Part shown: piece by piece, positions 1 through 64,000 of the stretch
How positions within the stretch are numbered: the stretch's first letter is position 1
Layout: every line of letters begins with the position of its first letter
Origin: a virus
Strand: one strand, 5' to 3'
Length of the DNA stretch: 64,000 nucleotides
Virus record (IMG/VR): IMGVR_UViG_3300045988_096244
Made by a program: the position numbers and the translations under genes
The notes under the pieces: model-generated
Seen by the model: the letters and a program-made list of their open reading frames with translations, nothing else
Told to the model about the DNA's origin: nothing
Databases searched by the model: none

Positions 1-912
1 TTCGATACGTTGAAAGAGCATATCCCACTCAGTATCAAAACTCTCGGAGTGGCAATTACCAAAGAAGATTACGAGGCAATAGCTATGCTTATCGACGGTG
101 TGGATAAAGCCTACTGTAACTACATTTGTGGTAAATATGTAGAGATATACATTACCCCAGATGGAGGTTCCGAAGCAAGCACTGAGCTTATCAACAATGT
201 AAAGCAGAGGATGGAATCTTCTAAGGTACTTACTACCAGGGTAAGTGTATATTCTACACATGCTGCCAAGATATACCTGTCAGCAACTATAACCGGCCGG
301 AAGTCTTTCAAGTCAATAGATATAAGCAATCAAGTGAAGAAAGCTTTACTGGATGCCTATAACTATCAGAACTCTGATATCAACAAACCGGTAAGACAGT
401 CTGACCTGTATGCTCTTATGGATAATCAACCCATGGTTGACTTCCTAACTATAACTGAGTTGTACTTACTGCCTTATCCGATAGCTATAAATATCAACTC
501 ACAAAATACGGAGGAGATAGTATCGGTACCCGCTCTAAACATAACCTATTTCAAGATGCTGTCATTTGCTACAGCAACTCCTGAAACAGGTTATGAGAAC
601 TGTTACATTAAAACAGTAATCGAGGATGGTAATGCTTTCTATCGGATATATGCTAACAAGGACCTTTCAGGAAATGCTTTGTACACTGGCCAGTATGGTA
701 AACCTCTTGAGGTATCCCTGACCAAGTCGAAATTCAGCTTAACCATCAACTTACCGGTTGAGAATGCAAACTATGAAAATGGGACCGTATATCAACTAAC
801 TACACAACCAATGGGTAGTGGAGGAAAGCTGGTAGACCTTATCCCTCATAATTACAATATCCCAACTATCAGTTCGGATAACATAACTCTTACAATCAAT
901 GAAGTGGTTTAA
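1..912 (+). CDS. baseplate J-like protein, C-terminal part (5' end outside window)
   Basis: The frame of track ORF 10..912 stays open back to nt 1. The pattern TRVSVYSTHAAKIYLSATITGRKSF...VKKALLDAYNY...RQSDLYALM resembles the C-terminal half of gpJ/gp6-type baseplate proteins. A gpI-like gene follows with a 14-nt overlap. Confidence 0.5.
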   Translation, partial: FDTLKEHIPLSIKTLGVAITKEDYEAIAMLIDGVDKAYCNYICGKYVEIYITPDGGSEASTELINNVKQRMESSKVLTTRVSVYSTHAAKIYLSATITGRKSFKSIDISNQVKKALLDAYNYQNSDINKPVRQSDLYALMDNQPMVDFLTITELYLLPYPIAININSQNTEEIVSVPALNITYFKMLSFATATPETGYENCYIKTVIEDGNAFYRIYANKDLSGNALYTGQYGKPLEVSLTKSKFSLTINLPVENANYENGTVYQLTTQPMGSGGKLVDLIPHNYNIPTISSDNITLTINEVV

Positions 913-1795
913 TCCAGCTAAGAGGTTCTTCAGGGATTACATCTTCAGTAACCTATTCGACCATTACTATAAAGCCAATGATACTTATCAGGATTCAGAA
1001 GGCAAGGGTATATTCGAAAGGTTCATAGATGTATGTTCAGGTTATTTCGATACTGAAGTAATGCCCGATATAGATAATTTCATGGAATGTCTGGATGTGG
1101 ATAAAGCCAATCCGATATTCCTGAATTATCTTTGGGAATACTTTGGGTTCATCCCCTATGCCTATGGCGTACTTACTAAGGGAGAACCATATACAGAGGA
1201 GAATCTAGAGAATTGGGTAAAAGAGGACAGGGGTTTTCCTACCGCTGATTTCCGATTAGTTCTAAGATACGCCATATCTTTATATAAGATACGAGGTACT
1301 CGAGGGTTTTATGAAATATTAGGCCGATTTTATGGAGTAACCTTTACTCTCACCGAAGTAGATGAAGGAACAAAACAAGCTGTTGCCCAGGCAATAGGAG
1401 ATGGTTCTGTAAACTATGACACTATCTCTCACTTCGATACTCCATCAGCTACATACGATACCGAGACAGATTGCTGGGAATGCGTACCAATGATTCTCAC
1501 TATTGGTATACCAAAGGGTCAATGGGACTTTATGTTAAAGAGGGACAAGGAAATTCAGGAACAACTCCTGGAAGAGTGGAAGCTAATGAACCCAGATGCA
1601 ACTGAGGAAGAGATTCAGGCTGCAAAGGAACAAATAGAATCAGAACATCCCTCTGATTACAGTGATAAGGTACGAGAGACTTTGGTAAACCTTGTCAACA
1701 AATACCTTCCAGTAAATGTAAAGTATTTCGAACCAAAAGATAGTTCAGTAGTATTCGAACAAACCTCAGTAGTAATCTATATTGTATATGCTTAG
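899..1795 (+). CDS. baseplate/tail protein, P2 gpI-like
   Basis: The core NYLWEYFGF...FRLVLRYAISLYKIRGTRGFYEILGRFYGV matches the Tail_P2_I pattern (..y..KGT..g) by eye. It sits directly after the baseplate J-like gene. Confidence 0.5.
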   Translation: MKWFNPAKRFFRDYIFSNLFDHYYKANDTYQDSEGKGIFERFIDVCSGYFDTEVMPDIDNFMECLDVDKANPIFLNYLWEYFGFIPYAYGVLTKGEPYTEENLENWVKEDRGFPTADFRLVLRYAISLYKIRGTRGFYEILGRFYGVTFTLTEVDEGTKQAVAQAIGDGSVNYDTISHFDTPSATYDTETDCWECVPMILTIGIPKGQWDFMLKRDKEIQEQLLEEWKLMNPDATEEEIQAAKEQIESEHPSDYSDKVRETLVNLVNKYLPVNVKYFEPKDSSVVFEQTSVVIYIVYA

Positions 1796-2432
1796 TAGAC
1801 CTCTAATCTCATTTCTATTCTTAACTGCTCAAGAAGACCCTAAGTTGGACCATGCAGTTCAGTCGCTAACCAAATCTTCTATCGAGTTAGCTGAAGCAGT
1901 CTCCAACTACGGAGCTCTAAAAGTAATCTTCGGTATCTTCATGGTATTGGTCCTTGTAATGGTAACGGTGTTTATATACACTATCTGGAACCTAAACGAG
2001 AAGATATCTATAGTATCTGAATCTTCACAACAGGTAGAGGAGTTCTTCGACGGGGCCACTGATTCTACGGTGGGTATAACCGAGGCTCAAATACTGATTC
2101 GCAGGGAGTTCAATTGTTTGGGCCATATATTAAAGTATGCCATACTACGAATAAGATTCGAGAACCATATAGACAACAAGGAGTCTACAATAAAGAAAGT
2201 GGAAAGCTTAGTAAACAATGAATATTCTGAGCTATACGGACTACTTTCTAACTTCACTTGTAATGGTAAATCTCTCTCAAATATCTTTGAGCCTCAGGAT
2301 AACGAGGCAATAAAAGATTTGGTAATAGAACAGATATACATACCTAAGGACCAGTTCTCCATTTCAAACATGGACCAATCTGTAAGTATGTATCTCAACG
2401 GATTAAAACTAATGTACCTTAAAAAATTATAA
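1782..2432 (+). CDS. hypothetical membrane protein (holin-like role possible)
   Basis: One strongly hydrophobic segment, ALKVIFGIFMVLVLVMVTVFIYTIW. It lies immediately upstream of the amidase gene. The function is a positional guess only. Confidence 0.35.
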   Translation: MYMLSRPLISFLFLTAQEDPKLDHAVQSLTKSSIELAEAVSNYGALKVIFGIFMVLVLVMVTVFIYTIWNLNEKISIVSESSQQVEEFFDGATDSTVGITEAQILIRREFNCLGHILKYAILRIRFENHIDNKESTIKKVESLVNNEYSELYGLLSNFTCNGKSLSNIFEPQDNEAIKDLVIEQIYIPKDQFSISNMDQSVSMYLNGLKLMYLKKL

Positions 2433-2434
2433 CT

Positions 2435-3061
2435 ATGGCACGAAGATTATTGCCTATTATCGACTTTGCTCATGGGTCTGATGTAGCAGGAAAACAATCT
2501 CCAGACGGTAGACATAAAGAATATCTCTGGAGTCGTAAAGTGGGAAAAGCTTTGGCAGAGCGTCTCGAGCAAGAGGGATTCGAGGTAGCTTTCACTAATA
2601 CCGGGGACACCGAAATCGGGCTGTCTAGAAGAAAAGAAATTGCAAACAAATTAGATACTCCCCGAGGGGGTGCAAAGTTTCTGATTTCACTCCATAACAA
2701 TGCTGCAGGTATGGGGAATGAGTGGTGCGCTGCAAGGGGTTTTGAAATATATACCACTAAAGGCCAAACTCGTTCGGATTTATTTGCCACGGTGATATTC
2801 GAACAGTTACAGGAAGACTTCCCAATCACCGACGGTTATAAGCATAGGACAGACCCATCTGATGGAGATCCTGACAAGGAAGCTAACTTCACTGTTCTCA
2901 TGGGTAATAACTATTGGGGAGTACTTCTCGAGTGGTTATTCCAGGATAATCCAGATGATGTGGCATTACTCGAAGATGAGATTGTAAACCGGAAATTGGT
3001 AGAATCTCTCACCAAAGCCCTCATCTTCATCGATGAAAATCTCGACAAATTAAAATTGTAA
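2435..3061 (+). CDS. N-acetylmuramoyl-L-alanine amidase (Amidase_3-type endolysin)
   Basis: IDFAHGSD, LISLHNNA, GFEIYT and ANFTVL are by-eye hallmarks of MurNAc-LAA (Amidase_3) cell-wall amidases. Confidence 0.8.
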   Translation: MARRLLPIIDFAHGSDVAGKQSPDGRHKEYLWSRKVGKALAERLEQEGFEVAFTNTGDTEIGLSRRKEIANKLDTPRGGAKFLISLHNNAAGMGNEWCAARGFEIYTTKGQTRSDLFATVIFEQLQEDFPITDGYKHRTDPSDGDPDKEANFTVLMGNNYWGVLLEWLFQDNPDDVALLEDEIVNRKLVESLTKALIFIDENLDKLKL

Positions 3062-3064
3062 GCC

Positions 3065-4879
3065 ATGGCACAGAAGAATGAAACCGAAGTTGTAAATGGT
3101 GTAGTACAACCAAGGTTCTATCAGGTGTACGGTGACTTGATAGAGTCTAAAGAGGTTATGGAACCTCTTGCTATAATGGGGGGTACAGGACCTATTTGTG
3201 GCTTCGACTGGGTAGATACTACCCAACAGAACATAACCATAACCAGTATCTTCAAAAGGTCCGGTACTATGCCTTCGGGGATAGGCAATATCTTAGGCAA
3301 AGCCAGGAGAGTATTTCTTTCTAACAAGGATAACACTGCCGGCCAGGTATTCAATGCCTATACTACTCCAGACGGCTTATGTCATATAGCCCCTGACACT
3401 CTTACTTTCACAAGTGTAAGACCTGATGGGGGTTGGCCAAGCTTAACTAATCCTCAGAAGTTGGTAGCTTTTGCAGTAAAAGCGTCCCATACTTATCGTC
3501 AAGATGGTAGTGAGAATCCACCGAGCATATCCAATTTTGGATGTGGGTGGATAACTTTCGACAATGCCTATGGATTGGAGGAAATACTTTCTTGGGGGTA
3601 TGGAAGAATGCTAAGTCTGTTAGAAGACTCTAACATACCTTTCAATAAAGATACAGACACTCTCATAGGAATATACTTGGTAGGTTGGAGACCCGAATGG
3701 AACCGTGATGAAGTAAGCCTTAGGTATAAGGATATCATGGCATCACTGAACTACACTCTTTGCTTAGTACCCTACAATGGTCAGTTCCCGGTAAAACCCT
3801 ATGGACTCAATCCTCTTGATTTACTTGACCTGAAGAGTCGAGTTAAGGCCCTGGAGGAGAGTACGGTTCCTACTGATATAAGTGTATTGACTCGGTACTT
3901 AAACACTCAGATGAACAGTCAGGGTAAGGGTATAGAGATAGAGTACTCCATTAGTAATAGAGATGACTATGAAGTATACACGTTTAGCAAATTGGTTATC
4001 AACGGGTGTGTATTGGCTAAACCTTCAGCTCCAGTAAGCAAACAGATATCATATCAATGGAGAGAAGGTAGTCCTTGTATATGTATATATACTACAGCAT
4101 CTGTATTAACTAACGCTTCTCTCACTCCAGCTCAATGGGGTATAAAGAGTGGAAATACTAATGTGGATTACAATGCAGAATTTTGGGATGGCTCATTTAA
4201 TAAGTTAGGTATGAACCTACCAAGCAATGCTACTTTGGTAGCAGTATTCGAAATAAGTTCCCCAGACGTAAATGCTTTAGTACTCCCGGAACATGCCTAC
4301 AGCCTTCTCAACAATGAAAAGGTAGATGGTCTTACAAGGGCCATACTCGGATTGTTTAGGTATACCTTCGAGAAAGGTAATACTGGTTTAGATACCAGCG
4401 TAGAGCAAACTACCTCAGGAAGCGGTGGTACTCGGTCAAGGTTAACGGTAGATGCTCATTACCATAATGGAGTGGCAATATTTGACTTAACCGAGATTAT
4501 GTTCTCCGGATGTCCGTCCTTTAAAGATGTGGCTGTGAACGTGACCGACCTGTTAACTAATAAAGATTCAAGGTGGGGTCCTATCTTAACTCAAATAGCT
4601 AAAAAGTATCACTCGGGTACTTATGGATATGGGCCATATATGCAGAAGTATGGTGATACAGCTTACTACATTGAAATCTATCCAAACCTCTTTACTACAA
4701 GTGATCTGGAATCGTTCAGGGTAACGGTATCCGGAAACAATGGTACTTCTGGCAGTGATTTAAGGGCTTATAAAGTACAACTTACCTTTGTAGTGGGCGA
4801 TGTTGGAAAGGATACTCTTACCAATGATGCGCGCCTACTTTTGGCATGTCTTAACAATCCTTTCAAATCGAATTATTAA
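3065..4879 (+). CDS. hypothetical large virion protein (possible tail fibre/receptor-binding protein)
   Basis: A 604-aa ORF 4 nt after the amidase, at the distal end of the baseplate cluster. No motif recognised; the function is positional inference. Confidence 0.35.
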   Translation: MAQKNETEVVNGVVQPRFYQVYGDLIESKEVMEPLAIMGGTGPICGFDWVDTTQQNITITSIFKRSGTMPSGIGNILGKARRVFLSNKDNTAGQVFNAYTTPDGLCHIAPDTLTFTSVRPDGGWPSLTNPQKLVAFAVKASHTYRQDGSENPPSISNFGCGWITFDNAYGLEEILSWGYGRMLSLLEDSNIPFNKDTDTLIGIYLVGWRPEWNRDEVSLRYKDIMASLNYTLCLVPYNGQFPVKPYGLNPLDLLDLKSRVKALEESTVPTDISVLTRYLNTQMNSQGKGIEIEYSISNRDDYEVYTFSKLVINGCVLAKPSAPVSKQISYQWREGSPCICIYTTASVLTNASLTPAQWGIKSGNTNVDYNAEFWDGSFNKLGMNLPSNATLVAVFEISSPDVNALVLPEHAYSLLNNEKVDGLTRAILGLFRYTFEKGNTGLDTSVEQTTSGSGGTRSRLTVDAHYHNGVAIFDLTEIMFSGCPSFKDVAVNVTDLLTNKDSRWGPILTQIAKKYHSGTYGYGPYMQKYGDTAYYIEIYPNLFTTSDLESFRVTVSGNNGTSGSDLRAYKVQLTFVVGDVGKDTLTNDARLLLACLNNPFKSNY

Positions 4880-4948
4880 ACTGAACCCTAGTTGAGTTGG
4901 TTAAGTGGGGTTGGAGTGAGGTTAGAGATAACCTTGCTCTGGCCTTTT

Positions 4949-5596
4949 TCATTGTTTAAGGTCTATGGCAGCTTGTTCTAAGGTCTTCTGTATAGTCTTT
5001 CGCATTTGAGAGAACATGTTGACTGCAAACTTATCCCGGGGCAACTCAAAGTAATCAATCAAGTGAAGGATAGATAACTTACCGTGGGAATCCTTGATAC
5101 GAGCCTCAAACCATTTGGGAGGTTCTAATTGTATTTGCATCACCAGGTATTCATCCGGAGTAAGATGCTCTTTCATATACTTATGGAATCTTTGAGATTG
5201 CTCTTCTTTAATTCGAGTCTCTTCGGAATCATCCAATAACTCTTTATTATTATCGAATAGAACTTCGAAAGAAGTCAACTCTTGATTGAACTCAGCCTGT
5301 TTGGTATAAGCATTCCGAAGCAACTTACTTTTATAAGTTTGCAAGGAAGATAAGAGAGTTGCCTTTAACCTCTCTTCATCATATTCGTCTTGGTATTTAT
5401 TAAATACATACAAGAACTTATCCCAGAAAAAAGAGTTAATTATATCGGGAGTAAGATTGAATCTTCTGGAATCCACTCCCCTTGTCAGCCTACGGATTAA
5501 AGGTTTGCAGGTTTTATACAACCTATTAAACAAATCCTCATCATAGGGTTTTAATTCTGTTAATCTGTGTAGTTCACTTCCGTTGTTGCCTTTCAT
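4949..5596 (-). CDS. RNA polymerase sigma-factor-like protein
   Basis: Start moved to ATG 5596 (MKGNNG...) because the 22 upstream codons of the track ORF cover its own TAtaTTTG box. By eye, the region-2-like segment FNRLYKTCKPLIRRLTRG...DIINSFFWDKFLYVF and a C-terminal HTH-like segment resemble ECF-type sigma factors. Confidence 0.4.
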   Translation of the reverse strand: MKGNNGSELHRLTELKPYDEDLFNRLYKTCKPLIRRLTRGVDSRRFNLTPDIINSFFWDKFLYVFNKYQDEYDEERLKATLLSSLQTYKSKLLRNAYTKQAEFNQELTSFEVLFDNNKELLDDSEETRIKEEQSQRFHKYMKEHLTPDEYLVMQIQLEPPKWFEARIKDSHGKLSILHLIDYFELPRDKFAVNMFSQMRKTIQKTLEQAAIDLKQ

Positions 5597-5618
5597 AGTA
5601 GTAAAGTTATTTACAATG

Positions 5619-5626
5619 CAAATATA
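5619..5626 (-). promoter_or_regulatory. -7 box TAtaTTTG (minus strand) for the sigma-like gene
   Basis: The plus strand reads caaatata, so the minus strand reads TATATTTG followed by cattgtaa. This is the same extended box as the plus-strand early promoters. It lies 22 nt upstream of ATG 5596. Confidence 0.5.
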
Positions 5627-5771
5627 ATATAATAAGTAACCACTTGTATGAATTTTTATCAAAATATTTCACCGTCTGTGTTCAAGTTAGTTCAAAGATG
5701 AGCTCAGGGAACTATATTATCTAGCAGATACTATTGGTTATACACTTATGAATATTATATAATATATATAT

Positions 5772-7238
5772 ATGAAACAAAATAGGGTAAAGAAAAGGTT
5801 AAACTCCTGTAACAAGTTCACATTCTCTATTGAGTTTCAATTGGAAGTACTCAGGTTTTTAATACAAGGGAAGGAATCTCTCTTGTATGTTCAAAAGATA
5901 AAACCTGGGTACTTTACTTTGATTGAACACTCGATAGTGGTAGAAGCCTTGGTAAAGTTCGTAAAGAAATATCAACGAATCCCAAGTGAGGTTTTAATGG
6001 TAGAGCAGGTAAAAACTTTATTGGAAGGTAGGGATTATGTAGACTTGGTTACCAAGGACGACATCCCCAATATTCATAAGTTAATATCCGAGCTTTATAA
6101 TAAGCCTTTGAAGGACGTAGATATCGTATTAGAGAACATTCATAAGTTCATTGCTTATATCGAATTGAAGGCTTTGAACGAGAGTATGGACTTCTCTGAT
6201 TACAATTCATACGAAACTTATCAAGCTAAGTTAACCAAAATACTCCAAAGTTCAAAGCCCCAGAAAAAAGATGAACCATTACTTATGGTTAGTGGAACTG
6301 CAATGCGTCAGCTTATGAGAAAAGTTGACCCGGATGTAGTACCTACTCCTTTCTGGCAATTAAATAGATTGGGTAATGGAGATGGCTATCCTAAGAATTC
6401 TCTATTCGTTTTAATTGACCGACCTAAACGGAGAAAGACATTTGCTCTCATCAATATTGCAAGAGGTTATCTGGCAATGAAAAAGAATGTTCTTTACATT
6501 GATACCGAGAACGGTAAGAATCAGTTAATGGACCGTATGATTCAGTCTACTCTTAACAAAACTAAGAGAGAGATGTTAACTGGTGATTACGATAAGATGG
6601 AGCAAAGGCACATGCGTAAATATAAACGTTTAGGTGTAGAGTTTATAGTCGAACGTGTACCTGCAACCATTGCTGATTGTAATACCATTATGAACTTGGT
6701 TAGGAAATTGGAAACTGAGAAAGGTATCAAGGTACATGTCATCATGATTGACTATGCTGCAAAGTTAGCCTCTATAGCCAGAGATAGAGATGATGTGGAA
6801 CGTATCAACAATGTATATATAGATATAGATAATATGGGTGATGAGTTAGGGCTTGATGCGGTATGGACTGCCCAACACGTTACCAGAGAAGGTGCTAAGC
6901 ATCAAGAAACCAAGTACGAGGATAATGATATAGCATCTGCTATATCTATCATAAGGAATGCAAAATGCGTCATGGGATTAAACTCTACTCAAGATGAAGA
7001 GGAACATAACATTATGAGAATGGAAGTTGTAGTTCAGAGGGATGGAGTTCCAAGTGGTAGGGTAATGTTTAATATGGACCCAGAAAGACAACGTATGAAA
7101 GAGTTCTCAAAAGAAGCTCGGGCAAAGTATGATGAGTCCATAGGTAAACAGGTAGATGACTTACTTAAGAAAAGGAAAAGGGTAAGCAATCCCAATGCAG
7201 ACCCCGAAAAGAGAAGTAAAACCTCAGGAGATATTTAG
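5772..7238 (+). CDS. DnaB-like replicative helicase
   Basis: C-terminal RecA-fold with DnaB-like motifs: LIDRPKRRKTFALINIA at the Walker A position, HVIMIDYAAKL (Walker B), WTAQHVTREG (H3, SQLNR-like) and NAKCVMGLN (H4). Confidence 0.55.
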   Translation: MKQNRVKKRLNSCNKFTFSIEFQLEVLRFLIQGKESLLYVQKIKPGYFTLIEHSIVVEALVKFVKKYQRIPSEVLMVEQVKTLLEGRDYVDLVTKDDIPNIHKLISELYNKPLKDVDIVLENIHKFIAYIELKALNESMDFSDYNSYETYQAKLTKILQSSKPQKKDEPLLMVSGTAMRQLMRKVDPDVVPTPFWQLNRLGNGDGYPKNSLFVLIDRPKRRKTFALINIARGYLAMKKNVLYIDTENGKNQLMDRMIQSTLNKTKREMLTGDYDKMEQRHMRKYKRLGVEFIVERVPATIADCNTIMNLVRKLETEKGIKVHVIMIDYAAKLASIARDRDDVERINNVYIDIDNMGDELGLDAVWTAQHVTREGAKHQETKYEDNDIASAISIIRNAKCVMGLNSTQDEEEHNIMRMEVVVQRDGVPSGRVMFNMDPERQRMKEFSKEARAKYDESIGKQVDDLLKKRKRVSNPNADPEKRSKTSGDI

Positions 7239-7262
7239 ATAAACCTTAATAATTAAAATTGT

Positions 7263-7475
7263 ATGGCACGAGTTATCGATTCTATGGATTTAGCTAAGTT
7301 TGGAGAAGGCGTTACATCTTGTAACAAGTGTAAAAAGGTAATAGCCTTCAATAAGAAGGAAATATTTTTAGACTTAAGCTATAGTCCAGGACATGATGGA
7401 GAAGAAAGTGTTAGATGTCCTCAATGCAATTCGGTATTACATGTAGGAAAGTTTCACGCCACTGAACACATGTAA
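7263..7475 (+). CDS. small zinc-ribbon protein
   Basis: 70 aa with two CxxC pairs (CNKCKK ... CPQCNS). Confidence 0.5.
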   Translation: MARVIDSMDLAKFGEGVTSCNKCKKVIAFNKKEIFLDLSYSPGHDGEESVRCPQCNSVLHVGKFHATEHM

Positions 7476-7477
7476 TT

Positions 7478-7837
7478 ATGAATATCAGGTTACTTAGGAT
7501 ATTCCGGAGAAGAGCTTCAAAGGAAATCTGTATCAGAAGACAACCTGGTAAAAGGTACGAGATAGTATGTCCATCTGAGGATGCTCCATTAGGGTATTTC
7601 TTTAGAGATTGGGTACCTATCAACTCTCAGCTTGCCTCAGTAACTTGGGAAAAGGTTATCCCTAACGGCAAAGACTTTCACGATAGATCTTTGGGTTATA
7701 GGTCCGACTGTTGCGTACCTTTTAAGAACACTTTCTTAAGCCTGGAGGAAGCCGAGGAAGAGTTGGTAAAGATAAGAAGAGGTTACATAATTCATCATTT
7801 GGTTTCGGAATTATGTAAAAGACTACCAGTTAGATAA
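7478..7837 (+). CDS. hypothetical protein
   Basis: Track ORF starting 3 nt after the previous stop and followed by a terminator hairpin. No motif recognised. Confidence 0.4.
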   Translation: MNIRLLRIFRRRASKEICIRRQPGKRYEIVCPSEDAPLGYFFRDWVPINSQLASVTWEKVIPNGKDFHDRSLGYRSDCCVPFKNTFLSLEEAEEELVKIRRGYIIHHLVSELCKRLPVR

Positions 7838-7842
7838 CAACT

Positions 7843-7875
7843 ACCCGGCTATGGTTTACATAGCCGGGTATTTTC
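7843..7875 (+). terminator. rho-independent terminator
   Basis: Stem acccggctatg (7843-7853) pairs with catagccgggt (7859-7869), with a 5-nt loop, followed by attttc. Confidence 0.6.
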
Positions 7876-7884
7876 GTTGATGAT

Positions 7885-8412
7885 ATGAAACTCAATAGCA
7901 ATATCAAAGGTTTTCCTTTATACCATGTCACTAAATATGGAAAGGTATATAATATAAAGCGCAGTCGTGAAGTAACCATACATCCACACTATCGTACCGG
8001 TAGAAATATAGTTCATCTGTACTCTAATGGGAAAAGGTATAATCTGAAAGTATACAGGTTAGTAGCCGAGGCCTATATACCTAATCCGGAAAATAAGCCC
8101 TGTGTATGTCATAAGGATAACGACAAGTCTAACGATGGAGTAGAGAATTTATACTGGGGTACGTACAAAGAGAATTCTCAGCAGATGGTTAGAGAGGGTA
8201 GAAGTACAAAGGGCCAACACCGCAAAGGTATTAAACAACCGAGATGTTTCAGAAATCCTCGTTCAGTACTCACTAAAGTTAGATATCAGACTTTATTAAA
8301 ATGTATAGGTGATAAGACTAAACTAAAAGCTTTAGTTAAAGCTTGGGGTATATCAACACGCAGTATGAATAGATATGTACATAAAATAAAGACTGGGTAT
8401 TATGAAGCTTAA
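7885..8412 (+). CDS. HNH homing endonuclease (HNH_3 / NUMOD4-like), paralog 1
   Basis: LVAEAYIPNPENKPCVCHKDNDKSNDGVENLYWGTYKENSQQ is a His-Me finger core. The gene is wedged between the helicase and primase genes. Three paralogs occur elsewhere in the window. Confidence 0.75.
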   Translation: MKLNSNIKGFPLYHVTKYGKVYNIKRSREVTIHPHYRTGRNIVHLYSNGKRYNLKVYRLVAEAYIPNPENKPCVCHKDNDKSNDGVENLYWGTYKENSQQMVREGRSTKGQHRKGIKQPRCFRNPRSVLTKVRYQTLLKCIGDKTKLKALVKAWGISTRSMNRYVHKIKTGYYEA

Positions 8413-9355
8413 TGGTAATTTCAAGGGTAGGCTCCATCAATACTTTATGAGAAAGATAGGGGCATTTGACTACAGACACTCGTGGATGAAGTCAGACTGC
8501 CCGTATTGTGGCGGAGAGAAGAAGTTCGGTATCAACCTTTCAAACAATCGGTGTAATTGCTTTAAGTGTGGTGAGCATCCTTCTCCAATAAGCCTGGTAA
8601 TGTATCTGGAGAATACGGATAGTTTTCATGAAGTACTTTCTATACTGGAATCAAGTGATTATTCTGGATATGTTTTCAAGGAAGAGAAGGTTGAGTTAAA
8701 AGGTAAGAAGGAGTTCTTTCTTCCCGATGGCTTTAAGAATATATCCATGGGCACCTCTCTATTAGCAAGGTCAGCCAGGAACTACCTTAAGAAACGTGGG
8801 TTTAATATAGAGGAGTTAGCTCGTAAGGGATGGGGATACTGTAATACTGGAAAGTATCTCGGATATATCATTATACCATTCACGGAGCATGGGCAATTAA
8901 CTTACTTCAATGCCCGATTATATATGGGCGCTGGTCCTAAATATAACAACCCAGAAGTAGATATAACGGGTTTGGGAAAGAGTTTTATTATATATAATGC
9001 AGATGCTCTAGAAATATACCGAACCATTTTTATTTGTGAGGGTGCAATCAATGCAGAAACCCTGGGAGAGAATGGGATTGCAACTGGTGGTAAAGCAGTA
9101 TCAAGGTATCAAGTAAATCGCTTAATTAAAAGTCCAGTTGAGAAATTTATCATATTGATTGACCCTGATGCTAAAGATAAGTCATTGGACTTGGCATTCA
9201 AATTAGTGCCTTTCAAAAAGGTAAAGGTGGTATTCCTACCAGATAATGAGGATGTCAATTCTTTGGGTAAGCGTAGGACTTTAGAATATGTACGAAAGAC
9301 GACATATCAGACTTATCAAGAACTTTTAACTATAAAATCAGAATTGAAATTGTGA
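8402..9355 (+). CDS. DNA primase (zinc finger + TOPRIM)
   Basis: Zn finger CPYCGGEKKF...CNCFKCGEH. TOPRIM motifs ICEGAINAETL and ILIDPDAKD. Confidence 0.75.
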   Translation: MKLNGNFKGRLHQYFMRKIGAFDYRHSWMKSDCPYCGGEKKFGINLSNNRCNCFKCGEHPSPISLVMYLENTDSFHEVLSILESSDYSGYVFKEEKVELKGKKEFFLPDGFKNISMGTSLLARSARNYLKKRGFNIEELARKGWGYCNTGKYLGYIIIPFTEHGQLTYFNARLYMGAGPKYNNPEVDITGLGKSFIIYNADALEIYRTIFICEGAINAETLGENGIATGGKAVSRYQVNRLIKSPVEKFIILIDPDAKDKSLDLAFKLVPFKKVKVVFLPDNEDVNSLGKRRTLEYVRKTTYQTYQELLTIKSELKL

Positions 9356-10194
9356 TGGCAAAAAGAGAACCTTCTATACATATATCAAGGGTTACCTTTT
9401 CACGGATATTCAAAGAAGTGATGGGCAGGTCTCTTGGTGATAAGTTCATTGATGAATTCTTCTATAAGGCAAGGCAATCCTCATTAGACCATCGTTCAGT
9501 GGTAGGGGAGAATAAAAAGGTACAAACTCAAGCTGTTCGTAGAGCTTCAGGAAGTATAGGGGATGCAAACTTATTAGCAGATATCATCTATTCCACTAGA
9601 GTTCAGCTCAAACATATAGGAGTAACCAAGATAAAGCAAACTGATGTGCAATGGGCATCAGTTAAAGAATTGGTACCTGTTGTAAATGAATTCTGTCAAA
9701 AGTTTGGATTCGAACCTCGTCAGGGATATATAGAGTTTGTAACTACTGGTATTAAACTCATGTCTCAGGCAAAGAAGGTGAACTATAACTTCTGTGCTAA
9801 TTGGTTACATCAGAGAGTGAATTGGATTATGGATGTATATGAGGCTGAAAAGGAAGTGAAGGAAGATAAATATCCCAAATTCACTCGGGAAGTATATGAA
9901 CATTATACTAAAGAGATTCTTGATAGAGTAGGTATCAATAACACCTATGACAAGAATCCTCAAGAGTACGTATGGTTTGTAAGAGCAAGGAATCTTGCAG
10001 ATGAGATGGGTATTGACTATGAAACATTTGTACAGGCTCAGTTTTATGCACTAGAGTTCTGTAATGGTATACCCAAGATAGAAGACCTATCAAATGATAA
10101 GGCTCGTCAAAGGGTAATAAACTATATGGCAAAATTCAATATTGTATCACGCCCAAAGGTTGATAACACCAACTGGGATGATTTTAAGAAATAA
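9352..10194 (+). CDS. hypothetical protein (replication module)
   Basis: Track ORF with a 4-nt overlap on the primase gene. No motif recognised. Confidence 0.45.
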   Translation: MMAKREPSIHISRVTFSRIFKEVMGRSLGDKFIDEFFYKARQSSLDHRSVVGENKKVQTQAVRRASGSIGDANLLADIIYSTRVQLKHIGVTKIKQTDVQWASVKELVPVVNEFCQKFGFEPRQGYIEFVTTGIKLMSQAKKVNYNFCANWLHQRVNWIMDVYEAEKEVKEDKYPKFTREVYEHYTKEILDRVGINNTYDKNPQEYVWFVRARNLADEMGIDYETFVQAQFYALEFCNGIPKIEDLSNDKARQRVINYMAKFNIVSRPKVDNTNWDDFKK

Positions 10195-10198
10195 GGTT

Positions 10199-10312
10199 AT
10201 GAAAAAGAAGATTGATAGGGAAGCTATAGCTTTCTATGTTATTCTGTCAGGTATTATTGTAATGGGGATTTTATTCCTTGCCCATCTCTTCATATTAACT
10301 CTACACTCATGA
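10199..10312 (+). CDS. small hydrophobic protein (37 aa)
   Basis: Below the ORF-track cutoff. Sequence MKKKIDREAIAFYVILSGIIVMGILFLAHLFILTLHS. Its TGA overlaps the ATG of the next gene (ATGA at 10309-10312), which suggests translational coupling. Confidence 0.4.
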   Translation: MKKKIDREAIAFYVILSGIIVMGILFLAHLFILTLHS

Positions 10313-11736
10313 TAACTATCACCATAAAGAACTGTAATGTTTGTGAAATTTCTGGCCCAGCTAAGTTCACAAATAAATTATATGAGATGTTCCGGATTAA
10401 GCATCCGGATGCTTGGCATATAATGATGTATAGTAGGGCAAAGAATTGGGATGGGTATGTAAAGTATATCTCAGATTATGGGCAATTCAAAATAGGCCTT
10501 TTGAATAAGGTTTATAATGAATGCCTCAAGATGGGTCAAAAGGTAAAAATTATAGATAATAGACCCCCGTTAGGAATTAAACCAGTAATTCCAACAGTTA
10601 TGGGGGATAAAGAATTACGGGAAGTACAAAGGGAAGCTCTAGAAAAGATACTGTATAATAAGGTTGGAAATACTCCTTTTCTTATTTGTGCATCCGACTT
10701 GGCAGTTAACTTCGGAAAGACTTTGGTGTTCTGTGGATTGCATCAAGCATTCAAGAGGAAGTTGAAGACTGTCTTGCTGTTGAATAGTGCAGACTTATTC
10801 AAGCAATTCAAGAGGGAGATTCCAGAGTTACTACCTGGAGAGAAGGTAGCATTTATCCAGGGGAGTAAATGTAGTGAGTGGGGCAACTTTAACGTTTGTA
10901 TGGTTCAATCTCTGGCAGGCAACATAAACAGGTATCAAAAGTTCCTTTCGGAAATAGACATGGTACTTATAGATGAGGCTGACGTGATTGACAATAAAAC
11001 TTATAAGACAGTAATACAACATCTGTATAACTCAAGAGTAAGAGTGGGATTGAGTGGTACCCTTTATATGAGTGAGCTCAAGAAGAAGCTGGTTCACAAC
11101 ATGAATATCATGTCATTTATTGGTGATAGAGTAAACCAGGTGAAACTGGCTGAGATGATTGATAAGGGGTACTCTACTCCCATTATCTGTAAGTTGGTAT
11201 ATGCCCATTACAAGTATACCAAAGATGGGGATTATCCCACCGAATATAAGGAAGTGATATCGGATAATGTAAAAGCTTGGCGATTGTCTTTGTCTCGTAC
11301 TAAGTATAACATCCGACGAAAAAGATTGCCGGCACTCATTGTATGTAAGTTCATTGGTCATTGTGAAAACCTTTATAGGTACTACGTTAAACATCTCGGA
11401 AATCAATACAATATACAATATGTCCATCACAAGACAAAAGGGCGAGATGAAATTCTACAAGCTTTCAGAGAGGGGAAAATAGATATACTAATCGCTACCA
11501 CGATTATTTCTAGAGGTCAAAACTTCCCTGAATTGAAATATCTGCAGAACACAGCATCAATGGATTCTAATGAAAAATCCTTGCAGATATTGGGCCGACT
11601 TGCAAGAACTCACATGAACAAAAAGAAAGCTTATTTGGACGACCTTCAATTCCCAGGTAGTTATCTAAAGAGACATGGGAACCATCGTAAGAACTACTAC
11701 ATGAAGGAGAAGTTGAAGGTAATTAAGATTGAATGA
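10309..11736 (+). CDS. SF2 DEAD/DEAH-box DNA helicase
   Basis: Walker A AVNFGKT, Walker B VLIDEADV, motif III SGT and motif VI TTIISRGQNFP. Confidence 0.7.
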   Translation: MITITIKNCNVCEISGPAKFTNKLYEMFRIKHPDAWHIMMYSRAKNWDGYVKYISDYGQFKIGLLNKVYNECLKMGQKVKIIDNRPPLGIKPVIPTVMGDKELREVQREALEKILYNKVGNTPFLICASDLAVNFGKTLVFCGLHQAFKRKLKTVLLLNSADLFKQFKREIPELLPGEKVAFIQGSKCSEWGNFNVCMVQSLAGNINRYQKFLSEIDMVLIDEADVIDNKTYKTVIQHLYNSRVRVGLSGTLYMSELKKKLVHNMNIMSFIGDRVNQVKLAEMIDKGYSTPIICKLVYAHYKYTKDGDYPTEYKEVISDNVKAWRLSLSRTKYNIRRKRLPALIVCKFIGHCENLYRYYVKHLGNQYNIQYVHHKTKGRDEILQAFREGKIDILIATTIISRGQNFPELKYLQNTASMDSNEKSLQILGRLARTHMNKKKAYLDDLQFPGSYLKRHGNHRKNYYMKEKLKVIKIE

Positions 11737-11760
11737 ACCCTAATTACTCGTGTATACATA

Positions 11761-11810
11761 TATACCCGTATACAAGCACATAGGGATAATATCCCCGATA
11801 TACGGGTATA
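11761..11810. promoter_or_regulatory. nested perfect palindromes (possible protein-binding site or structured element)
   Basis: tatacccgtata (11761-11772) and tatacgggtata (11799-11810) form a 12-bp perfect inverted repeat. It encloses an inner gggat-aat-atccc palindrome. Confidence 0.45.
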
Positions 11811-11870
11811 CGGTATATAGTTACCTCTAAAATCGGTAACATATATACTTACAGAAATTTTAGAGGAGGT

Positions 11871-12329
11871 ATGAAAATAAAATGTCACTATTTTGAAATG
11901 AAAAAGGTAAATCACATAAAGGTATTAGATGAGCTATTAAACGAATTCGAATTCAAGTACGGCAGTAGGGTTCAAAATAAAATGTTTGTGAACCAGTTAT
12001 TTAGGTATCTGGTTAATCATGGGGTGGATGTTGATAAGTACGTAGGGTTTGGTAAAGGTACAAAAAGAGATTCTCAAAAGATACATTTAGTGTTTGAGTA
12101 TGAAGGCTTTACCTATGCTGTGGACCTTAGCCGAAAATACCCGAGAAGATATTCTTTAGAAAAACTATCGGAGGTCCCAGATTCGTTTGTAAAAGTTCTC
12201 TTCATAATTGATGGAGAATATAGATGGAGAGTAAGGTCAGAAGATAATTCAGTAAATATCGTGTACTCTTCTAAATTAGCTAAAGAAAATACCAGCCGTA
12301 ACCCAAGTAGAAAGTCTATTAGATACTAA
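11871..12329 (+). CDS. hypothetical protein
   Basis: Track ORF preceded by a GGAGG Shine-Dalgarno-like sequence (11865-11869), which is unusual in this genome. Confidence 0.45.
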   Translation: MKIKCHYFEMKKVNHIKVLDELLNEFEFKYGSRVQNKMFVNQLFRYLVNHGVDVDKYVGFGKGTKRDSQKIHLVFEYEGFTYAVDLSRKYPRRYSLEKLSEVPDSFVKVLFIIDGEYRWRVRSEDNSVNIVYSSKLAKENTSRNPSRKSIRY

Positions 12330-12351
12330 CGATAATCAAACACTCAAATAT

Positions 12352-12753
12352 ATGGCGAAGAAAAAGAAAGACAAATTTAATGAAGTAAGGGGAGAACTTG
12401 AGACCGGAGATATCCTGGAACCTATGGACATCACCAAATTAGGTTCAGGTAATGACCCTTGCTTCGGTAAGCATTACGACCTTTCAACCAAGGAATGTAA
12501 GATGTGCGGGGATTCAGAACTCTGTTGCATTAAGTTCACAGCTCTCATGGGTAAAACCCGTAAGGAGTTGGAAGCAGAGACTCAGTTCAAGGATTTGGAA
12601 CCTCTCATAGATATGGAAGGTTGTAAAAAGTATTATCGTAAACTGGTAAGGGAAAAACTCGGTAAGAAGGAAATACTCGATAAGCTTCAGAGTAAGTTCG
12701 AGTTATCCCGTAAGGAAGCAAGAGACTTATATCGTAAATTTAACAGTAAATAA
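12352..12753 (+). CDS. hypothetical Cys-rich protein
   Basis: Track ORF with a cysteine cluster, CFGKHYDLSTKECKMCGDSELCC. Confidence 0.45.
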   Translation: MAKKKKDKFNEVRGELETGDILEPMDITKLGSGNDPCFGKHYDLSTKECKMCGDSELCCIKFTALMGKTRKELEAETQFKDLEPLIDMEGCKKYYRKLVREKLGKKEILDKLQSKFELSRKEARDLYRKFNSK

Positions 12754-12754
12754 C

Positions 12755-13330
12755 ATGGTTCAATTAGAGTTTACAAAGATTCGAGAGGTTAAATCCCCTA
12801 ACCGAGCAAATGACGGGGATGCCGGATTGGATTTCTACATCCCTCAGTTATCTGACCAAGATATTCTTAAGGTTGGAGAGAAAGGTGAAAATGACTTTTC
12901 TGGTATCAATCGGAAGATGTTTGGTAAAGGTTACATCAAACTGAAAGCATTGGGTACTGAAGATGTATATGTAGCAATTAAACCAGGTGGAAGACTTCTC
13001 ATTCCTTCTGGTATAAAGGTACTTATCAATCCAAAAGAGTCCATGCTCATGGCAGCAAATAAATCCGGGATTGCAACCAAAGAGGGTTTATCATTTACTG
13101 CCGAGATAGTGGATAGTCCATATACTGGTGAAATGCACATCGGTATTCATAACGGTTCCCCCGAAGAGGTTTATATTCCTCTGAACCAAAACAAGAAGAT
13201 AATGCAGTTTATACATGTACCAATTATACTTTCAAACCCGGTAGAGATTACCAATGAAGAGTATGACGAGAAAGCCAAGAATTGGGGAACTCGAGGGGAT
13301 AAGGGATTCGGTGCTCACGATAATAAGTAA
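12755..13330 (+). CDS. dut: dUTPase (trimeric dUTPase/dCTP deaminase fold)
   Basis: GDAGLDFY, LIPSGI, NKSGIATK, VDSPYTGEM and the C-terminal RGDKGFGAHD correspond by eye to dUTPase motifs I-V. Confidence 0.75.
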   Translation: MVQLEFTKIREVKSPNRANDGDAGLDFYIPQLSDQDILKVGEKGENDFSGINRKMFGKGYIKLKALGTEDVYVAIKPGGRLLIPSGIKVLINPKESMLMAANKSGIATKEGLSFTAEIVDSPYTGEMHIGIHNGSPEEVYIPLNQNKKIMQFIHVPIILSNPVEITNEEYDEKAKNWGTRGDKGFGAHDNK

Positions 13331-13335
13331 AAACC

Positions 13336-14241
13336 ATGGATAGCAGAGACATTAAAGAAGAACCAAAAAACATAGAGGGTAACAAATATCTCGAGGAGAT
13401 ATACTCTATGCAAAAGAACCTCTTATCTGGTTATATGGGTATAGAGGGACTACCACAGTATCCCATAGATATCAATACAAAAGCTTCTCAAACCTTACTC
13501 AAGGACTTCACTGCACGGGTAATAGAGGAGTTATCAGAGGGATACGAATCTTTTCAAGCAGTGGATGGTATCATGCAGGACAGTCACCACAAGATTATGG
13601 CCGGTGATGACCTGGTATACATTGAACTGCTTAATCACCTTCAGAATGCCAATGAGGAAAATGCCGATGCAGTACATTTCTTCGTTGAGTTGCTGATATA
13701 TGCTAACATTCAACCCGATGATATCAAGGCATACATGGTGAAGTGGGTAAGGGATAACAAATGCGAACAGAGTACGGTAGATTACTTTAACTCTATACGG
13801 AATGATATCCTAAATACTGCTCAATCCCTTGGAGTGAAGTGGTTGATGAATGAGAGAGATATAGAGGTAATCTTTGACAGCAACTCAACCAACTTATTGA
13901 AGTGGTATGAAGAGAAAGACTCTGAAACTTTCCCTGAGTACAATGATAAGTTACTGAAAGGTGGTCATAAGTATAACCACGAAAACTATGCTCTTCAATA
14001 TCCCTACATATTGTGGAAGATAACTCACCACCTTAATATAGCCAGGAATTTCCTGAAGAACAAACCTTGGAAACAATCTCAGGTAATGACTCAGGAGTTA
14101 AAGTATCAGGCTGAGTTGGTGAAGGCTTTCATATACTTCTGTGGTTATCTTGGATGGATAGGAATGGATTCTAAGGAAGTGTTCTATATTTACTTCAAGA
14201 AAAATCACATAAACCTGTTCCGCCAAAAATCTAAGTATTAG
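13336..14241 (+). CDS. all-alpha NTP pyrophosphohydrolase-like protein (MazG / dimeric dUTPase / dCTPase-like)
   Basis: By eye, ARVIEELSEGYES and EENADAVHFFVELLIYA resemble the paired acidic metal-binding helices of the all-alpha NTP-PPase superfamily. Confidence 0.35.
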   Translation: MDSRDIKEEPKNIEGNKYLEEIYSMQKNLLSGYMGIEGLPQYPIDINTKASQTLLKDFTARVIEELSEGYESFQAVDGIMQDSHHKIMAGDDLVYIELLNHLQNANEENADAVHFFVELLIYANIQPDDIKAYMVKWVRDNKCEQSTVDYFNSIRNDILNTAQSLGVKWLMNERDIEVIFDSNSTNLLKWYEEKDSETFPEYNDKLLKGGHKYNHENYALQYPYILWKITHHLNIARNFLKNKPWKQSQVMTQELKYQAELVKAFIYFCGYLGWIGMDSKEVFYIYFKKNHINLFRQKSKY

Positions 14242-14242
14242 T

Positions 14243-15232
14243 ATGAATCTTATAAAAACTAAGAGCCCAATAGAGGCTTGGGAGAAGATACTCGAAAACT
14301 TCTTAATCAAGAAGACCGAGTGGTTCTGTGAAGGAGTTGGTTACAATCTAACCGACTCTCTATTCACTTATGACTTAATGGTAGAGATAGTAGAAGCTAA
14401 GTTCGACCCAAACTTCGACTTCGGTAAGATGTTTGGGTACACCATGACAAAGTGGACAGGTTTAATTACCAACTACTTGGATTTGGATGTACTTGACCAA
14501 GCTAAGTTGATGATAAGGAAGTTAGAAGAGAATAAGACCGTAAACAGGAATTATCACATAGGCTTCCATTTTGCCGATAATCACGGCAGCGGTAAGGGAT
14601 GTTTGGTGGGCGGTATATTCTCTCGTAAGATAGGGATTGAAAATCCCGAGATAACCGTGATACTTCGCTCATCAGAGGTGGTTACACGATTGCCAATAGA
14701 TATTCTCCTATTCTGTCGTATGGGACAGTATATCTACGGTCATGATAACTTCTCGCTAAAATTAGTTATCAAGGCTGCTTGGGCAAATGATACTACAATC
14801 TTGTTGTATCAGAACCGAAAAGATATCAAGGAGTTCTTGAAAGAGAACTGTGATGATGAAGCTCGTAGAAAAAAGATACGTAAGTCTCTCAAGAAACTAA
14901 TGACAAGTGATGAAGCTGTTTATAAAACATACGGTAACAGTTTCAGAGCTTTCAAAGTATTAAGGAAAGACTTGGGATATAATCAGAAGTCCATGTTGGC
15001 ATCATCTTTAGAGATTGGTGATTGGGATGGTATTCCTTTACCAGAAGTATGCCCATCTATACTTAAGCGAAACATGATAAAGAAGACATACTTAAAGTTC
15101 ACTGAAAAGTACGGACTTAAGTTAAAGCTTGAAGAAAGTGGGGAAAGGAAAAAGAAGAAACTAATCTCGTTCTCCTCATCAGACGAAGATGATATGGATG
15201 ATAATGAATCAACTGTAGAATCAGATGAGTAG
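14243..15232 (+). CDS. thymidylate-synthase-fold protein, paralog A (divergent, acidic Ser/Asp/Glu C-terminal tail)
   Basis: By-eye alignment to ThyA: [27 protein letters not shown] vs [36 protein letters not shown] vs [26 protein letters not shown] vs QRSCDVFLGLPFNIA. The ThyA H-x-Y motif is not evident. Confidence 0.35.
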   Translation: [329 protein letters not shown]

Positions 15233-16013
15233 AGTAAAGGTAAAGAATAACCTGTTAATGTTCAAGAACAGCATGAAAGCTTGGGAAGGACTTAACAGGT
15301 TATTCCTGTTCAATACGCTTGGTTTGGACATAGAAAGAATTGGTAAAGCTCAATACATAAATGATTTAGTCATTAGTATTAAAGAACCTCTGGTAGACCC
15401 CGAATTTGATTTTGGTAGGCATTTCAATTATACCATGTCAAAGTGGAAGTCATTAGTGGCTAACTATGTTGATGAGAATAGTCTTTCATTACTGAGGCTG
15501 GATGTTATAGAGGCTATCAACAATAGAAAGATATTCAACATAGGCTATCAGTTTAATAATAAACATGCCCACGGAAAGAATTGCCTATTATCCATGACTG
15601 TATCTAAAAAAGTGGGTATGGATAACCCCATGATAACAGTATTCATGAGGGCATCCGAGGTTACTAAAAGGCTGATATGTGACCTACTCCTTATTCAACG
15701 TATGGGAGAATATATATTCGGATATGGGCAGAAGTTTCATGTATCAATACATTTCAGTCAGATATTCAATGATGATACTGTACTTCTTATGTACCATGCC
15801 CATGAAGACTTACTTAAGTTGAGTGATAAGCTTGGTATATACGACGGTAATTGGTATGACCGATTGAAGTATCTGCTTGAGGTGGACCCTGACAAAATAA
15901 AATATAAGGTACATAAAAGGGCAATAAAAGTATTAAGACCTGAGCTTTTCAAATATCCTAAGACCTTAGCTAAAGACTGTACTCTTGGGAGTGAAGACTG
16001 GCTACCGTTCTAA
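15225..16013 (+). CDS. thymidylate-synthase-fold protein, paralog B
   Basis: Clear paralog of 14243..15232 (VDPEFDFGRHFNYTMSKWKSLVANYVD; HGKNCLLSMTVS; FMRASEVTKRLICDLLLIQRMGEYIFG), with an 8-nt overlap. Confidence 0.35.
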   Translation: MSRVKVKNNLLMFKNSMKAWEGLNRLFLFNTLGLDIERIGKAQYINDLVISIKEPLVDPEFDFGRHFNYTMSKWKSLVANYVDENSLSLLRLDVIEAINNRKIFNIGYQFNNKHAHGKNCLLSMTVSKKVGMDNPMITVFMRASEVTKRLICDLLLIQRMGEYIFGYGQKFHVSIHFSQIFNDDTVLLMYHAHEDLLKLSDKLGIYDGNWYDRLKYLLEVDPDKIKYKVHKRAIKVLRPELFKYPKTLAKDCTLGSEDWLPF

Positions 16014-16049
16014 TATAGGGAAGTCTATTGAATTGCAAATACCAATGCA

Positions 16050-16229
16050 ATGAATATAGAAGTAAAGAAATCCCCCTATACAAGTAAGCTTGGTGGAGAT
16101 ATTGATATTACCTTTTCTACTGATAGCGGATGGTTGTTCAATACTGTAGTCAATATAAGTAGGAAGGATTTAAGACAACTCAAAAGAAAGATAAGGAGGT
16201 ATCTCCATGAAACAATAGAAGAAAAGTAA
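16050..16229 (+). CDS. small hypothetical protein (59 aa)
   Basis: Below the track cutoff. Sequence MNIEVKKSPYTSKLGGDIDITFSTDSGWLFNTVVNISRKDLRQLKRKIRRYLHETIEEK. A paralogous open frame lies immediately downstream. Confidence 0.4.
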   Translation: MNIEVKKSPYTSKLGGDIDITFSTDSGWLFNTVVNISRKDLRQLKRKIRRYLHETIEEK

Positions 16230-16407
16230 TCCATACTTTGGTGTAGAAATATCCAGGAGCGAGTATAAAAATAGGTATGATAGAGATATTGAATTATCTA
16301 TATCTACTAACGGTCATCACTGGATAGGATTGCCAAATATGAATATCCAGGACCTGAAAGAACTACGAAAATCTATAAGAAAATATATTAAAGAAAACAA
16401 ACAATGA
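16219..16407 (+). pseudogene. start-less paralog of the 16050 gene (open frame without ATG/GTG/TTG near its 5' end)
   Basis: The frame is open from 16219 and encodes ...EISRSEYKNRYDRDIELSISTNGHHWIGLPNMNIQDLKELRKSIRKYIKENKQ, which aligns with the upstream protein. The first ATG is only 22 codons before the stop. Its TGA overlaps the ATG of 16404 (ATGA). Confidence 0.35.
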
Positions 16408-17174
16408 GAATATATTCGAACCCCTATGAGTTAATGTCAGAGACGGCAAGAAACTTATGGGAAATGGGTAATGAGGTAAAACCCCGTACCTATCAAAACA
16501 AGGTAATAGAAGGCAATGATGACTTCATTACAAAGGAACTCATCTGTGAGCAGTACTGTTTAACTCACATGGAAGACCCAGCTGCACTTTTTGTATTCAC
16601 TAAGTCCAAAGATTGGGCAGAGGCAGAATTCGAAGAGAGAGTATGCGGTAGGATGGAAAATCCAGGTAAAGCATGGGAACTCCGTAAAAACGTTTGGGAA
16701 GAGTTTTTAGTTGATGGGTTCTTTGACTATACCTATGCAGAACGTATGAACGAGTCAGTGTTATACAAAGGTAAGGCATTCTCAAAACTCGAAGCAGTAA
16801 TAGAATTGTTAAGGAATGACAATGATACAAGAAAAGCCATATTAAATATATATGGTGAAGTCGGTTACCATGAGGACTGCGATTCAAACTATCTCGGTGG
16901 AGAAAAGAGAATACCGTGCTCCATGTATTACGACTTCCTCATCCGAGAGAATGCCCGAGGAGAAAAGCAACTCAATATATGTTATCACCAAAGGTCTTCT
17001 GATTTTGTAACCCACTTCGGTAATGATGTTTACCTGGCATGGAGACTCATGGAATATGTAGCTAGCGAGGTGGGAATCAAGCCTGGATATCTCTATCATA
17101 CTATTGATAGTTTGCATAGTTATAAAAAAGACTGGGTGAAACTGAAGACCTCAATCCAAACCGAATTGAGATAA
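16404..17174 (+). CDS. thymidylate synthase superfamily enzyme (ThyA / pyrimidine hydroxymethylase-like)
   Basis: DTRKAILNIYG (RRxIxSAWN-like), RIPCSMYYDF (catalytic P-C), YHQRSSDFVTHFGNDVYLA (QRSxDxxLGxPFNI-like) and IDSLHSY (DxHxY-like). Confidence 0.65.
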   Translation: MRIYSNPYELMSETARNLWEMGNEVKPRTYQNKVIEGNDDFITKELICEQYCLTHMEDPAALFVFTKSKDWAEAEFEERVCGRMENPGKAWELRKNVWEEFLVDGFFDYTYAERMNESVLYKGKAFSKLEAVIELLRNDNDTRKAILNIYGEVGYHEDCDSNYLGGEKRIPCSMYYDFLIRENARGEKQLNICYHQRSSDFVTHFGNDVYLAWRLMEYVASEVGIKPGYLYHTIDSLHSYKKDWVKLKTSIQTELR

Positions 17175-17259
17175 CCTCAGAAGGTAACGGTATAATTGGA
17201 GGGGATTGTTCTTTTCTGTAACCTTGAGATTAGTAGTAAAGTTACCGTTACCTTCACTC

Positions 17260-17333
<74 letters not shown>

Positions 17334-17425
17334 CAAGATGAATCTTTACTTTGCGCTGTGGACCGCGAGTCCTGATTCACCCCGGGTATCAGACTGTAGG
17401 GATATAGACTGATACCCATTTTTAT

Positions 17426-17500
17426 ACGGAAGTAGCACAGTCCGGTTAGTGTACTTGCTTTGGGAGCAAGGGGTCGCAGGTTCGAATCCTGTCTTCCGTA
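17426..17500 (+). tRNA. tRNA-Pro (anticodon TGG)
   Basis: Acceptor acggaag/cttccgt, anticodon stem cttgc/gcaag with 7-nt loop ttTGGga, T arm gcaggttcgaatcctgt. Confidence 0.85.
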
Positions 17501-17655
17501 CAAGGGCTATATGCTGGGTCATAACCGGAGATACGACCTCCAGCTAGCAATGGGCAATAACCCGGTACGAGATACCAAAAGCTCATAATTAAAGTCGAAG
17601 GCTATAGCTCTAGGAGATGAGCGAAGAACAGTACCTCATCTCCCCTTTTGTAAAG

Positions 17656-17738
17656 GCTCGGATGGAGAAATAGGTAAACTCATCAGATTTAAGCTCTGAC
17701 GGTCATTGACCTTGCGGGTTCGATTCCCGCTCCGAGTA
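17656..17738 (+). tRNA. tRNA-Leu (anticodon TAA), class II with long variable arm
   Basis: Acceptor gctcgga/tccgagt (G1-U72 wobble), anticodon stem tcaga/tctga with loop ttTAAgc, variable arm ggtcattgacc, T arm gcgggttcgattcccgc. Confidence 0.8.
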
Positions 17739-17753
17739 CAAAATACCCTTAAC

Positions 17754-18089
17754 ATGACAATCACATTCAAAGATTACCCTTGCGGTACAATTTCATTAGG
17801 TACTTCAGTAACAATAATACCTAATTCATATCAGATTAAATCAATCCAGGATATGGAAGATATAATCAACCGTTCTAGAGAAGAAGTAAATAAAAGTCCA
17901 GTATTCCATACGTTTGCAATAAATAAAAGAACTACAGCTGGTATGATTATTGAATGGCGAGCCCATAATATGCTATATGCACTGCATATAAAAAGGAATA
18001 GGACTCGAACGGTTGACCTGGATATAAATGAACCATGGTACCGTAAAGTAGGATATTTAATATTATCAACACTATATCTAAGATGGTAG
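17754..18089 (+). CDS. hypothetical protein
   Basis: Track ORF 17706..18089 trimmed to ATG 17754 (MTITFKDYP...), because the upstream codons overlap tRNA-Leu. Confidence 0.4.
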   Translation: MTITFKDYPCGTISLGTSVTIIPNSYQIKSIQDMEDIINRSREEVNKSPVFHTFAINKRTTAGMIIEWRAHNMLYALHIKRNRTRTVDLDINEPWYRKVGYLILSTLYLRW

Positions 18090-18691
18090 AAATTACAAAC
18101 GTAGATGTGTATGACTTAGAGAAGTCAATTATAGCATGTAGAAATGCTATGCGTACAGAACCAGTATTCCCAGTAGACATGGATGCTTGGGGACATCCAA
18201 TTTATGAACAGAAAGAATGGGATGATTCATTTAAGAGGGCCGTTAACTTGGCCAAATCCCCATCTAACAGTGGTCACCCTAATTTCTTAACCGGAATAAG
18301 GGTATCATTTGACATCCTATACCCAAACTACTTTTCACCCGAGTTACAACGATATCATTGGATAGATATTGTAACCTCATCTTCAAAGATGCACAGGCTC
18401 GGTGAGATTGTAAAGAAGGAGTCATTCAATAAGTATGTAACCCCGGAGGTAATAGCTATAGTTCAGGACTTGGCAAATAAGTTCATAGAAGACCCAAGCT
18501 ATGAGAATCGTATCAAGCTGCTGAGTAATTGCCCTCTCGGGATAGAATTATTCATGAGGGTAAGTACCAACTATATGCAACTCCGGAATATATACCATCA
18601 GAGGAAAGATCATCGTCTGAGAGAGGATTGGGGAGCATTCTGTAAGATGATTCAAGAGTTACCCTTCTTCGAAGAGTTCATAAACAAATAA
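18083..18691 (+). CDS. ThyX-like (flavin-dependent thymidylate synthase family) protein, divergent
   Basis: By eye, SGHPNFLTGIRVSFDILYPNYFSPELQRYHWIDIVTSSSKMH parallels ThyX H.S.lEh..ftF.i.gvSR....ql.RHR..S...S.RY. The C-terminal NYMQLRNIYHQR...EDW parallels the ThyX tail. The RHR signature reads RYH here. Confidence 0.4.
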   Translation: MVEITNVDVYDLEKSIIACRNAMRTEPVFPVDMDAWGHPIYEQKEWDDSFKRAVNLAKSPSNSGHPNFLTGIRVSFDILYPNYFSPELQRYHWIDIVTSSSKMHRLGEIVKKESFNKYVTPEVIAIVQDLANKFIEDPSYENRIKLLSNCPLGIELFMRVSTNYMQLRNIYHQRKDHRLREDWGAFCKMIQELPFFEEFINK

Positions 18692-18694
18692 GGT

Positions 18695-18934
18695 ATGCCA
18701 TAAGATTACGAATATGTAAACCATCCTAAACATTATAATCACTACAGTGTAGAAGTTATAGATATGATGGTATCTATCTATGGAATAGAAGCAACTGCTA
18801 CCTGGTGTGAGATGCCTGCTTTCAAATATCGCATGAGAGTAGGTACCAAACCTGACAATCCTGTAGAACAGGACTTGGATAAAGAGAGATGGTACCTTAA
18901 CAAGGCAAAAGAATTAAGGAGTAAGCTTGAGTAA
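18695..18934 (+). pseudogene. DUF3310-like gene with in-frame TAA at codon 3
   Basis: ATG CCA TAA (18701-18703) is followed in the same frame by DYEYVNHPKHYNHYSVEVIDMMVSIYG...AFKYRMRVGTKPDNPVEQDLDKERWYL. By eye this is the DUF3310 pattern (hPxHY....e.id.i....KY..R.g.K.....DL.KA.wY). The next in-frame ATG is at 18764. Confidence 0.5.
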
Positions 18935-18942
18935 AATAAAAG

Positions 18943-18977
18943 GGACAGTATATTGTGAAAGGTATACTGTCCTTCTT
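18943..18977 (+). terminator. rho-independent terminator
   Basis: Stem ggacagtata (18943-18952) pairs with tatactgtcc (18963-18972), followed by ttctt. Confidence 0.55.
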
Positions 18978-19063
18978 GTCGAAGAAGCTGAAGAGATATC
19001 TACAGAGATATGGTTTACTAAAGAACTATTGCATACTACAAATATTTATATTAAATACCACAG

Positions 19064-20632
19064 ATGGAGTCAAGATATGCTATACTAAAGAGTTTCTCAC
19101 AAGTCAAGCGGCTTGTGAAAGCTTGTTTAAGAACTGGCCTAGCTTCCGTCGACTTCGAGACAAATGCTGAAGGTATCTATAACAAATCTTTCAAACCAAC
19201 CATCCTATCAGTAACTTTTCAGGTAGGTTCTGGTGTATCAATCCCTTTATGTCATCATGAATATAACAACCCTCATTGGAAACGTTGGTTAAAGTATTTT
19301 GGTAGGCATGTGATTGAAAATCCTAAAATAACTAAAGTAGGATGGAATCTGAAGTTTGACCTTCAGATATTCGAGTTATTTGGGATATATGTTAGAGGTA
19401 CTGTTCTGGACGGAATGCTTATGAAGTATCTCCTAAATGAGGAGAAACCTAATGACCTGAAATCAATGGTTAGAAGGTATCTACCAGAACACGGAGATTA
19501 CGAAAAGTCGGATAAGTTTGATAAGATACCATGGGACAAGAAACCATTGGAACCCTTATGCAAATACGGTTGCCAGGATACGGATTATACCTTAAGATTA
19601 TCTATGTTCTTTGAGAGCAAGTTAATTGAGATAGGTATGTATCCATTATTTAGGCATTTGATAATGCCAGCATCCAGGGTACTCCAACATGCAGAGAAAA
19701 CTGGGTTATACCTTGATAGGGAATTCAATCAGGAATTGCTTAAATCCTACAAGCCAAAGATTGACCAAGCAACTGCTAATTGCTTGAATCTTCCCAGAGT
19801 AAAGAAATTCTCTAGATGGCTTACCGAACAGAGAATAAGCAAATACCTGGAGTCCATAGAAAGTGAACTTGAAGATATGGATTATAGAGACCCTGCAAAT
19901 AAGAGGAAGATAGCAAGTAGGGAACAAAAGATATCCAATATCAGGGCTGGAGTATTTACAACTAAGAAAGAACTTGAATTAACTCGAGAAGTAAACTTGG
20001 GCAGTCCTATTGATTTACCTTTATTATTGTACTCTAAAAAGGGATTCAACTTCCCGGTTATCAAGTATACTAAGGATAAGAAAACAAATAGGGATACTGA
20101 TAAACCCAGTACCGATGAAGACACATTGGTAGAACTTCGGTTAACGGTTAAAGACCCTGAAAGTCCCAAAGCAATCTTCCTGGATAATCTTCTCGAGTTG
20201 AGAGGGTTAAAGAAAATGTATACAACCTATATTGAGGGATGGCATGATAAAGTTCAGGATGATGACAGGATTCACGGGCAATTCAAAATCATTGGTACTA
20301 CTTCTGGCCGTTTAAGTTGCATAAGTGGAGATACTAAAGTATTAACCCAGTATGGAGAAATACCCATTATAGATATTAAAGATTGGATTGGTGAAGGGTT
20401 GTGTGCCATGACTAAAGAGGGGTGGCAATTAATAGAAAACTTCATATATAAGGGTGTTAATGATATGTATGAAGTAACACTTGAGGATGGTACTTCTATT
20501 CAATGTACTTTAGACCATAAGTTTATAACCAATCAGGGGACTAAAAGATTAGGGGAAATTTACAATAAATACCGAAATACTATTGATTCTAAAGTTAAAC
20601 TTTTAAGATATGTCCCAGACCACGAACAATAG
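19064..20632 (+). CDS. family-A DNA polymerase, N-terminal fragment (3'-5' exonuclease + N-part of the polymerase domain) fused to the split-intein N half
   Basis: Exo I motif VDFETN. The sequence runs to ...IIGTTSGRLS, then Cys at 20318 starts CISGDTKVL...TLDHKF (Hint blocks A and B). The frame stops 104 codons after that Cys. Confidence 0.8.
   Translation: MESRYAILKSFSQVKRLVKACLRTGLASVDFETNAEGIYNKSFKPTILSVTFQVGSGVSIPLCHHEYNNPHWKRWLKYFGRHVIENPKITKVGWNLKFDLQIFELFGIYVRGTVLDGMLMKYLLNEEKPNDLKSMVRRYLPEHGDYEKSDKFDKIPWDKKPLEPLCKYGCQDTDYTLRLSMFFESKLIEIGMYPLFRHLIMPASRVLQHAEKTGLYLDREFNQELLKSYKPKIDQATANCLNLPRVKKFSRWLTEQRISKYLESIESELEDMDYRDPANKRKIASREQKISNIRAGVFTTKKELELTREVNLGSPIDLPLLLYSKKGFNFPVIKYTKDKKTNRDTDKPSTDEDTLVELRLTVKDPESPKAIFLDNLLELRGLKKMYTTYIEGWHDKVQDDDRIHGQFKIIGTTSGRLSCISGDTKVLTQYGEIPIIDIKDWIGEGLCAMTKEGWQLIENFIYKGVNDMYEVTLEDGTSIQCTLDHKFITNQGTKRLGEIYNKYRNTIDSKVKLLRYVPDHEQ
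20318..20629 (+). mobile_element. split intein, N-terminal half (IntN, 104 aa)
   Basis: CISGDTKVLTQYGEIPIIDIKDW (block A) and CTLDHKFITNQG (block B, TxxH), terminated by the TAG at 20630. Confidence 0.75.
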
Positions 20633-21590
20633 GCAAAAGGTATTTGAAGATAAATCTACTAGGGGTCCAAGGAGAAAATTAAAGCTAATAATAGAGGATG
20701 GTAAAAGGTATATAAAGAAAGAAGATCTTTTACATTACTTCTTTCAAGAGAATTGGAATATAGAAGACTTCAATTATCATTTTGGTATTGGCCATAGAAT
20801 AGTGAGAGGTTCTCTATATAAATGGTTTACTAGAGAGGAGATAGAGGAATCCCATAGAAAGAAGATTGCTAATAAACAAAGGGGTAGTAACAATTCTAAT
20901 AGGGTTAATTGGTATAAGCCTCGTAAGCTTATACCTTTATTGGATTTAGAGGAAGCTATTAAAAAATCTACTTGTAAACGGGATTTGAAAGAAAGATTAC
21001 AATTAACTACTTGGGAATTGTCTTCTATACAGCAATTCTATAATTTTAAGCTCCCTAATAAATCTTCTTTACTCAATACTAAACTCCAGTATTCTCTTTC
21101 TAAAGAAGATGTAAAACTCTTATGTAAAGTTATTACAGGAATGCAATTGGAAGACCTATTTTTCTCTAATACTCCTCAAGCTATCTACAAAATAGATTGT
21201 CTTGTTTGGGAACTTAAGAAGATTAACCGCTCTCTTAGAAGAGCTTTTAGGAAACCTATAGTAGCTCAGGGTATTAAGTTTTCTACTAATTTGATAGAAT
21301 ATAAATTCCACAAAGCTTTAGAAAAAATGGGTATAGAACATGAAATACAGTATTACATACCCGAACATAATATACACCTAGACTTTTTAATACAAGGTCA
21401 CTACAACTTAGAATTAGATGGAAATTTACATGAAAAAGAAGCAGATATGGATAGAGACTATGTTCTCAAATCCCTTGGCTATAAAGTTATACGATTAGAT
21501 TTAAAAACCCTTGGTATCACTAGATTTTCAAAAGAAAAGGAGGTAAGAAAATGTATAAAGAAGTTGGTATTACCCAAGTTAAATTCGTAG
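20610..21590 (+). CDS. free-standing Vsr/DUF559-like (PD-(D/E)XK) endonuclease lodged between the intein halves
   Basis: It is in a different phase from both polymerase fragments and overlaps them by 23 and 40 nt. By eye, the C-terminus IEHEIQYYIPEHNIHLDFLIQGHYNLELDGNLHEKEADMDRDYVLKSLGYKVIRLD matches the DUF559/Vsr pattern (..Df....vvE.DG..H....D..R...L...G..vlR). Confidence 0.65.
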   Translation: MSQTTNNRQKVFEDKSTRGPRRKLKLIIEDGKRYIKKEDLLHYFFQENWNIEDFNYHFGIGHRIVRGSLYKWFTREEIEESHRKKIANKQRGSNNSNRVNWYKPRKLIPLLDLEEAIKKSTCKRDLKERLQLTTWELSSIQQFYNFKLPNKSSLLNTKLQYSLSKEDVKLLCKVITGMQLEDLFFSNTPQAIYKIDCLVWELKKINRSLRRAFRKPIVAQGIKFSTNLIEYKFHKALEKMGIEHEIQYYIPEHNIHLDFLIQGHYNLELDGNLHEKEADMDRDYVLKSLGYKVIRLDLKTLGITRFSKEKEVRKCIKKLVLPKLNS

Positions 21591-21664
21591 GTAGAAATGG
21601 GGTATATGATTTATCAGTTATGAACTGTCATCAATTTGTGGCTAATAATATCTTAAATCACAAT
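21551..21664 (+). mobile_element. split intein, C-terminal half (IntC, 38 aa)
   Basis: MYKEVGITQVKFVGRNGVYDLSVMNCHQFVANNILNHN ends in the H-N splice junction and is followed by Ser. It has its own ATG, preceded by AAGGAGGT at 21537-21544. Confidence 0.75.
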
Positions 21665-22699
21665 TCTAGTGAACCTAACCTTCAGCAAATACCTAAAACC
21701 TCCGTAGATGCTAACATAAAGAAACAGTTAGTAGCTCCTAAAGGAAAGTTATATATGGCACTTGACTACTCTCAGGCAGAGTTAAGAATCATGGCTCACC
21801 TTTCCGGGGATGAAACTTATCTCGAGGCTTTTGCAAAGGGTCAGGACCCTCACCTTGCTATTGCAGCAAAGAAGTATGGTGTATCGTACGATGAAGCAAA
21901 CCAAGCTTATAGTGACGAGCAACATCCAGATTACAAGGTTTGGAAGAACAGGAGAAAGCAGGCAAAGCAGATATGTTTTGGTATTATCTATGGTATTCAA
22001 AAGAAACTACTTGCAGTTAAACTGTCTGACCCAAAAGCGGGTATCATTGTAACACCCGATGAAGCTCAACAGCAATTGAATGAGTTCTTCCAGGAACACC
22101 CCAAGATTAAGAAGTTCATGATTAACCAGGAGAAGGTACTGATTGAGCATGGATATATTAAATCTCTGTTTGGTAGGAAGAGAAGGTTACCACAAGTATA
22201 TTCTGACAATGAGCAAGAGGCAGCATACGCAGTAAGATTATCAGTTAACATGCCATGTCAATCAGCTGCATCTGATATGACTCTGTTTGCATCCATACTC
22301 AATTATTGGAAAATACGACAAGGTATACTTCCACCACTGCTTGAAACCTGTACAGTACATGATGCCGTTTATTACTTGGCAGACCCTGAGTATATAAATA
22401 TATTCACGGTGTACAATATATGGGAGACTTGCCGTAACCCAAGTACAAAAGAGTATTTCAAATTTGAAATCAACGATGTAGATATGTCAATGGACTTTAC
22501 TATCGGACGTTCGATGGCTGAGGAGTTGCCATATATACCTGGATATGACTATAGAAAAATGCTTCAACCCGATTTTAATGTGGAGAAGTATTTGGAAGAA
22601 CACCGTAAGTGGAAAGACTTATCCATCAAGGAGTTCCCCAAGAAGTTCCCCGAATACTTTAAGAAGGATTACTCATGGAGAAAGGAAAAGGTGGTATAG
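21551..22699 (+). CDS. family-A DNA polymerase, C-terminal fragment (IntC + palm/fingers)
   Basis: After IntC come SSEPNLQQIP, LDYSQAELRIMAHLSGD (motif A), RRKQAKQICFGIIYG (motif B) and VHDAVYY (motif C). It is in the same phase as 19064..20632. Confidence 0.8.
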   Translation: MYKEVGITQVKFVGRNGVYDLSVMNCHQFVANNILNHNSSEPNLQQIPKTSVDANIKKQLVAPKGKLYMALDYSQAELRIMAHLSGDETYLEAFAKGQDPHLAIAAKKYGVSYDEANQAYSDEQHPDYKVWKNRRKQAKQICFGIIYGIQKKLLAVKLSDPKAGIIVTPDEAQQQLNEFFQEHPKIKKFMINQEKVLIEHGYIKSLFGRKRRLPQVYSDNEQEAAYAVRLSVNMPCQSAASDMTLFASILNYWKIRQGILPPLLETCTVHDAVYYLADPEYINIFTVYNIWETCRNPSTKEYFKFEINDVDMSMDFTIGRSMAEELPYIPGYDYRKMLQPDFNVEKYLEEHRKWKDLSIKEFPKKFPEYFKKDYSWRKEKVV

Positions 22700-23136
22700 T
22701 ACGTCTATCCCAGATTAAGAAAAATACTCTGAAGATTCTGTTTCAAGGTAAAACCTATGAGATTGATTTAGACCAGGAACTCATGATTGATGAGAACCTG
22801 GTCAATCAGTCTTTACGTAGAAGTCCATCCAATTACGCTTTATTGGTAATGGTAAGGGATAGGCTTATATATAAAAGGGATAAACTTGAAAAGGCCAAGG
22901 ACCAAGCTTATAGCAAGGCATGGCTTTACTACAAGGAGTCAGGTAACATCAACAACGATGCTGCAGCACATAAAGCTGAAAATAACCAAGCCTATCAAGG
23001 GGCTTTGAAAAGGTATATGAAGGCTGAGTATAATGCAAGTAAGTTTATAAGCATCTGCAAAGCCTATGAATCAAGGGAAAATATATTAAGAACCATAAGT
23101 GCGAACATAAGGGTACAAGATGGATTTAAGAGATAA
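22675..23136 (+). CDS. hypothetical protein
   Basis: Track ORF overlapping the polymerase 3' end by 25 nt. No motif recognised. Confidence 0.4.
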   Translation: MEKGKGGIVRLSQIKKNTLKILFQGKTYEIDLDQELMIDENLVNQSLRRSPSNYALLVMVRDRLIYKRDKLEKAKDQAYSKAWLYYKESGNINNDAAAHKAENNQAYQGALKRYMKAEYNASKFISICKAYESRENILRTISANIRVQDGFKR

Positions 23137-23660
23137 CCATCCCTATTTAATAGGGTATCATATTTCTAATGTAGGTAAAATATACAGTAGAGTAAAGGGT
23201 TATTGGAGAGAATTAACTCCTCGTATCAATAGAGAGGGATATCTTAGGATAAAATTAAATGGTAAGCAATACTCAATACATAAATTAGTTGCTGAAGCTT
23301 ATATACCTAATTCGGAAAATAAGCCCCTGTGTATGTCATAAGGATAACAATAAGCTAAACAATTCGGTTGATAACTTGTATTGGGGAACACAAAAGGAGA
23401 ACTTAGAACAAATGATTAAAGACGGTAGGAGTTTGAAAGGTAGAAGAAACCCTATGTGGAAAAATCATTATAATTCTGGTTATGGTAGATATGGAGAAAA
23501 AGCAACAGCTAGTAAACTATCAAACAAAGATAGAATAAGTATAGTTAAAAGTCTAAACTCGGGTATAAGTATAGATACTTTATCCAAAAGATACAAAGTA
23601 TCAAGAGCCTGTATTAGAAGTCAAATAAGAATAGTGTCAAACTTACGTAAACAACAATAA
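23120..23660 (+). pseudogene. HNH homing endonuclease paralog 2, split by a +1 frameshift
   Basis: ORFs 23120..23341 and 23289..23660 together rebuild ...HKLVAEAYIPNSENKP|CVCHKDNNKLNNSVDNLYWGTQKEN. The break is a CCCC run (23324-23327) where paralog 1 has CCC. Confidence 0.7.
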
Positions 23661-23662
23661 TT

Positions 23663-24037
23663 ATGTCAAAAGTAGAATTAAACCTTATCTCGGTAGAAGA
23701 AGCAAGGTATTTGAACAGTAAACTTGAGGGATATGGAACACCCACGGGAGGCAGGGTACTGATAGTATCACCGATTGTAACGGCTGATACAAAAACTAAA
23801 GGTGGACTCTATATCCCTCAGGAACACGATAAAGAAACCGTTCCCCGTAAAGGAGTAGTGATTCAAATGAGTTACATGACTCCCGAACAGGAAATAGATT
23901 ATCCAGGTCTTCAGGTAGGTGCTGTGGTTACATACGGATTATATGCCGGCAAAGAGCTAGACGTAGTAGACCTTCCTAACCAGGTAACAACTATATTATC
24001 TCTGAATGAGATACTTTACATAGAAACCAATAAATAA
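23663..24037 (+). CDS. GroES-like co-chaperonin (gp31 analogue)
   Basis: By eye, RVLIVSPIVTADTKTKGGLYIPQEHDKETVPRKGVVIQMS...GAVVTYGLYAGKEL parallels the GroES layout (mobile loop, GG-hydrophobic-P, later G.V....yaG.e). Confidence 0.55.
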   Translation: MSKVELNLISVEEARYLNSKLEGYGTPTGGRVLIVSPIVTADTKTKGGLYIPQEHDKETVPRKGVVIQMSYMTPEQEIDYPGLQVGAVVTYGLYAGKELDVVDLPNQVTTILSLNEILYIETNK

Positions 24038-24041
24038 AGCC

Positions 24042-24827
24042 ATGAAAGAAGAGAAAAAAAAGAAAAAAGGTAGTGTAATGACTACTCGGGAAAAGATGCT
24101 TGCCAGGAAAAAGGAACTGGAAAAGCGAAGCAGTGGTGGAGGTATTATCTACCCGAAAGAGGGAACTACACGAGTACGTATCAAATCTCGTGGTGCAGAT
24201 GAAGAGCTGGGTATAGAAATTGTACAGTTCTACCTGGGACCGAAAGAGGGAGGTATCATTTCTCCGGCCACTTTCGACGAACCATGTCCTTTCATGGAGA
24301 AGTTCCAGGAGCTCAAGAACTCAGATGACCCAGATGACAAGGCACTGGCATCGAAGTTGGTACCGAAGAGAAAGTATCTCATAGGGGTACTCGGTTACAA
24401 AGATACCAAGGGTAAGGAGATTGACCCTGACAGGGTTGACAAACCCATGATGGTACCACGCTCTGTATATCAGGATATTATCGACCTTTATCTCGACGAA
24501 GAGGATTGGGGCGATATGACTGACCCAATCGAAGGATACGATGTCAAGATTACCCGTACCGGCTCTGGTAAGAATGATACCAGTTATTCTGTATCACCTT
24601 GCCAGAAAACCAAGCTGGACAAGAAGTATCAGGGAGAGGTCGACCTGGAGAAAGCAATCCGTGCAAACATTCTTTCCTATGAGGAGCTCGAGGAGAAGCT
24701 GGCTTCATTCCTTAACGAAGATAGGGATGACGATGAAGAGGATGAAGCTCCCCGCAAGAAATCTTCCAAAAGCAAGCTAGCGGACAAGAAGGAGAAAAAG
24801 AGAAAGAAATATAAGGGTGATATCTAA
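24042..24827 (+). CDS. single-stranded DNA-binding protein (gp32-like), charged C-terminal tail
   Basis: TTRVRIKS...PCPFMEKF...KRKYLIGVLGY...PIEGYDVKITRTGSGKNDTSYSVS resembles the gp32-type OB-fold pattern. It has an acidic then basic tail and sits between the chaperonin and the recombinase. Confidence 0.45.
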   Translation: MKEEKKKKKGSVMTTREKMLARKKELEKRSSGGGIIYPKEGTTRVRIKSRGADEELGIEIVQFYLGPKEGGIISPATFDEPCPFMEKFQELKNSDDPDDKALASKLVPKRKYLIGVLGYKDTKGKEIDPDRVDKPMMVPRSVYQDIIDLYLDEEDWGDMTDPIEGYDVKITRTGSGKNDTSYSVSPCQKTKLDKKYQGEVDLEKAIRANILSYEELEEKLASFLNEDRDDDEEDEAPRKKSSKSKLADKKEKKRKKYKGDI

Positions 24828-24853
24828 AATCTCTGGATATATACCTAAAGCAG

Positions 24854-24883
24854 GAGTGAGGTATAGTTATACCCCACTCTTTT
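24854..24883 (+). terminator. rho-independent terminator
   Basis: Stem gagtgaggtata (24854-24865) pairs with tataccccactc (24868-24879) with one mismatch, followed by tttt. Confidence 0.5.
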
Positions 24884-24902
24884 CATATAATAAATAATAA
24901 TT

Positions 24903-26093
24903 ATGGCACGAAAGGCAAGAGCTCCTAAAAAATCCGGAGGTCATAAATTCAAAATACCAACACAAAACGAGATACTCAAGAAATATGGGTCATCTCTCCA
25001 ATTCAAAGCCAGTACCATAAATCATCACGGGTTATGGATTCCTTCAACCTTCTTTGCTCTCAATTATCAGATGGGTGGTGGTGTACCATTCGGAAAGATA
25101 ATCGAAATAATGGGAGAGGAATCATCGGGTAAATCTCTGATAGCATATAACTTTGCGTATGCAACTCAGCAACTCGGGGGTCATGTAATCTGGGTGGATG
25201 CAGAACAAGCTTGGATGAACTCATGGGCTGAAGAGAATGGTCTGGACCCTGAAAGGGTAACAGTACTGAACGACACCCGAATAGAAACCATATCTGATGC
25301 TATAGCAGACTTGGCAATCTATTGGAGGTCAAAACTCACTAACAACGAACCTATTATCGTTGTGATAGACTCTATAGCAGCCTTGGATTCAATAGAAGCC
25401 ATAGATGCAAAGATGGCTGACGGTAAAGCCGAAATGGGTAACCGAGCAAAACAGATATACAAGATGTTCCGAATCAGGAATGAACTGTTCTATCGGTTGG
25501 GAGTAACTATGGTATGTATCAACCAATTACGTAGTAAACTGGGAGCAGGCTTCGGTCAAGATACAAGTACTACTCCCGGAGGTGCAGCACTCAAGTTCTA
25601 TGCTTCAATACGGTTGGCTTTCTATTCGGGTAAGACTCTGAAGATTAAGTATAAGGGTAAAGAAAGACGGGCAGGTAAATATGTAACTGTCCAAATGAAA
25701 AAGAATAAGGTATCTCCCCCAAGAGAAACCATATCTAAGGCCCCTATATATTTCAATCCAAAATATCACGAGGTAGGGTTTGACAGATATTTCTGGTTGG
25801 AAGAGTCACTGGAAGATGCGGGTGTAATTGAAAAACTCGGTGGTGGAACATATATGTTCGAGGGGAGTAAGTTATGCCGAGGAGAAGATGCCTTCCACAA
25901 GTTGATTGAAGAGGATGCTGAACTTCGAAAGAAACTTCTTAAGGCTGCAGGTATAAATACTATAGGAACAACAAAACGCAAGATAAAGAAGATTGCACGA
26001 AACATGTTCCCTGTTGATGCAGACTTAGACTATGAATCTCAAATAGAATCTGATGATACAGAAGAAGACGAATACATCCCGGACGAGGGGTAG
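24903..26093 (+). CDS. RecA/UvsX-like recombinase
   Basis: Walker A GEESSGKS and Walker B IIVVIDSIAAL, with a RecA-like core and an acidic C-terminus. Confidence 0.75.
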   Translation: MARKARAPKKSGGHKFKIPTQNEILKKYGSSLQFKASTINHHGLWIPSTFFALNYQMGGGVPFGKIIEIMGEESSGKSLIAYNFAYATQQLGGHVIWVDAEQAWMNSWAEENGLDPERVTVLNDTRIETISDAIADLAIYWRSKLTNNEPIIVVIDSIAALDSIEAIDAKMADGKAEMGNRAKQIYKMFRIRNELFYRLGVTMVCINQLRSKLGAGFGQDTSTTPGGAALKFYASIRLAFYSGKTLKIKYKGKERRAGKYVTVQMKKNKVSPPRETISKAPIYFNPKYHEVGFDRYFWLEESLEDAGVIEKLGGGTYMFEGSKLCRGEDAFHKLIEEDAELRKKLLKAAGINTIGTTKRKIKKIARNMFPVDADLDYESQIESDDTEEDEYIPDEG

Positions 26094-26103
26094 AAAGCCG
26101 AGG

Positions 26104-27003
26104 ATGCTTATGGTAGTGGACGGGAGTAACCTTGCTCACCGTTCATACCATAAGTTTAAGAATCTTAAAGCTAATAACGGAGCTGGTACCGGATTAGTAT
26201 ATGGATTCTTAAGAATACTCGGTTCATACCTTGTAAGGTTTAAACCAAGTCACGTGGTAATAACATTTGACACTCAGAAGAGTAAAGAGTCTAACTTCCG
26301 TAATGAATTACTTGAAGGTTACAAAGCTCACCGGAGTAAGATAAGTATGGATTATGAAGACTTCAATAAACAGTTAGCTCTGTTGAGAAGGATTTTAAGA
26401 CTACTCGGGGTTCAGATGATTCTAGATAAGAAAGGGTTAGGACATGAATCAGATGACTACATTGCCTGGCTGGCTATAAACCATCCTGGTAAATCTCTCA
26501 TAATATCTTCAGATAAGGACTTCTGTCAATTACTTGACAAACGAGTGAAGATATTCAATCCCAACAAAGAGACACTAATCCACAATCAAACCTGCAAGGA
26601 GATTATGGGTTATTCTGCTGAGGAATGCGTTGATTACCTAATACTTAACGGAGATAAGTCTGATGATATCCCGGGTTACTACGGTATGGGTGAAGTGAAG
26701 ACCAAAGCTTTCCTGAACCAATTCGGGAGTATAGCTGACTTCATAGATGCAAGAGGAGCAGAGTTTAAGGGCATAGAAAGGGACCAGCTAGAAGAGTTAT
26801 ATAAGAAGAACAAGCCTCTTATAGATTTGAAAGCTGCTTTAACTCTATACCCGATAAAGAAAGTCCCTTGGGTAAAAGGATGTACTAATAATATAAGGAA
26901 AGATAGGTTATTCATGGTCCTCGATAAGTTCAATCTGAGGTCATTCAAGATACCTGACTTTTTGGAACCTTTCAAAAAACTACAAACGTATGTACAACGG
27001 TAA
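26104..27003 (+). CDS. 5'-3' exonuclease / flap endonuclease (FEN, RNase H-like)
   Basis: Start moved to ATG 26104 (MLMVVDGSNLAHRSYH), just after the recombinase stop. The PIN-like N-terminal motif, SSDKDFCQL and GDKSDDIPG are typical of Pol I-type 5' nucleases. Confidence 0.75.
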   Translation: MLMVVDGSNLAHRSYHKFKNLKANNGAGTGLVYGFLRILGSYLVRFKPSHVVITFDTQKSKESNFRNELLEGYKAHRSKISMDYEDFNKQLALLRRILRLLGVQMILDKKGLGHESDDYIAWLAINHPGKSLIISSDKDFCQLLDKRVKIFNPNKETLIHNQTCKEIMGYSAEECVDYLILNGDKSDDIPGYYGMGEVKTKAFLNQFGSIADFIDARGAEFKGIERDQLEELYKKNKPLIDLKAALTLYPIKKVPWVKGCTNNIRKDRLFMVLDKFNLRSFKIPDFLEPFKKLQTYVQR

Positions 27004-27649
27004 ATATCAAATTATGTTTACAGGTGTTTCCGGAGTAGGGAAAACAACCATTGCAAAGGAAGTATCGGAAATGTTGAAGATACCCTTTATATCTGGTTCA
27101 TACTCTGACCTGGTACCAGAAACAAAAGACATGCCCCACGCTGACATGATTCAGCAGGATGCAAAGACAGTATTCATGCAGGATATGCAGGTACTCAATC
27201 TTCGTAACAAAGCCTTTCGAGGGGAGGATAACTTTGTAACTGACAGGTCATACTTTGACTCTGCAGCATACTTCATCAATAAGTTATCTCATAGGTTGGC
27301 AGAGTGTGACCTGGACCATGCTATAGACTTATGCAAAATGCTACTTGGTCAACAGTGTACTCACTTGATATTCATACCATTCTCCTCAAGCTTTTTCAAG
27401 GACTGGGTAACCGAGGATAACGGGAAACGAGTACTGTCAAAGTACTATCAGTTCCAAGTTTCTCAGGTTATGTATGGATTACTTGACCTGTGGGGGTACA
27501 AGCCAGATTCCAAAGTAATGCAAGTCGTGGATGGAATACCAAGTACTGGTACTCTGGAAATAATGGGTTACAAGGTAAAGGTTCTCATATTAGATGAGAT
27601 GAACTACGAAAAGAGAAAGCATCTAATAAGGAAATTTCTTCAGTTATGA
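26990..27649 (+). CDS. P-loop NTPase, nucleotide-kinase-like
   Basis: An N-terminal Walker A (FTGVSGVGKTTIAKEV) at the very start of a roughly 220-aa protein, as in (d)NMP kinases. Specificity unknown. Confidence 0.4.
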   Translation: MYNGKYQIMFTGVSGVGKTTIAKEVSEMLKIPFISGSYSDLVPETKDMPHADMIQQDAKTVFMQDMQVLNLRNKAFRGEDNFVTDRSYFDSAAYFINKLSHRLAECDLDHAIDLCKMLLGQQCTHLIFIPFSSSFFKDWVTEDNGKRVLSKYYQFQVSQVMYGLLDLWGYKPDSKVMQVVDGIPSTGTLEIMGYKVKVLILDEMNYEKRKHLIRKFLQL

Positions 27650-28962
27650 AGGTAGATAAGGTGGATAATATTAAAGACTTCCCGGGATATTATATTTCTC
27701 GGGAAGGTTTTTTATATAGTAGGTATGATAAGGTAGGCCGTTTAACAGACACTTATAAGAGAAATAAGACATATGTAAGGTCTAACGGTTATGTACAAGT
27801 GGTATTGAAAATACGAAAGGAGAATAGATTACGTAGAGTATATATACATAGGTTAGTAGCTGAAACTTATATCCCTAATCCATATAATAATCCCTGTGTA
27901 GGACATAGGGATAATAATAGAGAGAATAACTCTGTAGAGAACCTATATTGGTGTACTCATAAGGAGAATACTCAACAGTGTATAGATGACGGTCGTATGA
28001 ACTTTAGGCCTAAACTACAATTCTTATTATTTTCAGACTTACACATATCAGACTATAAGAAGTTTCCAAGTAGAGAGCATAGTGGATTTAGAGTATTGGA
28101 TATTATATCTCAACGATGTGAAAAGCTTGGAGTACCCGCAGTACATGTGGGTGATTTGATACATAGACCTGAGGTTATAAGCAATGAGTTATTGTACAGG
28201 TTAATAAAAGAGTTTAATCAATTATCTCATCGTAAGTGGAAATTATATTCTATATCGGGTAATCATTGTATAAGTACTCGTAGTGAAATAGGCCATAAAC
28301 CAATTTCATGGGATAGAACTTTATCTATGATATACCCATGGTTTAAGTGTATAGATTACAAAAGAGTTCATGTAGATAAATGTTATATATATGGAATACC
28401 TTATATAGACCATAATATAGGTTTATCTAAATACATATCAGAACTAAAGCTTACTGGCAGTAAAAGAAGTAAACACATACTCCTATTACATACTGACTAT
28501 CCTGGGGCAAAGGATACGGACGGTACAGTAGTAAACAGTGTAGAGAACCTGAATATAAATTCTATATCAAAGTTTGACTTAACTCTTTGTGGGCATATAC
28601 ACAAACCCCAGAGGTTAGGTAAGAAGGTGTATATGGTAGGTTCACCATATCAACAACGTAGAACTGATAAGAATTGTGAATTGGGCTACTGGGAAGTATA
28701 CTCAGATATGTCACTTAAATTTATACCGTTAAATGATTTTCCTAAATTTGTGGATGTATCATCAGAGGATGAAATTAAAGATGACGGCAATTATTATACT
28801 GTTGTTGCTAGCAAGTCTCGGGTTGTGGCGGTGGAAGATACCCCGCAAATAACTCGGGAACTTACTAAGAAATCCATGGTACGCAGATATATGAAAGCCA
28901 AAGGCATAAAAGACAAAGAAAAGAAGGCCACATTATTAAAGGTAATAAAGGAGGCAGAATGA
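27646..28962 (+). CDS. sbcD: SbcD/Mre11 nuclease with an in-frame N-terminal truncated HNH_3 endonuclease module (paralog 3)
   Basis: aa 1-117 carry HRLVAETYIPNPYNNPCVGHRDNNRENNSVENLYWCTHKEN. From the internal ATG 27997 (MNFRPKLQFLLFSDLHISD) the calcineurin-like motifs follow: DLH, HVGDLIH, SGNHC, LLLHTD, CGHIHKP. Confidence 0.7.
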   Translation: MKVDKVDNIKDFPGYYISREGFLYSRYDKVGRLTDTYKRNKTYVRSNGYVQVVLKIRKENRLRRVYIHRLVAETYIPNPYNNPCVGHRDNNRENNSVENLYWCTHKENTQQCIDDGRMNFRPKLQFLLFSDLHISDYKKFPSREHSGFRVLDIISQRCEKLGVPAVHVGDLIHRPEVISNELLYRLIKEFNQLSHRKWKLYSISGNHCISTRSEIGHKPISWDRTLSMIYPWFKCIDYKRVHVDKCYIYGIPYIDHNIGLSKYISELKLTGSKRSKHILLLHTDYPGAKDTDGTVVNSVENLNINSISKFDLTLCGHIHKPQRLGKKVYMVGSPYQQRRTDKNCELGYWEVYSDMSLKFIPLNDFPKFVDVSSEDEIKDDGNYYTVVASKSRVVAVEDTPQITRELTKKSMVRRYMKAKGIKDKEKKATLLKVIKEAE

Positions 28963-30674
28963 TACAGTTCGGAAATATAATCATAGATGGATTCTGTTCT
29001 ATACCCTACCTGGAATTAAACCTGGGTTCAAAGGGTATAACCGTAATCAGAGGAGCTACCGGGGAAGGTAAGACTACAATCTTATCAGCTCTGGTGTGGG
29101 GTGCTTATGGTAAGAATCTCAAAGGCAAATCTGATGTAAACACTTGGGAGAAATATAGACCTAAGAATTACAATGGTACCAAAGTGGAGATATACTTTGG
29201 TAAAGATGGAAAGACCCATAAGATAACCAGATGCCTTAAGTATAAAGGTGAGGTAAACGGAGCTAAGGGTAAAGACAGACTTATATATGAGATAGATGCT
29301 GTTGAAGTATCTGAAAAGAATAAGGGGGAGATACAGGCGCTTATAAACGCTGATTTGGGTATGTCTTATAGCCTTTTTATGAATTCTATACTATTCGGTC
29401 AAGGTATGAAAAGACTGATACAGGAATCCTCTTCAGACAAGAAAGACTTGTTTGAGGAGATTTTTGAGTTGGAATACATATCCAAGGCAAGAGATATTGC
29501 AAAGGGCTACTATACAGAAGCTTTGAGAGAGTACAATGAAATAAGCCAGAAGTACTCATCAAGCAAAGAAAAGAAGCAATCTATTCAGCGAATGCTTGAT
29601 GACTTGAAGAAGCAGGCCAACCATGTAAAGAATGACCTATCTTCAAGAGTAAAGGTTTTGGAAAAGAAGTTATCGTTGCTAGCTAAGGCCAAAAAAGAGA
29701 ACGAGCTTAGGGAGACAGTAACTTATAAGAACCGTATAGAACAGAGAATTCAGGAAGCCCGGGACAATCAAAAGGAGTTACTCAATAAGATAAATGATGC
29801 CAAGAAGAAGACCAGGGTATCTCTAGAAGAGTTTATTGGTGTAATTATAAAGTTACTAAAGAGAGGTGATATTAAAAACTCTTTGAAACGTCTAATGGAG
29901 GTAAAGAAAGCCTTTGGAGATATAGAAAGGTTACAAGATAAATGTTCTAAACTGGCGGACAAAATCTCCAACTACAGGGATAAGTTGGAAGAGCTTAGGG
30001 ACCAAGAATATGAGGCAAATAAAGTTCAGAGGGATATTGACTTAACTAAGGCCGAGATAAAGAAGCTTTTGTCTGAAAAGAAAGCAGGGGTTAACATGGG
30101 CTTAATCAAGAAATATAAGACCCAGTTATCAACTCTATCTGATAAGCTTCAAGCTATAGAGAGTGAAATGGAGGAGAAGAGGTCTAAAGTAGATAACTAC
30201 AAATGGGTAATGGATGACCCTCTTGGGAATAGGGGTATAAAAGCCTTCTTATTTGAAAGCTCTTTGGATATATTAAATGAGACTTTGGAATCATACTCTG
30301 AGGTACTTGGGTTTAGTATACTGTTCTATGTAGATATCCAGGGTGTAAAGAAGGATTTCAACACCCAGATAATTATGGATGGTATAGAGGTATCTTATGA
30401 AGAGCTATCAGGTGGTCAAAAGCAATTAGTTAACTTAGCTATGGCATTTGCTATGAACGAAGTTATGACTAAGGCTAAAGGGATTAACATTGCTTTCTTG
30501 GATGAGGTATTCGAGAACCTTAGTTCAGAGTATGTAGACCTCGTAATAGGCCTTATCAGGAAAATATACAAGGATAAAACCCTATACCTTATATCACACC
30601 AGGAATCACTCCCAATACCCAATGCCAGGGTGCTTACTGTGACCAGAGAAAGGGGCCTTTCACAATACCACTAA
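28959..30674 (+). CDS. sbcC: SbcC/Rad50-like ATPase
   Basis: Walker A RGATGEGKTT, a long coiled-coil middle, signature LSGGQKQLVNLAMAFA and Walker B IAFLDEVF. Confidence 0.75.
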   Translation: MIQFGNIIIDGFCSIPYLELNLGSKGITVIRGATGEGKTTILSALVWGAYGKNLKGKSDVNTWEKYRPKNYNGTKVEIYFGKDGKTHKITRCLKYKGEVNGAKGKDRLIYEIDAVEVSEKNKGEIQALINADLGMSYSLFMNSILFGQGMKRLIQESSSDKKDLFEEIFELEYISKARDIAKGYYTEALREYNEISQKYSSSKEKKQSIQRMLDDLKKQANHVKNDLSSRVKVLEKKLSLLAKAKKENELRETVTYKNRIEQRIQEARDNQKELLNKINDAKKKTRVSLEEFIGVIIKLLKRGDIKNSLKRLMEVKKAFGDIERLQDKCSKLADKISNYRDKLEELRDQEYEANKVQRDIDLTKAEIKKLLSEKKAGVNMGLIKKYKTQLSTLSDKLQAIESEMEEKRSKVDNYKWVMDDPLGNRGIKAFLFESSLDILNETLESYSEVLGFSILFYVDIQGVKKDFNTQIIMDGIEVSYEELSGGQKQLVNLAMAFAMNEVMTKAKGINIAFLDEVFENLSSEYVDLVIGLIRKIYKDKTLYLISHQESLPIPNARVLTVTRERGLSQYH

Positions 30675-30704
30675 TGACTATTGGTATTAAACACTATCAA
30701 AACC

Positions 30705-31232
30705 ATGAGAAAGAACAGTAGAAACAAAGGGAGCAGGTTCGAGCGTACCATAGCAAAGGCCTGGGAATCCTGGACAGGATATAAATTCTCTAGAACCCCT
30801 GGCTCAGGAGGATGGGCAAAGGCAAAAGATGCTATGGGAGACTTGGTATGCACCGACGAAAAACACTCGAGAAGATTCCCTTTCAGTATAGAATGTAAGA
30901 ACTATCAAGAGATTAAATTCGAACATATACTCTTAGGCCTTAGAAGTTGTAAAATAATTTCTTTCTGGGAACAGGCCACAAAAGATGCCAAACGATGTGG
31001 AAAAATACCCGTATTGATTATGAGGTATAATTCTATGCCAAAGGGGGAGGCCTTCTTTATTATAGAAGGAAATGGAGCACTGGATTTATTCATGTTAAAC
31101 AGTTGTTCAGAACTATCACGGATGGAAATCAAAACCCAAAAGGTACACTTATCCGTATACATGTTCAAAGAAGTACAAAGGTTGTTAAACTATATGGACA
31201 TATTCAAGTATGTCCGGAAATTAAATAAGTAA
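30705..31232 (+). CDS. PD-(D/E)XK nuclease, Holliday-junction-resolvase-like
   Basis: Start moved to ATG 30705. By eye, GSRFERTIAK...GDLVC...FSIECKN gives a D...E.K catalytic pattern. Confidence 0.45.
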   Translation: MRKNSRNKGSRFERTIAKAWESWTGYKFSRTPGSGGWAKAKDAMGDLVCTDEKHSRRFPFSIECKNYQEIKFEHILLGLRSCKIISFWEQATKDAKRCGKIPVLIMRYNSMPKGEAFFIIEGNGALDLFMLNSCSELSRMEIKTQKVHLSVYMFKEVQRLLNYMDIFKYVRKLNK

Positions 31233-31233
31233 T

Positions 31234-31944
31234 ATGAAGACCCCCTACGTATACTGTATTTTTAGGCTTGATAGGAAGTTCTACAAAAGAATCAACTCTG
31301 ATTTGAAAAGTAGGGGGTATAAACATGTGAAAGCAATAATCCCTACTATCAGCGTATTAAAGAAATCTCGAAAGGGTAATAATGAGTACGATGATGTACC
31401 ATTATTGTTCAACTACGGATTCATACGAATGAAGCCTGAGAAAGCTTTTGATAGATACTACTTAAACAAACTAAAGAAAGACATACCAGGCATAATGTCT
31501 TTCATGAAATCCCTTGACTATCGTCCGAAAAGAAAGAGGCTGAGGGTGGATAATGCCGAGGACTTTGATGATTACTCAGTAGTAGCTACCATAACTAAGG
31601 AAGAGGTAAAGAAATACAGAAGAATGTCTAAAGCCAATAAGATATTCTCTGCAGATGATATTACCCGGGTAGCTATTGGGGATTACGTAGTACTTAGAGG
31701 ATATCCGTTTGAGGGAATACCTGCAATCTTATTGGAGAACAACTTGTCTACTAAGATGATGTTGGTAAAGTTATATCCAGAAATGGACGGCAGTTTGGAA
31801 ATAGAGGTACCTCGAGAAAATGTACTCTACTCTGCCTATCATGAATCAGACGAGTATAAGATGTATTCGGCAGACTATGAAGTAGACTTATCTCAGATTC
31901 CAGACGGTAGTACTGAAGATATTCTAATGAACAAACAATACTAA
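31234..31944 (+). CDS. NusG/UpxY-like transcription elongation/antitermination factor
   Basis: NGN-like N-terminus (VYCIFRLDRKFYKRINSDLKSRGYKHVKAIIPT...PLLFNYGFIRM) and a KOW-like segment (IGDYVVLRGYPFEGIPAILLE). Confidence 0.45.
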   Translation: MKTPYVYCIFRLDRKFYKRINSDLKSRGYKHVKAIIPTISVLKKSRKGNNEYDDVPLLFNYGFIRMKPEKAFDRYYLNKLKKDIPGIMSFMKSLDYRPKRKRLRVDNAEDFDDYSVVATITKEEVKKYRRMSKANKIFSADDITRVAIGDYVVLRGYPFEGIPAILLENNLSTKMMLVKLYPEMDGSLEIEVPRENVLYSAYHESDEYKMYSADYEVDLSQIPDGSTEDILMNKQY

Positions 31945-31946
31945 AT

Positions 31947-32876
31947 ATGGAACGACATCAAGAATTGGCTTGGGACTGTTTGACCGAGCCCGAGAAGAAT
32001 AGCCTGATGTTTATTCAGGGCAGAGGACTATCAACTTGGGAAGCTGGAGAAATTCTCAAGATGTCTCATTACAAATATCTGGAACTAAAGGCCAGGGCAG
32101 AAAAATTCTTCAAACTATTCTCTGACTACTTTGAACTTCATCCATCATTAGTAAATCCCCAATCTCCAATAGAACCAAGGTTCAGGGACTACCTATTTGG
32201 AGCTATGGTTAAAAGGCTACCAAAGGAGGAAGCAAAGATACATTCAGGAGATTCATCTTGGTTGTTAACTTCTATAACAAACCCAAGAATCATAAAGAAT
32301 ATGAAAAGGCTGAAAGAATCAGAGAATAAGTGGGATAAAGACCTCTATGCTCTGATTCTTGAGTTTGATAGATGGAACAACTATCGAATAATGCCTCGTG
32401 TATTACAAGCTCCTACAGCATATAAGAGAAGGTCAACTAAGAAGGATAAGGTATACTTATCTTACCTTCATCGAATACCTGACTTTAAGATAAGGCAATT
32501 GATTACTGAGTATTGGAAGAACGGTCCTTCCGGTAGGAGGTATTTCACAGCTATAGTATCAGATGAACTTTTCCCAGAAGAGGGTTATGGGGTGATGCCA
32601 ATTAAGAGAGAGGATGATGTTATTAAGGCTGTTACTGATTTAAGGATGTATATATTCGAGAGTCAGCCTATTGCCGATACCTTTGGATTTTTGGTTACAA
32701 GGTACTTTGAAAAAACGGTGGATAGTAAAGGGGGCTTGAAGTTCTGGAAGGAGTACAGGGAGGTTATCCAGAAAGCTATTAACTACAAATCAATAAATAA
32801 CATGGATTTTACTTGTGAGACTCTGGATACTGCCTATAAATTACGCCGGAAAAGAACCACTAAATCTAACTCTTAG
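31947..32876 (+). CDS. hypothetical protein with an N-terminal sigma region-4-like HTH
   Basis: By eye, LTEPEKNSLMFIQGRGLSTWEAGEILKMSHYKYLELKARAEKF resembles a sigma-70 region 4 / LuxR-type HTH. Confidence 0.3.
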   Translation: MERHQELAWDCLTEPEKNSLMFIQGRGLSTWEAGEILKMSHYKYLELKARAEKFFKLFSDYFELHPSLVNPQSPIEPRFRDYLFGAMVKRLPKEEAKIHSGDSSWLLTSITNPRIIKNMKRLKESENKWDKDLYALILEFDRWNNYRIMPRVLQAPTAYKRRSTKKDKVYLSYLHRIPDFKIRQLITEYWKNGPSGRRYFTAIVSDELFPEEGYGVMPIKREDDVIKAVTDLRMYIFESQPIADTFGFLVTRYFEKTVDSKGGLKFWKEYREVIQKAINYKSINNMDFTCETLDTAYKLRRKRTTKSNS

Positions 32877-32893
32877 AATTTTAATGCAAATAT

Positions 32894-32924
32894 TTTGCAA
32901 CTTCGAGAAATTTGATTATATTTA
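32894..32924 (+). promoter_or_regulatory. Bacteroidota-type promoter (TTTG -33, variant -7 TAtaTTTA)
   Basis: TTTG at 32894-32897, a 19-nt spacer, then tatatttacataacgaaa at 32917 onward. It shares the extended box with the other early promoters. Confidence 0.5.
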
Positions 32925-32964
32925 CATAACGAAATAAGAAAATAAATTTTATACTTATATAAAT

Positions 32965-33531
32965 ATGCGCAAAAGTAAGAAAAAGGACAAAAGACCGTTA
33001 AAGCTTAACAAGGAAAAGCTTAAGGTCATGGGAAGTGGGTTAGAAAATATGACCTACAAGGACATGAAAAGAAGAGCAGTTGCTCTCGGCATGCCTTTCC
33101 CAGATGCTTGTTCAGCAGATTACAATGGACTGGCATCATGGATTCACCACTCAGAAAATAAGCCGGATAACTCCCTTATTGATGAGTATGATAAGTGGAT
33201 GGACCAGCAACTAGAACTTACGGGTTATGCAAAGGACGATCCGATGAGAAACTATCAACTCAATCTAGGGTTCATTGGAGAAGATGCAGTAACCAAGCAA
33301 AAGAAAACTAAGAGGGTGAAAGGGTTGGAGAAACCTAAAAAACCTAAGAAAGAGAAGGATGATAACGGTCTCTGGAAAGGAACCAAGAAATCCTATGTAT
33401 TCGAATTAACCTACAAAGGTTTGTCAATCGACCGTATTACTAGAAGAGTGCAAAAGAAGTTTCCTGATGCCAAGGAGAAATCCATTCAGCAATGGTATCG
33501 GGCAGCATTACGTAAACAAAAGAAAGAGTAG
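32965..33531 (+). CDS. hypothetical basic protein
   Basis: Track ORF with Lys-rich termini. No motif recognised. Confidence 0.45.
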   Translation: MRKSKKKDKRPLKLNKEKLKVMGSGLENMTYKDMKRRAVALGMPFPDACSADYNGLASWIHHSENKPDNSLIDEYDKWMDQQLELTGYAKDDPMRNYQLNLGFIGEDAVTKQKKTKRVKGLEKPKKPKKEKDDNGLWKGTKKSYVFELTYKGLSIDRITRRVQKKFPDAKEKSIQQWYRAALRKQKKE

Positions 33532-33534
33532 GGT

Positions 33535-34362
33535 ATGCCTGTTGTATTTAGATTCAAGGGTCATGATGACTTTGAAGAATCCTGCTATAGATTAGGAATC
33601 CCATGGGTACCTCCTCAAGTTCTTAAGATGAGTCTAAAACTAAAACAGCAATGGCAAAGGAAAGTACTCTGTGGAAAACTAAAGGTTCATAAATATAGGG
33701 AAAGGGATAAACGCTTTCTGGATAGATACCGGGAATGCTTAAAAGAAGCTACCAGGATTAACGGGGTAGTAGACCCTGATTCTTTACCTCCTGATGTTAG
33801 GGCTTATTTCTTGGAAAAGAAAAGAAGGAGAGAGTACTACAATAGGTTCAATAAGGTAGTAAAAGAAATGGACTTAAAGATTTACCTTCACAAATGGTAT
33901 CCATGGTCTTACAACTACAAAGGAGAACCAGCAGTAGTATTACAAGGGTTCTACTCATTAAAGGCAGCCAGAAGAAGGTTTTTAATCTATTATGGACGAG
34001 AGAACTTAAAAGCAGTCCATTGGATAAAAGGTAAAACCGCACTTGAGAAAAAATTTGTTATAGGTAATTCTTTACTTATAGCTGGAAAAAGAAAGAAACC
34101 TATATCAAAGATATTGCTAACCGAAGCCTACAGAAATCGTAAGGAAGCAGCCCAAAGAGAAATCGGTAAGAGGATGGCTCGGAAAAAGAGGCTGGGCTCT
34201 CAACAGAAGGAAAAGTACTTTTTGAACTTGGTAGATAAGTTTAATTATGGAGCAAAAGAATATAGAACTTTACTCAAGCCTGTTCCGGAAAAGCTTGTTA
34301 AGTTATCGAAGGCTAAGGAGATTGAGTCGAAAAGAAAGAAGGCTCTTTACGAAGAAGAGTGA
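33535..34362 (+). CDS. hypothetical basic protein
   Basis: Track ORF, Lys/Arg rich. No motif recognised. Confidence 0.45.
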   Translation: MPVVFRFKGHDDFEESCYRLGIPWVPPQVLKMSLKLKQQWQRKVLCGKLKVHKYRERDKRFLDRYRECLKEATRINGVVDPDSLPPDVRAYFLEKKRRREYYNRFNKVVKEMDLKIYLHKWYPWSYNYKGEPAVVLQGFYSLKAARRRFLIYYGRENLKAVHWIKGKTALEKKFVIGNSLLIAGKRKKPISKILLTEAYRNRKEAAQREIGKRMARKKRLGSQQKEKYFLNLVDKFNYGAKEYRTLLKPVPEKLVKLSKAKEIESKRKKALYEEE

Positions 34363-34792
34363 TTTAACCTGGGCTCAAATTAAAGTAGCCCTTGCATATA
34401 AAGCCATAACTAAACGTTCTGCTATCAGTTCTATCAGGTGGACTAAAAGACATTGGGATGAATATCAAAAGGCAGTACTACATAGGTTAGGTGGAATGCC
34501 TTTGGTAAGAAGAAGGTTAAATGAGAAGTATATTCTCAAAGAACTATTATCACAGGGTTTTGTTCTCAGGTCAGAGTTCCCTATGAAAATGAAATCTGGA
34601 TGGTATGCTTACTTGGTAACTAACCAAACGGTATGTGGAGAACACTATATTTATCCTGAACACTTTGCTCATGATTATAGGGCAGGTAGAAAGGGTTACA
34701 GGGATATCCATACTGCTCTGAACTCTGGAATAGGACAAGAAGGATATACGAGAATCTATTATACTGCATATAAAAACGGAATAGCGAAATGA
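34247..34792 (+). CDS. hypothetical protein (start uncertain)
   Basis: The only ATG, at 34247, gives a 116-nt overlap with the upstream gene. An in-frame TTG at 34322 is an alternative start. Confidence 0.35.
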   Translation: MEQKNIELYSSLFRKSLLSYRRLRRLSRKERRLFTKKSDLTWAQIKVALAYKAITKRSAISSIRWTKRHWDEYQKAVLHRLGGMPLVRRRLNEKYILKELLSQGFVLRSEFPMKMKSGWYAYLVTNQTVCGEHYIYPEHFAHDYRAGRKGYRDIHTALNSGIGQEGYTRIYYTAYKNGIAK

Positions 34793-35049
34793 CAGTAGTA
34801 AATAAAAGGGAGCCAGAAAATCCCTGGGATGGTATAAAACTCATAGTGGGTATAAAAAAATACTATACCGAAACAGGTAATGCAATAGACGATACCTTCA
34901 CCATAGAAGGTGAACCTTTCGAAGTAAAAGACCAAAACGAATTTACTCAGAAAGTAGAAGCTATCAGGGATAAAAACGTATTCTTGAAAGCAATGGCGGT
35001 CCAAGAAAACAAGGAGATATATACTCAAAAGTTTATCACGAAACTATAA
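34789..35049 (+). CDS. hypothetical protein
   Basis: Track ORF with a 4-nt overlap (ATGA) on the upstream gene. Confidence 0.4.
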   Translation: MTVVNKREPENPWDGIKLIVGIKKYYTETGNAIDDTFTIEGEPFEVKDQNEFTQKVEAIRDKNVFLKAMAVQENKEIYTQKFITKL

Positions 35050-35091
35050 TCAATCAAACATTTTTCAAACAACCTTTTAATTCATTAAATT

Positions 35092-35592
35092 ATGGCAAAG
35101 AAAAAAGCTGCAGTAAAAGAGGTAGAACGCAAGGTTCTCTCTAACGGGGTTATCCTCATCAAATACGATGACGGTTCCTATGCACTCCTGACTCCCATTT
35201 CGGCAGATGATGCCGAGGATATCTTCGGTGGGGAAGCCGAGGATTCGGAGGACGAAGATGACGACGAGGATGAAGATGAGTCGGATGACGAAGATTCCGA
35301 TGAAGATGAAGACGAGGAGGATTCCGATGACGAAAGCGACGAGGACGGAGATGAGGAAGACGACGAGGATGAGGATGAAGAGGATGACGAGGTAACCCCT
35401 GAGGACCTGGCCGGCATGGACTTCGAAGCTCTAGAGGACCTCTGCGACGACAAAGAACTCGAAACTGACCCCGACGAATTCGACGAGGAGGACGTGGAGA
35501 AACTCCGCAAGGCGATTGCCAAGGAGCTGGGCATCACTCTGCCCAAGGCAAAGGCCGATTCCAAGAAGGACACCAAGAAAAAGAAAAAGTAA
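35092..35592 (+). CDS. extremely acidic low-complexity protein (about 53-residue D/E/S tract)
   Basis: Basic termini (MAKKKAAVKE..., ...KKDTKKKKK) flank an uninterrupted Asp/Glu/Ser tract (nt 35233-35391). It uses GC-rich codons, unlike most of the window. Confidence 0.55.
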   Translation: MAKKKAAVKEVERKVLSNGVILIKYDDGSYALLTPISADDAEDIFGGEAEDSEDEDDDEDEDESDDEDSDEDEDEEDSDDESDEDGDEEDDEDEDEEDDEVTPEDLAGMDFEALEDLCDDKELETDPDEFDEEDVEKLRKAIAKELGITLPKAKADSKKDTKKKKK

Positions 35593-35726
35593 GGGTCCTT
35601 CCGACTATAACAATTCCCGAGGGCTGCTATACTCTTAATTAGCTGAAGATAATACCTGGTAAAGATGGCATCAAGTTCATTCAGGTCAGCCCTCTTTTTA
35701 ATCAAAAACCTTAATCAATAAAAGAT

Positions 35727-36158
35727 ATGGCAACCAAGAAGAAAGACCAAGCAGCTGAGGCAAAGGATGCAGCAAAAGCAGAAACGAAAAAAGGCGGTAA
35801 GAAAGAACTGACCGCAGAAGAGAAGAAGGCCAAACGAGAGGCCATGAAGGAGCGACTCAAGAACCGGGCACCTGGTCAGCGACCCAACAGCAAACAGTGC
35901 GATATCATCGACCTGGGCGGTGGCAACGTTGCAAAGACCTTCGCCATGAACGTACGGAAGTACGGCGTTCTCATCACCTCAGTGGTTACCGACAAGGACG
36001 GCAAGGTGATTGCTGTCTCGAATGCAACCATCCCCGGAGTATCCGTCAAGTCCAAGAAGGAGCACGGCACGCTGGTCCCGAAGATGCCCGGCATGGGTAA
36101 GAAAGGGAAGGCAGCCGAGGCAGAGGATGATGAAGATGACGAAGACGATGAGGAATAG
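35727..36158 (+). CDS. charge-polarised protein (Lys-rich N-terminus, poly-acidic C-terminus)
   Basis: MATKKKDQAAEAKDAAKAETKKGGKK... ends in ...AEAEDDEDDEDDEE. Codon usage is GC-rich. Confidence 0.5.
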   Translation: MATKKKDQAAEAKDAAKAETKKGGKKELTAEEKKAKREAMKERLKNRAPGQRPNSKQCDIIDLGGGNVAKTFAMNVRKYGVLITSVVTDKDGKVIAVSNATIPGVSVKSKKEHGTLVPKMPGMGKKGKAAEAEDDEDDEDDEE

Positions 36159-36206
36159 GCACACGACGCAGCCTAACCAATTCGGACATAGTTTTTGAGT
36201 CATACA

Positions 36207-36241
36207 GGGGAGGTCATCCAAATTAAAGGGTGGACCTCCCC
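36207..36241 (+). terminator. hairpin, possible terminator
   Basis: ggggaggtc (36207-36215) pairs with gacctcccc (36233-36241). The downstream T-run is weak. Confidence 0.4.
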
Positions 36242-36256
36242 ACTTTGTATAGGTAT

Positions 36257-36475
36257 ATGCAAGAAGACGATGAAATTATATACCTGGCATTATGTAATCA
36301 ATTGCAATCATATCAGCTATTGCTAGAGGAAGAAAAAGACCTCACCGAAGAAAATAGACTGATGGCTGAGTATATTATCTCTAGAACTGAGCAATTGATT
36401 GAAATATATGCCCAGAAAATAGGAAGTGACACCTTTATTCAAAGACCCCAATGGGACAATTTAACTCCTCCGTAA
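36257..36475 (+). CDS. hypothetical protein
   Basis: Track ORF 36230.. trimmed to ATG 36257 (MQEDDEIIYL...), because the GTG start lies inside the hairpin. Confidence 0.4.
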   Translation: MQEDDEIIYLALCNQLQSYQLLLEEEKDLTEENRLMAEYIISRTEQLIEIYAQKIGSDTFIQRPQWDNLTPP

Positions 36476-36831
36476 AAGGGTTGATATATCGGATTAAGGA
36501 TATGACCCGATTGATTCAGGACATTGATGCTCAACTATCAGTGCCAGGATTATCCCCCGGAAAAAGGCAATCTTTAATCAAAGATAAGACCCTGAAATTA
36601 GGTAAGGTCAAGGCATTAGTCAAAAGGGTAGAAGACCTGGCTAATGGAAATATCTTAACCATAACCTTTGAAAACAAAGGCACTGGGGAAAGATATAGGA
36701 TTATATACACCAACATCTCTCAGGATGATGCCATTGCCCATCTGAAATTGATGGCATATCTTCGGGGGATAGAAATAATCATCTCAGAGATAAAGGAAGT
36801 GCAGACCAAAAACTCCATGACCAAACTATAA
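36451..36831 (+). CDS. hypothetical protein
   Basis: Track ORF with a 25-nt overlap on the upstream gene. Confidence 0.4.
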   Translation: MGQFNSSVKGLIYRIKDMTRLIQDIDAQLSVPGLSPGKRQSLIKDKTLKLGKVKALVKRVEDLANGNILTITFENKGTGERYRIIYTNISQDDAIAHLKLMAYLRGIEIIISEIKEVQTKNSMTKL

Positions 36832-36878
36832 ACATGCAAAGGTAATTCAAACTCATTTTTTTAATCAACTCAACAACA

Positions 36879-37514
36879 ATGGCAAAGGACATTAGCAAGA
36901 AAGACCTGGCAGCAAAGAAAGCTCGCCGGGCTCAGAAGGAAATGCTGGCCTACATGGAAGAGAACAATCTCGACCCCAAGAAAGACTGGACAGGCCACAA
37001 GAAACACGGTAAGAAAATCCAGGCATGGATTGACGTTATCAACCTCGGAAACAAGAAGGCCCGGGAACTCAACGAGGAAAAGGCCATCGAGAAGTCCGAA
37101 AAGAAAAAGAACAAGAAGCCGGAAGCCCATCCCAAGAAGGAAAAGGTAACCAGCACTCCGAATGCCTACGACTATCCTACGGTAGATGGCAAGGAGATGA
37201 CTTCGGACCAGAAAAAGAAGTATCGCCAGAAGATGCGTACTCTTCTGAAGACGATGTCGAAGGAGAAGGCCGAAGCAGAAGGAAAGAAATATGCTGCAGA
37301 GCTGGCTTCAGGTTCGACTGCTGCTCCAAAGAAGGAGAAGGCCGAAGCAGAAGGAAAGAAATATGCTGCAGAGCTGGCTTCAGGTTCGACTGCTGCTCCA
37401 AAGAAGGAGAAGGCAAAGAAGGAAGAGCCGGCCAAGGAAAAGAAGGCTGAGAAACCTGCCAAGGAAGGCAAGGACAAGAAAAAGAAAAATAAGGTAAAGA
37501 AAGAGGAGGATTAA
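36879..37514 (+). CDS. Lys/Glu/Ala-rich low-complexity protein with an internal 24-aa duplication
   Basis: Track ORF with GC-rich codons. It contains KEKAEAEGKKYAAELASGSTAAPK twice. Confidence 0.5.
   Translation: MAKDISKKDLAAKKARRAQKEMLAYMEENNLDPKKDWTGHKKHGKKIQAWIDVINLGNKKARELNEEKAIEKSEKKKNKKPEAHPKKEKVTSTPNAYDYPTVDGKEMTSDQKKKYRQKMRTLLKTMSKEKAEAEGKKYAAELASGSTAAPKKEKAEAEGKKYAAELASGSTAAPKKEKAKKEEPAKEKKAEKPAKEGKDKKKKNKVKKEED
37260..37414 (+). repeat. perfect 72-bp tandem duplication (2 copies + 11-bp partial third)
   Basis: 37260-37331 and 37332-37403 are identical base for base. The next 11 nt (aaggagaaggc) repeat again. Confidence 0.95.
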
Positions 37515-37544
37515 ACCGATAGGCAATCAGTGAAACTTCTCATG

Positions 37545-37577
37545 CCCCGAATCCACGAAGGGTTCGGGGTTCTTTGT
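37545..37577 (+). terminator. rho-independent terminator
   Basis: ccccgaa (37545-37551) pairs with ttcgggg (37563-37569), followed by ttctttgtt. Confidence 0.65.
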
Positions 37578-37609
37578 TGAATATACCTATACAACACCAC
37601 TGAATTTAA

Positions 37610-37641
37610 TTTGTATATTATAATAATAAGTATTATATTTG
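37610..37641 (+). promoter_or_regulatory. Bacteroidota-type promoter (TTTG-N20-TAtaTTTG)
   Basis: TTTG at 37610-37613 and TATATTTG at 37634-37641, within tattatatttgcataacgaaa. ATG lies 20 nt downstream. Confidence 0.7.
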
Positions 37642-37661
37642 CATAACGAAATATTATAAAG

Positions 37662-38105
37662 ATGAAAATCAACCGAGGCTGTATTAAACTGAAATTGCAA
37701 AGGCATCTATCTGCCCAGGAAATATGGAATCAGATTATGGATGTGCATATTCAGGCGCTGGAATCCCTTTTAGAGGATAAGAGCTTAGATAACTGGAAAA
37801 TTATATTCCCCTGCTATGGAACTTCTCTAGAAGCGGTAGAATCAATGGCAAGGGAATATATAGAAGCCTTCAAAAGGGTTCAAGGCAATACGTTCAACGA
37901 AAGATATGAGGATGTTGAAACTATGTTGGTAACCGGATTAAACCAAAGATGGTTCAATACTATCATGAGTACACTCTATATGATGGAAGAGGACTTAATG
38001 GAAATGAGTTCTGATTCCGTCTTCACTCTCTGGGATATTTTCTTCACATGCCAGGCACTGCGTAAAGAAAATAATGTGGTAGCTATGGGACTTAACACTT
38101 TCTAG
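37662..38105 (+). CDS. hypothetical protein (early region)
   Basis: Track ORF directly downstream of a consensus promoter. Confidence 0.5.
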   Translation: MKINRGCIKLKLQRHLSAQEIWNQIMDVHIQALESLLEDKSLDNWKIIFPCYGTSLEAVESMAREYIEAFKRVQGNTFNERYEDVETMLVTGLNQRWFNTIMSTLYMMEEDLMEMSSDSVFTLWDIFFTCQALRKENNVVAMGLNTF

Positions 38106-38122
38106 CTTAAAGGACAGTAAAG

Positions 38123-38350
38123 ATGAAAGACACAATTAAAATCACAGGCTCATCAAGGATTGAAAAGGTTATCTTTGATGACGAGACAAGGGACATTGAG
38201 ATAACCTTCAAAGGGGAAAAGGTATACCGGTATAATTCGGTATCTGAATTCGACTTCAGAATGTTCAAAGAGGATATCCAAAACGGAGAATCCGTTGGGA
38301 AGTCCTTCGAGAAAAGAATCAGGAATAAGTACGCAGGAGTAAGATTATGA
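38123..38350 (+). CDS. KTSC-domain protein
   Basis: By eye, SSRIEKVIFDDETRDIEITFKGEKVYRYNSVSEFDFRMFKE...SVGKSFEKRIRNKY matches the KTSC pattern (S.i..v.Yd....L.v.F..G..Y.Y..V....y..l....S.G.yf...I). Confidence 0.55.
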   Translation: MKDTIKITGSSRIEKVIFDDETRDIEITFKGEKVYRYNSVSEFDFRMFKEDIQNGESVGKSFEKRIRNKYAGVRL

Positions 38351-38766
38351 AAAGGTATTACACCCCAGACGGGGAACCCGATGAAGCTAAGACCACTTGG
38401 GTAGCAGTAAAGAAAGGAATCATAGGGGTATCAGTATTCTGTGCAATATGCGTATTGTGGGATACTAAGACAGTTCCCCCTACTCCCGATGCTACTCCTC
38501 ACTGGAAAAACTGGGATGAGTCAAGACACTTATCCGAGGTAAAGAGCTATGACTACAAAAACGGTATCATTCACTATCGGGATGAATCTACCGGAGAGAG
38601 ACCCATGGAGTTAAATCTTCATGGGTCTTCTGGCAGTTATGGTTCTGGTATAACTCTGCAAGTATCAGGTGCATCAGTACACTTGGATATGGATGCAGGA
38701 GAATTGATGGACCAGTTAACTGAGGATGTAGATTTTTACGAATACTTCGAACGAAATATGGATTGA
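38347..38766 (+). CDS. hypothetical membrane-anchored protein
   Basis: Track ORF with one TM segment (IIGVSVFCAICVLW) and a 4-nt overlap. Confidence 0.45.
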   Translation: MKRYYTPDGEPDEAKTTWVAVKKGIIGVSVFCAICVLWDTKTVPPTPDATPHWKNWDESRHLSEVKSYDYKNGIIHYRDESTGERPMELNLHGSSGSYGSGITLQVSGASVHLDMDAGELMDQLTEDVDFYEYFERNMD

Positions 38767-38767
38767 T

Positions 38768-39088
38768 ATGGCAGGTCGGATTAAATTCAAAGTAAACAAG
38801 TACGTTCACGGTTCAAGAAGCAAGGATGTATTTGAATTCAAGCCTAAAGCTCAGATTATATTCGAGGGTAAGAGGATTGGTCATATAATTGACACAGAGG
38901 TATACTTCCACATAAGTGTAAAAGACCCTATCCTAAACTACATACCTGAATTGTGGGGAAAATTCTCTACTCATCAGGAAGCAAAGGAAGCAGTAATAAC
39001 TCAGGCAGAATATATCTGGAAAACACTAAACATTTATCACCCACTTAAAACATTAGCACCAAACTACGGATTATGGGAAAAGAAGTAA
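38768..39088 (+). CDS. hypothetical protein
   Basis: Track ORF, tightly packed. Confidence 0.45.
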   Translation: MAGRIKFKVNKYVHGSRSKDVFEFKPKAQIIFEGKRIGHIIDTEVYFHISVKDPILNYIPELWGKFSTHQEAKEAVITQAEYIWKTLNIYHPLKTLAPNYGLWEKK

Positions 39089-39399
39089 AGAAACCGACAA
39101 ACAGCTGGGTATGGAAAAAGATATTCGGTGTAACCCTATTGGGATGGATGAATATCCTGATATTCCAATGGCTATTCATCCGGATATCTTATAATTGGGT
39201 ATATGTAGACCCTGACAAAGATGAAGATGCTAGAACAGATGATTTCTGGGATGATGAGAAACAGCAGTTTGTTGCAAAAACTTTCTACTACTATGCCATT
39301 ATCGGGTGTATTATACCTCTAACGGGGTGGTGGGGAGACTATGTAATGCCGTTCAAATTCAAAGGTCGGTTAACTAAGGTAAAAGAATACTACGAATGA
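39073..39399 (+). CDS. hypothetical membrane protein
   Basis: Track ORF with two hydrophobic segments. Confidence 0.45.
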   Translation: MGKEVKKPTNSWVWKKIFGVTLLGWMNILIFQWLFIRISYNWVYVDPDKDEDARTDDFWDDEKQQFVAKTFYYYAIIGCIIPLTGWWGDYVMPFKFKGRLTKVKEYYE

Positions 39400-39629
39400 G
39401 TACAGTAGACTTCAAAGCTGCTTGTGCAGCTCATAGGAAATGTTGCCCATATAAGGCAACTCCATCTACAAAATGTAAAGTGGAGGACAAGGATAAGGAG
39501 AATTTATATGAGAGGTATAAAGGTAAATGTGGGGCTAATGTAGAAACTCCAGATGGTTTATGCCCGGTAAAAGATTGCTACTATATGGCTAAGTTCAAAA
39601 GAACACTCAAGAAGTTATCCGAGAAGTAA
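39396..39629 (+). CDS. hypothetical Cys-rich protein
   Basis: Track ORF with a 4-nt overlap. Confidence 0.45.
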   Translation: MSTVDFKAACAAHRKCCPYKATPSTKCKVEDKDKENLYERYKGKCGANVETPDGLCPVKDCYYMAKFKRTLKKLSEK

Positions 39630-39808
39630 TGACACCAGTAGCTGTGGCTAAAACTTATAATGAGCTTATGGGACCTGAATCTCAGGTTAAATCCGTAGAG
39701 ATACAAGATGATGGTCATAGGCAAACCCTCTATGTAAAGATGACACCCATACGTAGGGATAACTCACTCTCATCAATTAACATTGCCTTGAACGTACCAG
39801 AAAAGTAG
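39629..39808 (+). CDS. small hypothetical protein (59 aa)
   Basis: Below the track cutoff. Its ATG overlaps the previous TAA (TAATG). Sequence MTPVAVAKTYNELMGPESQVKSVEIQDDGHRQTLYVKMTPIRRDNSLSSINIALNVPEK. Confidence 0.4.
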   Translation: MTPVAVAKTYNELMGPESQVKSVEIQDDGHRQTLYVKMTPIRRDNSLSSINIALNVPEK

Positions 39809-39819
39809 TTGCAAAATTA

Positions 39820-39851
39820 TTTGCGGGGATAAATATTTATATCTATATTTG
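39820..39851 (+). promoter_or_regulatory. Bacteroidota-type promoter (TTTG-N20-TAtaTTTG)
   Basis: TTTG at 39820-39823 and TATATTTG at 39844-39851 (ctatatttgcataaac). The first ATG-led ORF of any size is about 180 nt downstream. Confidence 0.6.
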
Positions 39852-39931
39852 CATAAACAATAAAAGGGAAAGCCACAAGAGGTTAACACACAGAAGCCAA
39901 GAACACAACCTCAAAGAAATTGATAAAAATA

Positions 39932-39965
39932 TTTGCATATATATAGAAAAGTTCCCTTATATTTG
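39932..39965 (+). promoter_or_regulatory. Bacteroidota-type promoter (TTTG-N22-TAtaTTTG), tandem to the previous one
   Basis: TTTG at 39932-39935 and TATATTTG at 39958-39965 (ttatatttgcatta). Confidence 0.55.
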
Positions 39966-40028
39966 CATTAGGAAAAAGAAATAATAAAACACTTTTAATT
40001 TATTGTAAAACCTTTAATATTGTTAGCC

Positions 40029-40484
40029 ATGAAAAAGAACAAGAAAAATCAGGCTCAGAAAACCAAAAAGACCAACCTGGTAGAGGGAATCAACAACCTC
40101 ATCGAAGAGAAGACCCAGAAGGTCGAGAAATCCAAAAAGGATCTGAAGGCCGAGGCTAAAAAGGAGGAAACTCCTGAAGCGGCCAAAGAAAAGAAGGTCA
40201 AGAAGACTCAGAAAGAGAAACTGGTCGATAAGACCAAGAAAAAGGCCGAAGCCAACCTCGTCGAAGAGGTGGTAACGAAACGGGAAGTCAAGTACATCTA
40301 TCCGGCAGACTGCGAGGACACTCTTTCCCGGAAAAAGTTCCGGCAGACGGTCCGAAACAGGATTCATCAGCTGGAGCTGGCAATGCTCCGAATCGAGAAC
40401 CAGGACTCCAAGGAGTTCAAGAAAGCAAAGAAGGAGTACCTCGAGTACAAGAACCAATTCGTCAAGGAATCCGTTGCAATCTAA
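40029..40484 (+). CDS. Lys/Glu-rich low-complexity protein
   Basis: Track ORF trimmed to ATG 40029 (MKKNKKNQAQKTKKT...). Codon usage is GC-rich, like the 35.1-37.5 kb genes. Confidence 0.5.
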   Translation: MKKNKKNQAQKTKKTNLVEGINNLIEEKTQKVEKSKKDLKAEAKKEETPEAAKEKKVKKTQKEKLVDKTKKKAEANLVEEVVTKREVKYIYPADCEDTLSRKKFRQTVRNRIHQLELAMLRIENQDSKEFKKAKKEYLEYKNQFVKESVAI

Positions 40485-40566
40485 TCTTTCATAGTAGGAG
40501 AGGGGTACCGGGATAAGTAAGGTCCGGGCCCCTTAGTATAATAACACTTTAACGATATGAAAGATT

Positions 40567-40869
40567 ATGGTTGTCGGCTTACCTGAGAAAGCAATTCAGA
40601 AAGTAGACAAGGAATTGCTAGAATTACACAAAGAAGTTCTTAAGTCATATCTCACACAACGGAGTCTAAAGCACAAGTACCAAAAGAAATTCTTTAAGAT
40701 ATACGACCACTACATTACAGAGAAGAACATAAGAAGGTTTTTCTTCCGTTCTGCTAAGCTGTTTGTATATGCTTTAGTAACGGACCGATTGGATGAGATT
40801 GAAGACTATGTACCCGTAAAAGATAAGAAAAAACATGTTTCCCGAAAGAGTAAAAAGCGTAACGCTTGA
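40567..40869 (+). CDS. hypothetical protein
   Basis: Track ORF. Confidence 0.4.
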   Translation: MVVGLPEKAIQKVDKELLELHKEVLKSYLTQRSLKHKYQKKFFKIYDHYITEKNIRRFFFRSAKLFVYALVTDRLDEIEDYVPVKDKKKHVSRKSKKRNA

Positions 40870-41251
40870 TAAGTCCAGGATTACCTATTACCTTCAAACT
40901 CAGGGAAGGGTGCAAACCCACGCTGAATATCCCATAAACCCTGAATTATACCAGGTAGAGGATTTAGCCTTTGATTGCAGTGTAAGGTCTAATCAGTATC
41001 TTCCGGATTATGCAATCAAAGGGTATTTCACGGTAGATGAGAATTTACAGCACCCGGTATTCATTGAGAATACAAACGGGCCTCACCTATTATATATCAC
41101 AGGGATTCCCAGTAATCTTCCTGAGGTAGAGAGGAATAGGTTTAGGTTCCAGGAACATATTTGGTTATCATACTGGGAAGATAAGCATATAGGCTACCTT
41201 TTCCAGGTGGTAACTAGAGAACAAGCATTAACTCACTTAATAAACCGATAA
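40835..41251 (+). CDS. hypothetical protein
   Basis: Track ORF with a 35-nt overlap on the upstream ORF. Confidence 0.4.
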   Translation: MFPERVKSVTLDKSRITYYLQTQGRVQTHAEYPINPELYQVEDLAFDCSVRSNQYLPDYAIKGYFTVDENLQHPVFIENTNGPHLLYITGIPSNLPEVERNRFRFQEHIWLSYWEDKHIGYLFQVVTREQALTHLINR

Positions 41252-41271
41252 CTTACAAAATACAAAGCACT

Positions 41272-41781
41272 ATGAAAACTCAGGAGTATGTAAAGCAATT
41301 CAAATTGGACCGGGAACATTACAACTTCAACCGGGAAAAATTTATGGAGGCCTTCGGTCAGGAATTTAAGGACCGAATTGAGGCAACCATTACGGCCTGT
41401 AAAAAAATGCAAGTGCAATTCACCTATGAAAAATTCCTCCATGCCATAAAGGAGCAGCAGGATAAATTCTGGAATATTTCCAACAAGAAAATCGGGGAAC
41501 CTTTTTCGGAAGGTTTATTCTCGGCATTTTTTGCCTTGTATGTTATCCCTCTCCGGGCAAGTCTTTTCCCTAACATTCATGCCGAATTAGAGGAGAAGAG
41601 GAGAAAGGCAATTGAAAAGGATGCCAAGATTAAGGCAGAACTGGAGGCCGCTGAAAAAGAACGGCAGGAAAGGAAAAAGAAAATGGAGCCGGTTGTAAAT
41701 GCTCTGATGACCTACGTAGCAGCCAAAAACCTGGCAAAGCAACCCAAGCAGGTGGGTAATAAACTCAAAGGAAAGAAGTAA
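41272..41781 (+). CDS. hypothetical protein
   Basis: Track ORF. Confidence 0.45.
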   Translation: MKTQEYVKQFKLDREHYNFNREKFMEAFGQEFKDRIEATITACKKMQVQFTYEKFLHAIKEQQDKFWNISNKKIGEPFSEGLFSAFFALYVIPLRASLFPNIHAELEEKRRKAIEKDAKIKAELEAAEKERQERKKKMEPVVNALMTYVAAKNLAKQPKQVGNKLKGKK

Positions 41782-41819
41782 ATCCTAATAATACAAGACT
41801 CTAAAGTTACTAAGATTTT

Positions 41820-42080
41820 ATGAAGACCATTTTAGAGATAGCAAAATTGGTAGAGGATAAAATGGTGACCTTGTATCAGGAAGCCGGAGAAAATGAGGTA
41901 AACATGAGCTATTGCTTCAGACAAAGTTCTCTAACCATAGAAATGCTTTATCCTAAACACGTGCACAAGCTGCTATCTGAACTTTTAGCTATGAGTAACC
42001 AGCTTAAATGCGAGAGTCATATAGCAGATTACAAGCTCTCAATAAGCTCATCAATATTGAAGGTAAGCCTATTTCAGTGA
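41820..42080 (+). CDS. hypothetical protein
   Basis: Track ORF followed by a strong terminator. Confidence 0.45.
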   Translation: MKTILEIAKLVEDKMVTLYQEAGENEVNMSYCFRQSSLTIEMLYPKHVHKLLSELLAMSNQLKCESHIADYKLSISSSILKVSLFQ

Positions 42081-42112
42081 TCCAGCAACCTGACTATCAA
42101 AGAGTTAATTCA

Positions 42113-42146
42113 AAAAGGCCCTTACCCAATCGGGGCCTTTTTATTT
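42113..42146 (+). terminator. rho-independent terminator
   Basis: aaaaggccc (42113-42121) pairs with gggcctttt (42133-42141), followed by a T-rich tail. Confidence 0.7.
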
Positions 42147-42188
42147 ACTTATCTTGGGATTAACTATTAGATACCAAAACTTAACATT

Positions 42189-43031
42189 ATGAAAGAACAA
42201 AAGATAGTTCCAAGGTTTCCAAGAGGAATGGGAGTAACCCAATTAGCTCTACAGGCTAATGCTGGAGATGATGAAGCTCTCAAGAATCTGACCAAGTTCA
42301 TTATCCATACCTGGATTGTCAACAACGGGAAATTATGGGCAAAGGTTTATTCCGTAAATGAACTCGCGGATTTCTTGAAATGTGAACCAGCAATTATTCA
42401 GATGCAAATGAAACAAACGTTTCTAGACAACGGTTTATTTGACCGTAGCAAGATGAATGAGATTGCTGATTCTCTTATGGGAGCTTGCATATCATGGGCA
42501 CTTGAAGACCGTATGGAAGTAAGCCAGCAGGTTCAAATACTCAGGGATTCTCAGGGCGGAAGATATGCTCCATTCATCACCTCAGAAGTCAATAAGGCCC
42601 TTGGATTGAAACAGCAATCTACAACTTCTCTTCAGAGTTTAGTAAGGGCAGTAACTGGAGGGGGTACCGTGAATATCTTTGCTCAACAGAACAATCAATT
42701 CAATAATGGTGCCCAAGAAGAGCAGACTTTAACTAGAGATGAAGCCATGGAAATGATTCAAAGGGAGTTGGCTGACAAGGGTGGTATAAAGGAAATTGAA
42801 TATGTAGAGAACCAATATGACTTCAAAGAACTACCTGTTGTAGTTGCAACCAAACAAGATGGCAACAGGGGTGAGAAAGAAGGATTAACCCTTAAAAACG
42901 GAGAACTCGATAGCGTAACAGGGGACTACCATGGTGCCTTAAAAGTTTTTGACGAAGACCATCACCAAATCCGACGAGAGATAGAAGAAGGAATAGCTTA
43001 CGAAGAAGTAGACCCAGAAATCCAAGATTAG
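42189..43031 (+). CDS. hypothetical protein
   Basis: A 280-aa track ORF. No motif recognised. Confidence 0.5.
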   Translation: MKEQKIVPRFPRGMGVTQLALQANAGDDEALKNLTKFIIHTWIVNNGKLWAKVYSVNELADFLKCEPAIIQMQMKQTFLDNGLFDRSKMNEIADSLMGACISWALEDRMEVSQQVQILRDSQGGRYAPFITSEVNKALGLKQQSTTSLQSLVRAVTGGGTVNIFAQQNNQFNNGAQEEQTLTRDEAMEMIQRELADKGGIKEIEYVENQYDFKELPVVVATKQDGNRGEKEGLTLKNGELDSVTGDYHGALKVFDEDHHQIRREIEEGIAYEEVDPEIQD

Positions 43032-43044
43032 CCATTGATTTTTA

Positions 43045-43076
43045 TTTGCATATTTGAATTATAATTATTAAATTTG
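43045..43076 (+). promoter_or_regulatory. Bacteroidota-type promoter (TTTG-N20-TAaaTTTG)
   Basis: TTTG at 43045-43048 and TAAATTTG at 43069-43076 (taaatttgtataaac). Confidence 0.65.
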
Positions 43077-43099
43077 TATAAACAAAAAATCAAAAGGCT

Positions 43100-43345
43100 A
43101 TGTATTTAATAATTAGACCCAGTAGCAATGACACTATAGCTATTGCTCTTGGTGGTAAATTAAAGGGAATAAAGGTTAAGAATTCCTGGGTAACTCTATA
43201 TCTATCCCAAGATGATCTTTGTAAGATAAAATATACCCTTGAAAATTATGATTATCATGGTAAGTACTTAATATCATTCCTGGATAAATCTTTAAGTATT
43301 AAAAGTAAAAGTGAACAAGGAGAAGAGATTCAATTCAATCTATAA
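43100..43345 (+). CDS. hypothetical protein
   Basis: Track ORF downstream of a promoter. Confidence 0.45.
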   Translation: MYLIIRPSSNDTIAIALGGKLKGIKVKNSWVTLYLSQDDLCKIKYTLENYDYHGKYLISFLDKSLSIKSKSEQGEEIQFNL

Positions 43346-43357
43346 CAAACACCTACT

Positions 43358-43870
43358 ATGAAAGAAGTATTAAACGCAACTCAAGTAGTAAACCGAGTAA
43401 ATCAACTTATCAATGAAGATAAGAAGTTAAAGGTATTCGGTTTACCTTATCCACCTTATCAGGAAGACTTGGTCTTTACCGATGAGAGAATCCATCGGCA
43501 GGGTTGGCTATGCACCAACTCGAAGGTAACTTTATCAGCATCTGCCTGTGCTACCAAGATAAAGATACACACAATCACGGGTTGGTGCAACCTTTTCCAA
43601 TATGTTGAAAACGGCAAATACATCGATACCCTCAGTGAAGACGGGAACTACGTCGGTATGTCGATTATGGATGATATCTGCCCGGGAATGCTTTTGGGAG
43701 AGTCTCAGGAAGACAAATTGATAAATCTGGGTATGATTATAGATGTAATGGATGATGAAGATGAAGCTATTCGTACGGTAACAGTAGTTGGCACGGATTT
43801 CTTGGAAAGAAACTATCATTCATTAGCCAAAGAACCTTCAAGTTACTTTGTATTCGACAAAATCATGTAA
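43358..43870 (+). CDS. hypothetical protein
   Basis: Track ORF. Confidence 0.45.
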   Translation: MKEVLNATQVVNRVNQLINEDKKLKVFGLPYPPYQEDLVFTDERIHRQGWLCTNSKVTLSASACATKIKIHTITGWCNLFQYVENGKYIDTLSEDGNYVGMSIMDDICPGMLLGESQEDKLINLGMIIDVMDDEDEAIRTVTVVGTDFLERNYHSLAKEPSSYFVFDKIM

Positions 43871-43881
43871 CACTTTTATAT

Positions 43882-44211
43882 ATGCACACTAATCATCGCA
43901 TAGCTCTTTTAATCAGGGCAAGCAGACTTTACTGCCACAGCATGTACCAGGAGTATGACCCAAAATATTATCCCACAATCAAAGAAGTAGTTCTCAACTT
44001 TACTAACAAACTCTTCGGTACAAAGAGTATTGAGAACAAGATAGATATCAAGGTATTGCCTCTGTTTGAGGATAATTACATAGGGGTAAATATAGCTATG
44101 GAGTTCCCTGATGAATCCGGTCTGGAGTTCGAGCTTACAAGCAACCACTTATTCCGGAAAAAGATTACTACTACAAGCCGAGACCTATACCAGCTAAGGC
44201 CTAATAAATAA
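43882..44211 (+). CDS. hypothetical protein
   Basis: Track ORF followed by a terminator. Confidence 0.45.
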   Translation: MHTNHRIALLIRASRLYCHSMYQEYDPKYYPTIKEVVLNFTNKLFGTKSIENKIDIKVLPLFEDNYIGVNIAMEFPDESGLEFELTSNHLFRKKITTTSRDLYQLRPNK

Positions 44212-44220
44212 AGGACCATT

Positions 44221-44247
44221 AAGACCTCTTATCTAGAGGTCTTTTTT
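44221..44247 (+). terminator. rho-independent terminator
   Basis: aagacctct (44221-44229) pairs with agaggtctt (44235-44243), followed by a T-run to 44247. Confidence 0.75.
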
Positions 44248-44327
44248 GTGTTACTAAACTAAACTTACCTTTATAAGGATTAAAATCTCTAGAACCTATT
44301 CCTACTGCCTGATGCCGAGAAGTTTTA

Positions 44328-44359
44328 TTTGCATATTAAAAATATTATTGCTATATTTG
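44328..44359 (+). promoter_or_regulatory. Bacteroidota-type promoter (TTTG-N20-TAtaTTTG)
   Basis: TTTG at 44328-44331 and TATATTTG at 44352-44359 (ctatatttgtataaag). Confidence 0.65.
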
Positions 44360-44393
44360 TATAAAGATAAAAATAAACCTTAAATATAATACC

Positions 44394-44598
44394 ATGGAAA
44401 AGAAAAAGATTAAGGACTTAGCAAAAGGGGAATACTTTATTCTGAATCCCCTCGAAGAATCCCAATGCCTCTCAAGTCTGGGTAAGAGGAGAATACATCA
44501 GGGAAGCTAAGAAATACAGTACCTACAAATGAGAGGACACTAATCATGAAACTCTCAGGAAAGGAGACAAGGAAGTTTACATAGGTTTTACCTTTTAA
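44394..44598 (+). pseudogene. small gene disrupted by a +1 frameshift and an in-frame TGA
   Basis: Frame A reads MEKKKIKDLAKGEYFILNP..., stopping at 44508. The +1 frame continues ...SKNPNASQVWVRGEYIREAKKYSTYK*EDTNHETLRKGDKEVYIGFTF (TGA at 44530-44532, final TAA at 44596-44598). The frames meet at a CCCC run (44448-44451). Confidence 0.5.
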
Positions 44599-44609
44599 CA
44601 CTTACAACT

Positions 44610-44840
44610 ATGGCACAGCAGAAAAGGTACAAATTGCTCATTTGGTTCTATCTCCACAATCACCTTCACAAAAGTATTCATGCTGCACATAGCATGGAGG
44701 TAGAACTAACCCGGAAAACTGAAGTTAGTGAATGGGTAGATGAGAATGATGAGAGTATTGCAAAAGCATACCTCATTGACCGGGTTAAAGATACCCGAGA
44801 AACGGTAATAGAAAGAAATATTGAACGAACAATATACTAA
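44610..44840 (+). CDS. hypothetical protein
   Basis: Track ORF. Confidence 0.4.
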   Translation: MAQQKRYKLLIWFYLHNHLHKSIHAAHSMEVELTRKTEVSEWVDENDESIAKAYLIDRVKDTRETVIERNIERTIY

Positions 44841-44851
44841 AACTAAAGATT

Positions 44852-45070
44852 ATGAGTTACACAGTAGAAGACCTGATTGGAGCTCTAGAAGAAATGGACC
44901 CTCAGGCACCAGTAATGGTAGCAGTACAACCCATATGGCCATTTGAACACAGTATCACTGGTGTTATCAATGCTCAGAATGGGACGGTATACCTTGCATC
45001 AAAACAGGAAGGTTATTTACCCCCAGAAGCTAAAGAAGCTTTCGAAGAAAACGGTATCCCTTTTTTCTAA
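44852..45070 (+). CDS. hypothetical protein
   Basis: Track ORF. Confidence 0.45.
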   Translation: MSYTVEDLIGALEEMDPQAPVMVAVQPIWPFEHSITGVINAQNGTVYLASKQEGYLPPEAKEAFEENGIPFF

Positions 45071-45093
45071 CCTCATCTGACCTCTGATTTATA

Positions 45094-45125
45094 TTTGCAA
45101 ATATAGATTAAATTCATTATATTTG
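45094..45125 (+). promoter_or_regulatory. Bacteroidota-type promoter (TTTG-N20-TAtaTTTG)
   Basis: TTTG at 45094-45097 and TATATTTG at 45118-45125. Confidence 0.65.
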
Positions 45126-45155
45126 TAATATAGAAAAGAAATAAAATCGAATATT

Positions 45156-45512
45156 ATGAAAGATTACAAAAAGGTATTGCTGGATGGGTTAAGGAAGTCG
45201 AGCAATGTTCAAGAAGAAGAGAGGGATTGCATTAAAGAAGCAATTAAAGAAACCTACCTTGGTATGGTAAAAGAGTTGGATGCCCGATTAGGGTTAGAAC
45301 TCTTTGATTATCGGGTAGAAGTAAGATACTACTCTGATGGAATCCCGGAAAGGTTCAAACATACTCTCTGGGTTAAATTCTCGGATGAGACCATGCCCAA
45401 GATGTCTTTCAGAGGGGCAATGCAACAGGTGGTATCTATCCTCTCAACTGGAGAGGATGAAGTAAAGATTATCAGTCATAACACTGGACTCAAAATCGAG
45501 ATAGTAGCATGA
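45156..45512 (+). CDS. hypothetical protein
   Basis: Track ORF downstream of a promoter. Confidence 0.45.
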   Translation: MKDYKKVLLDGLRKSSNVQEEERDCIKEAIKETYLGMVKELDARLGLELFDYRVEVRYYSDGIPERFKHTLWVKFSDETMPKMSFRGAMQQVVSILSTGEDEVKIISHNTGLKIEIVA

Positions 45513-45697
45513 GTGCATTCAATAAGATACAAAGAGAATACAACTGGGTATGCAAGCATATCAAAGGTCCTTTGTATAGAATAAAGATGCAAGAGCTATA
45601 CAATGAGGCTAATAAAGCTATCCTCGACCCAAAGTTAACTCCAGAACAGAAATTAAAACTAATCGGTATCAGAGATACATTAAAGACAAAACTATGA
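45509..45697 (+). CDS. hypothetical protein
   Basis: Track ORF with 4-nt overlaps on both sides. Confidence 0.4.
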   Translation: MSAFNKIQREYNWVCKHIKGPLYRIKMQELYNEANKAILDPKLTPEQKLKLIGIRDTLKTKL

Positions 45698-45984
45698 AAA
45701 AGAAAGAAGAACAAGGGTGCTTAAGGCCCCTACTGATAGCTATCGTATTAGTATTGGTAGCGACGATTTGGTACCAGATATCCTACCAAAGTGAGGAAAA
45801 GAAAGAGCCCGAGACAAGGCAATTAGTAAATCCCGACGGGAGCCTAAAATTTGAAGCAGTTCAAAGATTGGCTCCCGATTATATTGATAGCCTCAAAAGA
45901 GCCGGTGAAATTGAGAGATGGTTAAAAGAACACCCTCAGCAAAACCTTAATATTCATATAACCATCGAAGACGAACGCTGGTAA
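45694..45984 (+). CDS. hypothetical membrane-anchored protein
   Basis: Track ORF with an N-terminal TM segment (LRPLLIAIVLVLVATIWYQI). Confidence 0.45.
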   Translation: MKKKEEQGCLRPLLIAIVLVLVATIWYQISYQSEEKKEPETRQLVNPDGSLKFEAVQRLAPDYIDSLKRAGEIERWLKEHPQQNLNIHITIEDERW

Positions 45985-46040
45985 AGGCCGTTAATATTTG
46001 TATAAAGAGAAATAAATATAAACCATAAATTTAATAAGCC

Positions 46041-46262
46041 ATGATTAAACAAACTCATAAACCTATTCAATTAACCAAATCAATGTTAATTAATATACTT
46101 AGAGATATGGAGGCTAAACACTTAAAAAGTGCTACCATATACGACTATGATTCAGAGGAACATGTAATCCTATCAATAGAGGAGATTAAATACTTAATCG
46201 ACTTACCTCAACAGAATTACCGTATACTCCCCGCAGAGTACAACCCTAATAAACTCAGCTAA
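46041..46262 (+). CDS. hypothetical protein
   Basis: Track ORF. Confidence 0.4.
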   Translation: MIKQTHKPIQLTKSMLINILRDMEAKHLKSATIYDYDSEEHVILSIEEIKYLIDLPQQNYRILPAEYNPNKLS

Positions 46263-46264
46263 TC

Positions 46265-46423
46265 ATGAAAACACAATCAGATCTTCATTTATACCTCTTG
46301 AAGAAAGTTCACGGATGGTGCAAAAGACAAGGCATGACAGACCCCCGAAATGTATTTCCTTCAATAGGAGGATGCACCTCATTTTGCAACGGAGAACGCT
46401 TCCAACAAAAGAACAGAAAATGA
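46265..46423 (+). CDS. small hypothetical protein (52 aa)
   Basis: Below the track cutoff. Its TGA overlaps the next ATG (ATGA at 46420-46423). Confidence 0.35.
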   Translation: MKTQSDLHLYLLKKVHGWCKRQGMTDPRNVFPSIGGCTSFCNGERFQQKNRK

Positions 46424-46752
46424 AACAAGAAGAATCTAGAGAGTTAAGGAATCTCTCCATGAATCAACTCAATGCAAAGTTATCTGAACTCTATAAGGAA
46501 CTTCCGAGAAGGAATCCTAAGTACTCTTTCGAAAGACCTTACAGGAATCATCTCCTAAGGCAAATCAACCAAATCAAATACGAACAAACCCTTAAAGGAA
46601 AGGGGTTAAGGTCACAAGGAGTCTGGATAGAATCAGGATACACTCACCAAGGAACCAAGTCAGGAAGATTCTCTTCAGGATATCACTCCTCAGAATTATC
46701 CCTATCCAACCCCCCAAAAGAAGTTCTACCCCCAACACAAATAAAACCATGA
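46420..46752 (+). CDS. hypothetical protein
   Basis: Track ORF 46315.. trimmed to ATG 46420 (MKQEESRELRNLS...), which forms an ATGA overlap with the upstream small ORF. Confidence 0.4.
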   Translation: MKQEESRELRNLSMNQLNAKLSELYKELPRRNPKYSFERPYRNHLLRQINQIKYEQTLKGKGLRSQGVWIESGYTHQGTKSGRFSSGYHSSELSLSNPPKEVLPPTQIKP

Positions 46753-46898
46753 AAAGAAAACCTAAAACCATATCCAAGGAAAAGGCCATAGTCATAGCCT
46801 CCAACCATAACAACCTCCCAATCCAAATCGCAAAGGGATATACAGAATCCGAACTAAGGGAAGTATTAAGGCATCTGAACCTAAAGCCAGGCTTCTAA
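46749..46898 (+). CDS. small hypothetical protein (49 aa)
   Basis: Below the track cutoff, with an ATGA overlap at 46749-46752. Sequence MKRKPKTISKEKAIVIASNHNNLPIQIAKGYTESELREVLRHLNLKPGF. Confidence 0.35.
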   Translation: MKRKPKTISKEKAIVIASNHNNLPIQIAKGYTESELREVLRHLNLKPGF

Positions 46899-47749
46899 TA
46901 CAACCCCCAAACAAGAATAAATTCAAATATCCATATACATAACCATAATATATACATCATACCTATAGAATATTCATAAGGTAATATACATATAATATAA
47001 ACCATCAATCATATATGGCTTTTAGGATTAGCTTTTATCTTAGAAGCCTTTAGTTTGACTGTTAAGATAGGGCAAAAGTTAACAAGCAGTCATTGTGACA
47101 GGTCAGGACAACGAAAAAGTCCAAGGGCCATAAAATCAGGTTAGGGCAAATTTTTTGGTTAAGGCAATATTAGGGCCTTACGGTGTACCCTAAGAGCTCT
47201 GGAGCTATCTATGTTACTATACGTATTAGCTAAGTCGACTTAGGGCCCTAAGACCAGGAACAAGGTCCTAAAAGCACCTTTAAGGTACCTAAACCCCTAC
47301 CTTATTCAAGTCTATATATATATATATAATATAAGTATATTAAGGATAAGGCTTAAGGCAGTAGCTAAGGCCTTTTCGATAAAGAGACATTAGGCCCCCC
47401 TGACTCTTGATATCTACAGCTTGACTCTATATTCATATTGGTACACTGATGGTACCTAAGATGGGCCTTAATCCCAAGCCTTAAAGAGTACAATCTATAT
47501 TATATATATATATATGCGAGTCTTTTAGGTCATTTTGGAACAGGTGTCTAAAATCGATATGCCAGGAATAGAGTATTGGAGATTTGATTTCTCAAGTTAA
47601 GGCTGGTTTAAGGCACATTTAGGGTACCTTAAAAGGCCTTTTTGTGGTAGGTTAAGGTACCTTAATATAGCCTTCATATTATATAAGGATTGGCTTTTAG
47701 TGGCCTTTGGGATTATGGCCTTGGGCCTTATGAAGGCCTCCAATTATTA
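46899..47749. repeat. gene-free tract dense in TTARGG/CCYTAA half-sites, perfect palindromes and two (TA)n runs
   Basis: No ORF of 60 aa or more on either strand. By eye there are roughly two dozen TTAAGG/TTAGGG-type motifs. Perfect palindromes are CTTAGGGCCCTAAG (47239-47252) and TTAAGGTACCTTAA (47652-47665). (TA)n runs lie near 47313-47330 and 47497-47515. Confidence 0.8.
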
Positions 47750-47781
47750 TTTGCATATATAATATATTATATCTATATTTG
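47750..47781 (+). promoter_or_regulatory. Bacteroidota-type promoter (TTTG-N20-TAtaTTTG), copy 1 of a duplicated 57-bp cassette
   Basis: TTTG at 47750-47753 and TATATTTG at 47774-47781. It lies inside the 47725-47781 repeat. Confidence 0.7.
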
Positions 47782-47823
47782 CATAACGAAAGATAAATAA
47801 TAAACTCTAAAACATTTAAGGCT

Positions 47824-48048
47824 ATGCTTAATTATAAAGACTTCACCACTGCCCTGGGAATTATCTCCAAACACCATTCAACCGAATTGGCCATCAATAC
47901 TCCTCGCAATAACTTTGTAGGGTATATGGGCCAGACTAGATTCAGGTTGCATATTAAGAAATGCGTACCCGCCGTAATCCATAACCTTGTTAAGGAAGGT
48001 TTCATATTAAGTATGGGACCTGAAGGATTAGAGGTAGATAAAATCTAG
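47824..48048 (+). CDS. hypothetical protein
   Basis: Track ORF downstream of a consensus promoter. Confidence 0.45.
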   Translation: MLNYKDFTTALGIISKHHSTELAINTPRNNFVGYMGQTRFRLHIKKCVPAVIHNLVKEGFILSMGPEGLEVDKI

Positions 48049-48072
48049 CCTTATGAAGGCCTCCAATTATTA

Positions 48073-48104
48073 TTTGCATATATAATATATTATATCTATA
48101 TTTG
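48073..48104 (+). promoter_or_regulatory. Bacteroidota-type promoter, copy 2 of the duplicated 57-bp cassette
   Basis: TTTG at 48073-48076 and TATATTTG at 48097-48104. 48048-48104 is identical to 47725-47781. Confidence 0.7.
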
Positions 48105-48115
48105 TAATGCAGTAA

Positions 48116-48151
48116 AACAAATTAAACCAATTAAACAAATTAAACAAATTA
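48116..48151 (+). repeat. 4 x 9-bp tandem repeat (AACAAATTA) in the 5' leader
   Basis: aacaaatta / aaccaatta / aacaaatta / aacaaatta, immediately before ATG 48156. Confidence 0.9.
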
Positions 48152-48155
48152 AATT

Positions 48156-48443
48156 ATGAATTACTCGGTACACTCTTTTAAGGTTTATATTTATAAGGTT
48201 AATCCTGATAGTTGGATTATTAGGGCCTTGGAAAATAACGGATATAACCTAGATAACTGTCTCGAATTGGATTACCTGGCGGGGTTTATTGTAATCGAGG
48301 TATATAGGGATGATTTCGATTGGGTATGCGAACTCCTGGATTATACTGAGAACCCGGATAACACCAGGGAACAGCTGCTCGAGTTTTATAACTATGCTCG
48401 GACAGAGTATAAGGACCTGGAAGGTTATCCGGAATATATTTAG
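48156..48443 (+). CDS. hypothetical acidic protein
   Basis: Track ORF downstream of a promoter, followed by two hairpins. Confidence 0.45.
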   Translation: MNYSVHSFKVYIYKVNPDSWIIRALENNGYNLDNCLELDYLAGFIVIEVYRDDFDWVCELLDYTENPDNTREQLLEFYNYARTEYKDLEGYPEYI

Positions 48444-48501
48444 GGTATGGGTGGGGGTTGGCCCACCCATTTACCCATTTGCTTTCATATTTCTTTCTGT
48501 T

Positions 48502-48528
48502 AAGGCCTGCCAACCCAGGCCTTTTTTA
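48502..48528 (+). terminator. rho-independent terminator
   Basis: aaggcctg (48502-48509) pairs with caggcctt (48516-48523), followed by tttttt. An additional hairpin, atgggtggg/cccacccat, lies at 48447-48470. Confidence 0.75.
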
Positions 48529-49064
48529 TTTATGAACTTATAAGGCCTTTAAGGATTCAATAAAGGTACCTTCTGGCACCCAATAAGGCCTTATACCTTA
48601 GGCATATTGGTAAGGCCTTATATCGCTTTTAGTGGCTTGGCTTATAGGCCTTTTATAATAGGCTGTATTGGTACCTAATGGTGCCTTGCCAAAGGACCTT
48701 TACTAAATTTCCTTTCAATCGGAATTAAATGAAAGGTGTAATTTAATGCAAGCAGGGGTATATCATAGAAGTTTATAATTAACAAGCTGGAGAATTAGTT
48801 ATTTATAAAATAAAAATATTCTAGATTCCTGAGGACTAAGGCCGAAAATTGAAATGAACATTAAAGGCCTAATCCAAGGAGTTAAGGTACCTCGGGGTGC
48901 TAGCTAAGGCTAAGTTTTAATTCAACCTTATACCAACAAACCTTCATGCTAACCAACACCATTAAACCCACTTACCCAATTCCTTACCCCAACTCCTTAA
49001 TAAGCATAAATTATCGTAATTCGTTCTATTATAGGAAAAGATAATCAAAATTGATGCTTAAAAT
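48529..49064. repeat. second gene-free tract with TAAGGCC / AAGGTACC motifs
   Basis: No ORF of 60 aa or more. Palindromes are ATAAGGCCTTAT (48583-48594) and TAAGGCCTTA (48611-48620), with many half-sites. The 12-mer gcttttagtggc is shared with 47693-47704. Confidence 0.7.
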
Positions 49065-49095
49065 TTTGTAATTAAAAATATTATTTGTATATTTG
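49065..49095 (+). promoter_or_regulatory. Bacteroidota-type promoter (TTTG-N19-TAtaTTTG)
   Basis: TTTG at 49065-49068 and TATATTTG at 49088-49095. Confidence 0.65.
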
Positions 49096-49153
49096 TATAT
49101 CTGGAAACAGAAAGAACTAACAAAAATTAAATTAATTAAAATTTTTTACTACT

Positions 49154-49498
49154 ATGAAAGCAAATGAAATTTTAGCAATCGGAAACGAAATTTTTTCAAC
49201 CAGTGAAAGAAAATCAATTTATCGCAAAGAAATTTTTGTAGAGTGTAAAACAGACAAAGAAAAAAAGAATTTACGAATGAAGATACGCAAAAAATTAGAT
49301 GCTTTTATCGTTGAATTTATTGCAACCGCTAAAAATGAGGAAAAAAGAAAAGCATTGAGAAAAGCGTGGCAAGAATATGCAAAGCAAGTCTATATTAACG
49401 TAAATAGTATTGTAGATTCTAACGCAAATACAGAAAAAAGGGACACAATTAAAAATTTCCTGCTTGCAATGAACGAAACCGAAAAGAAAAATAAATAA
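49154..49498 (+). CDS. hypothetical Lys-rich protein (very AT-rich cassette)
   Basis: Track ORF. By eye its composition is much more A/T-rich than the neighbouring genes. Confidence 0.45.
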   Translation: MKANEILAIGNEIFSTSERKSIYRKEIFVECKTDKEKKNLRMKIRKKLDAFIVEFIATAKNEEKRKALRKAWQEYAKQVYINVNSIVDSNANTEKRDTIKNFLLAMNETEKKNK

Positions 49499-49524
49499 AA
49501 TTAAACCCATTAAAATTTAAAGTT

Positions 49525-49878
49525 ATGTTACTTAATTTTCAAAAGGTAGAGGATATAAAAAAAGTATTAGACAACTTAACCTCCAATGAAAAATTAGAAT
49601 TAGCAAATAATATTTTTATAGGTCGTAATCAATCCGATTTCCTCGATAGCAAAGGAAATTTTTTTGAGGAGTTAGATAAAGAAACAGACATAAATAATTT
49701 CTATGAGGAAATAAATAATATTTTTATAAAAATTTATAACAATCATAAAAAAGTAGAAAAATACTTAATTCGAAAATTACAGGAGTCGTATAGATATTTT
49801 GATATAGATGAAAAAGATATAGATAAAATTGACCTACAATATTTAGACGACAGATGCGCCGAAATTTTCGAATATTAA
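49525..49878 (+). CDS. hypothetical acidic Asn/Ile/Lys-rich protein (very AT-rich cassette)
   Basis: Track ORF, followed by a strong terminator. Confidence 0.45.
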   Translation: MLLNFQKVEDIKKVLDNLTSNEKLELANNIFIGRNQSDFLDSKGNFFEELDKETDINNFYEEINNIFIKIYNNHKKVEKYLIRKLQESYRYFDIDEKDIDKIDLQYLDDRCAEIFEY

Positions 49879-49896
49879 AAATAAAATATTAAAAAT

Positions 49897-49927
49897 AAAT
49901 AGGGGACATATTATGTCCCCTATTTTT
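49897..49927 (+). terminator. rho-independent terminator (29-nt perfect palindrome)
   Basis: aaataggggacata-t-tatgtcccctattt (49897-49925), followed by a T-run. Confidence 0.75.
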
Positions 49928-50614
49928 AATAAAATTTAATTTTGCGATAGGGACACCGTGGCCCCTTTTTACTGTCAGATGTTTTTGAAGACCTCATGAT
50001 AAGACTCTTTAAGGTACCAAAACCTTTTTACTGCTAGCCCCTTAGGCTCCTCGTGATAAGCTCTTCCTGAAAGGCCCATACCACATAGGTACATATCCAT
50101 TACCTAATCACCCCCTCTCCCTACACAAAATGAAGAACCCATCCAAAGGCCCTTCATAAAATTTTTCCAGGATATTTTTAAGGCTCCCATTATAAGGACT
50201 TCCCATACACCTTTGCCTCATAAACCTTAATCAATTTATCAAAGGCCTTAATCCTGGATTCAGTATCAAACCTATCCCCCAATAAATATCATGGATAGAA
50301 AGGTTATCACTAAGGTTCTTATAGACCCCCTGTATTCTTATCACCACCCAAGAAATCAAACCAGAATGCAAAATATTCCAAATATAAATAACTCACCTAA
50401 TATTTGAAGATATTTTCTAGAAGTGTTGCCTAAGATTGAAAGGACAAGCCCTGTTATTCCTATTAAGGAAGTAAATCATAGTAATTTACTTTTAATCCAT
50501 AAACCATATAGCTATGAGTTTCCTTATGTTTCACTCGGGTAATATACCTATAATTGAAGAAGATGATATGAAGTTAGTAGAGTTAGTTATTAAGAACAAC
50601 AATCAAGGGGGGTT

Positions 50615-50893
50615 TTGATTGTTGTTTCTAATTCAGTAGTTACCTCTAGTATTGCCTCTGACCTTATGTACGGCCATATTGATGGGGTAAAGCTAAAGTG
50701 TTTGAACCAAGCACACAATAATAATTTTCTGATTATCATACCAGACGTATTTGTGAATATGGAGGTAGAGGGTGTTAATTTATACTTACCTAACAATGTC
50801 TTATTCTTAAATGATGAAGGTACCCAAAAATTAGTCAAGATAATATGTTACCAAGACGGTGACCAGGAGTTCCAAACGGCAGCCACTATGTAG
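50615..50893 (+). CDS. hypothetical protein (start uncertain: TTG 50615 or ATG 50666)
   Basis: The plus-strand track ORF looks more protein-like than the overlapping minus ORF 50590..50838. It ends just before a bidirectional hairpin. Confidence 0.35.
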   Translation: MIVVSNSVVTSSIASDLMYGHIDGVKLKCLNQAHNNNFLIIIPDVFVNMEVEGVNLYLPNNVLFLNDEGTQKLVKIICYQDGDQEFQTAATM

Positions 50894-50896
50894 ACT

Positions 50897-50925
50897 AAAA
50901 GAAAAGGGCAGGAAATTTCCTGCCC
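50897..50925 (-). terminator. rho-independent terminator of the minus-strand operon (possibly bidirectional)
   Basis: A 20-nt perfect palindrome, gggcaggaaatttcctgccc (50906-50925). On the minus strand it is followed by ttttctttt. Confidence 0.7.
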
Positions 50926-50946
50926 TTAACTGTGTGAATGTAATGA

Positions 50947-51276
50947 TTATTTCTGATCTGGTTCTTGAATCTTTGCTCTCTGTTTCAGGTAGAACTTGGT
51001 CTCTACAAATAGATATGGATAATCCTTATTCTCCGGGTCATGTACCAAAGTATAATCAACACCTCTCACGTTAGCCCTCATATAGTGTAACTTTCTCCAG
51101 GCTTTACTGTTCAGGTTTTTGATTACCTGTTTGAAAGAAGAAACAAAACCTATCCTCTTCCTAAGGTATTGTTTCGGTGCTCTCGATGTACTTCTAACTA
51201 CTTCTTCGTAGAACATCTCTTCTACTACTCCACCAGCTGCATAGAACTGACCCGGTGTATAAACTTTTACTGCCAT
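50947..51276 (-). CDS. hypothetical protein
   Basis: Track ORF trimmed to the Met (MAVKVYTPG...) that avoids overlap with the upstream gene. Confidence 0.4.
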   Translation of the reverse strand: MAVKVYTPGQFYAAGGVVEEMFYEEVVRSTSRAPKQYLRKRIGFVSSFKQVIKNLNSKAWRKLHYMRANVRGVDYTLVHDPENKDYPYLFVETKFYLKQRAKIQEPDQK

Positions 51277-51286
51277 ATAATTGTGA

Positions 51287-51637
51287 TTAAGATTCCCAGA
51301 TATCAAATGATTGGTCTTGGTTTGTTGTAACTACTAAATCGTAGTTTTCCCTCTTTACTCTAAGCTTGGAGTAGGTTATACCATATTTCTTGTAAATACC
51401 TAGCTCAGTATCGGTTAGGATATTTTCTATATTACCTTTAAGTTTACCACTAAACTTCTGAGGACCCCACCTTATCAAGGAGTTTATCTTTCCATAGATT
51501 TTGTCCACTATCAAGCTTGGAATATCTCCGTCCAGTATTACTTTCCCTATATAGGCATCCCACACGGGAATATCCTTCTTTTCTTGGTCACTAACCCTCG
51601 GGAGAATTATCTCAGTGTTGATTCGTCTTCTTGCCAT
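51287..51637 (-). CDS. hypothetical protein
   Basis: Track ORF in the minus-strand operon. Confidence 0.45.
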   Translation of the reverse strand: MARRRINTEIILPRVSDQEKKDIPVWDAYIGKVILDGDIPSLIVDKIYGKINSLIRWGPQKFSGKLKGNIENILTDTELGIYKKYGITYSKLRVKRENYDLVVTTNQDQSFDIWES

Positions 51638-51893
51638 TTCTGAATAGTACGTTGAATGTTAATATAAACAGCCCGGTTACTACTGCCGGACTTACCGCCC
51701 AAATAAGGAATAAAACTCCATACCTTACTGGATTACTGGCTTTCTTTAAGGGAGTTTTCTGGATTACACTCTTCAGGAAGATACAAAAAATAAACCCTAA
51801 AACATACATGATGAGTAGGGTATAACCCAACCAAGTCGGGGGAGTAGCTGTTAGCGTATTATACATGATATAATGATTAAGCAGGTGATGCAA
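51612..51893 (-). CDS. hypothetical membrane protein (start uncertain)
   Basis: Track ORF with two to three hydrophobic segments. Confidence 0.4.
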   Translation of the reverse strand: MHHLLNHYIMYNTLTATPPTWLGYTLLIMYVLGFIFCIFLKSVIQKTPLKKASNPVRYGVLFLIWAVSPAVVTGLFILTFNVLFRNGKKTNQH

Positions 51894-52054
51894 ATTATGA
51901 GTGTTTGTATGGCTTCTTTCTTACCTTTGGACCAAGATTCATTACCTTCATATTCCTTGTCAAGCTCTTTCAAAGCTTTCCAAGCCATTCCACCACTATA
52001 TGCAGTGTAACTGAGTATGTTAACTATAGCCCAATGTAAGATAAATCGTATCAT
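51851..52054 (-). CDS. hypothetical small membrane protein
   Basis: Track ORF with two hydrophobic segments flanking a charged loop. 4-nt overlap with the upstream gene. Confidence 0.4.
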   Translation of the reverse strand: MIRFILHWAIVNILSYTAYSGGMAWKALKELDKEYEGNESWSKGKKEAIQTLIICITCLIIISCIIR

Positions 52055-52389
52055 ATATCTCCAAGTTTTTCGAGGATACGGCTGATTTTAGCCGCTGCAT
52101 ACCGAATAATATGGGCATTTTCAATGCCTTTCTTATTGATAGCGGCTAATTTATCGATACCACGAGTTAAAGTTCTATGAGCCGTCATAGTTTTGTACTT
52201 TTCTTCATCGAAAACTTCAATTTTGTACTTCGAATTTAGAGGATGAAGAGTTCTATCCATCTTGATACCATTCTCAAGGGTGTAAATTCCATTTTTCCTC
52301 TCCTTAATTGCCGTCTTTTCAAAGAAGGCAGGTCCTGTTACCAGTAGTAAATCACCAACTTTCATAGGTTTTGTTATTATTTTATGCAA
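52051..52389 (-). CDS. hypothetical protein (C-terminus ...KLGDI)
   Basis: Track ORF in the minus-strand operon. Confidence 0.45.
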   Translation of the reverse strand: MHKIITKPMKVGDLLLVTGPAFFEKTAIKERKNGIYTLENGIKMDRTLHPLNSKYKIEVFDEEKYKTMTAHRTLTRGIDKLAAINKKGIENAHIIRYAAAKISRILEKLGDI

Positions 52390-52400
52390 TATAATATAGA

Positions 52401-52964
52401 TTATTCAACTTCCTTTAAGTATTCAGCTATAATAGGATCTTCACCTCGTATAATCTTACGTAAAGGACGGTAACTTTTAACTTTGAATTTAGATTGAAGT
52501 TGTTTAGTAGTCCAATTAGGATGTTTTTGATAGAATTTATAAATCTTTATCTTGAGTTCGTTGCTATATTTAGATTTTGGATGTTTATCTCCGAATACTC
52601 TATAATAAGGGTTTTTATCTCCTCGTTTATCCCCCGGCTTCATTCTACCCTCTCTCACAGCTTTTTCAGTATTTTCTTTGGGTGTACACCAATATAGGTT
52701 ACTTACCCTATTATTTAGGGGGTTATTATCCTTATGACCCACATAAGGTTTATTATATTTGTTAGGTATATGAACTTTTGCTACTAACCTTGAAACCGAA
52801 CGTATTCCTCCTCTAAAATAAAAATAAGCTCGACGGTATTTATGATTCTTGGATAAACTGTGGTATATCCTTAACTGTACCCAATTATTATTCCTTAACT
52901 CAAAGATATCACCGTCAACACTTACATATAATCCGGGCATCCAGGGAACATTCTCTTTCATCAT
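52401..52964 (-). CDS. HNH homing endonuclease (HNH_3), paralog 4
   Basis: RLVAKVHIPNKYNKPYVGHKDNNPLNNRVSNLYWCTPKENTEKAVREGR aligns with the other three paralogs. Confidence 0.7.
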   Translation of the reverse strand: MMKENVPWMPGLYVSVDGDIFELRNNNWVQLRIYHSLSKNHKYRRAYFYFRGGIRSVSRLVAKVHIPNKYNKPYVGHKDNNPLNNRVSNLYWCTPKENTEKAVREGRMKPGDKRGDKNPYYRVFGDKHPKSKYSNELKIKIYKFYQKHPNWTTKQLQSKFKVKSYRPLRKIIRGEDPIIAEYLKEVE

Positions 52965-53040
52965 AAAATATGTTTTAGAACAATAACAAAGCTAGTTCTT
53001 TGCAAGACCTTCCGGTATATATTATATAAATCTATTTTCA

Positions 53041-54033
53041 ATGAATGTTTTAGGTGTCTGTGGAGCTCAAGGAGCTCTGTTATTTGAGTTTAAAGAGCAT
53101 CTTGTAGCCAATGTAGAGCCAAGAGCTGTGTTTCACTCCAAAAAAGAAGAGCAATGGAAGCTCAATTTTGGCAATATACCCTTTGTAAGGAGCCTTGAAG
53201 AGGTCAAAAACACCAAAATTGACCTAATACTCGGTTCTCCCTCATGTGGTCATAGCTCTGTATTCTCCTATTCGAGGAAAAAATCCTTGGGAAAACCCCG
53301 AGAAGATGCCACCCTTAATTTATATCTTTCTAGTATAAAGAAGTTCAAACCAGCAATATTTATGCTGGAGAACCTCCCTAAGCTTCTAGATTTTATTCCT
53401 ATCGGGGAATGGGAGCATAATTTACCCGATTATAAATTTATAGTTCACTGTCACTCCGTTTCGGTATTCGGTAATTCCCAACAAAGTAGGAAACGTATGG
53501 TATTGATAGGGGTGCGTAAAGATTCTAAAGTTAATCCCGACCTCTTTACTCATACTTTCAAAGTAAGTAAGTTGAAGAATCTATGTGAACTAAAGAAAGA
53601 AGTACGTAGAGATATAAATTACAGAGAAGCGGATGATAAGAAGTTGGCAATGTACCATTATGCAGATAAGTCAAAAACTACTCTAACTGTAGCTCAAGTG
53701 AGAAAGTTATGGAGAACTGAGTTTAAGAATGATTATAAATGGCCAATGAGAACTCAGAAGATGAAGACTCTTCCAGGAGTATACCGTAATAGAAAAAGAA
53801 GTTATCCCTTAACCGTTAGACCATCTTCAAGGCAATTCAATCCTCATGGAAGGATTATGGGCCTTGAAGAGTATAGGGTTATAATGGGCTTTCCTAAAAA
53901 CTTTAAGGTATACTTCGATAAGGCTAATCCAACCTACTGGTTAAATAAGGGAAGGAATACCTTAACCAAGGGGACTGTATATGAAATCTCACTATGGATT
54001 AAGACTTGTCTGAAGAAAGCGGATCTGATTTGA
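53041..54033 (+). CDS. DNA (cytosine-5)-methyltransferase-like protein, divergent motifs
   Basis: By eye: motif IV-like LGSPSCGHS (SPSC instead of PPC), motif VI ENLPKL, motif VIII QQSRKRMVLIG, motif IX-like LEEYRVIMGFPKNFKV. Motif I is atypical (LGVCGAQG). Confidence 0.55.
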   Translation: MNVLGVCGAQGALLFEFKEHLVANVEPRAVFHSKKEEQWKLNFGNIPFVRSLEEVKNTKIDLILGSPSCGHSSVFSYSRKKSLGKPREDATLNLYLSSIKKFKPAIFMLENLPKLLDFIPIGEWEHNLPDYKFIVHCHSVSVFGNSQQSRKRMVLIGVRKDSKVNPDLFTHTFKVSKLKNLCELKKEVRRDINYREADDKKLAMYHYADKSKTTLTVAQVRKLWRTEFKNDYKWPMRTQKMKTLPGVYRNRKRSYPLTVRPSSRQFNPHGRIMGLEEYRVIMGFPKNFKVYFDKANPTYWLNKGRNTLTKGTVYEISLWIKTCLKKADLI

Positions 54034-54208
54034 AATCTTTGTACATTTGTTTCAATTTATTATTTATCTCAACCTGCTTAGCTTTAAGCCTTAATCTCTT
54101 TATAGTAATGATAGTATACTTAGCTTTCAATTCTTTAACCTCGGGTAAATCCCTAAACTTAATTGCCTTTTGCATAACTAAAAGATTTATGAACCAATAG
54201 ATTCCCAA
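53999..54208 (-). CDS. hypothetical coiled-coil protein (uncertain; strand ambiguous)
   Basis: The minus ORF (MQKAIKFRDLPEVKELKAKY...) overlaps the MTase 3' end by 35 nt. A hydrophobic plus-strand ORF, 54006..54200, covers the same DNA. The sequence alone does not resolve which is real. Confidence 0.25.
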   Translation of the reverse strand: MGIYWFINLLVMQKAIKFRDLPEVKELKAKYTIITIKRLRLKAKQVEINNKLKQMYKDFKSDPLSSDKS

Positions 54209-54387
54209 AACTCTTTAAGGTAGCCTCCTTATATACGTATGCGTAATACGTGTACAGCCCATGTGATAATAGATATACATTAAAAGTATATCTATATATC
54301 TATATACGTATATGATATCGTCTATAGCTAAAGCTATATCTACTTTTTAAGGTAATGAAAAAGAACAAAAAATAACAAATACAGAAA

Positions 54388-55047
54388 ATGAAAAATGTAA
54401 TCCTAACCTTAGCCTTTATATTTATGGCCTTAACCATATTCTGGCTATGGAACCGAAATTCGGAATTAAAGGAAGGTATTAAAAATTCTACCGAGCAACC
54501 TGATACCGTTTGGGTTAATAAACCTTTTACAGCAAAGGTAGAATTTCCAAATTTTAAGTTGCCCAAGATGGTATTCCTCTATCAGATAGATTCAGTACCT
54601 ATTGAACGTATTGAATATGTTGATAGAGTAGTTACTATCATTCAGAAAGATTCAACCAAGATTGAATACAATGAGTTATTTCTAACTAACTATCCAAAGG
54701 CTCCAAAGTTATTGCAGATACTTTCAAATCGAGATAAGCTATCTATCACTACATTCAATACAGACTGTAGATTAGCTACAGAAGAATATAAGGTCAACTA
54801 TTCTCGGTATCAGTATAATTACCTGGATGGGAAATTAACCTATAAGAAAACACCTTTCCTTAAAAGATTCAATCCAGTGATTCAATATACCTTACGACCA
54901 GTACATAACTTCCATGATTTAGATTTCGGCCTGAAGTACAATACCAGTAAATTTAATTATGAGGCTGGGTTGAATATCAACTATTATCCCAAACTTCGGG
55001 ACAATTTAGGTCTCGACCCATACCTAAGAATTTCATACAATTTCTAA
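54388..55047 (+). CDS. secreted/outer-membrane-like protein (signal peptide, C-terminal ...LRISYNF)
   Basis: N-terminal hydrophobic signal-like segment MKNVILTLAFIFMALTIFWLW. Tyr/Asn-rich alternating strands end in a terminal Phe, as in beta-barrel OMP beta-signals. It sits 1 nt upstream of terL. Confidence 0.4.
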   Translation: MKNVILTLAFIFMALTIFWLWNRNSELKEGIKNSTEQPDTVWVNKPFTAKVEFPNFKLPKMVFLYQIDSVPIERIEYVDRVVTIIQKDSTKIEYNELFLTNYPKAPKLLQILSNRDKLSITTFNTDCRLATEEYKVNYSRYQYNYLDGKLTYKKTPFLKRFNPVIQYTLRPVHNFHDLDFGLKYNTSKFNYEAGLNINYYPKLRDNLGLDPYLRISYNF

Positions 55048-55048
55048 C

Positions 55049-57382
55049 ATGGCAAGAAAGAAGACATTAGTTGAAGATGCAAGTCTTACACCCGAACAAC
55101 TTAAGACCTTGGTTCGGGTGATGAAAGACCCGTTCTTCTTCTCTACTTTCTGCTACGTGATTAACCCCGTATTGGGTATGGTAAAGTTCCTCCTTTATCC
55201 TTTTCAGAAAGCGGTTCTTTACCAATTCATGCTCAATAGGTTCAATATCATCCTAAAGTTTCGTCAGGCTGGTATTACTGAGCTAATCTCTCTCTACTGT
55301 CTTTGGTTAGCAATGTATCATCCTAACAAGAAGATAAACATTATCTCAATCAAGGACACTGTAGCAAAGAAGGTACTGAAGAAGATTAAGTTCATGTACA
55401 AGAATCTTCCTTCATATCTGCAAGAGCCAATTATAAATGGTCGTGCAGGGGAGTTTGGTTCTGTATCAACTATAGAGTTTGCAAACGGTTCAGTTATTGA
55501 ATCTATACCAACATCTGACCAAGCTGGTCGTTCTGAATCTTTGTCGTTATTAGTGATTGATGAGGCAGCTATTGTTAGATGGGCTTCAACTATTTGGGCC
55601 TCAGCTTTCCCTACTCTATCAACCGGTGGTGCTGCTATAGTAAACTCTTGTATTACGGGAGATACCCAGATTATTGGCAAGGATGGTCCTTTTAGGGTTG
55701 ATTCTATTTGTCCCAAAACTTTTGGTAAGATGGATATATCACATCTTGGACTGAGAGTATTATCACATACTGGAAAGTGGCAGAGAGTACTTGGTTCTGT
55801 AAATAAGGGTGTACTTAAAACTTGGGAAGTTCACAATGAGCAAGGTAGGGTTATTAAATGTACTCCAAAACATAAGTTGTATACTCTTGAAGGTTGGTTA
55901 CCTGTTTCAGAGATAATCAAACGAGATATACCTGCTATCTTTTATCATACTGGTATAAGTGGTCTGGAGCAGAATCCAGTAACCGTAAAACCCAAGAAAA
56001 AGATATGTGTCCACAATCTGGTGGCTAAAGTATTCTTGGGAGAAATTCCTGATGGGTATGTAGTTGACCACATCAATAATAACCCATCTGACAACTATGT
56101 AACCAATCTTCAGATAGTTACAGTAGCTGAAAATGGTCAGAAAGCTGCAAAACATTCTTATGGGATGAAGCTTGGGTCCAAATTGAAAGGTGGATTCAAC
56201 TACGACTTAAGAGTGGTGGCTTACATAAGATACCGTTATCAAGAGCTTGGTTACTATTATGGAGTGTTAGAGAAGATATCTAAAGAGGTTGAAAGTAAGT
56301 TCGGAGTTAAGCTGAACAAACCTTACATTCAACGCATTGTATCTGGTAAACGTGGTACGAGTATCTACCTTTCTAAACTGAAAGTAGTTAGAAAATATTA
56401 CGATACCATTTATGATATTTGCGTTGAAAATGATGAATCTTACCTCATCAACGAAGACTACGTGTCTCATAACACCCCTTATGGTGTAGGTAACTTCTTC
56501 CACGGTACTTGGGTAGATGCCATATCTGGAGGTAATCCCTTTAATCCCATACGTTTGTATTGGCAGATGCACCCAGACAGAGATGAGAAGTGGTATGAAG
56601 AGATGTCTGCTGCACTTGGTCCTAAAAGAACTGCTCAGGAGATAGATGGTGACTTTTTATCATCTGGTAACACGGTATTCGATTTAGCTGACATCAAAGC
56701 TATTGAGGAATGTTTATTCGACTATCCAGTTATCAACACTCGTCTGAAAGGCCAATACAAGGAGTTCAATGAGCCAGACCCAAATAAGGAATACTTCATT
56801 GGTGGAGACTGTGCTACTGGACGAGGTACTGACTACTCTGCTTTTACTTGTATGGACCGGGATGGTGAAGAAGCTGCAGTATACAAGGGTAGAATACCTT
56901 TGAATAAGTATGCCCGTTTACTGGGTGATATTGGAGAGAAGTATAACTTTGCTAAGTTAGCTCCTGAGACCAATGACGTTGGTATGACAGTGACCACCAT
57001 ACTTCAGGATGAAGGTTATCCAAACCTTTACTTCTATACCAAGCTTCTCAGGAAGAAGCGTAAGAATAGACCTGAAGAAGACAAGTTCCCTGGTTGGTTG
57101 ACCACAACAAAAAACAGGTCTGTAATTATAGAGAACTTGGAGAAGGACATACGGGAGGAAAACGTAATTGTGAAAGACCCGTTCTTTGTACAAGAAGCTT
57201 ACACATTTATCTATGATGGTACAGGAAGACCCATTGCTAGAGGTAAGCATAGAATGAACAACTCATCAATGGACCTTGATTTGGAAGGTGAGACATACTC
57301 TGATGATGCTATCTTCGGGAAAGCTATTACAAACCATATTAGGTGTCACAGTGCATCTAACACTGTAGTTATTCCACAGTAG
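55049..57382 (+). CDS. terL: terminase large subunit, interrupted by an in-frame intein
   Basis: Walker B LLVIDEAA. The extein junction IVNS|TPYGVGNFFHGTW restores a terminase coupling motif. The C-terminal nuclease-domain region is present. The gene sits immediately upstream of the portal gene. Confidence 0.8.
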   Translation: MARKKTLVEDASLTPEQLKTLVRVMKDPFFFSTFCYVINPVLGMVKFLLYPFQKAVLYQFMLNRFNIILKFRQAGITELISLYCLWLAMYHPNKKINIISIKDTVAKKVLKKIKFMYKNLPSYLQEPIINGRAGEFGSVSTIEFANGSVIESIPTSDQAGRSESLSLLVIDEAAIVRWASTIWASAFPTLSTGGAAIVNSCITGDTQIIGKDGPFRVDSICPKTFGKMDISHLGLRVLSHTGKWQRVLGSVNKGVLKTWEVHNEQGRVIKCTPKHKLYTLEGWLPVSEIIKRDIPAIFYHTGISGLEQNPVTVKPKKKICVHNLVAKVFLGEIPDGYVVDHINNNPSDNYVTNLQIVTVAENGQKAAKHSYGMKLGSKLKGGFNYDLRVVAYIRYRYQELGYYYGVLEKISKEVESKFGVKLNKPYIQRIVSGKRGTSIYLSKLKVVRKYYDTIYDICVENDESYLINEDYVSHNTPYGVGNFFHGTWVDAISGGNPFNPIRLYWQMHPDRDEKWYEEMSAALGPKRTAQEIDGDFLSSGNTVFDLADIKAIEECLFDYPVINTRLKGQYKEFNEPDPNKEYFIGGDCATGRGTDYSAFTCMDRDGEEAAVYKGRIPLNKYARLLGDIGEKYNFAKLAPETNDVGMTVTTILQDEGYPNLYFYTKLLRKKRKNRPEEDKFPGWLTTTKNRSVIIENLEKDIREENVIVKDPFFVQEAYTFIYDGTGRPIARGKHRMNNSSMDLDLEGETYSDDAIFGKAITNHIRCHSASNTVVIPQ
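55649..56473 (+). mobile_element. intein (275 aa) with an HNH endonuclease insert in TerL
   Basis: It starts CITGDTQIIGKDGPF (block A), then CTPKHKLYT (block B), and ends DICVENDESYLINEDYVSHN followed by Thr. The internal HNLVAKVFLGEIPDGYVVDHINNNPSDNYVTNLQIVTVAEN is an HNH core. Confidence 0.8.
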
Positions 57383-57404
57383 ACCATAAATAATCTTATA
57401 TAAC

Positions 57405-58889
57405 ATGAAACTTAATCCTATCAGGTGGTTCTTAAGGTCAAAACCGGTAGAATCAAAGAACAAAGATGAAGGAAAGGGTTCCATAAGTCCGGGCAGAGTT
57501 TCTCAACCAGATGATGGTGTGGGGAACTCTGAACTCATTACCACTCTTAATGGTATGACGAACTTAGTTACCCCAACGTTCAGAACTGAACTAATACCTA
57601 TCATTCGGGACTTGTACAAAATAAACCCGGATGTAAGTATTGCACTACAGGATATGTTCAAGTTGTCCAATACCGGTCATACCATTGACTTCCCAAATAA
57701 CACGGCTGAAGAGTCTACCAAGATGAGGGAACACCTAAAGAAAGTAACAAAGAGGTGGTCGAGGTATACTGCAGGTATAGACGGGTTGGTAAACAAGTTC
57801 ATTGTTCAGTTACTGGTTAGTGGTGCAATATCTGCAGAGGGAGTACCAAACAAGAAACTTTCTGGACTGGAAACCATCCTCTTCATTAAGCCAGAGACTA
57901 TCAGGTTTAAGAGAGAGAACAATGGGGTATATCATCCATATCAAAGGAATCCACGTATAGTAGATGGTCTTAAAGATTCATTTATCAAATTGAATACCGA
58001 GACCTACTGTTATGTTGGGATGTACAACGACACTGATGAACCATACGGAGTACCTCCTTTCATGTCTGCTCTGGACTCCATTGCTGGTCAACATACTATG
58101 AGGAAGAATTTCAAACATATCATGGAAATCATGGGTATGGTTGGATTCTTGGAAGCAAAGATGGCTAAACCTCCTCGTACTGCTGGTGAAAGTGAAAAAA
58201 CTTACCAAGAACGTCTGAACAGTACGCTCCGAAAGATGAAAACCAACATTGTTGGTGGTATGTCTGATGGAGTTGTAGTTGGTTATATCGATGACCACGA
58301 ATTTGATTTGAAGTCTACCTCGGCTTCTATGCAGAACATTAACCTTCCTTGGAACATGAATCAGCAATCTGTTGCTAATGGCTTGGGAGTGAATGGTTCT
58401 ATCATAGGGGTTTCTGCATCACAATCTGGTACTGAGGGTGGAGCTGGTATACAGCTGTCAAAGATGATATCCCAGTTAAAAAATATACAAACCCTTGTAA
58501 TCTTTGTACTGGAGTTCTTTTATTCTCTAGAACTGCGCCTGGCGGGGTTCAATAATAAGGGAATAACAATTCAATTCGGGACTTCTACTGTTTCTGATGA
58601 TATCAAGTTACAACAGGCTCGTGAGTACCGTGCTCGGGTGAATGTAACCCTTTATAATCAGGGTATAATCAGTCAGGACCAGTTTGCTCGTGATATGGGT
58701 TATGAGGCTCCTGACCAACCCGAACCTAGAGAACCCGTTGAAGCCGATGATGATTCAGGTACTGGTGATACTACTACTGGCAAGAAGAAAAAGAAACGGG
58801 AAGATGATAAGGATAAGTCAGACCGTAGAACCAGGGATAAGAATAATCCAAATCCTAAACGAGGAGACCAAGACAGTAAACCAAGATAA
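57405..58889 (+). CDS. portal protein
   Basis: A 494-aa ORF directly after terL and before the scaffold/capsid genes. It has a charged, disordered-looking C-terminal tail. The call is mainly positional. Confidence 0.55.
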   Translation: MKLNPIRWFLRSKPVESKNKDEGKGSISPGRVSQPDDGVGNSELITTLNGMTNLVTPTFRTELIPIIRDLYKINPDVSIALQDMFKLSNTGHTIDFPNNTAEESTKMREHLKKVTKRWSRYTAGIDGLVNKFIVQLLVSGAISAEGVPNKKLSGLETILFIKPETIRFKRENNGVYHPYQRNPRIVDGLKDSFIKLNTETYCYVGMYNDTDEPYGVPPFMSALDSIAGQHTMRKNFKHIMEIMGMVGFLEAKMAKPPRTAGESEKTYQERLNSTLRKMKTNIVGGMSDGVVVGYIDDHEFDLKSTSASMQNINLPWNMNQQSVANGLGVNGSIIGVSASQSGTEGGAGIQLSKMISQLKNIQTLVIFVLEFFYSLELRLAGFNNKGITIQFGTSTVSDDIKLQQAREYRARVNVTLYNQGIISQDQFARDMGYEAPDQPEPREPVEADDDSGTGDTTTGKKKKKREDDKDKSDRRTRDKNNPNPKRGDQDSKPR

Positions 58890-58891
58890 TT

Positions 58892-60421
58892 ATGCCAATG
58901 GGACAACAGAACACCGATGTGATGGTGTTAAGTGCAGCTCATAGCTTGATGGTATCTGATGTACCAGAGATAGTTATAGATGCTCACTCTCTTTCTGAAA
59001 ACTTCTATAAGGGCACTGGTAACTTCAGTGATGACCCTAAGAAGTCTCTGGAAAGATTTGGTATGTGGGGAGGCACTCTGAATGTCAACCAGTTCATGCC
59101 AAATGTAACTCCAGAAATGTTAAAGCCAAAGGACAGCGACTTTATAGAGCCGATGTTCAGAATGCTTTCTGCCGCAATCGTGGCAAAGAAGTATAATCCA
59201 ACCGAGTTTCCGGCAGATATTCTGAAGGAATCAATGCCTTTGCTTGTAGGTCAGTCTGTAAACCTCGACCATGAGACTGATGTAGCCAATGCTATTGGTG
59301 CAGTTAAATCTGTAGAATGGCAGGAAGCCTACAAGGATGAAAAAACCGGAATAATTATTCCGGCAGGTATAAACGGTATCATGAAAATCGATGGGTTATC
59401 AAATCCTCGCATTGCTCGTGGTATTCAAATGGACCCACCATCTATCCACTCCAATTCGGTTACAGTTGAGTTTGCATGGGAACCTTCTCATACCTTCGAG
59501 GATATGTGGGAGTTCTATTCCAAACTCGGAACTTACACTGAAAACGGAGAACTCATTCGTAGGGTTGTTACAAAGATTATCTCCTACAAAGAGACTTCTT
59601 TGGTATGGCACGGAGCAGACCCATTTGCTCAACTTATCAAGAGTGGTAAGTTAAACAGCCCTGCTTATGCAGGAAGTCAGTACTATTCTTTCTCTGAGGA
59701 CAAGGCTGCTGAGGCTAACAACCCAGCAAAGCGGATATCTCTCTTTGACTTCAAGGTTCTTTCAGAAAAAGAGATAAAGTACAATACCACCCAATCTAAT
59801 AATGAAAAGGGTGCCGGAAAGGGTAACCACAATAACCAAAATAATAAAACAAACATGGACAAAGAATTGCAGCAGATGCTGACGAGTCTCTTTGGTGAAA
59901 ATCTTTTGACCCTTTCTGAAGGTCAGGAAGTTTCGACCGAGCTGGCTCTTTCCCAGATTAAGACTCTGGTACAGCAGAACAAGGACTTTGCTGAGGCAGT
60001 CGAGGCAAAGAACAAGGAGATTCAGACTCTCACGGAAGAGAAGACCATTCTCGAGAAAGACCTCAAATCGTACAAGGAGGCAAAAGAAAACTGGGATGGC
60101 CACATCCAGATTTTCCGTGAGGAAACGGTGGCAGCCTACAAAAAAGTTTCCGGAGAAGAGAACGTAGACTCGAACATCCTGGCACTTCTGGAGAATGAGG
60201 GAACTACGATGGAAACTCTCAAGGCTCTGCGTAAGACATATGACGCCCAGCTGGAAGAGAAATTCCCGATGCACTGCAACCACTGCGGCTCTCATGACGT
60301 GGGCCGTGCTTCTTCTATCAATCCCGAAGAGGACGAGGAGAAGAACCAGGCTCCCAAGTCCACTCGTGACGTAGCTCAGACTCTGGCAGACCGGAAACTC
60401 CGGGGCGAAATCAAGAAATAA
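58892..60421 (+). CDS. prohead protease and/or scaffolding protein (fusion-like)
   Basis: It lies between the portal and capsid genes. The C-terminal half is coiled-coil-like (QEVSTELALSQIKTLVQQNKDFAEAVEAKNKEIQTLTEEKTILEKDLKSYKEAKE). The N-terminal domain is unassigned. Confidence 0.4.
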   Translation: MPMGQQNTDVMVLSAAHSLMVSDVPEIVIDAHSLSENFYKGTGNFSDDPKKSLERFGMWGGTLNVNQFMPNVTPEMLKPKDSDFIEPMFRMLSAAIVAKKYNPTEFPADILKESMPLLVGQSVNLDHETDVANAIGAVKSVEWQEAYKDEKTGIIIPAGINGIMKIDGLSNPRIARGIQMDPPSIHSNSVTVEFAWEPSHTFEDMWEFYSKLGTYTENGELIRRVVTKIISYKETSLVWHGADPFAQLIKSGKLNSPAYAGSQYYSFSEDKAAEANNPAKRISLFDFKVLSEKEIKYNTTQSNNEKGAGKGNHNNQNNKTNMDKELQQMLTSLFGENLLTLSEGQEVSTELALSQIKTLVQQNKDFAEAVEAKNKEIQTLTEEKTILEKDLKSYKEAKENWDGHIQIFREETVAAYKKVSGEENVDSNILALLENEGTTMETLKALRKTYDAQLEEKFPMHCNHCGSHDVGRASSINPEEDEEKNQAPKSTRDVAQTLADRKLRGEIKK

Positions 60422-60459
60422 AACTGAAGAGTAACTTAAACATTAAATTAAATTAAATT

Positions 60460-60912
60460 ATGGCAGACTTACACAAAGTGGGTGGACGAACCCTCCAGGC
60501 TGTGATTTACAAAAGTGAATCTCACAAGCTTCATCAGGCATTTCCGGTAAAGGACGGTGACACCATCGTTCAGGGTCAGCCGGTAAAACTCAACACCGAT
60601 GGTACCATCTCTCCGTATACCGGAGCTGAAGGTGAAGTATACCTCGGTATCGCTGTTAACTACAGCAAGTACCCTGCATACCCTGTAACTCCAGCTGGGG
60701 TAGAAGTAACCGTAATGATGGAAGGATTTGCCGTCATTCACGGTATCGCAAAGACTGATATTACAAAGACTGGATATGTCCAGACTGACGGTACTCTGGA
60801 TGCCAGTGGTACGTATCTCAACTTCTCACCCTCGACAAGCAGTGCTGAAACCAAATTCATTGCCATCAACGTGGCTGAGGTGGACGACCTGGTACAGATT
60901 CTGGTAAAATAA
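60460..60912 (+). CDS. head accessory/decoration-like protein
   Basis: A 150-aa ORF immediately upstream of the major capsid gene with the same GC-rich codon usage. The call is positional. Confidence 0.35.
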   Translation: MADLHKVGGRTLQAVIYKSESHKLHQAFPVKDGDTIVQGQPVKLNTDGTISPYTGAEGEVYLGIAVNYSKYPAYPVTPAGVEVTVMMEGFAVIHGIAKTDITKTGYVQTDGTLDASGTYLNFSPSTSSAETKFIAINVAEVDDLVQILVK

Positions 60913-60931
60913 CTGAAAACATAAATTCAAT

Positions 60932-62041
60932 ATGGCAGAAAAAACTTTAACTCGGGAGCAGTACTTAAAGGAGCTTCCCGAAATCGTAAAGAACATGGAT
61001 GGCTTCCGACAGGGAAGCAACAAGAGTCTCCCGGTGGACATTCATTTGGGAGATATGGTCCAGGAGAAATACGGCATAACTCAGGAGGACTACTTCAAGG
61101 CCGTGGGATTCAATCCCAAAGTTGACACGATGGAGAACATCTACTCGATGCCGAATCCCGAACTGCGCTGGCTCGTGCCGGAGATCGTCCGTGAGGCAAT
61201 CTACCTGGGTATGCGAGAGGCTCCGTTCTATCCCAACATCATAGCTTCCGACCAGCCTATCAACGGGCTGACCGCTATCATGCCGCTCGTCAACATGTCC
61301 GACGCCAACCCTGCCCGGGTGAACGAGGCTGAGACCATTCCTCTGGGTACCGTATCCTTCGGCCAGAAGTCGGTCAACCTCTTCAAAATCGGCAAGGGTT
61401 TCAAGGTTACCGACGAGGTACGTAGCTACGTATCGATGGACGTCATGGCTATCTTCCTCCGTGACTTCGGCGTTCAGCTGGGTTATGCCATGGATGCACT
61501 GGCAATGGATGTCCTCGTCAAGGGTAACAAACTGGACGGTTCCGAGTCGGCCCCGGTTATCGGCGTAGGCGATACTACAAAGGGAATCCAGTATCGTGAC
61601 CTCCTCCGGGTATGGATTCGGGCATCCCGTATGGGCCGTCAGTTCCGTACCATTATCGGCGGCGAAGAGCAGGCACTCGACCTTCTCGACCTTCCGGAGT
61701 TCAAACTGCGTTCGTCTGGTACTACCGATGCCCGCCTGAACCTGAAGACCCCGGTTCCCAACTCAGCAGACTTCTACATTCATGGCGGAACTCCGGCAAA
61801 CGAGGTTATGCTCGTAGACCCGGCAGCTGCCATGATTAAGCTGACTGCAAAACAGCTCATGCTGGAGTCGGAGCGAATCGTATCGAACCAGACCGAGGCT
61901 ATCTATGCTTCGCTGACGACCGGTTTCTCGAAGATGTACCAGGATGCTTCTATCCTCATCGATGCCACGAAGGACTTCTCAACTCAGGGATTCCCTGACT
62001 ACATGAACGTAGACAACTATCTGACCGGTATCATCGAGTAA
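60932..62041 (+). CDS. major capsid protein
   Basis: A 369-aa ORF in the canonical position after the scaffold, with GC-rich codon usage and a terminator hairpin after it. Confidence 0.6.
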   Translation: MAEKTLTREQYLKELPEIVKNMDGFRQGSNKSLPVDIHLGDMVQEKYGITQEDYFKAVGFNPKVDTMENIYSMPNPELRWLVPEIVREAIYLGMREAPFYPNIIASDQPINGLTAIMPLVNMSDANPARVNEAETIPLGTVSFGQKSVNLFKIGKGFKVTDEVRSYVSMDVMAIFLRDFGVQLGYAMDALAMDVLVKGNKLDGSESAPVIGVGDTTKGIQYRDLLRVWIRASRMGRQFRTIIGGEEQALDLLDLPEFKLRSSGTTDARLNLKTPVPNSADFYIHGGTPANEVMLVDPAAAMIKLTAKQLMLESERIVSNQTEAIYASLTTGFSKMYQDASILIDATKDFSTQGFPDYMNVDNYLTGIIE

Positions 62042-62059
62042 CCTTCACAACTTAAACCT

Positions 62060-62085
62060 GGGAGCGGTATAATACCGCTCCCTTT
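62060..62085 (+). terminator. rho-independent terminator after the capsid gene
   Basis: gggagcggta (62060-62069) pairs with taccgctccc (62073-62082), followed by ttt. Confidence 0.6.
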
Positions 62086-62098
62086 AATCAATTTAACT

Positions 62099-62524
62099 AT
62101 GGCAAGTCCCAAGTACATAAAACTTAATCCGAAGGCCAGTATCTTCTACGACCAGGCTTCCAAGATTAAGGTTCTCCGTAACGAAGTTGTGGAGATAACC
62201 GAAAAACAGTTCAACACTCGAGTAATCAAAGCAGCTATCGCAAACGGTTACCTTCAGGAAGCTAAGGCAGACGAGTTCAAGGCCGGCGGTGCAAAGGTTA
62301 ATCCCACTGCTCCTAAGAAGGAGGTAGACCTGGAAGCCGTTAAGAAGAAGTTCGAAGACCTCGCCGAGGCAGAAGAGGCTCCAGAGAAAATCAAGGAGCA
62401 GTTCAACACGGAAGAGCTGAAGGCCCTGGCCATCTCCCTGGAGATTGAGCCGGAAGAGGGTGATACCAAGCTCGACTTGGTGAATGCTATCCTCGATGAG
62501 CTGAAGGACGAAGACTACGAGTAA
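62099..62524 (+). CDS. hypothetical head-associated protein with a C-terminal HeH/Rho-N-like motif
   Basis: By eye, EELKALAISLEIEPEEGDTKLDLVNAILDEL resembles the Rho_N/HeH helix-extension-helix pattern. Confidence 0.35.
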   Translation: MASPKYIKLNPKASIFYDQASKIKVLRNEVVEITEKQFNTRVIKAAIANGYLQEAKADEFKAGGAKVNPTAPKKEVDLEAVKKKFEDLAEAEEAPEKIKEQFNTEELKALAISLEIEPEEGDTKLDLVNAILDELKDEDYE

Positions 62525-62527
62525 GCT

Positions 62528-63391
62528 ATGGAAACGGTAGATTTCTTATCTACCATAGTTGGACTCAATGCAAGGTTCAGGGCATTCGCTGATGAACTAC
62601 CCAATGACTTTACAGTAACGTGGACATTTGGTGATGGGAAGACAGAATCACATGTAGGTGTGGTAACTGCTTCCCATCTTTATGAAACTCCTGGTGACTA
62701 TGTTGTCAAGGTAACAATAACCAACAACGTAGGCGGAGCTAACCTTTCCAAGTCAAGAGTCATTGGAGTTAGTGATAAGGTAAATACCCAGTTGCCTGGC
62801 AGTATCTATGAGCTGATTGATACTTATATCCCTGAGGATATCTTCGGTAAACTTTCTCTTCAAGAGAAGCAACAGTTTATTGAAAAATGGCAGCTGTATA
62901 TTCAGCCGCTAGTAAATCACGAAGTACCCATAGAGGAATTTAATAATGAGTTGTATTATGAAGCTCTAGAAAACCAGCTAATTATGGAATTGGCAGCCTA
63001 TGATTTCATGGTTGTACAGATTTCATTGATGGTTGGTGCTACTGCAGAATCCGTTAAGGAGAGTAACTCATCCTCAAGTTCTGAATCCGAATCCTCAGAG
63101 TCAAGCCAAGGTTCAGGTGAGGTTAAACGAATACAAACAGGTCCAACTGAGGTAGAATTCTTCAACGATACTGACTCTGAATCTAAAACCTCATCCAATG
63201 TTATTAAAGCAATGCAACCAGGCGGAGTTATTGATATACTCAAACAAAACCTATGTATGCTTGCTGAAAGACTTTCCATCTATCTACCTATTTGCCGTAC
63301 GGTGAAGAAGGTAGTAGTTCCCAAAGTAGTTAACCACCGGAGGCCAGGACCACTCGATGGCCCAGACCCAGGCTTCCTCGTAAAGAAGTAG
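62528..63391 (+). CDS. PKD (Ig-like) domain protein, head-associated
   Basis: FTVTWTFGDGKTESHVGVVTASHLYETPGDYVVKVTITNNVG is a classic PKD-domain signature (W.FGDG......H.Y...G.Y.V.l.v.n). Confidence 0.6.
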   Translation: METVDFLSTIVGLNARFRAFADELPNDFTVTWTFGDGKTESHVGVVTASHLYETPGDYVVKVTITNNVGGANLSKSRVIGVSDKVNTQLPGSIYELIDTYIPEDIFGKLSLQEKQQFIEKWQLYIQPLVNHEVPIEEFNNELYYEALENQLIMELAAYDFMVVQISLMVGATAESVKESNSSSSSESESSESSQGSGEVKRIQTGPTEVEFFNDTDSESKTSSNVIKAMQPGGVIDILKQNLCMLAERLSIYLPICRTVKKVVVPKVVNHRRPGPLDGPDPGFLVKK

Positions 63392-63394
63392 GGT

Positions 63395-63991
63395 ATGGTA
63401 CGGAGGAAAAGAATTACTAAGGGAGTATGGGATAGATACAAGGCCATTGTAAATGACTTTGTTGAAGTGGATGCAGGTAAACAACCTCTCATCTGGTTAA
63501 AGAGATTTGACCAGATTCTGTCTTACGGTGAAGATGTTGGTAATAACTACGAACCATATTTTCTGGACGGCTTAATTCAGTACAACTACATAAGAACATG
63601 GCCTTCATTAAAAGAGACTGTTTCAGGTGAACTGGACGGAATCAATATTGTGCTATACGTAACAAAGAGGTCACTGGAAGAGAATGGACATATAACCAAA
63701 GAGGGATATTGGAACTTTGACTGGGCTCAGGATAAGTTTGTAATCAATGGTAAAGTATATTCTCCAACCGGTGATACTCAGGTTGCTCAGGCACATGATG
63801 AGGCTTTGCTCTTTTTTGTTGTACTGAAGAGAGAAACTCCGGAGGAAACGAAAAGGATACTCTCCTATATGGAGAACATCGATAAGTACGTAGAGCTGAC
63901 CAAATACATTCTTGAACTGAGTGAAATAAATCATTACGAGGATGAAACCACAGTGAAGACCAATACGACTTTCAAAGTGAAACCTAAATAA
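63395..63991 (+). CDS. hypothetical head-completion/structural protein
   Basis: Track ORF at the end of the head module. No motif recognised. Confidence 0.4.
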   Translation: MVRRKRITKGVWDRYKAIVNDFVEVDAGKQPLIWLKRFDQILSYGEDVGNNYEPYFLDGLIQYNYIRTWPSLKETVSGELDGINIVLYVTKRSLEENGHITKEGYWNFDWAQDKFVINGKVYSPTGDTQVAQAHDEALLFFVVLKRETPEETKRILSYMENIDKYVELTKYILELSEINHYEDETTVKTNTTFKVKPK

Positions 63992-64000
63992 AAAAAAAAT

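Follow-up and report, generated by a model that had tools for sequence, protein, structure and literature searches.

The locus and its genes

Positions 12755 to 18691 of the window, by which we mean the whole 64,000-nucleotide stretch of viral DNA that was analysed (IMG/VR record IMGVR_UViG_3300045988_096244), hold most of the features listed in Table 1. A sequence-only reading had recognised here a dUTPase, an NTP pyrophosphatase, three proteins of the thymidylate synthase (TS) fold and a ThyX-like protein, and this observation stands as a whole, with every gene at the position and on the strand given for it. What is described below of the identity and fold of the gene products, of conserved residues and of synteny is directly observed.

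Table 1. Features of the locus and the kinase-like gene downstream of it
Feature	Length	Coordinates	Strand	Basis
P1, trimeric dUTPase	191 aa	12755..13330	+	PF00692, phrog_135, NCBIfam Dut
P2, all-alpha NTP pyrophosphatase, dimeric-dUTPase / T4 gp56 dCTPase family	301 aa	13336..14241	+	PF08761, motifs, gp56 alignment
P3, orphan TS-fold paralog, C-terminal basic patch and acidic Ser/Asp/Glu tail	329 aa	14243..15232	+	P4 similarity, conserved residues
P4, orphan TS-fold paralog	262 aa	15225..16013	+	AlphaFold, Foldseek, hhalign
Small ORF between P4 and P6	59 aa	16050..16229	+	ORF list
P6, dCMP-type thymidylate synthase homolog	256 aa	16404..17174	+	PF00303, residue mapping
tRNA-Met, tRNA-Pro, tRNA-Leu cluster		17260..17739 (17260-17334, 17426-17501, 17656-17739)	+	ARAGORN
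ORF co-inserted with P8	~113-127 aa	17706..18089	+	gap-size comparison
P8, ThyX-fold protein, unnamed family phrog_6721		18083..18691	+	model pLDDT 92.7, PDB fold matches
P-loop nucleotide-kinase-like protein, candidate kinase for modified dNMP	219 aa	26990..27649	+	weak profile matches, synteny

P1 is a trimeric dUTPase as proposed, matching PF00692 above its cut-off (E 1e-8; 35.4 bits, cut-off 22), phrog_135 (E 2.6e-18) and, under the equivalog cut-off, NCBIfam Dut (E 1.6e-15); its gene is shared by the majority of the 79 related loci. The description of P2 as a MazG/dimeric-dUTPase-like NTPase is equally borne out, by a PF08761 (dUTPase_2) match covering the C-terminal part only (E 2.5e-6; 28.3 bits, cut-off 22.9), by the acidic metal-binding motifs E65-L-S-E (ExxE, residue 65) and E108-N-A-D (ExxD, residue 108), and by homology to T4 gp56 dCTPase, which aligns to the C-terminus (30% over 70 aa, pairwise E 2e-6). 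P2 is therefore a member of the dimeric dUTPase/dCTPase family, with dCTP as a candidate substrate.

The P-loop kinase-like gene is present and conserved: its product gives weak matches to AAA_18, Cytidylate_kin2 and dTMP-kinase profiles, and four relatives have an ortholog (30-41% identical) in the corresponding place. The atypical C5-methyltransferase that had also been assigned to the pathway does exist at 53041, but it is 35 kb distant, surrounded by accessory genes, and nothing was found that connects it with the cluster, so that the proposed role is not supported. Such a DNA C5-methyltransferase-like gene would count against full replacement of cytosine, since it would be pointless if every C carried a C5 group. 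No DHFR gene, no recognisable glycosyltransferase or other group-transfer enzyme and no sugar-activation genes were found in the window, and a dCMP-family deaminase is absent from the window and from most relatives.

P6, a TS homolog of the dCMP type

P6 had been singled out as the better conserved TS-family enzyme with a catalytic Pro-Cys, which is what its PF00303 match (57.9 bits, cut-off 24.3; E 1.1e-15) and its I-P-C172 motif show. Alignment with E. coli ThyA, T4 gp42, RB69 gp48 and SPO1 gp29 finds Cys146, Arg166, Ser167, Asp169, His207 and Tyr209 in place, and in ThyA numbering P6 further reads Arg143, Ser147, His173 and Asp177, the last being Asp208 of the protein ('GND'), which aligns with ThyA Asn177. 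The catalytic residue set is conserved in 78/78 related genes, as is the signature Arg143, Cys146, Ser147, Arg166, Asp169, His173 and Asp177, with three changes relative to ThyA (Asn177 to Asp, His147 to Ser and Leu143 to Arg); this signature recurs in the partner TS genes of distant phages that share the gene order described below. These three residues lead us to reject P6 as a canonical ThyA converting dUMP to dTMP, and its NCBIfam TS equivalog scores are all far under the cut-offs. Five relatives encode, in the same cluster, a canonical ThyA (with Asn177, His147 and Leu143) in addition to the P6-type gene, which is therefore not the dTMP synthase.

TS homologs that combine Asp177 with a residue other than His at 147 are over-represented in phage contigs whose cytosine is modified (PMC8670742). 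A reported correlation links T4-type dCMP hydroxymethylases with an acidic amino acid at 143 (PMC13326640); P6 has the Asp177 of these enzymes but an invariant Arg at 143. Since methylating ThyA has Leu there and the T4 type Asp/Glu, the sequence of P6 does not reveal its product. The best match of P6 among PDB sequences is the HY126 dCMP hydroxylase (9iqu), but 5-hydroxy-dCMP (5hodCMP) synthases have a diagnostic Asn at ThyA position 169 (PMC13326640), and the Asp of P6 at this position speaks against its being one of them.

P3 and P4, an orphan TS-fold family

P3 and P4 are paralogs (33% identical, E 9e-44) that match nothing in Pfam, NCBIfam or PDB sequences; none of 45 diverse family members matches PF00303, and a profile search of PDB sequences with the family finds no TS. 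The P4 AlphaFold model (pLDDT 91) nonetheless finds the TS family in 10/10 significant Foldseek matches in the PDB (E <= 0.001) and in nearly all of the best 50. The closest are the phage HY126 dCMP hydroxylase (9iqu, E 3.5e-6), MilA and T4 dCMP hydroxymethylase, and the likeness is modest, with a Foldseek probability of 1.0 but TM of only 0.4-0.5, and a profile-profile (hhalign) probability for P3/P4 against TS of only 57-75% (E 1e-4 to 2.6e-5). The TS of phage Maco2 also cross-matches the P4-family HMM (E 6e-6).

The hhalign register pairs Cys120, Arg142, Glu145 and Asp153 of P3/P4 with ThyA Cys146, Arg166, Asp169 and Asn177, respectively. Fold and register together uphold the earlier view of two tandem divergent TS-fold paralogs, and the by-eye assignments of Asp in 'PID' and 'ICD' hold because the register puts Asp153 at Asn177. 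All three TS-fold proteins thus carry Asp at this position, and all three keep the catalytic Cys and Arg166; the equivalent of position 169 is Glu in P4 and Glu or Asp in P3-type proteins. Tyr81, Cys120, Arg142 and Asp153 are found in 145/145 P4-family genes of this phage family, are conserved in 66/66 P3-type genes and remain invariant across family members that are only ~20% identical, from phages whose hosts range from Actinobacteria to Bacteroidota. By its position, the invariant Tyr probably corresponds to ThyA Tyr94, and a clear equivalent of the Arg126/Arg127 pair was not seen in P3/P4. The Ser/Asp/Glu-rich tail noticed at the C-terminus of P3 is real, is preceded by a basic patch and is conserved down to 50% identity.

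The family comprises only 254 clusters among 1.84 billion proteins and adjoins the Asp177 TS subtype in nearly every context read, the P4-family stop codon overlapping or abutting the TS start in many phages. It is an unnamed, highly divergent TS-fold branch that travels with the P6-type TS subtype and appears to be undescribed so far, and its gene is duplicated in this lineage.

P8 and a variable slot before PolA

Of 75 related loci whose gap between the TS and PolA genes is readable, 46 have the same three tRNA genes in it. In the window the gap also holds P8 and the ORF upstream of it, whose true start is probably the ATG at 17751, since the listed TTG start overlaps tRNA-Leu. Neither this ORF nor the 59-aa ORF has a family match in Pfam and PHROG profile searches. 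Loci that have P8 and loci that lack it differ in gap size by an amount that agrees with the insertion of two genes, and a homolog of the ORF lies beside P8 homologs in only 2/69 other loci.

P8 had been described as a ThyX-like protein whose RHR signature reads RYH. The reading is correct (Q-R-Y-H at residues 89-92), and so is the fold, as 50/50 PDB matches listed for its model are ThyX (E about 3e-6, TM 0.55-0.67), but there is no Pfam (PF02511) or NCBIfam match and no profile-level signal (hhalign probability of 0.2% against seven ThyX sequences), so that 'ThyX-like' is true of the fold only. The P8 motif is RYHxxDxxxSSSK compared with RHRxxSxxxxSxR in ThyX; within the P8 family RHR becomes R-Y-(H/N/S/V), and ThyX Arg90 becomes an invariant Lys. 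By eye, with a 12-residue offset, P8 His65, Arg90, Ser99-101 and Arg174 presumably correspond to His53, Arg78, Ser88 and Arg174 of T. maritima ThyX. P8 is present in 7/79 related loci and its family occurs elsewhere without any TS gene; it is therefore not the pathway component that it had been taken for but a lineage-specific insertion, an optional gene at a variable site. In 19/68 other loci the P8 homolog has a dUTPase gene within 3 kb on the same strand. P8 may supply dTMP.

A widespread cassette

The NTPase, P4-family, TS and PolA genes occur together in 78/79 IMG/VR loci, save for a few loci that end at a contig edge, and the same gene order is found in distant metagenomic phages and in the cultured phages CPAS-15, Tolls, Serbin, KimJongPhill, Maco2 and Muddy, the hosts of cultured carriers being Gordonia, Mycobacterium (Muddy), Streptomyces, Serratia, Pseudomonas and Clostridium. 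All cassettes examined have a gene for an NTPase homologous to P2 ahead of the P4-family gene, a thymidylate-kinase gene lies directly upstream of the NTPase gene in other cassettes, and outside this lineage a dCMP-family deaminase gene almost always directly follows the TS gene. The core set consists of P2, the P3/P4-family gene, P6 and the P-loop kinase, with P8 and the C5-methyltransferase outside the conserved module. Four TS members had been considered abnormal for a phage; the extra TS-fold genes are real, and are a conserved, integral part of the cassette rather than the oddity of a single phage, but their rarity was exaggerated, since three is the usual number in this family and four occur in some relatives.

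Two published screens tie this type of neighbourhood to phage contigs with modified cytosine, 5mC or 5hmC (PMC8670742; bioRxiv 10.1101/2024.12.05.627091). Neighbourhoods with TS-Asp177, deaminase, PRA-PH NTPase and PolA mark modified contigs, and 5/7 TS enzymes tested from them made 5mdCMP (bioRxiv 10.1101/2024.12.05.627091). Because the core set matches both the cultured-phage cassette and this published type, the kind of pathway is already known; the P3/P4 family is apparently its new part.

Proposed pathway and alternatives

It is fairly likely that the cluster represents, in the form typical of this phage family, a widespread cassette by which dC is exchanged for a C5-modified dC ahead of replication. 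We infer the catalytic steps and the final base as follows: (i) P1 would exclude dUTP from DNA, (ii) P2 would convert dCTP to dCMP, which both removes normal dCTP and provides substrate, (iii) P6, presumably a folate-type enzyme in which Asp177 selects cytosine, would place a one-carbon group onto C5 of dCMP, yielding 5-methyl-dCMP or 5-hydroxymethyl-dCMP, (iv) the P-loop kinase and host kinases would raise the modified dNMP to the triphosphate and (v) the phage PolA would incorporate it into DNA. Of the T4-like cytosine pathway that the sequence-only reading had suggested, the T4/Xp12-type build is thus retained, with a gp56-like NTPase, a dCMP-type TS (Asp177, non-His147) and a conserved kinase, but not its chemistry, which could be 5mC, 5hmC or another, nor its ThyX-like and C5-methyltransferase members. 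LC-MS or restriction evidence of modified virion cytosine in cassette phages was not found in the searchable literature.

The same genes could serve ordinary nucleotide supply, P6 methylating dCMP and the 5-methyl product being deaminated to thymidine nucleotides in a folate route that bypasses dUMP, with P3/P4 and P8 in salvage and canonical virion DNA. Such deaminases can form dTTP from 5mdCTP (bioRxiv 10.1101/2024.12.05.627091), they are the near-constant neighbours of the TS gene outside this lineage, and the abstract of a genome announcement labels the Gordonia genes 'thymine synthesis' (PMC10353413). We nevertheless think this quite unlikely: with no deaminase in the window and most relatives, DNA would be the only outlet for the product; the published deaminase route is found alongside complete replacement by 5mC and is no substitute for it (bioRxiv 10.1101/2024.12.05.627091); and relatives that have gained a canonical ThyA retain P6.

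As for P3 and P4, their nucleophilic Cys, phosphate-binding Arg, cytosine-selecting Asp and Tyr suggest that they are active on a cytosine nucleotide; their role could be a further reaction at C5 or an obligate partnership with P6. As no clear Arg126/Arg127 pair was seen, they may instead be non-catalytic, or bind a ligand other than dCMP. Degenerate TS-fold proteins with a structural or regulatory role (a heterodimer with P6, a replisome tether through the P3 tail, or decoys poisoning host TS dimers) would suit the facts that TS enzymes are obligate dimers sharing residues across the interface, that the family has diverged past Pfam detection, that basic-plus-acidic tails are of a kind used for protein docking and that the translation of P4-family genes is often coupled to that of TS genes; we regard this as unlikely, as four residues invariant at ~20% identity are typical of catalysis and unusual for a scaffold. 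It is very improbable that P3/P4 are flavin-dependent dCMP 5-hydroxylases like RB69 gp48 and HY126 AfhB, from which the phage would make 5-hydroxycytosine derivatives: 9iqu is the top match both of P4 by structure and of P6 by PDB sequence, but the diagnostic Asn169 (PMC13326640) is absent from all three proteins and no sugar-activation or glycosyltransferase genes were found in the window. A more ambitious reading, which we put forward tentatively, sees in the P3/P4 family a new class of enzymes that act on pyrimidine C5 and are built on the TS fold; they would make an undescribed cytosine derivative or serve the Arg143/His173/Asp177 TS subtype as an obligatory second subunit. If true, a step of DNA modification not yet characterised would exist in >100 cultured phages, and its carriers would include Muddy, a therapeutic mycobacteriophage, and the 'Flandersviridae', which are abundant in the gut.

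Comparison with known systems

The closest parallels in logic are the T4 hydroxymethylcytosine pathway (gp56 dCTPase, gp42 dCMP hydroxymethylase and gp1 dNMP kinase) and Xp12-type 5mC replacement with the MetaGPA neighbourhoods. T4 gp42 shares Cys146, Arg166, Asp169 and Asp177 with P6 but is acidic at position 143; the T4 system also differs by its glucosyltransferase, and no P4-family gene was seen in the T4 region read. In Xp12-type and MetaGPA neighbourhoods, as here, a TS-Asp177 homolog adjoins an all-alpha NTP pyrophosphatase and PolA, and there are relatives that, unlike the window itself, have a dCMP-family deaminase gene in the corresponding place. Where the P6 subtype has Arg143, Ser/Thr147 and His173, the Xp12 enzyme reads Asn143, Pro147 and Gly173; the two Xp12 flanking genes compared (gp60 and gp63) are not P4-family members, and Xp12 has a DHFR, of which none was found in the window.

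The 5-hydroxy-dCMP synthases (RB69 gp48, DLP3 gp80 and HY126 AfhB; PDB 9iqu/9iqc), nearest to P4 by structure and to P6 by PDB sequence, share Asp177 with P6, P3 and P4, but have exchanged Asp169 for Asn and use flavin and O2 (PMC13326640), while our three proteins are acidic at 169. To ThyX, P8 is akin in its predicted fold. A term search finds none of the words thymidylate, dUTPase and hypermodification in the paper on the 'Flandersviridae', a proposed family of phages that infect gut Bacteroidales (Benler et al., 2021). At the level of the genome, layout and size in that family match this gut phage, and the characteristic insertion of IspD and LicD in the replication module is found in its relatives as well.

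Gene context

The region 12755-18691 sits within the replication module of the phage, flanked upstream by genes for a DnaB-type helicase, a primase and a SNF2-type helicase, and downstream by those for an A-family DNA polymerase, SSB, RecA, a 5'-3' exonuclease, a P-loop kinase and Mre11/SbcC-like proteins; at opposite ends of the window lie the tail and lysis genes and the terminase and capsid genes. Its genes are on the + strand and are closely packed or overlapping, the only exception being the 390 nt that separate P4 from P6. In GenBank, the nearest record is that of a phage from human faeces (unannotated, ~80% nucleotide identity), and several IMG/VR contigs of 47-74 kb encode exactly the same P4 protein as the window.

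The first two genes are readily identified, much as the sequence-only reading had proposed. P1 is a trimeric dUTPase, and P2 (described there as a MazG/dimeric-dUTPase-like NTPase) belongs to the all-alpha dimeric-dUTPase family; it shows both acidic motifs, and its C-terminal part can be aligned directly to T4 gp56 dCTPase.

Features of the window and of related loci, with their coordinates
Feature	Sequence	Position	Remark
P1, trimeric dUTPase	window	12755-13330	
P2, NTPase	window	13336-14241	
P3, TS-fold paralog	window	14243-15232	
P4, TS-fold paralog	window	15225-16013	
P6, TS homolog	window	16404-17174	
P8, ThyX-fold protein	window	18083-18691	
HNH gene/domain	window	7885-8412	
HNH gene/domain	window	23289-23660	
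HNH gene/domain	window	27646-28962	
HNH gene/domain	window	52401-52964	
DNA polymerase I gene	window	19064-22699	three ORFs
P-loop kinase	window	26990	
C5-methyltransferase-like gene	window	53041-54033	
777-aa ORF	window	55049-57382	probable large terminase
Canonical ThyA	L074	3668-4639	
Canonical ThyA	L077	7017-7982	
Canonical ThyA	L078	7026-7982	
Canonical ThyA	L080	6768-7745	
Canonical ThyA	L083	6000-6917	
P4-family gene	NC_022054.2 (Mycobacterium phage Muddy)	36049-36915	annotated hypothetical
Full cassette	MW862988.1 (Gordonia phage Tolls)	gp44-52	P4-family member annotated hypothetical
Full cassette	NC_074756.1 (Serratia phage Serbin)	gp48-53	P4-family member annotated hypothetical
P8 homolog and cytosine methyltransferase	L009 (Fusobacterium phage Fnu1)	5732-7561	
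IspD-like and LicD-like genes	L052-L063, L076	about 10040-11605	in the slot of P8

The P3/P4 protein family

P3 and P4 are clear paralogs that match nothing in Pfam, NCBIfam or PDB sequences, and single-sequence and profile searches of PDB with P3, P4 and P8 gave nothing meaningful. The P4 model (pLDDT 91) has ten significant PDB matches, all in the thymidylate synthase (TS) family with moderate TM-scores; nearly all of its 50 best PDB matches are from this family and, in a viral structure library, uncharacterised homologs rank first and TS enzymes next. Two profile-profile comparisons gave the same register, in which P4 Cys120 corresponds to the catalytic Cys, Arg142 to Arg166, Glu145 to Asp169 and Asp153 to Asn177 (TS residues are numbered as in ThyA). 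Two tandem divergent TS-fold paralogs, carrying Asp where ThyA has Asn177, were what had been discerned by eye, and both points hold.

This family is small (a profile search returned 254 clusters from among 1.84 billion representative proteins), and TS models match none of 45 diverse members. Tyr81, Cys120, Arg142 and Asp153 (P4 numbering) are invariant across members only ~20% identical, and are kept in 145/145 family genes of 79 loci, P3-type and P4-type alike. The C-terminus is what varies: in P3-type proteins it is extended by a basic patch and an acidic tail, in single-copy relatives the extension is basic, and in P4-type copies the extension has been lost. Conservation of the Tyr, Cys, Arg and Asp suggests that these proteins may act on a cytosine nucleotide by covalent catalysis. 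A few GenBank entries label P4-family members 'pyrimidine hmase synthase', which indicates that the TS-fold resemblance has already been noticed informally; in the searchable literature, we did not find the family described as a conserved cassette member.

A cassette conserved across phages

Recovery of 79 IMG/VR loci with a P4 profile built from a closer alignment revealed a dominant gene order, that is, SNF2 helicase, small ORF, dUTPase, P2, P3-type, P4-type, P6-type TS and PolA. It is found in 58 loci, seven of which have P8 inserted after TS and before PolA; four further loci have it but are cut at a contig end, and 11 of the 79 have a single P4-family gene. The extra TS-fold genes, which had been considered abnormal for a phage, are thus part of a conserved cassette. 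In many phages, the P4-family stop codon and the TS start codon overlap or are directly adjacent, and the order NTPase, P4-family, TS is kept in more distant metagenomic phages, including some with Pol III alpha or a UDG-PolA fusion.

Cultured phages have it too, usually as thymidylate-kinase-like protein, PF08761 NTPase, 'hypothetical protein', TS, dCMP-family deaminase and PolA. Carriers include Gordonia phage Tolls, Serratia phage Serbin, Streptomyces phage KimJongPhill and Mycobacteroides phage Maco2, whose full cassette lies in a region almost identical to that of Mycobacterium phages FF47 and Muddy (its P4-family gene is nearly identical to that of Muddy). Clostridium perfringens phage CPAS-15 has a shorter cassette, in which the P4-family gene is mislabelled glycosyltransferase. 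Gordonia phage Emalyn and Pseudomonas phage PMBT14 are carriers as well. By tblastn, the P4 family is present in 85 actinophage and 18 proteobacterial phage records, nearly always annotated hypothetical. Orthology between the cassette kinase of other phages and the window kinase was considered and rejected, their similarity being weak (E 1e-4).

Searchable literature yielded no report of the cassette in Flandersviridae-like gut phages or Muddy-type mycobacteriophages, nor any report of modified DNA in the phage of the nearest GenBank record, in Bacteroides phages with dCMP hydroxymethylase, in C. perfringens phages, in Gordonia phages or in Muddy.

The partner thymidylate synthase homolog

P6, picked out earlier as the better-conserved TS enzyme, is a TS homolog with a Pfam match. 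Aligned with T4 gp42, RB69 gp48, SPO1 gp29 and what we take to be the sequence of E. coli ThyA (it agrees with PDB alignments), it retains Tyr94, Arg126, Cys146, Arg166, Ser167, Asp169, His207 and Tyr209, and differs in Asp177, Ser147, Arg143 and His173. Every cassette read has a partner TS with the same signature, namely Arg143, Ser/Thr147, Asp169, His173 and Asp177.

Five relatives have a canonical ThyA within the cluster (with Asn177, His147, a Leu or Val as residue 143 and a ThyA-like C-terminus), sitting among the TS-fold genes to give up to four of these in tandem; this separate ThyA argues that P6-type enzymes do something other than making dTMP. A 5-hydroxy-dCMP synthase was rejected, since P6 is without the Asp169-to-Asn change, its Asp169 making an enzyme of the flavin-dependent 5-hydroxylase type less likely. 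Either 5mC or 5hmC may be the product, as Arg143 is invariant where ThyA has Leu and T4-type hydroxymethylases have Asp/Glu; residue 143 was in any case rejected as a dependable predictor, the rule being loose because the 5mC phage Xp12 has Asn rather than Leu.

P8 and accessory genes

The ThyX-like nature ascribed to P8 was upheld by its confident model, for which all 50 listed PDB matches are ThyX structures. At the sequence level P8 has no named relative, its ThyX motif is degenerate, and hhalign gave no signal between its family and seven ThyX sequences (six from phage records and one presumably that of T. maritima); residue correspondences with ThyX come from the fold match and a by-eye equal-spacing argument. 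What the sequence-only reading had observed by eye is thus confirmed throughout.

Membership of P8 in the TS pathway, which that reading also put forward, was rejected: P8 is in 7/79 related loci, and a TS homolog is nearby in only 1/69 unrelated loci. It belongs to a large, well-conserved family (>2,600 matches), which occurs in Clostridium, Clostridioides and Fusobacterium phages without a nearby TS gene. The commonest neighbour family is dUTPase (19/68 loci), which is compatible with a putative dUMP-using P8, for example an alternative thymidylate synthase. In Fusobacterium phage Fnu1, a P8 homolog immediately follows a DNA cytosine methyltransferase gene, a pairing absent from the 69 IMG/VR loci checked.

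The slot between TS and PolA is variable, containing in relatives three tRNAs alone, P8 and a small ORF, an HNH endonuclease, a deaminase (in basal relatives) or a gene pair, within the replication module, for an IspD-like cytidylyltransferase and a LicD-like phosphotransferase. IspD/LicD have been proposed to modify teichoic acid (Benler et al., PMC8008677); their position beside the cytosine-modification cassette raises the speculative alternative that they decorate modified DNA.

The C5-methyltransferase-like protein, likewise drawn into the pathway by the sequence-only reading, has a Pfam match (E 2.9e-16) and atypical motifs (P-S-C for P-C, E-N-L for E-N-V, FxGxG absent). Its gene is located among accessory genes, and we found no link between it and the cassette.

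Mobile elements

HNH endonuclease genes or domains are numerous in the window, one domain being fused to an Mre11-like phosphoesterase. The DNA polymerase I gene, which is uninterrupted (762 aa) in near-identical relatives, is split into (i) an ORF with the exonuclease, the N-terminal polymerase part and an N-terminal intein half, (ii) a DUF559/endonuclease-like ORF in a separate frame and (iii) an ORF with the C-terminal intein half and the remainder of the polymerase, an arrangement suggestive of a split intein accompanied by a free-standing homing endonuclease. The 777-aa ORF that immediately precedes the presumed head genes contains an intein with an HNH endonuclease domain, and RecA of one relative (L012) also has an intein. 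Together, HNH genes and inteins suggest heavy homing-element traffic in this genome.

Proposed pathway and known counterparts

TS homologs with Asp177 and non-His147 are enriched on phage contigs with modified cytosines (PMC8670742). On such contigs, the typical neighbourhood combines TS-Asp177 with a deaminase, a PRA-PH-type NTPase and PolA; of seven TS enzymes of this kind that were assayed, five made 5-methyl-dCMP, and the deaminase converted 5mdCTP to dTTP (bioRxiv 10.1101/2024.12.05.627091). The cassette here is of this type. From this and the separate ThyA in relatives we infer a T4/Xp12-like cytosine-modification route, in which (i) P2 would deplete dCTP, giving dCMP, (ii) P6 would modify dCMP at C5 (into a 5mC- or 5hmC-type product), (iii) the kinase would phosphorylate the modified product and (iv) PolA would incorporate it into DNA. 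P3/P4 could perform a second C5 reaction, or act as a complex with P6.

Modified cytosines protect phages from restriction enzymes and some CRISPR systems, skew virome sequencing and methylation calls, and the enzymes of such pathways already serve as methylation-sequencing tools. If the cassette works as proposed, a very common human-gut phage family and many cultured phages – including Muddy, which has been used therapeutically against Mycobacterium abscessus – would have an unreported non-canonical cytosine. The cassette also holds a conserved enzyme-like protein, the P3/P4 family, that is invisible to domain-based screens because no Pfam model exists.

This type of pathway is already known. 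In the 5mC phage Xp12, the TS signature differs from that of the cassette's partner TS, and neither of the two flanking genes compared is a P4-family member. As for the phages themselves, the IspD and LicD pair found in relatives of the window phage is also the hallmark of the candidate family 'Flandersviridae' of Bacteroides/Parabacteroides phages (Benler et al., PMC8008677).

What the first reader, a model, noticed from the sequence alone, without database searches (positions are those of the whole stretch)
19064..22699. Essential DNA polymerase is a fractured gene: split-intein halves flank a free-standing Vsr/DUF559-like endonuclease ORF
- The Pol I-type ORF 19064..20632 reads ...IIGTTSGRLS, then a Cys at 20318 opens a Hint N-half (CISGDTKVL..., TLDHKF). 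The frame stops 104 codons later.
- A second ORF, 21551..22699, is in the same phase. It has its own ATG behind a canonical AAGGAGGT (21537-21544), a rare feature in this genome.
- That second ORF encodes 38 aa ending ...VANNILHN-type H-N junction (VANNILNHN), then SSEPNLQQIP, DYSQAELR (motif A), KQICFGIIYG (motif B) and VHDA (motif C).
- Removing both intein halves gives GRLS|SSEPNLQQIP, the canonical Pol I sequence. The predicted spliced product is 418 + 344 aa.
- Between the halves lies a 326-aa ORF in another phase, overlapping both by 23 and 40 nt. Its C-terminus looks like a Vsr/DUF559 PD-(D/E)XK nuclease.
- This is the 'fractured gene' layout reported from metagenomes (split intein plus a free-standing Vsr-like homing endonuclease). 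Here it sits in the only replicative polymerase visible in the window, so replication would depend on protein trans-splicing.
Basis: partly seen in the sequence, partly recalled or inferred. Interest (0 to 1): 0.85.

Follow-up and report, generated by a model that had tools for sequence, protein, structure and literature searches.

The report
Split-intein fractured phage DNA polymerase
A human-gut phage carries its Pol I-type DNA polymerase as two genes, each ending or starting with half of a self-splicing intein, separated by a mobile endonuclease gene; this is a real and mobile example of the known "fractured gene" layout in a host enzyme where I found no earlier report of it.

Summary
ORF1 (19064-20632) is 418 aa of PolA plus a 104-aa N-intein. 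ORF2 (20610-21590, +1 frame) is a 326-aa Vsr-like/DUF559 endonuclease. ORF3 (21551-22699) is a 38-aa C-intein plus 344 aa of PolA.

- **Not an artefact.** The polymerase frame has 41 stops across the gap. The same 522/326/382-aa layout appears in at least 8 independently assembled metagenomes. Four diverged element types and one very distant phage keep the same anatomy.
- **Splice product exists in nature.** Uninterrupted 762-aa polymerases 98-99% identical to the predicted product are found in sister phages.
- **Under selection.** All parts show dN/dS of 0.05-0.39.
- **Mobile.** Differences between occupied and empty alleles cluster around the insertion point (64 of 70 within ±300 nt), which is a co-conversion tract.
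- **Endonuclease family.** The best PDB structural match is I-Bth0305I, prototype of the EDxHD homing endonucleases first found in fractured genes.

The layout itself has been known since Dassa et al. 2009. PolA as host, the gut-phage setting and the population evidence for homing appear new. Trans-splicing and endonuclease activity are inferred, not shown. Verdict: new member of a known kind, moderate interest.

The parts
19064..20317 (+). N-extein: PolA 3'-5' exonuclease domain and the first part of the polymerase domain (418 aa), ending ...IIGTTSGRLS.
   Evidence: PF01612 scores 2.7e-19 at aa 7-187. PF00476 matches aa 304-419 and stops at profile position 123. phrog_17 DNA polymerase scores 4.9e-45. 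The segment is 92% identical to the N part of the uninterrupted L001 allele.
20318..20632 (+). N-terminal split-intein half (IntN, 104 aa plus stop): Cys1 at 20318-20320, block B T64-x-x-H67 at 20507-20518, stop TAG at 20630-20632.
   Evidence: TIGR01445 scores 37.7 bits against a cut-off of 24.5. Fused to IntC, it aligns end to end with the DnaB, Npu DnaE and gp41-1 mini-inteins in the PDB (8.8e-10 to 4e-6). Cys1 and TLDH are conserved in 4 diverged types (TLNH in L021). dN/dS is 0.22-0.39.
20610..21590 (+). Free-standing homing endonuclease gene (326 aa) in the +1 frame. It overlaps IntN by 23 nt and IntC by 40 nt. The conserved N-terminal putative DNA-binding region is aa 16-145 (20655-21044). 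The Vsr-like/EDxHD nuclease domain is about aa 225-300 (21282-21509).
   Evidence: DUF559 scores 22.8 bits against a cut-off of 20.6. Residues E230, D258, E268, D270, H274 and D283 are invariant in 22 homologues. The AF2 model has pLDDT 83. The top PDB structural hit is 3r3p, the I-Bth0305I catalytic domain (prob 1.0, E 8e-3, TM 0.59-0.64 on the target). BFVD hits are DUF559, Vsr and homing endonucleases. dN/dS is 0.12-0.26. JGI names it 'very-short-patch-repair endonuclease'.
21537..21544 (+). AAGGAGGT Shine-Dalgarno-like sequence 6 nt upstream of the ORF3 ATG. It lies inside the endonuclease codons K-E-V.
   Evidence: Sequence read. Only 3 of 57 ORFs have a 5-mer SD. The motif is present in the window and L018 types and absent in the L015 and L011 types, so it is optional.
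21551..21664 (+). C-terminal split-intein half (IntC, 38 aa) with its own ATG. It ends H37-N38 (21659-21664).
   Evidence: It aligns with the C-terminal blocks of the DnaB mini-intein 4o1r (VFDLTVPGLHNFVANNIIVHN). PF14890 matches profile positions 124-155 (18.8 bits, below the cut-off). The 38-aa length, the M[YF]KE start and the terminal HN are conserved in 5 element types. dN/dS is 0.17-0.34.
21665..22699 (+). C-extein: the rest of the PolA polymerase domain (344 aa). It starts at Ser+1 (SSEPNLQQIP) and carries motif A DYSQAELR, motif B KQICFGIIYG and motif C VHDA.
   Evidence: PF00476 scores 6.7e-52 and resumes at profile position 123. NF004397 DNA polymerase I scores 2.8e-48.
20566..20646 (+). 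Possible RNA hairpin around the endonuclease start codon (uncertain).
   Evidence: MFE is -14 kcal/mol with z = -2.76. Three of four element types fold better than shuffles (z -2.5 to -3.2), but there is no shared consensus structure (RNAalifold -0.3 kcal/mol).

Best explanation
This is a 'fractured gene'. A composite mobile element sits inside the conserved TGR(L/F)S-SS-xPNLQ motif of the phage's family A DNA polymerase. The element is a class-1 intein split at the usual endonuclease-insertion position, with a free-standing EDxHD/Vsr-like homing endonuclease gene in the gap.

Shown from sequence:
- Three separate ORFs exist, probably on one transcript, since no convincing internal promoter or terminator was found.
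- ORF1 gives exonuclease plus the N part of the polymerase, fused to IntN.
- ORF3 gives IntC fused to the catalytic C part.
- ORF2 gives the endonuclease.

Inferred:
- IntN and IntC associate after translation, fold into one HINT domain and trans-splice. The path is an acyl shift at Cys1, trans-esterification to Ser+1, then cyclisation of Asn38. The result is a scarless 762-aa polymerase reading GRLS-SSEPNLQQIP.
- The endonuclease cuts intein-free polymerase alleles of co-infecting relatives near the insertion point. Recombinational repair then copies IntN, the endonuclease gene and IntC, together with a few hundred bases of flanking polymerase sequence, into the cut genome (homing).

The element is therefore a selfish passenger. 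The phage tolerates it because splicing restores the polymerase.
For: Anatomy and profile hits are.

- **Empty-site alleles.** MT836181.1 (L001) has an uninterrupted 764-aa polymerase with GRLSSSEPNLQQIP. Dozens of 762-aa alleles are 98-99% identical to the predicted spliced product. L020 has the same gene order without the element.
- **Real, not an error.** At least 8 independent assemblies share the layout. There are 41 stops of all three kinds in the polymerase frame.
- **Persistence.** Four element types, with endonucleases 49-67% identical, all keep Cys1, TxxH, HN, Ser+1, IntN of 101-107 aa, IntC of 38 aa, the endonuclease in the +1 frame, and overlaps of 11-23 and 31-40 nt. A fifth, very distant element (endonuclease 28% identical) has the same anatomy in an unrelated phage's PolA.
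- **Purifying selection.** dN/dS is 0.12-0.26 for the endonuclease, 0.22-0.39 for IntN, 0.17-0.34 for IntC and 0.05-0.13 for the exteins.
- **Mobility.** L015 (occupied) and L001 (empty) are 99% identical in the exteins, yet 64 of their 70 nucleotide differences lie within ±300 nt of the insertion point (Fisher p = 1e-31). For the window against L020, 30 of 75 differences lie in -170..+10 (p = 3e-15).
- **Decoupled divergence.** The window and L015 exteins are 84-91% identical, while their elements are 54-58% identical. The element has 29-33% G+C against 38-40% in the exteins.
- **Endonuclease family.** See, and Taylor et al. 2011 (PMC3239194).
- **Match to the published layout.** See Dassa et al. 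2009 (PMC2677866).
- **Precedent.** Related fractured-gene split inteins and the split PolB intein of Aeromonas phages are active in trans-splicing (PMC11923092).
Against: - No experimental evidence exists for trans-splicing, for endonuclease activity or for its target site.
- IntC on its own scores below the curated cut-offs: PF14890 18.8 against 35.8 bits, and TIGR01443 E = 0.54.
- The structural match to I-Bth0305I is top-ranked but statistically modest (E = 8e-3), and the sequence profile reaches only 3hrl (DUF559) at E = 0.047.
- dS is saturated in many pairwise comparisons, so several dN/dS values could not be computed.
- The single-sequence AF2 model of the fused intein was unusable (pLDDT 41).
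- Clustered substitutions could in principle come from any recombination event near the site, not only endonuclease-initiated repair.
Confidence: 0.88

Rival explanations
1. The two polymerase fragments assemble non-covalently and work without splicing, with the intein halves acting only as dimerisation handles. This would resemble the Aeh1 NrdA gene split by mobE, or the split gp43 of some T4-like phages.
For: Functional genes-in-pieces without splicing are documented in phages (discussed in PMC2677866, and in the abstract of PMC3045599). No splicing assay exists for this element.
Against: All splicing residues (Cys1, block B T-x-x-H, terminal H-N, Ser+1) are kept in five element types that have diverged to about 33-39% identity in the intein. 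That is hard to explain if only binding mattered. The break also lies inside the conserved TGRLS-S motif of the polymerase active-site region, so leaving 142 aa of intein there is unlikely to be tolerated (inference).
Confidence: 0.06
2. A sequencing or assembly artefact, or programmed frameshifting or stop-codon recoding, hides what is in fact one contiguous intein-endonuclease ORF.
For: Gut phages are known to recode stop codons (PMC7886860). A 2025 preprint describes inteins whose endonuclease is in another frame (10.1101/2025.01.02.630785).
Against: The same three-ORF structure appears in at least 8 samples built with different assemblers. The polymerase frame has 41 stops of all three types across the gap. 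Two opposite frame changes would be needed. The Met start of the endonuclease and the M[YF]KE start of IntC are conserved in all types. The P0168 variant, which mutates the IntN stop, simply runs to the next stop 5 codons later.
Confidence: 0.02
3. The polymerase gene is a dead pseudogene disrupted by an endonuclease insertion, and the phage replicates with another polymerase.
For: The window covers only 64 kb of a genome of about 78 kb, and not every ORF was screened.
Against: Extein dN/dS is 0.05-0.13 in occupied alleles. All PolA motifs are intact. The arrangement persists in diverged lineages. No other polymerase was found in the 20 other large ORFs screened or in the annotated neighbourhoods.
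Confidence: 0.02

Closest known systems
Fractured genes of Dassa et al. 2009 (gp41-1, gp41-8, NrdJ-1, IMPDH-1, NrdA-2, DnaE-1..3; PMC2677866)
   Same: [quoted passage not shown] IntN is 104 aa (published range 88-105). IntC is 38 aa (33-54). The endonuclease 3' end overlaps the IntC ORF by 40 nt (6-69 bp). The endonuclease is Vsr-like. The split falls at the canonical endonuclease-insertion position.
   Different: The host enzyme is a family A (Pol I-type) DNA polymerase, which is not among the eight published host types. The source is human-gut phage rather than marine or freshwater metagenomes. The endonuclease start overlaps the IntN ORF, so there is no 5' UTR, and the published conserved 5' hairpin and late-promoter motif were not recovered as a consensus. 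Complete genomes and matching empty alleles are available here, which gives direct evidence of co-conversion.
I-Bth0305I and the EDxHD homing endonuclease family (Taylor et al. 2011, PMC3239194; PDB 3r3p)
   Same: Both have a two-part architecture, with an N-terminal DNA-binding region and a C-terminal Vsr-like nuclease. 3r3p is the best structural match in the PDB. The invariant acidic and His residues (D258, E268, H274, D283, plus E230) have spacing consistent with Vsr D51, position 62, H69 and D97.
   Different: I-Bth0305I is encoded in a group I intron of recA, not between intein halves. Sequence identity is only 15-18%. No Pfam NUMOD hit was found in the N-terminal region, only a NUMOD3-like S-H-R-x-K-I-x-x-x-Q-x-G string seen by eye. 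Activity is untested.
Naturally split inteins in replicative polymerases: cyanobacterial DnaE (Npu/Ssp), Nanoarchaeum PolB, Aeromonas phage Aes123 PolB1 (PMC11923092)
   Same: A replicative polymerase must be rebuilt by protein trans-splicing. The fragments are about 100 aa and about 40 aa. The fused halves align with Npu DnaE (2keq, 4kl5) over their full length.
   Different: The polymerase families differ (C and B against A here). The DnaE and Nanoarchaeum halves lie at distant loci with no endonuclease. Here the halves are adjacent with an intact endonuclease, and the element is polymorphic in the population.
Mobile group I introns with endonucleases in phage PolA genes (SPO1/SP82 I-HmuI/II; T7-like phage intron, Bonocora & Shub 2004, cited in PMC2677866)
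   Same: Selfish endonuclease-driven elements target conserved motifs of phage family A polymerase genes and spread between co-infecting relatives.
   Different: Those elements are removed at the RNA level by intron splicing. Here removal is at the protein level and in trans. The SPO1/SP82 comparison rests on my own knowledge and was not tested here.

Membership tests
Intein (HINT splicing domain, class 1) | An N-terminal splicing region with a Cys/Ser1 nucleophile and block B T-x-x-H | tested here: met
   TIGR01445 scores 37.7 bits against a cut-off of 24.5. Cys1 and T64-L-D-H67 are present and conserved in five element types.
Intein (HINT splicing domain, class 1) | C-terminal blocks F and G ending in His-Asn, followed by a Ser/Thr/Cys +1 nucleophile | tested here: met
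   IntC ends ...NNILNHN|S. It aligns with blocks F and G of the DnaB mini-intein 4o1r. The curated profiles are below their cut-offs for IntC alone (PF14890 18.8 bits; TIGR01443 E = 0.54).
Intein (HINT splicing domain, class 1) | In-frame removal restores the uninterrupted host protein | tested here: met
   The Pfam PolA profile position is 123 on both sides. The 762-aa product is 98-99% identical to natural 762-aa alleles.
Intein (HINT splicing domain, class 1) | Protein-splicing activity | not testable with these tools
   This needs co-expression and detection of the ligated product.
Naturally split intein | The two halves are encoded by separate ORFs with their own stop and start, split at the endonuclease-insertion position (about 100 aa plus about 40 aa) | tested here: met
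   The halves are 104 aa and 38 aa. There are 41 stops between them. The Met of IntC is conserved. The layout is seen in at least 8 independent assemblies.
Naturally split intein | Opposite local charges on the interacting strands of IntN and IntC | tested here: inconclusive
   IntN residues 40-75 carry a net charge of -2 to -4 and IntC carries 0 to +2 in the four types. The direction agrees with the IMPDH-1, NrdJ-1 and DnaE pattern, but no structural model was available to define the interface.
Fractured gene (Dassa et al. 2009) | A free-standing endonuclease gene lies between the two intein halves in the same locus and orientation | tested here: met
   ORF2 at 20610-21590 is on the + strand in the +1 frame. 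The same holds in all related loci.
Fractured gene (Dassa et al. 2009) | The endonuclease 3' end overlaps the downstream IntC ORF (6-69 bp) | tested here: met
   The overlap is 40 nt in the window and 22-40 nt in the other types.
Fractured gene (Dassa et al. 2009) | An RNA hairpin, with or without a late-promoter motif, in the endonuclease 5' region (15 of 16 published loci) | tested here: inconclusive
   Individual folds have z-scores of -2.5 to -3.2 in 3 of 4 types. In L015 and L011 the stem covers the AUG. There is no consensus structure. A TATAAATA motif was not searched for.
EDxHD / Vsr-like homing endonucleases (DUF559 superfamily) | A C-terminal Vsr-like nuclease fold | tested here: met
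   PF04480 scores 22.8 bits against a cut-off of 20.6. The Foldseek top PDB hit is 3r3p (prob 1.0, TM 0.59-0.64 on the target). BFVD hits are DUF559, Vsr and homing endonucleases.
EDxHD / Vsr-like homing endonucleases (DUF559 superfamily) | Conserved catalytic E, D, H and D residues | tested here: met
   E230, D258, E268, D270, H274 and D283 are invariant in 22 sequences. They align with the D-F...E-x-D-G-x-x-H...R-D pattern of 3hrl. Assignment to individual I-Bth0305I residues is by spacing only.
EDxHD / Vsr-like homing endonucleases (DUF559 superfamily) | An N-terminal NUMOD/HTH-type DNA-binding region | tested here: inconclusive
   The N-terminal region aa 16-145 is strongly conserved and the model is helical. 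There is no Pfam NUMOD hit at E <= 1. A BFVD hit is named 'Nuclease associated modular domain 3'.
EDxHD / Vsr-like homing endonucleases (DUF559 superfamily) | Site-specific cleavage of the empty allele, and homing | not testable with these tools
   Indirect support only: presence/absence polymorphism and co-conversion-like tracts around the site.
Family A DNA polymerase | A 3'-5' exonuclease domain plus polymerase motifs A, B and C | tested here: met
   PF01612 and PF00476 match. DYSQAELR, KQICFGIIYG and VHDA are present. Motif C has Ala where most PolA enzymes have Glu (HDE). This holds across the whole clade, including the empty alleles.

The most novel reading that the evidence does not exclude
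This may be the first described family of naturally split inteins in family A DNA polymerases. It would be an ancient, still-mobile composite element (split intein plus a dedicated EDxHD endonuclease with a highly conserved DNA-binding domain) specialised on the TGR(L/F)SSS-PNLQ motif. It occurs in abundant human-gut phages and in at least one unrelated phage lineage. It coexists in populations with empty alleles and with a different, contiguous HNH intein 7 codons away. That would make it a natural system for studying homing, competition between inteins, and replication that depends on trans-splicing. It would also be a source of new Cys1/Ser+1 split inteins.
Probability: 0.55. Interest if true: 0.55.

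Novelty: new member of a known kind. Interest (0 to 1): 0.5.

Why it matters
- **Scope of the layout.** Fractured genes were so far documented mainly from fragmentary marine metagenome reads. Here the layout is common and evolutionarily stable in complete genomes of about 78 kb from human-gut phages, and it affects the polymerase that copies the genome.
- **Evidence for how these elements spread.** Occupied and empty alleles exist in near-identical backgrounds, so the data give unusually clean sequence evidence: co-conversion tracts of about ±300-400 nt that the composite element spreads by homing. They also show three different intein insertion points within eight codons of one polymerase motif.
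- **Annotation.** Gene callers currently label the pieces 'DNA polymerase I-like', 'very-short-patch-repair endonuclease' and 'hypothetical protein'. Phage polymerase surveys will therefore miscount or truncate these genes.
- **Protein engineering.** Five diverged IntN/IntC pairs with Ser+1 are new candidate split inteins.

Tried and rejected
- tblastn of the endonuclease against 50,697 GenBank phage records found nothing at 1e-5.
- phmmer of the endonuclease against PDB sequences gave only noise. The family profile reached only 3hrl at E = 0.047.
- The single-sequence AF2 model of the fused intein was unusable (pLDDT 41), so no fold search was run on it.
- The consensus RNA hairpin at the endonuclease start was not supported.
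- A terminator-like hairpin inside the endonuclease gene (20911-20935) did not come out as the MFE structure in a local refold. The comparison with other types failed on a script error, so it was dropped.
- The promoter scan found fewer sigma-70-like sites than shuffles and gave no evidence for a separate promoter for ORF3.
- An idea that the window's polymerase is a mosaic with a breakpoint at the insertion site (from P0187) was weak: 84% against 89% identity for the N and C parts. It was dropped.
- Literature searches for a PolA split intein or a fractured PolA found none. The library lacks most subscription journals, so absence there is not proof.
- Stop-codon recoding was considered and rejected, because all three stop types occur in the gap.

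Full report

- ORF1 (19064-20632, 522 aa) reads ...IIGTTSGRLS. A Cys codon at 20318 then opens 104 residues (CISGDTKVL...CTLDHKF...) that end at a TAG.
- ORF3 (21551-22699, 382 aa) is in the same phase. It begins with 38 residues ending ...VANNILNHN, then continues SSEPNLQQIP, DYSQAELR, KQICFGIIYG and VHDA.
- ORF2 (20610-21590, 326 aa) is in the +1 phase. It overlaps ORF1 by 23 nt and ORF3 by 40 nt.
- Across the gap the polymerase frame carries 41 stop codons: 27 TAA, 11 TAG and 3 TGA. No single indel and no stop-codon reassignment can make it continuous.

**2. Profile evidence.**

- The Pfam family A polymerase model matches ORF1 up to profile position 123 and resumes in ORF3 at position 123. 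The two pieces therefore abut without loss.
- The NCBIfam intein N-terminal model scores 37.7 bits (cut-off 24.5) on residues 419-489 of ORF1.
- IntC alone is too short to pass the curated cut-offs. Fused to IntN, however, the 142-aa sequence aligns end to end with solved mini-inteins and split inteins: DnaB 4o1r (8.8e-10), Npu DnaE 2keq/4kl5 (about 5e-7) and gp41-1 6qaz (4e-6). The break falls at the canonical split position.
- ORF2 passes the Pfam DUF559 threshold at residues 257-296.

**3. Not an artefact.** The exact ORF2 protein is indexed in 270 blocks of the public assembly collection. Eight loci were fetched from different samples and assemblers (L003-L010). All show the same 522/326/382(384)-aa layout on contigs of 63-80 kb. 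The neighbouring genes are thymidylate synthase, Cpn10, gp32, a RecA/UvsX-like protein and a 5'-3' exonuclease. The window also carries DnaB-like and other helicases, SbcCD, terminase, portal and a major head protein. This is a tailed phage of about 78 kb from the human gut. Its closest GenBank records, MT836181.1 and MT121964.1, come from human faeces.

**4. Empty-site alleles.**

- MT836181.1 (L001) has an uninterrupted 764-aa polymerase that reads ...IIGTTSGRLSSSEPNLQQIP... It is 88.7% identical to the predicted 762-aa spliced product and identical over the 59 residues around the junction.
- A search with the predicted product returned dozens of uninterrupted 762-aa proteins at 98-99% identity.
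- One of these, in L020, sits in the same gene order without the element.
- The predicted splice product therefore exists as a natural gene, and the element is polymorphic among near-identical phages.

**5. Persistence and selection.** Endonuclease homologues at 67%, 54% and 49% identity (loci L018, L015-17 and L011-14) all lie in the same arrangement. In each of them:

- IntN is 101-107 aa and IntC is 38 aa.
- Cys1, TLDH, the terminal HN and Ser+1 are present.
- The endonuclease is in the +1 frame, with overlaps of 11-23 and 31-40 nt.

Nei-Gojobori dN/dS is 0.12-0.26 for the endonuclease, 0.22-0.39 for IntN, 0.17-0.34 for IntC and 0.05-0.13 for the exteins. dS is saturated in the deepest comparisons.

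A deep profile search found a wider but small family with the same two-domain architecture. One distant member, P0216, has an endonuclease 28% identical to the window's. It also lies between two PolA halves (459/314/301 aa) in an unrelated phage, L021. That locus reads GRF|C...HN|SSSNPNLQN, one codon upstream of the window's site.

**6. Mobility.**

- L015 (occupied) and L001 (empty) are 99% identical in extein protein sequence. Yet 64 of their 70 nucleotide differences lie within ±300 nt of the insertion point (Fisher p = 1e-31).
- Between the window and L020, 30 of 75 differences lie in -170..+10 (p = 3e-15).
- Both occupied alleles share TCT for Ser+1, where the empty alleles have AGT.
- Element divergence is decoupled from host-gene divergence. 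The window and L015 exteins are 84-91% identical, while their elements are 54-58% identical.
- The element has lower G+C (0.29-0.33) than the exteins (0.38-0.40).

This is the pattern expected from endonuclease-initiated gene conversion with co-conversion of flanks.

**7. The endonuclease.**

- An alignment of 22 homologues shows invariant E230, D258-F259, E268-x-D270-G271, H274 and R282-D283. It also shows a remarkably conserved N-terminal region, residues 16-145.
- An AF2 model (pLDDT 83) has the I-Bth0305I catalytic domain (3r3p) as its best match in the whole PDB: probability 1.0, E = 8e-3, TM 0.59-0.64 on the target.
- BFVD matches are phage DUF559, Vsr and homing endonucleases.
- I-Bth0305I is the prototype of the EDxHD family, which was first recognised in fractured genes (PMC3239194).

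**8. Comparison with what is known.** Dassa et al. 2009 (PMC2677866) described 26 fractured loci in eight host enzymes: gp41 helicase, IMPDH, DnaE, NrdA, NrdJ, ligase, terminase and one unknown.

- Their ranges are IntN 88-105 aa, IntC 33-54 aa, and an overlap of 6-69 bp between the endonuclease and the IntC ORF. Half of their endonucleases were Vsr-like. The present locus meets each of these.
- Family A polymerase is not among their hosts. I found no later report of it in the searchable library.
- A 2025 preprint states that Vsr-like endonucleases with split inteins have not been reported since Dassa et al..
- Split inteins in other replicative polymerases are known and active: cyanobacterial DnaE and Aeromonas phage PolB. 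Dependence of replication on trans-splicing therefore has precedent.

**9.

- *The Shine-Dalgarno sequence.* It is genuine and unusual for this genome, where 3 of 57 ORFs have one. However, it lies in the endonuclease codons K-E-V and is absent from the L015 and L011 types. It is not an essential part of the design.
- *The 5' hairpin.* The hairpin reported for other fractured genes is not supported as a consensus here.
- *The only polymerase.* No other polymerase was found in the 20 other large ORFs screened, but the genome is not fully covered by the window.

**10. Verdict.** What is shown:

- the anatomy;
- its reproducibility across assemblies;
- purifying selection on all parts;
- presence/absence polymorphism;
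- conversion-like tracts around the insertion point.

What is inferred is protein trans-splicing and site-specific cleavage. It is a new member of a known kind, of moderate interest to intein and phage specialists.

Noticed in passing
window 55049-57382: The large terminase gene (777 aa) appears to carry a second, contiguous intein with an HNH endonuclease. Terminase N is aa 11-206 and terminase C is aa 573-727. HNH_3 matches aa 321-363 (49.5 bits). Intein_splicing matches aa 257-475 (27.8 bits, below the cut-off).
   Followed up: partly
window 27646-28962: The SbcD-like (Metallophos) ORF is 438 aa, with an HNH_3 domain (aa 65-109) fused in frame ahead of the phosphoesterase domain. The orthologue in L020 is 320 aa without it.
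   Followed up: partly
window 23120-23660: An HNH/NUMOD4 endonuclease gene is broken into two overlapping ORFs (73 and 123 aa). It is intact (179 aa) in L001 5200-5739, L004 and L020. L008 shows a similar break. This is a decaying free-standing homing endonuclease or a frameshift.
   Followed up: partly
L002 (MT121964.1) 2001-5279: A sister phage has a different, contiguous 328-aa intein (HNH_3, NUMOD4 and HTH; Intein_splicing 50.7 bits) in the same polymerase motif. It sits between G and TTSGRLS, 7 codons upstream of the window's site. With L021 this makes three insertion points within eight codons.
   Followed up: partly
L012 and L013, 8270 onward, compared with L011 and L014: The RecA/UvsX-like gene of related phages is polymorphic for a LAGLIDADG intein: 738 aa with it and 383 aa without.
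   Followed up: no
L001 4285-4779; L002 5269-5763; L007 and L010 8086-8580: An extra 164-aa HNH endonuclease gene lies directly downstream of the polymerase in several relatives but is absent from the window. The whole replication module is a hotspot for homing endonucleases.
   Followed up: no
window 22355-22366: Polymerase motif C reads VHDA, not the usual VHDE. The same holds in the empty alleles L001 and P0187 and in L002. The unrelated fractured PolA in L021 has VHDE.
   Followed up: no
window 17260-17739 and 17706-18089: There is a cluster of tRNA-Met, tRNA-Pro and tRNA-Leu(UAA). The listed ORF starting MTLRVRFPLRV begins inside tRNA-Leu and is probably not a gene. The same peptide-like string recurs in L001 and L002.
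   Followed up: no
whole window, + strand: Nearly all long ORFs are on the + strand (57 against 3). Only 3 of the 57 have a 5-mer Shine-Dalgarno sequence and the leaders are A/T-rich. This suggests a host with SD-independent initiation, such as Bacteroidota. That is an inference, and the host was not determined.
   Followed up: partly
protein P0168 (variant of ORF1): In some genomes the IntN stop TAG is TGG, and the ORF runs 5 codons further (...DHEQWAKGI). The exact IntN C-terminus is therefore not constrained.
   Followed up: no
window 3065-4879: A 604-aa ORF between a baseplate J-like gene and the DnaB-like helicase has no PHROGs or Pfam match.
   Followed up: no
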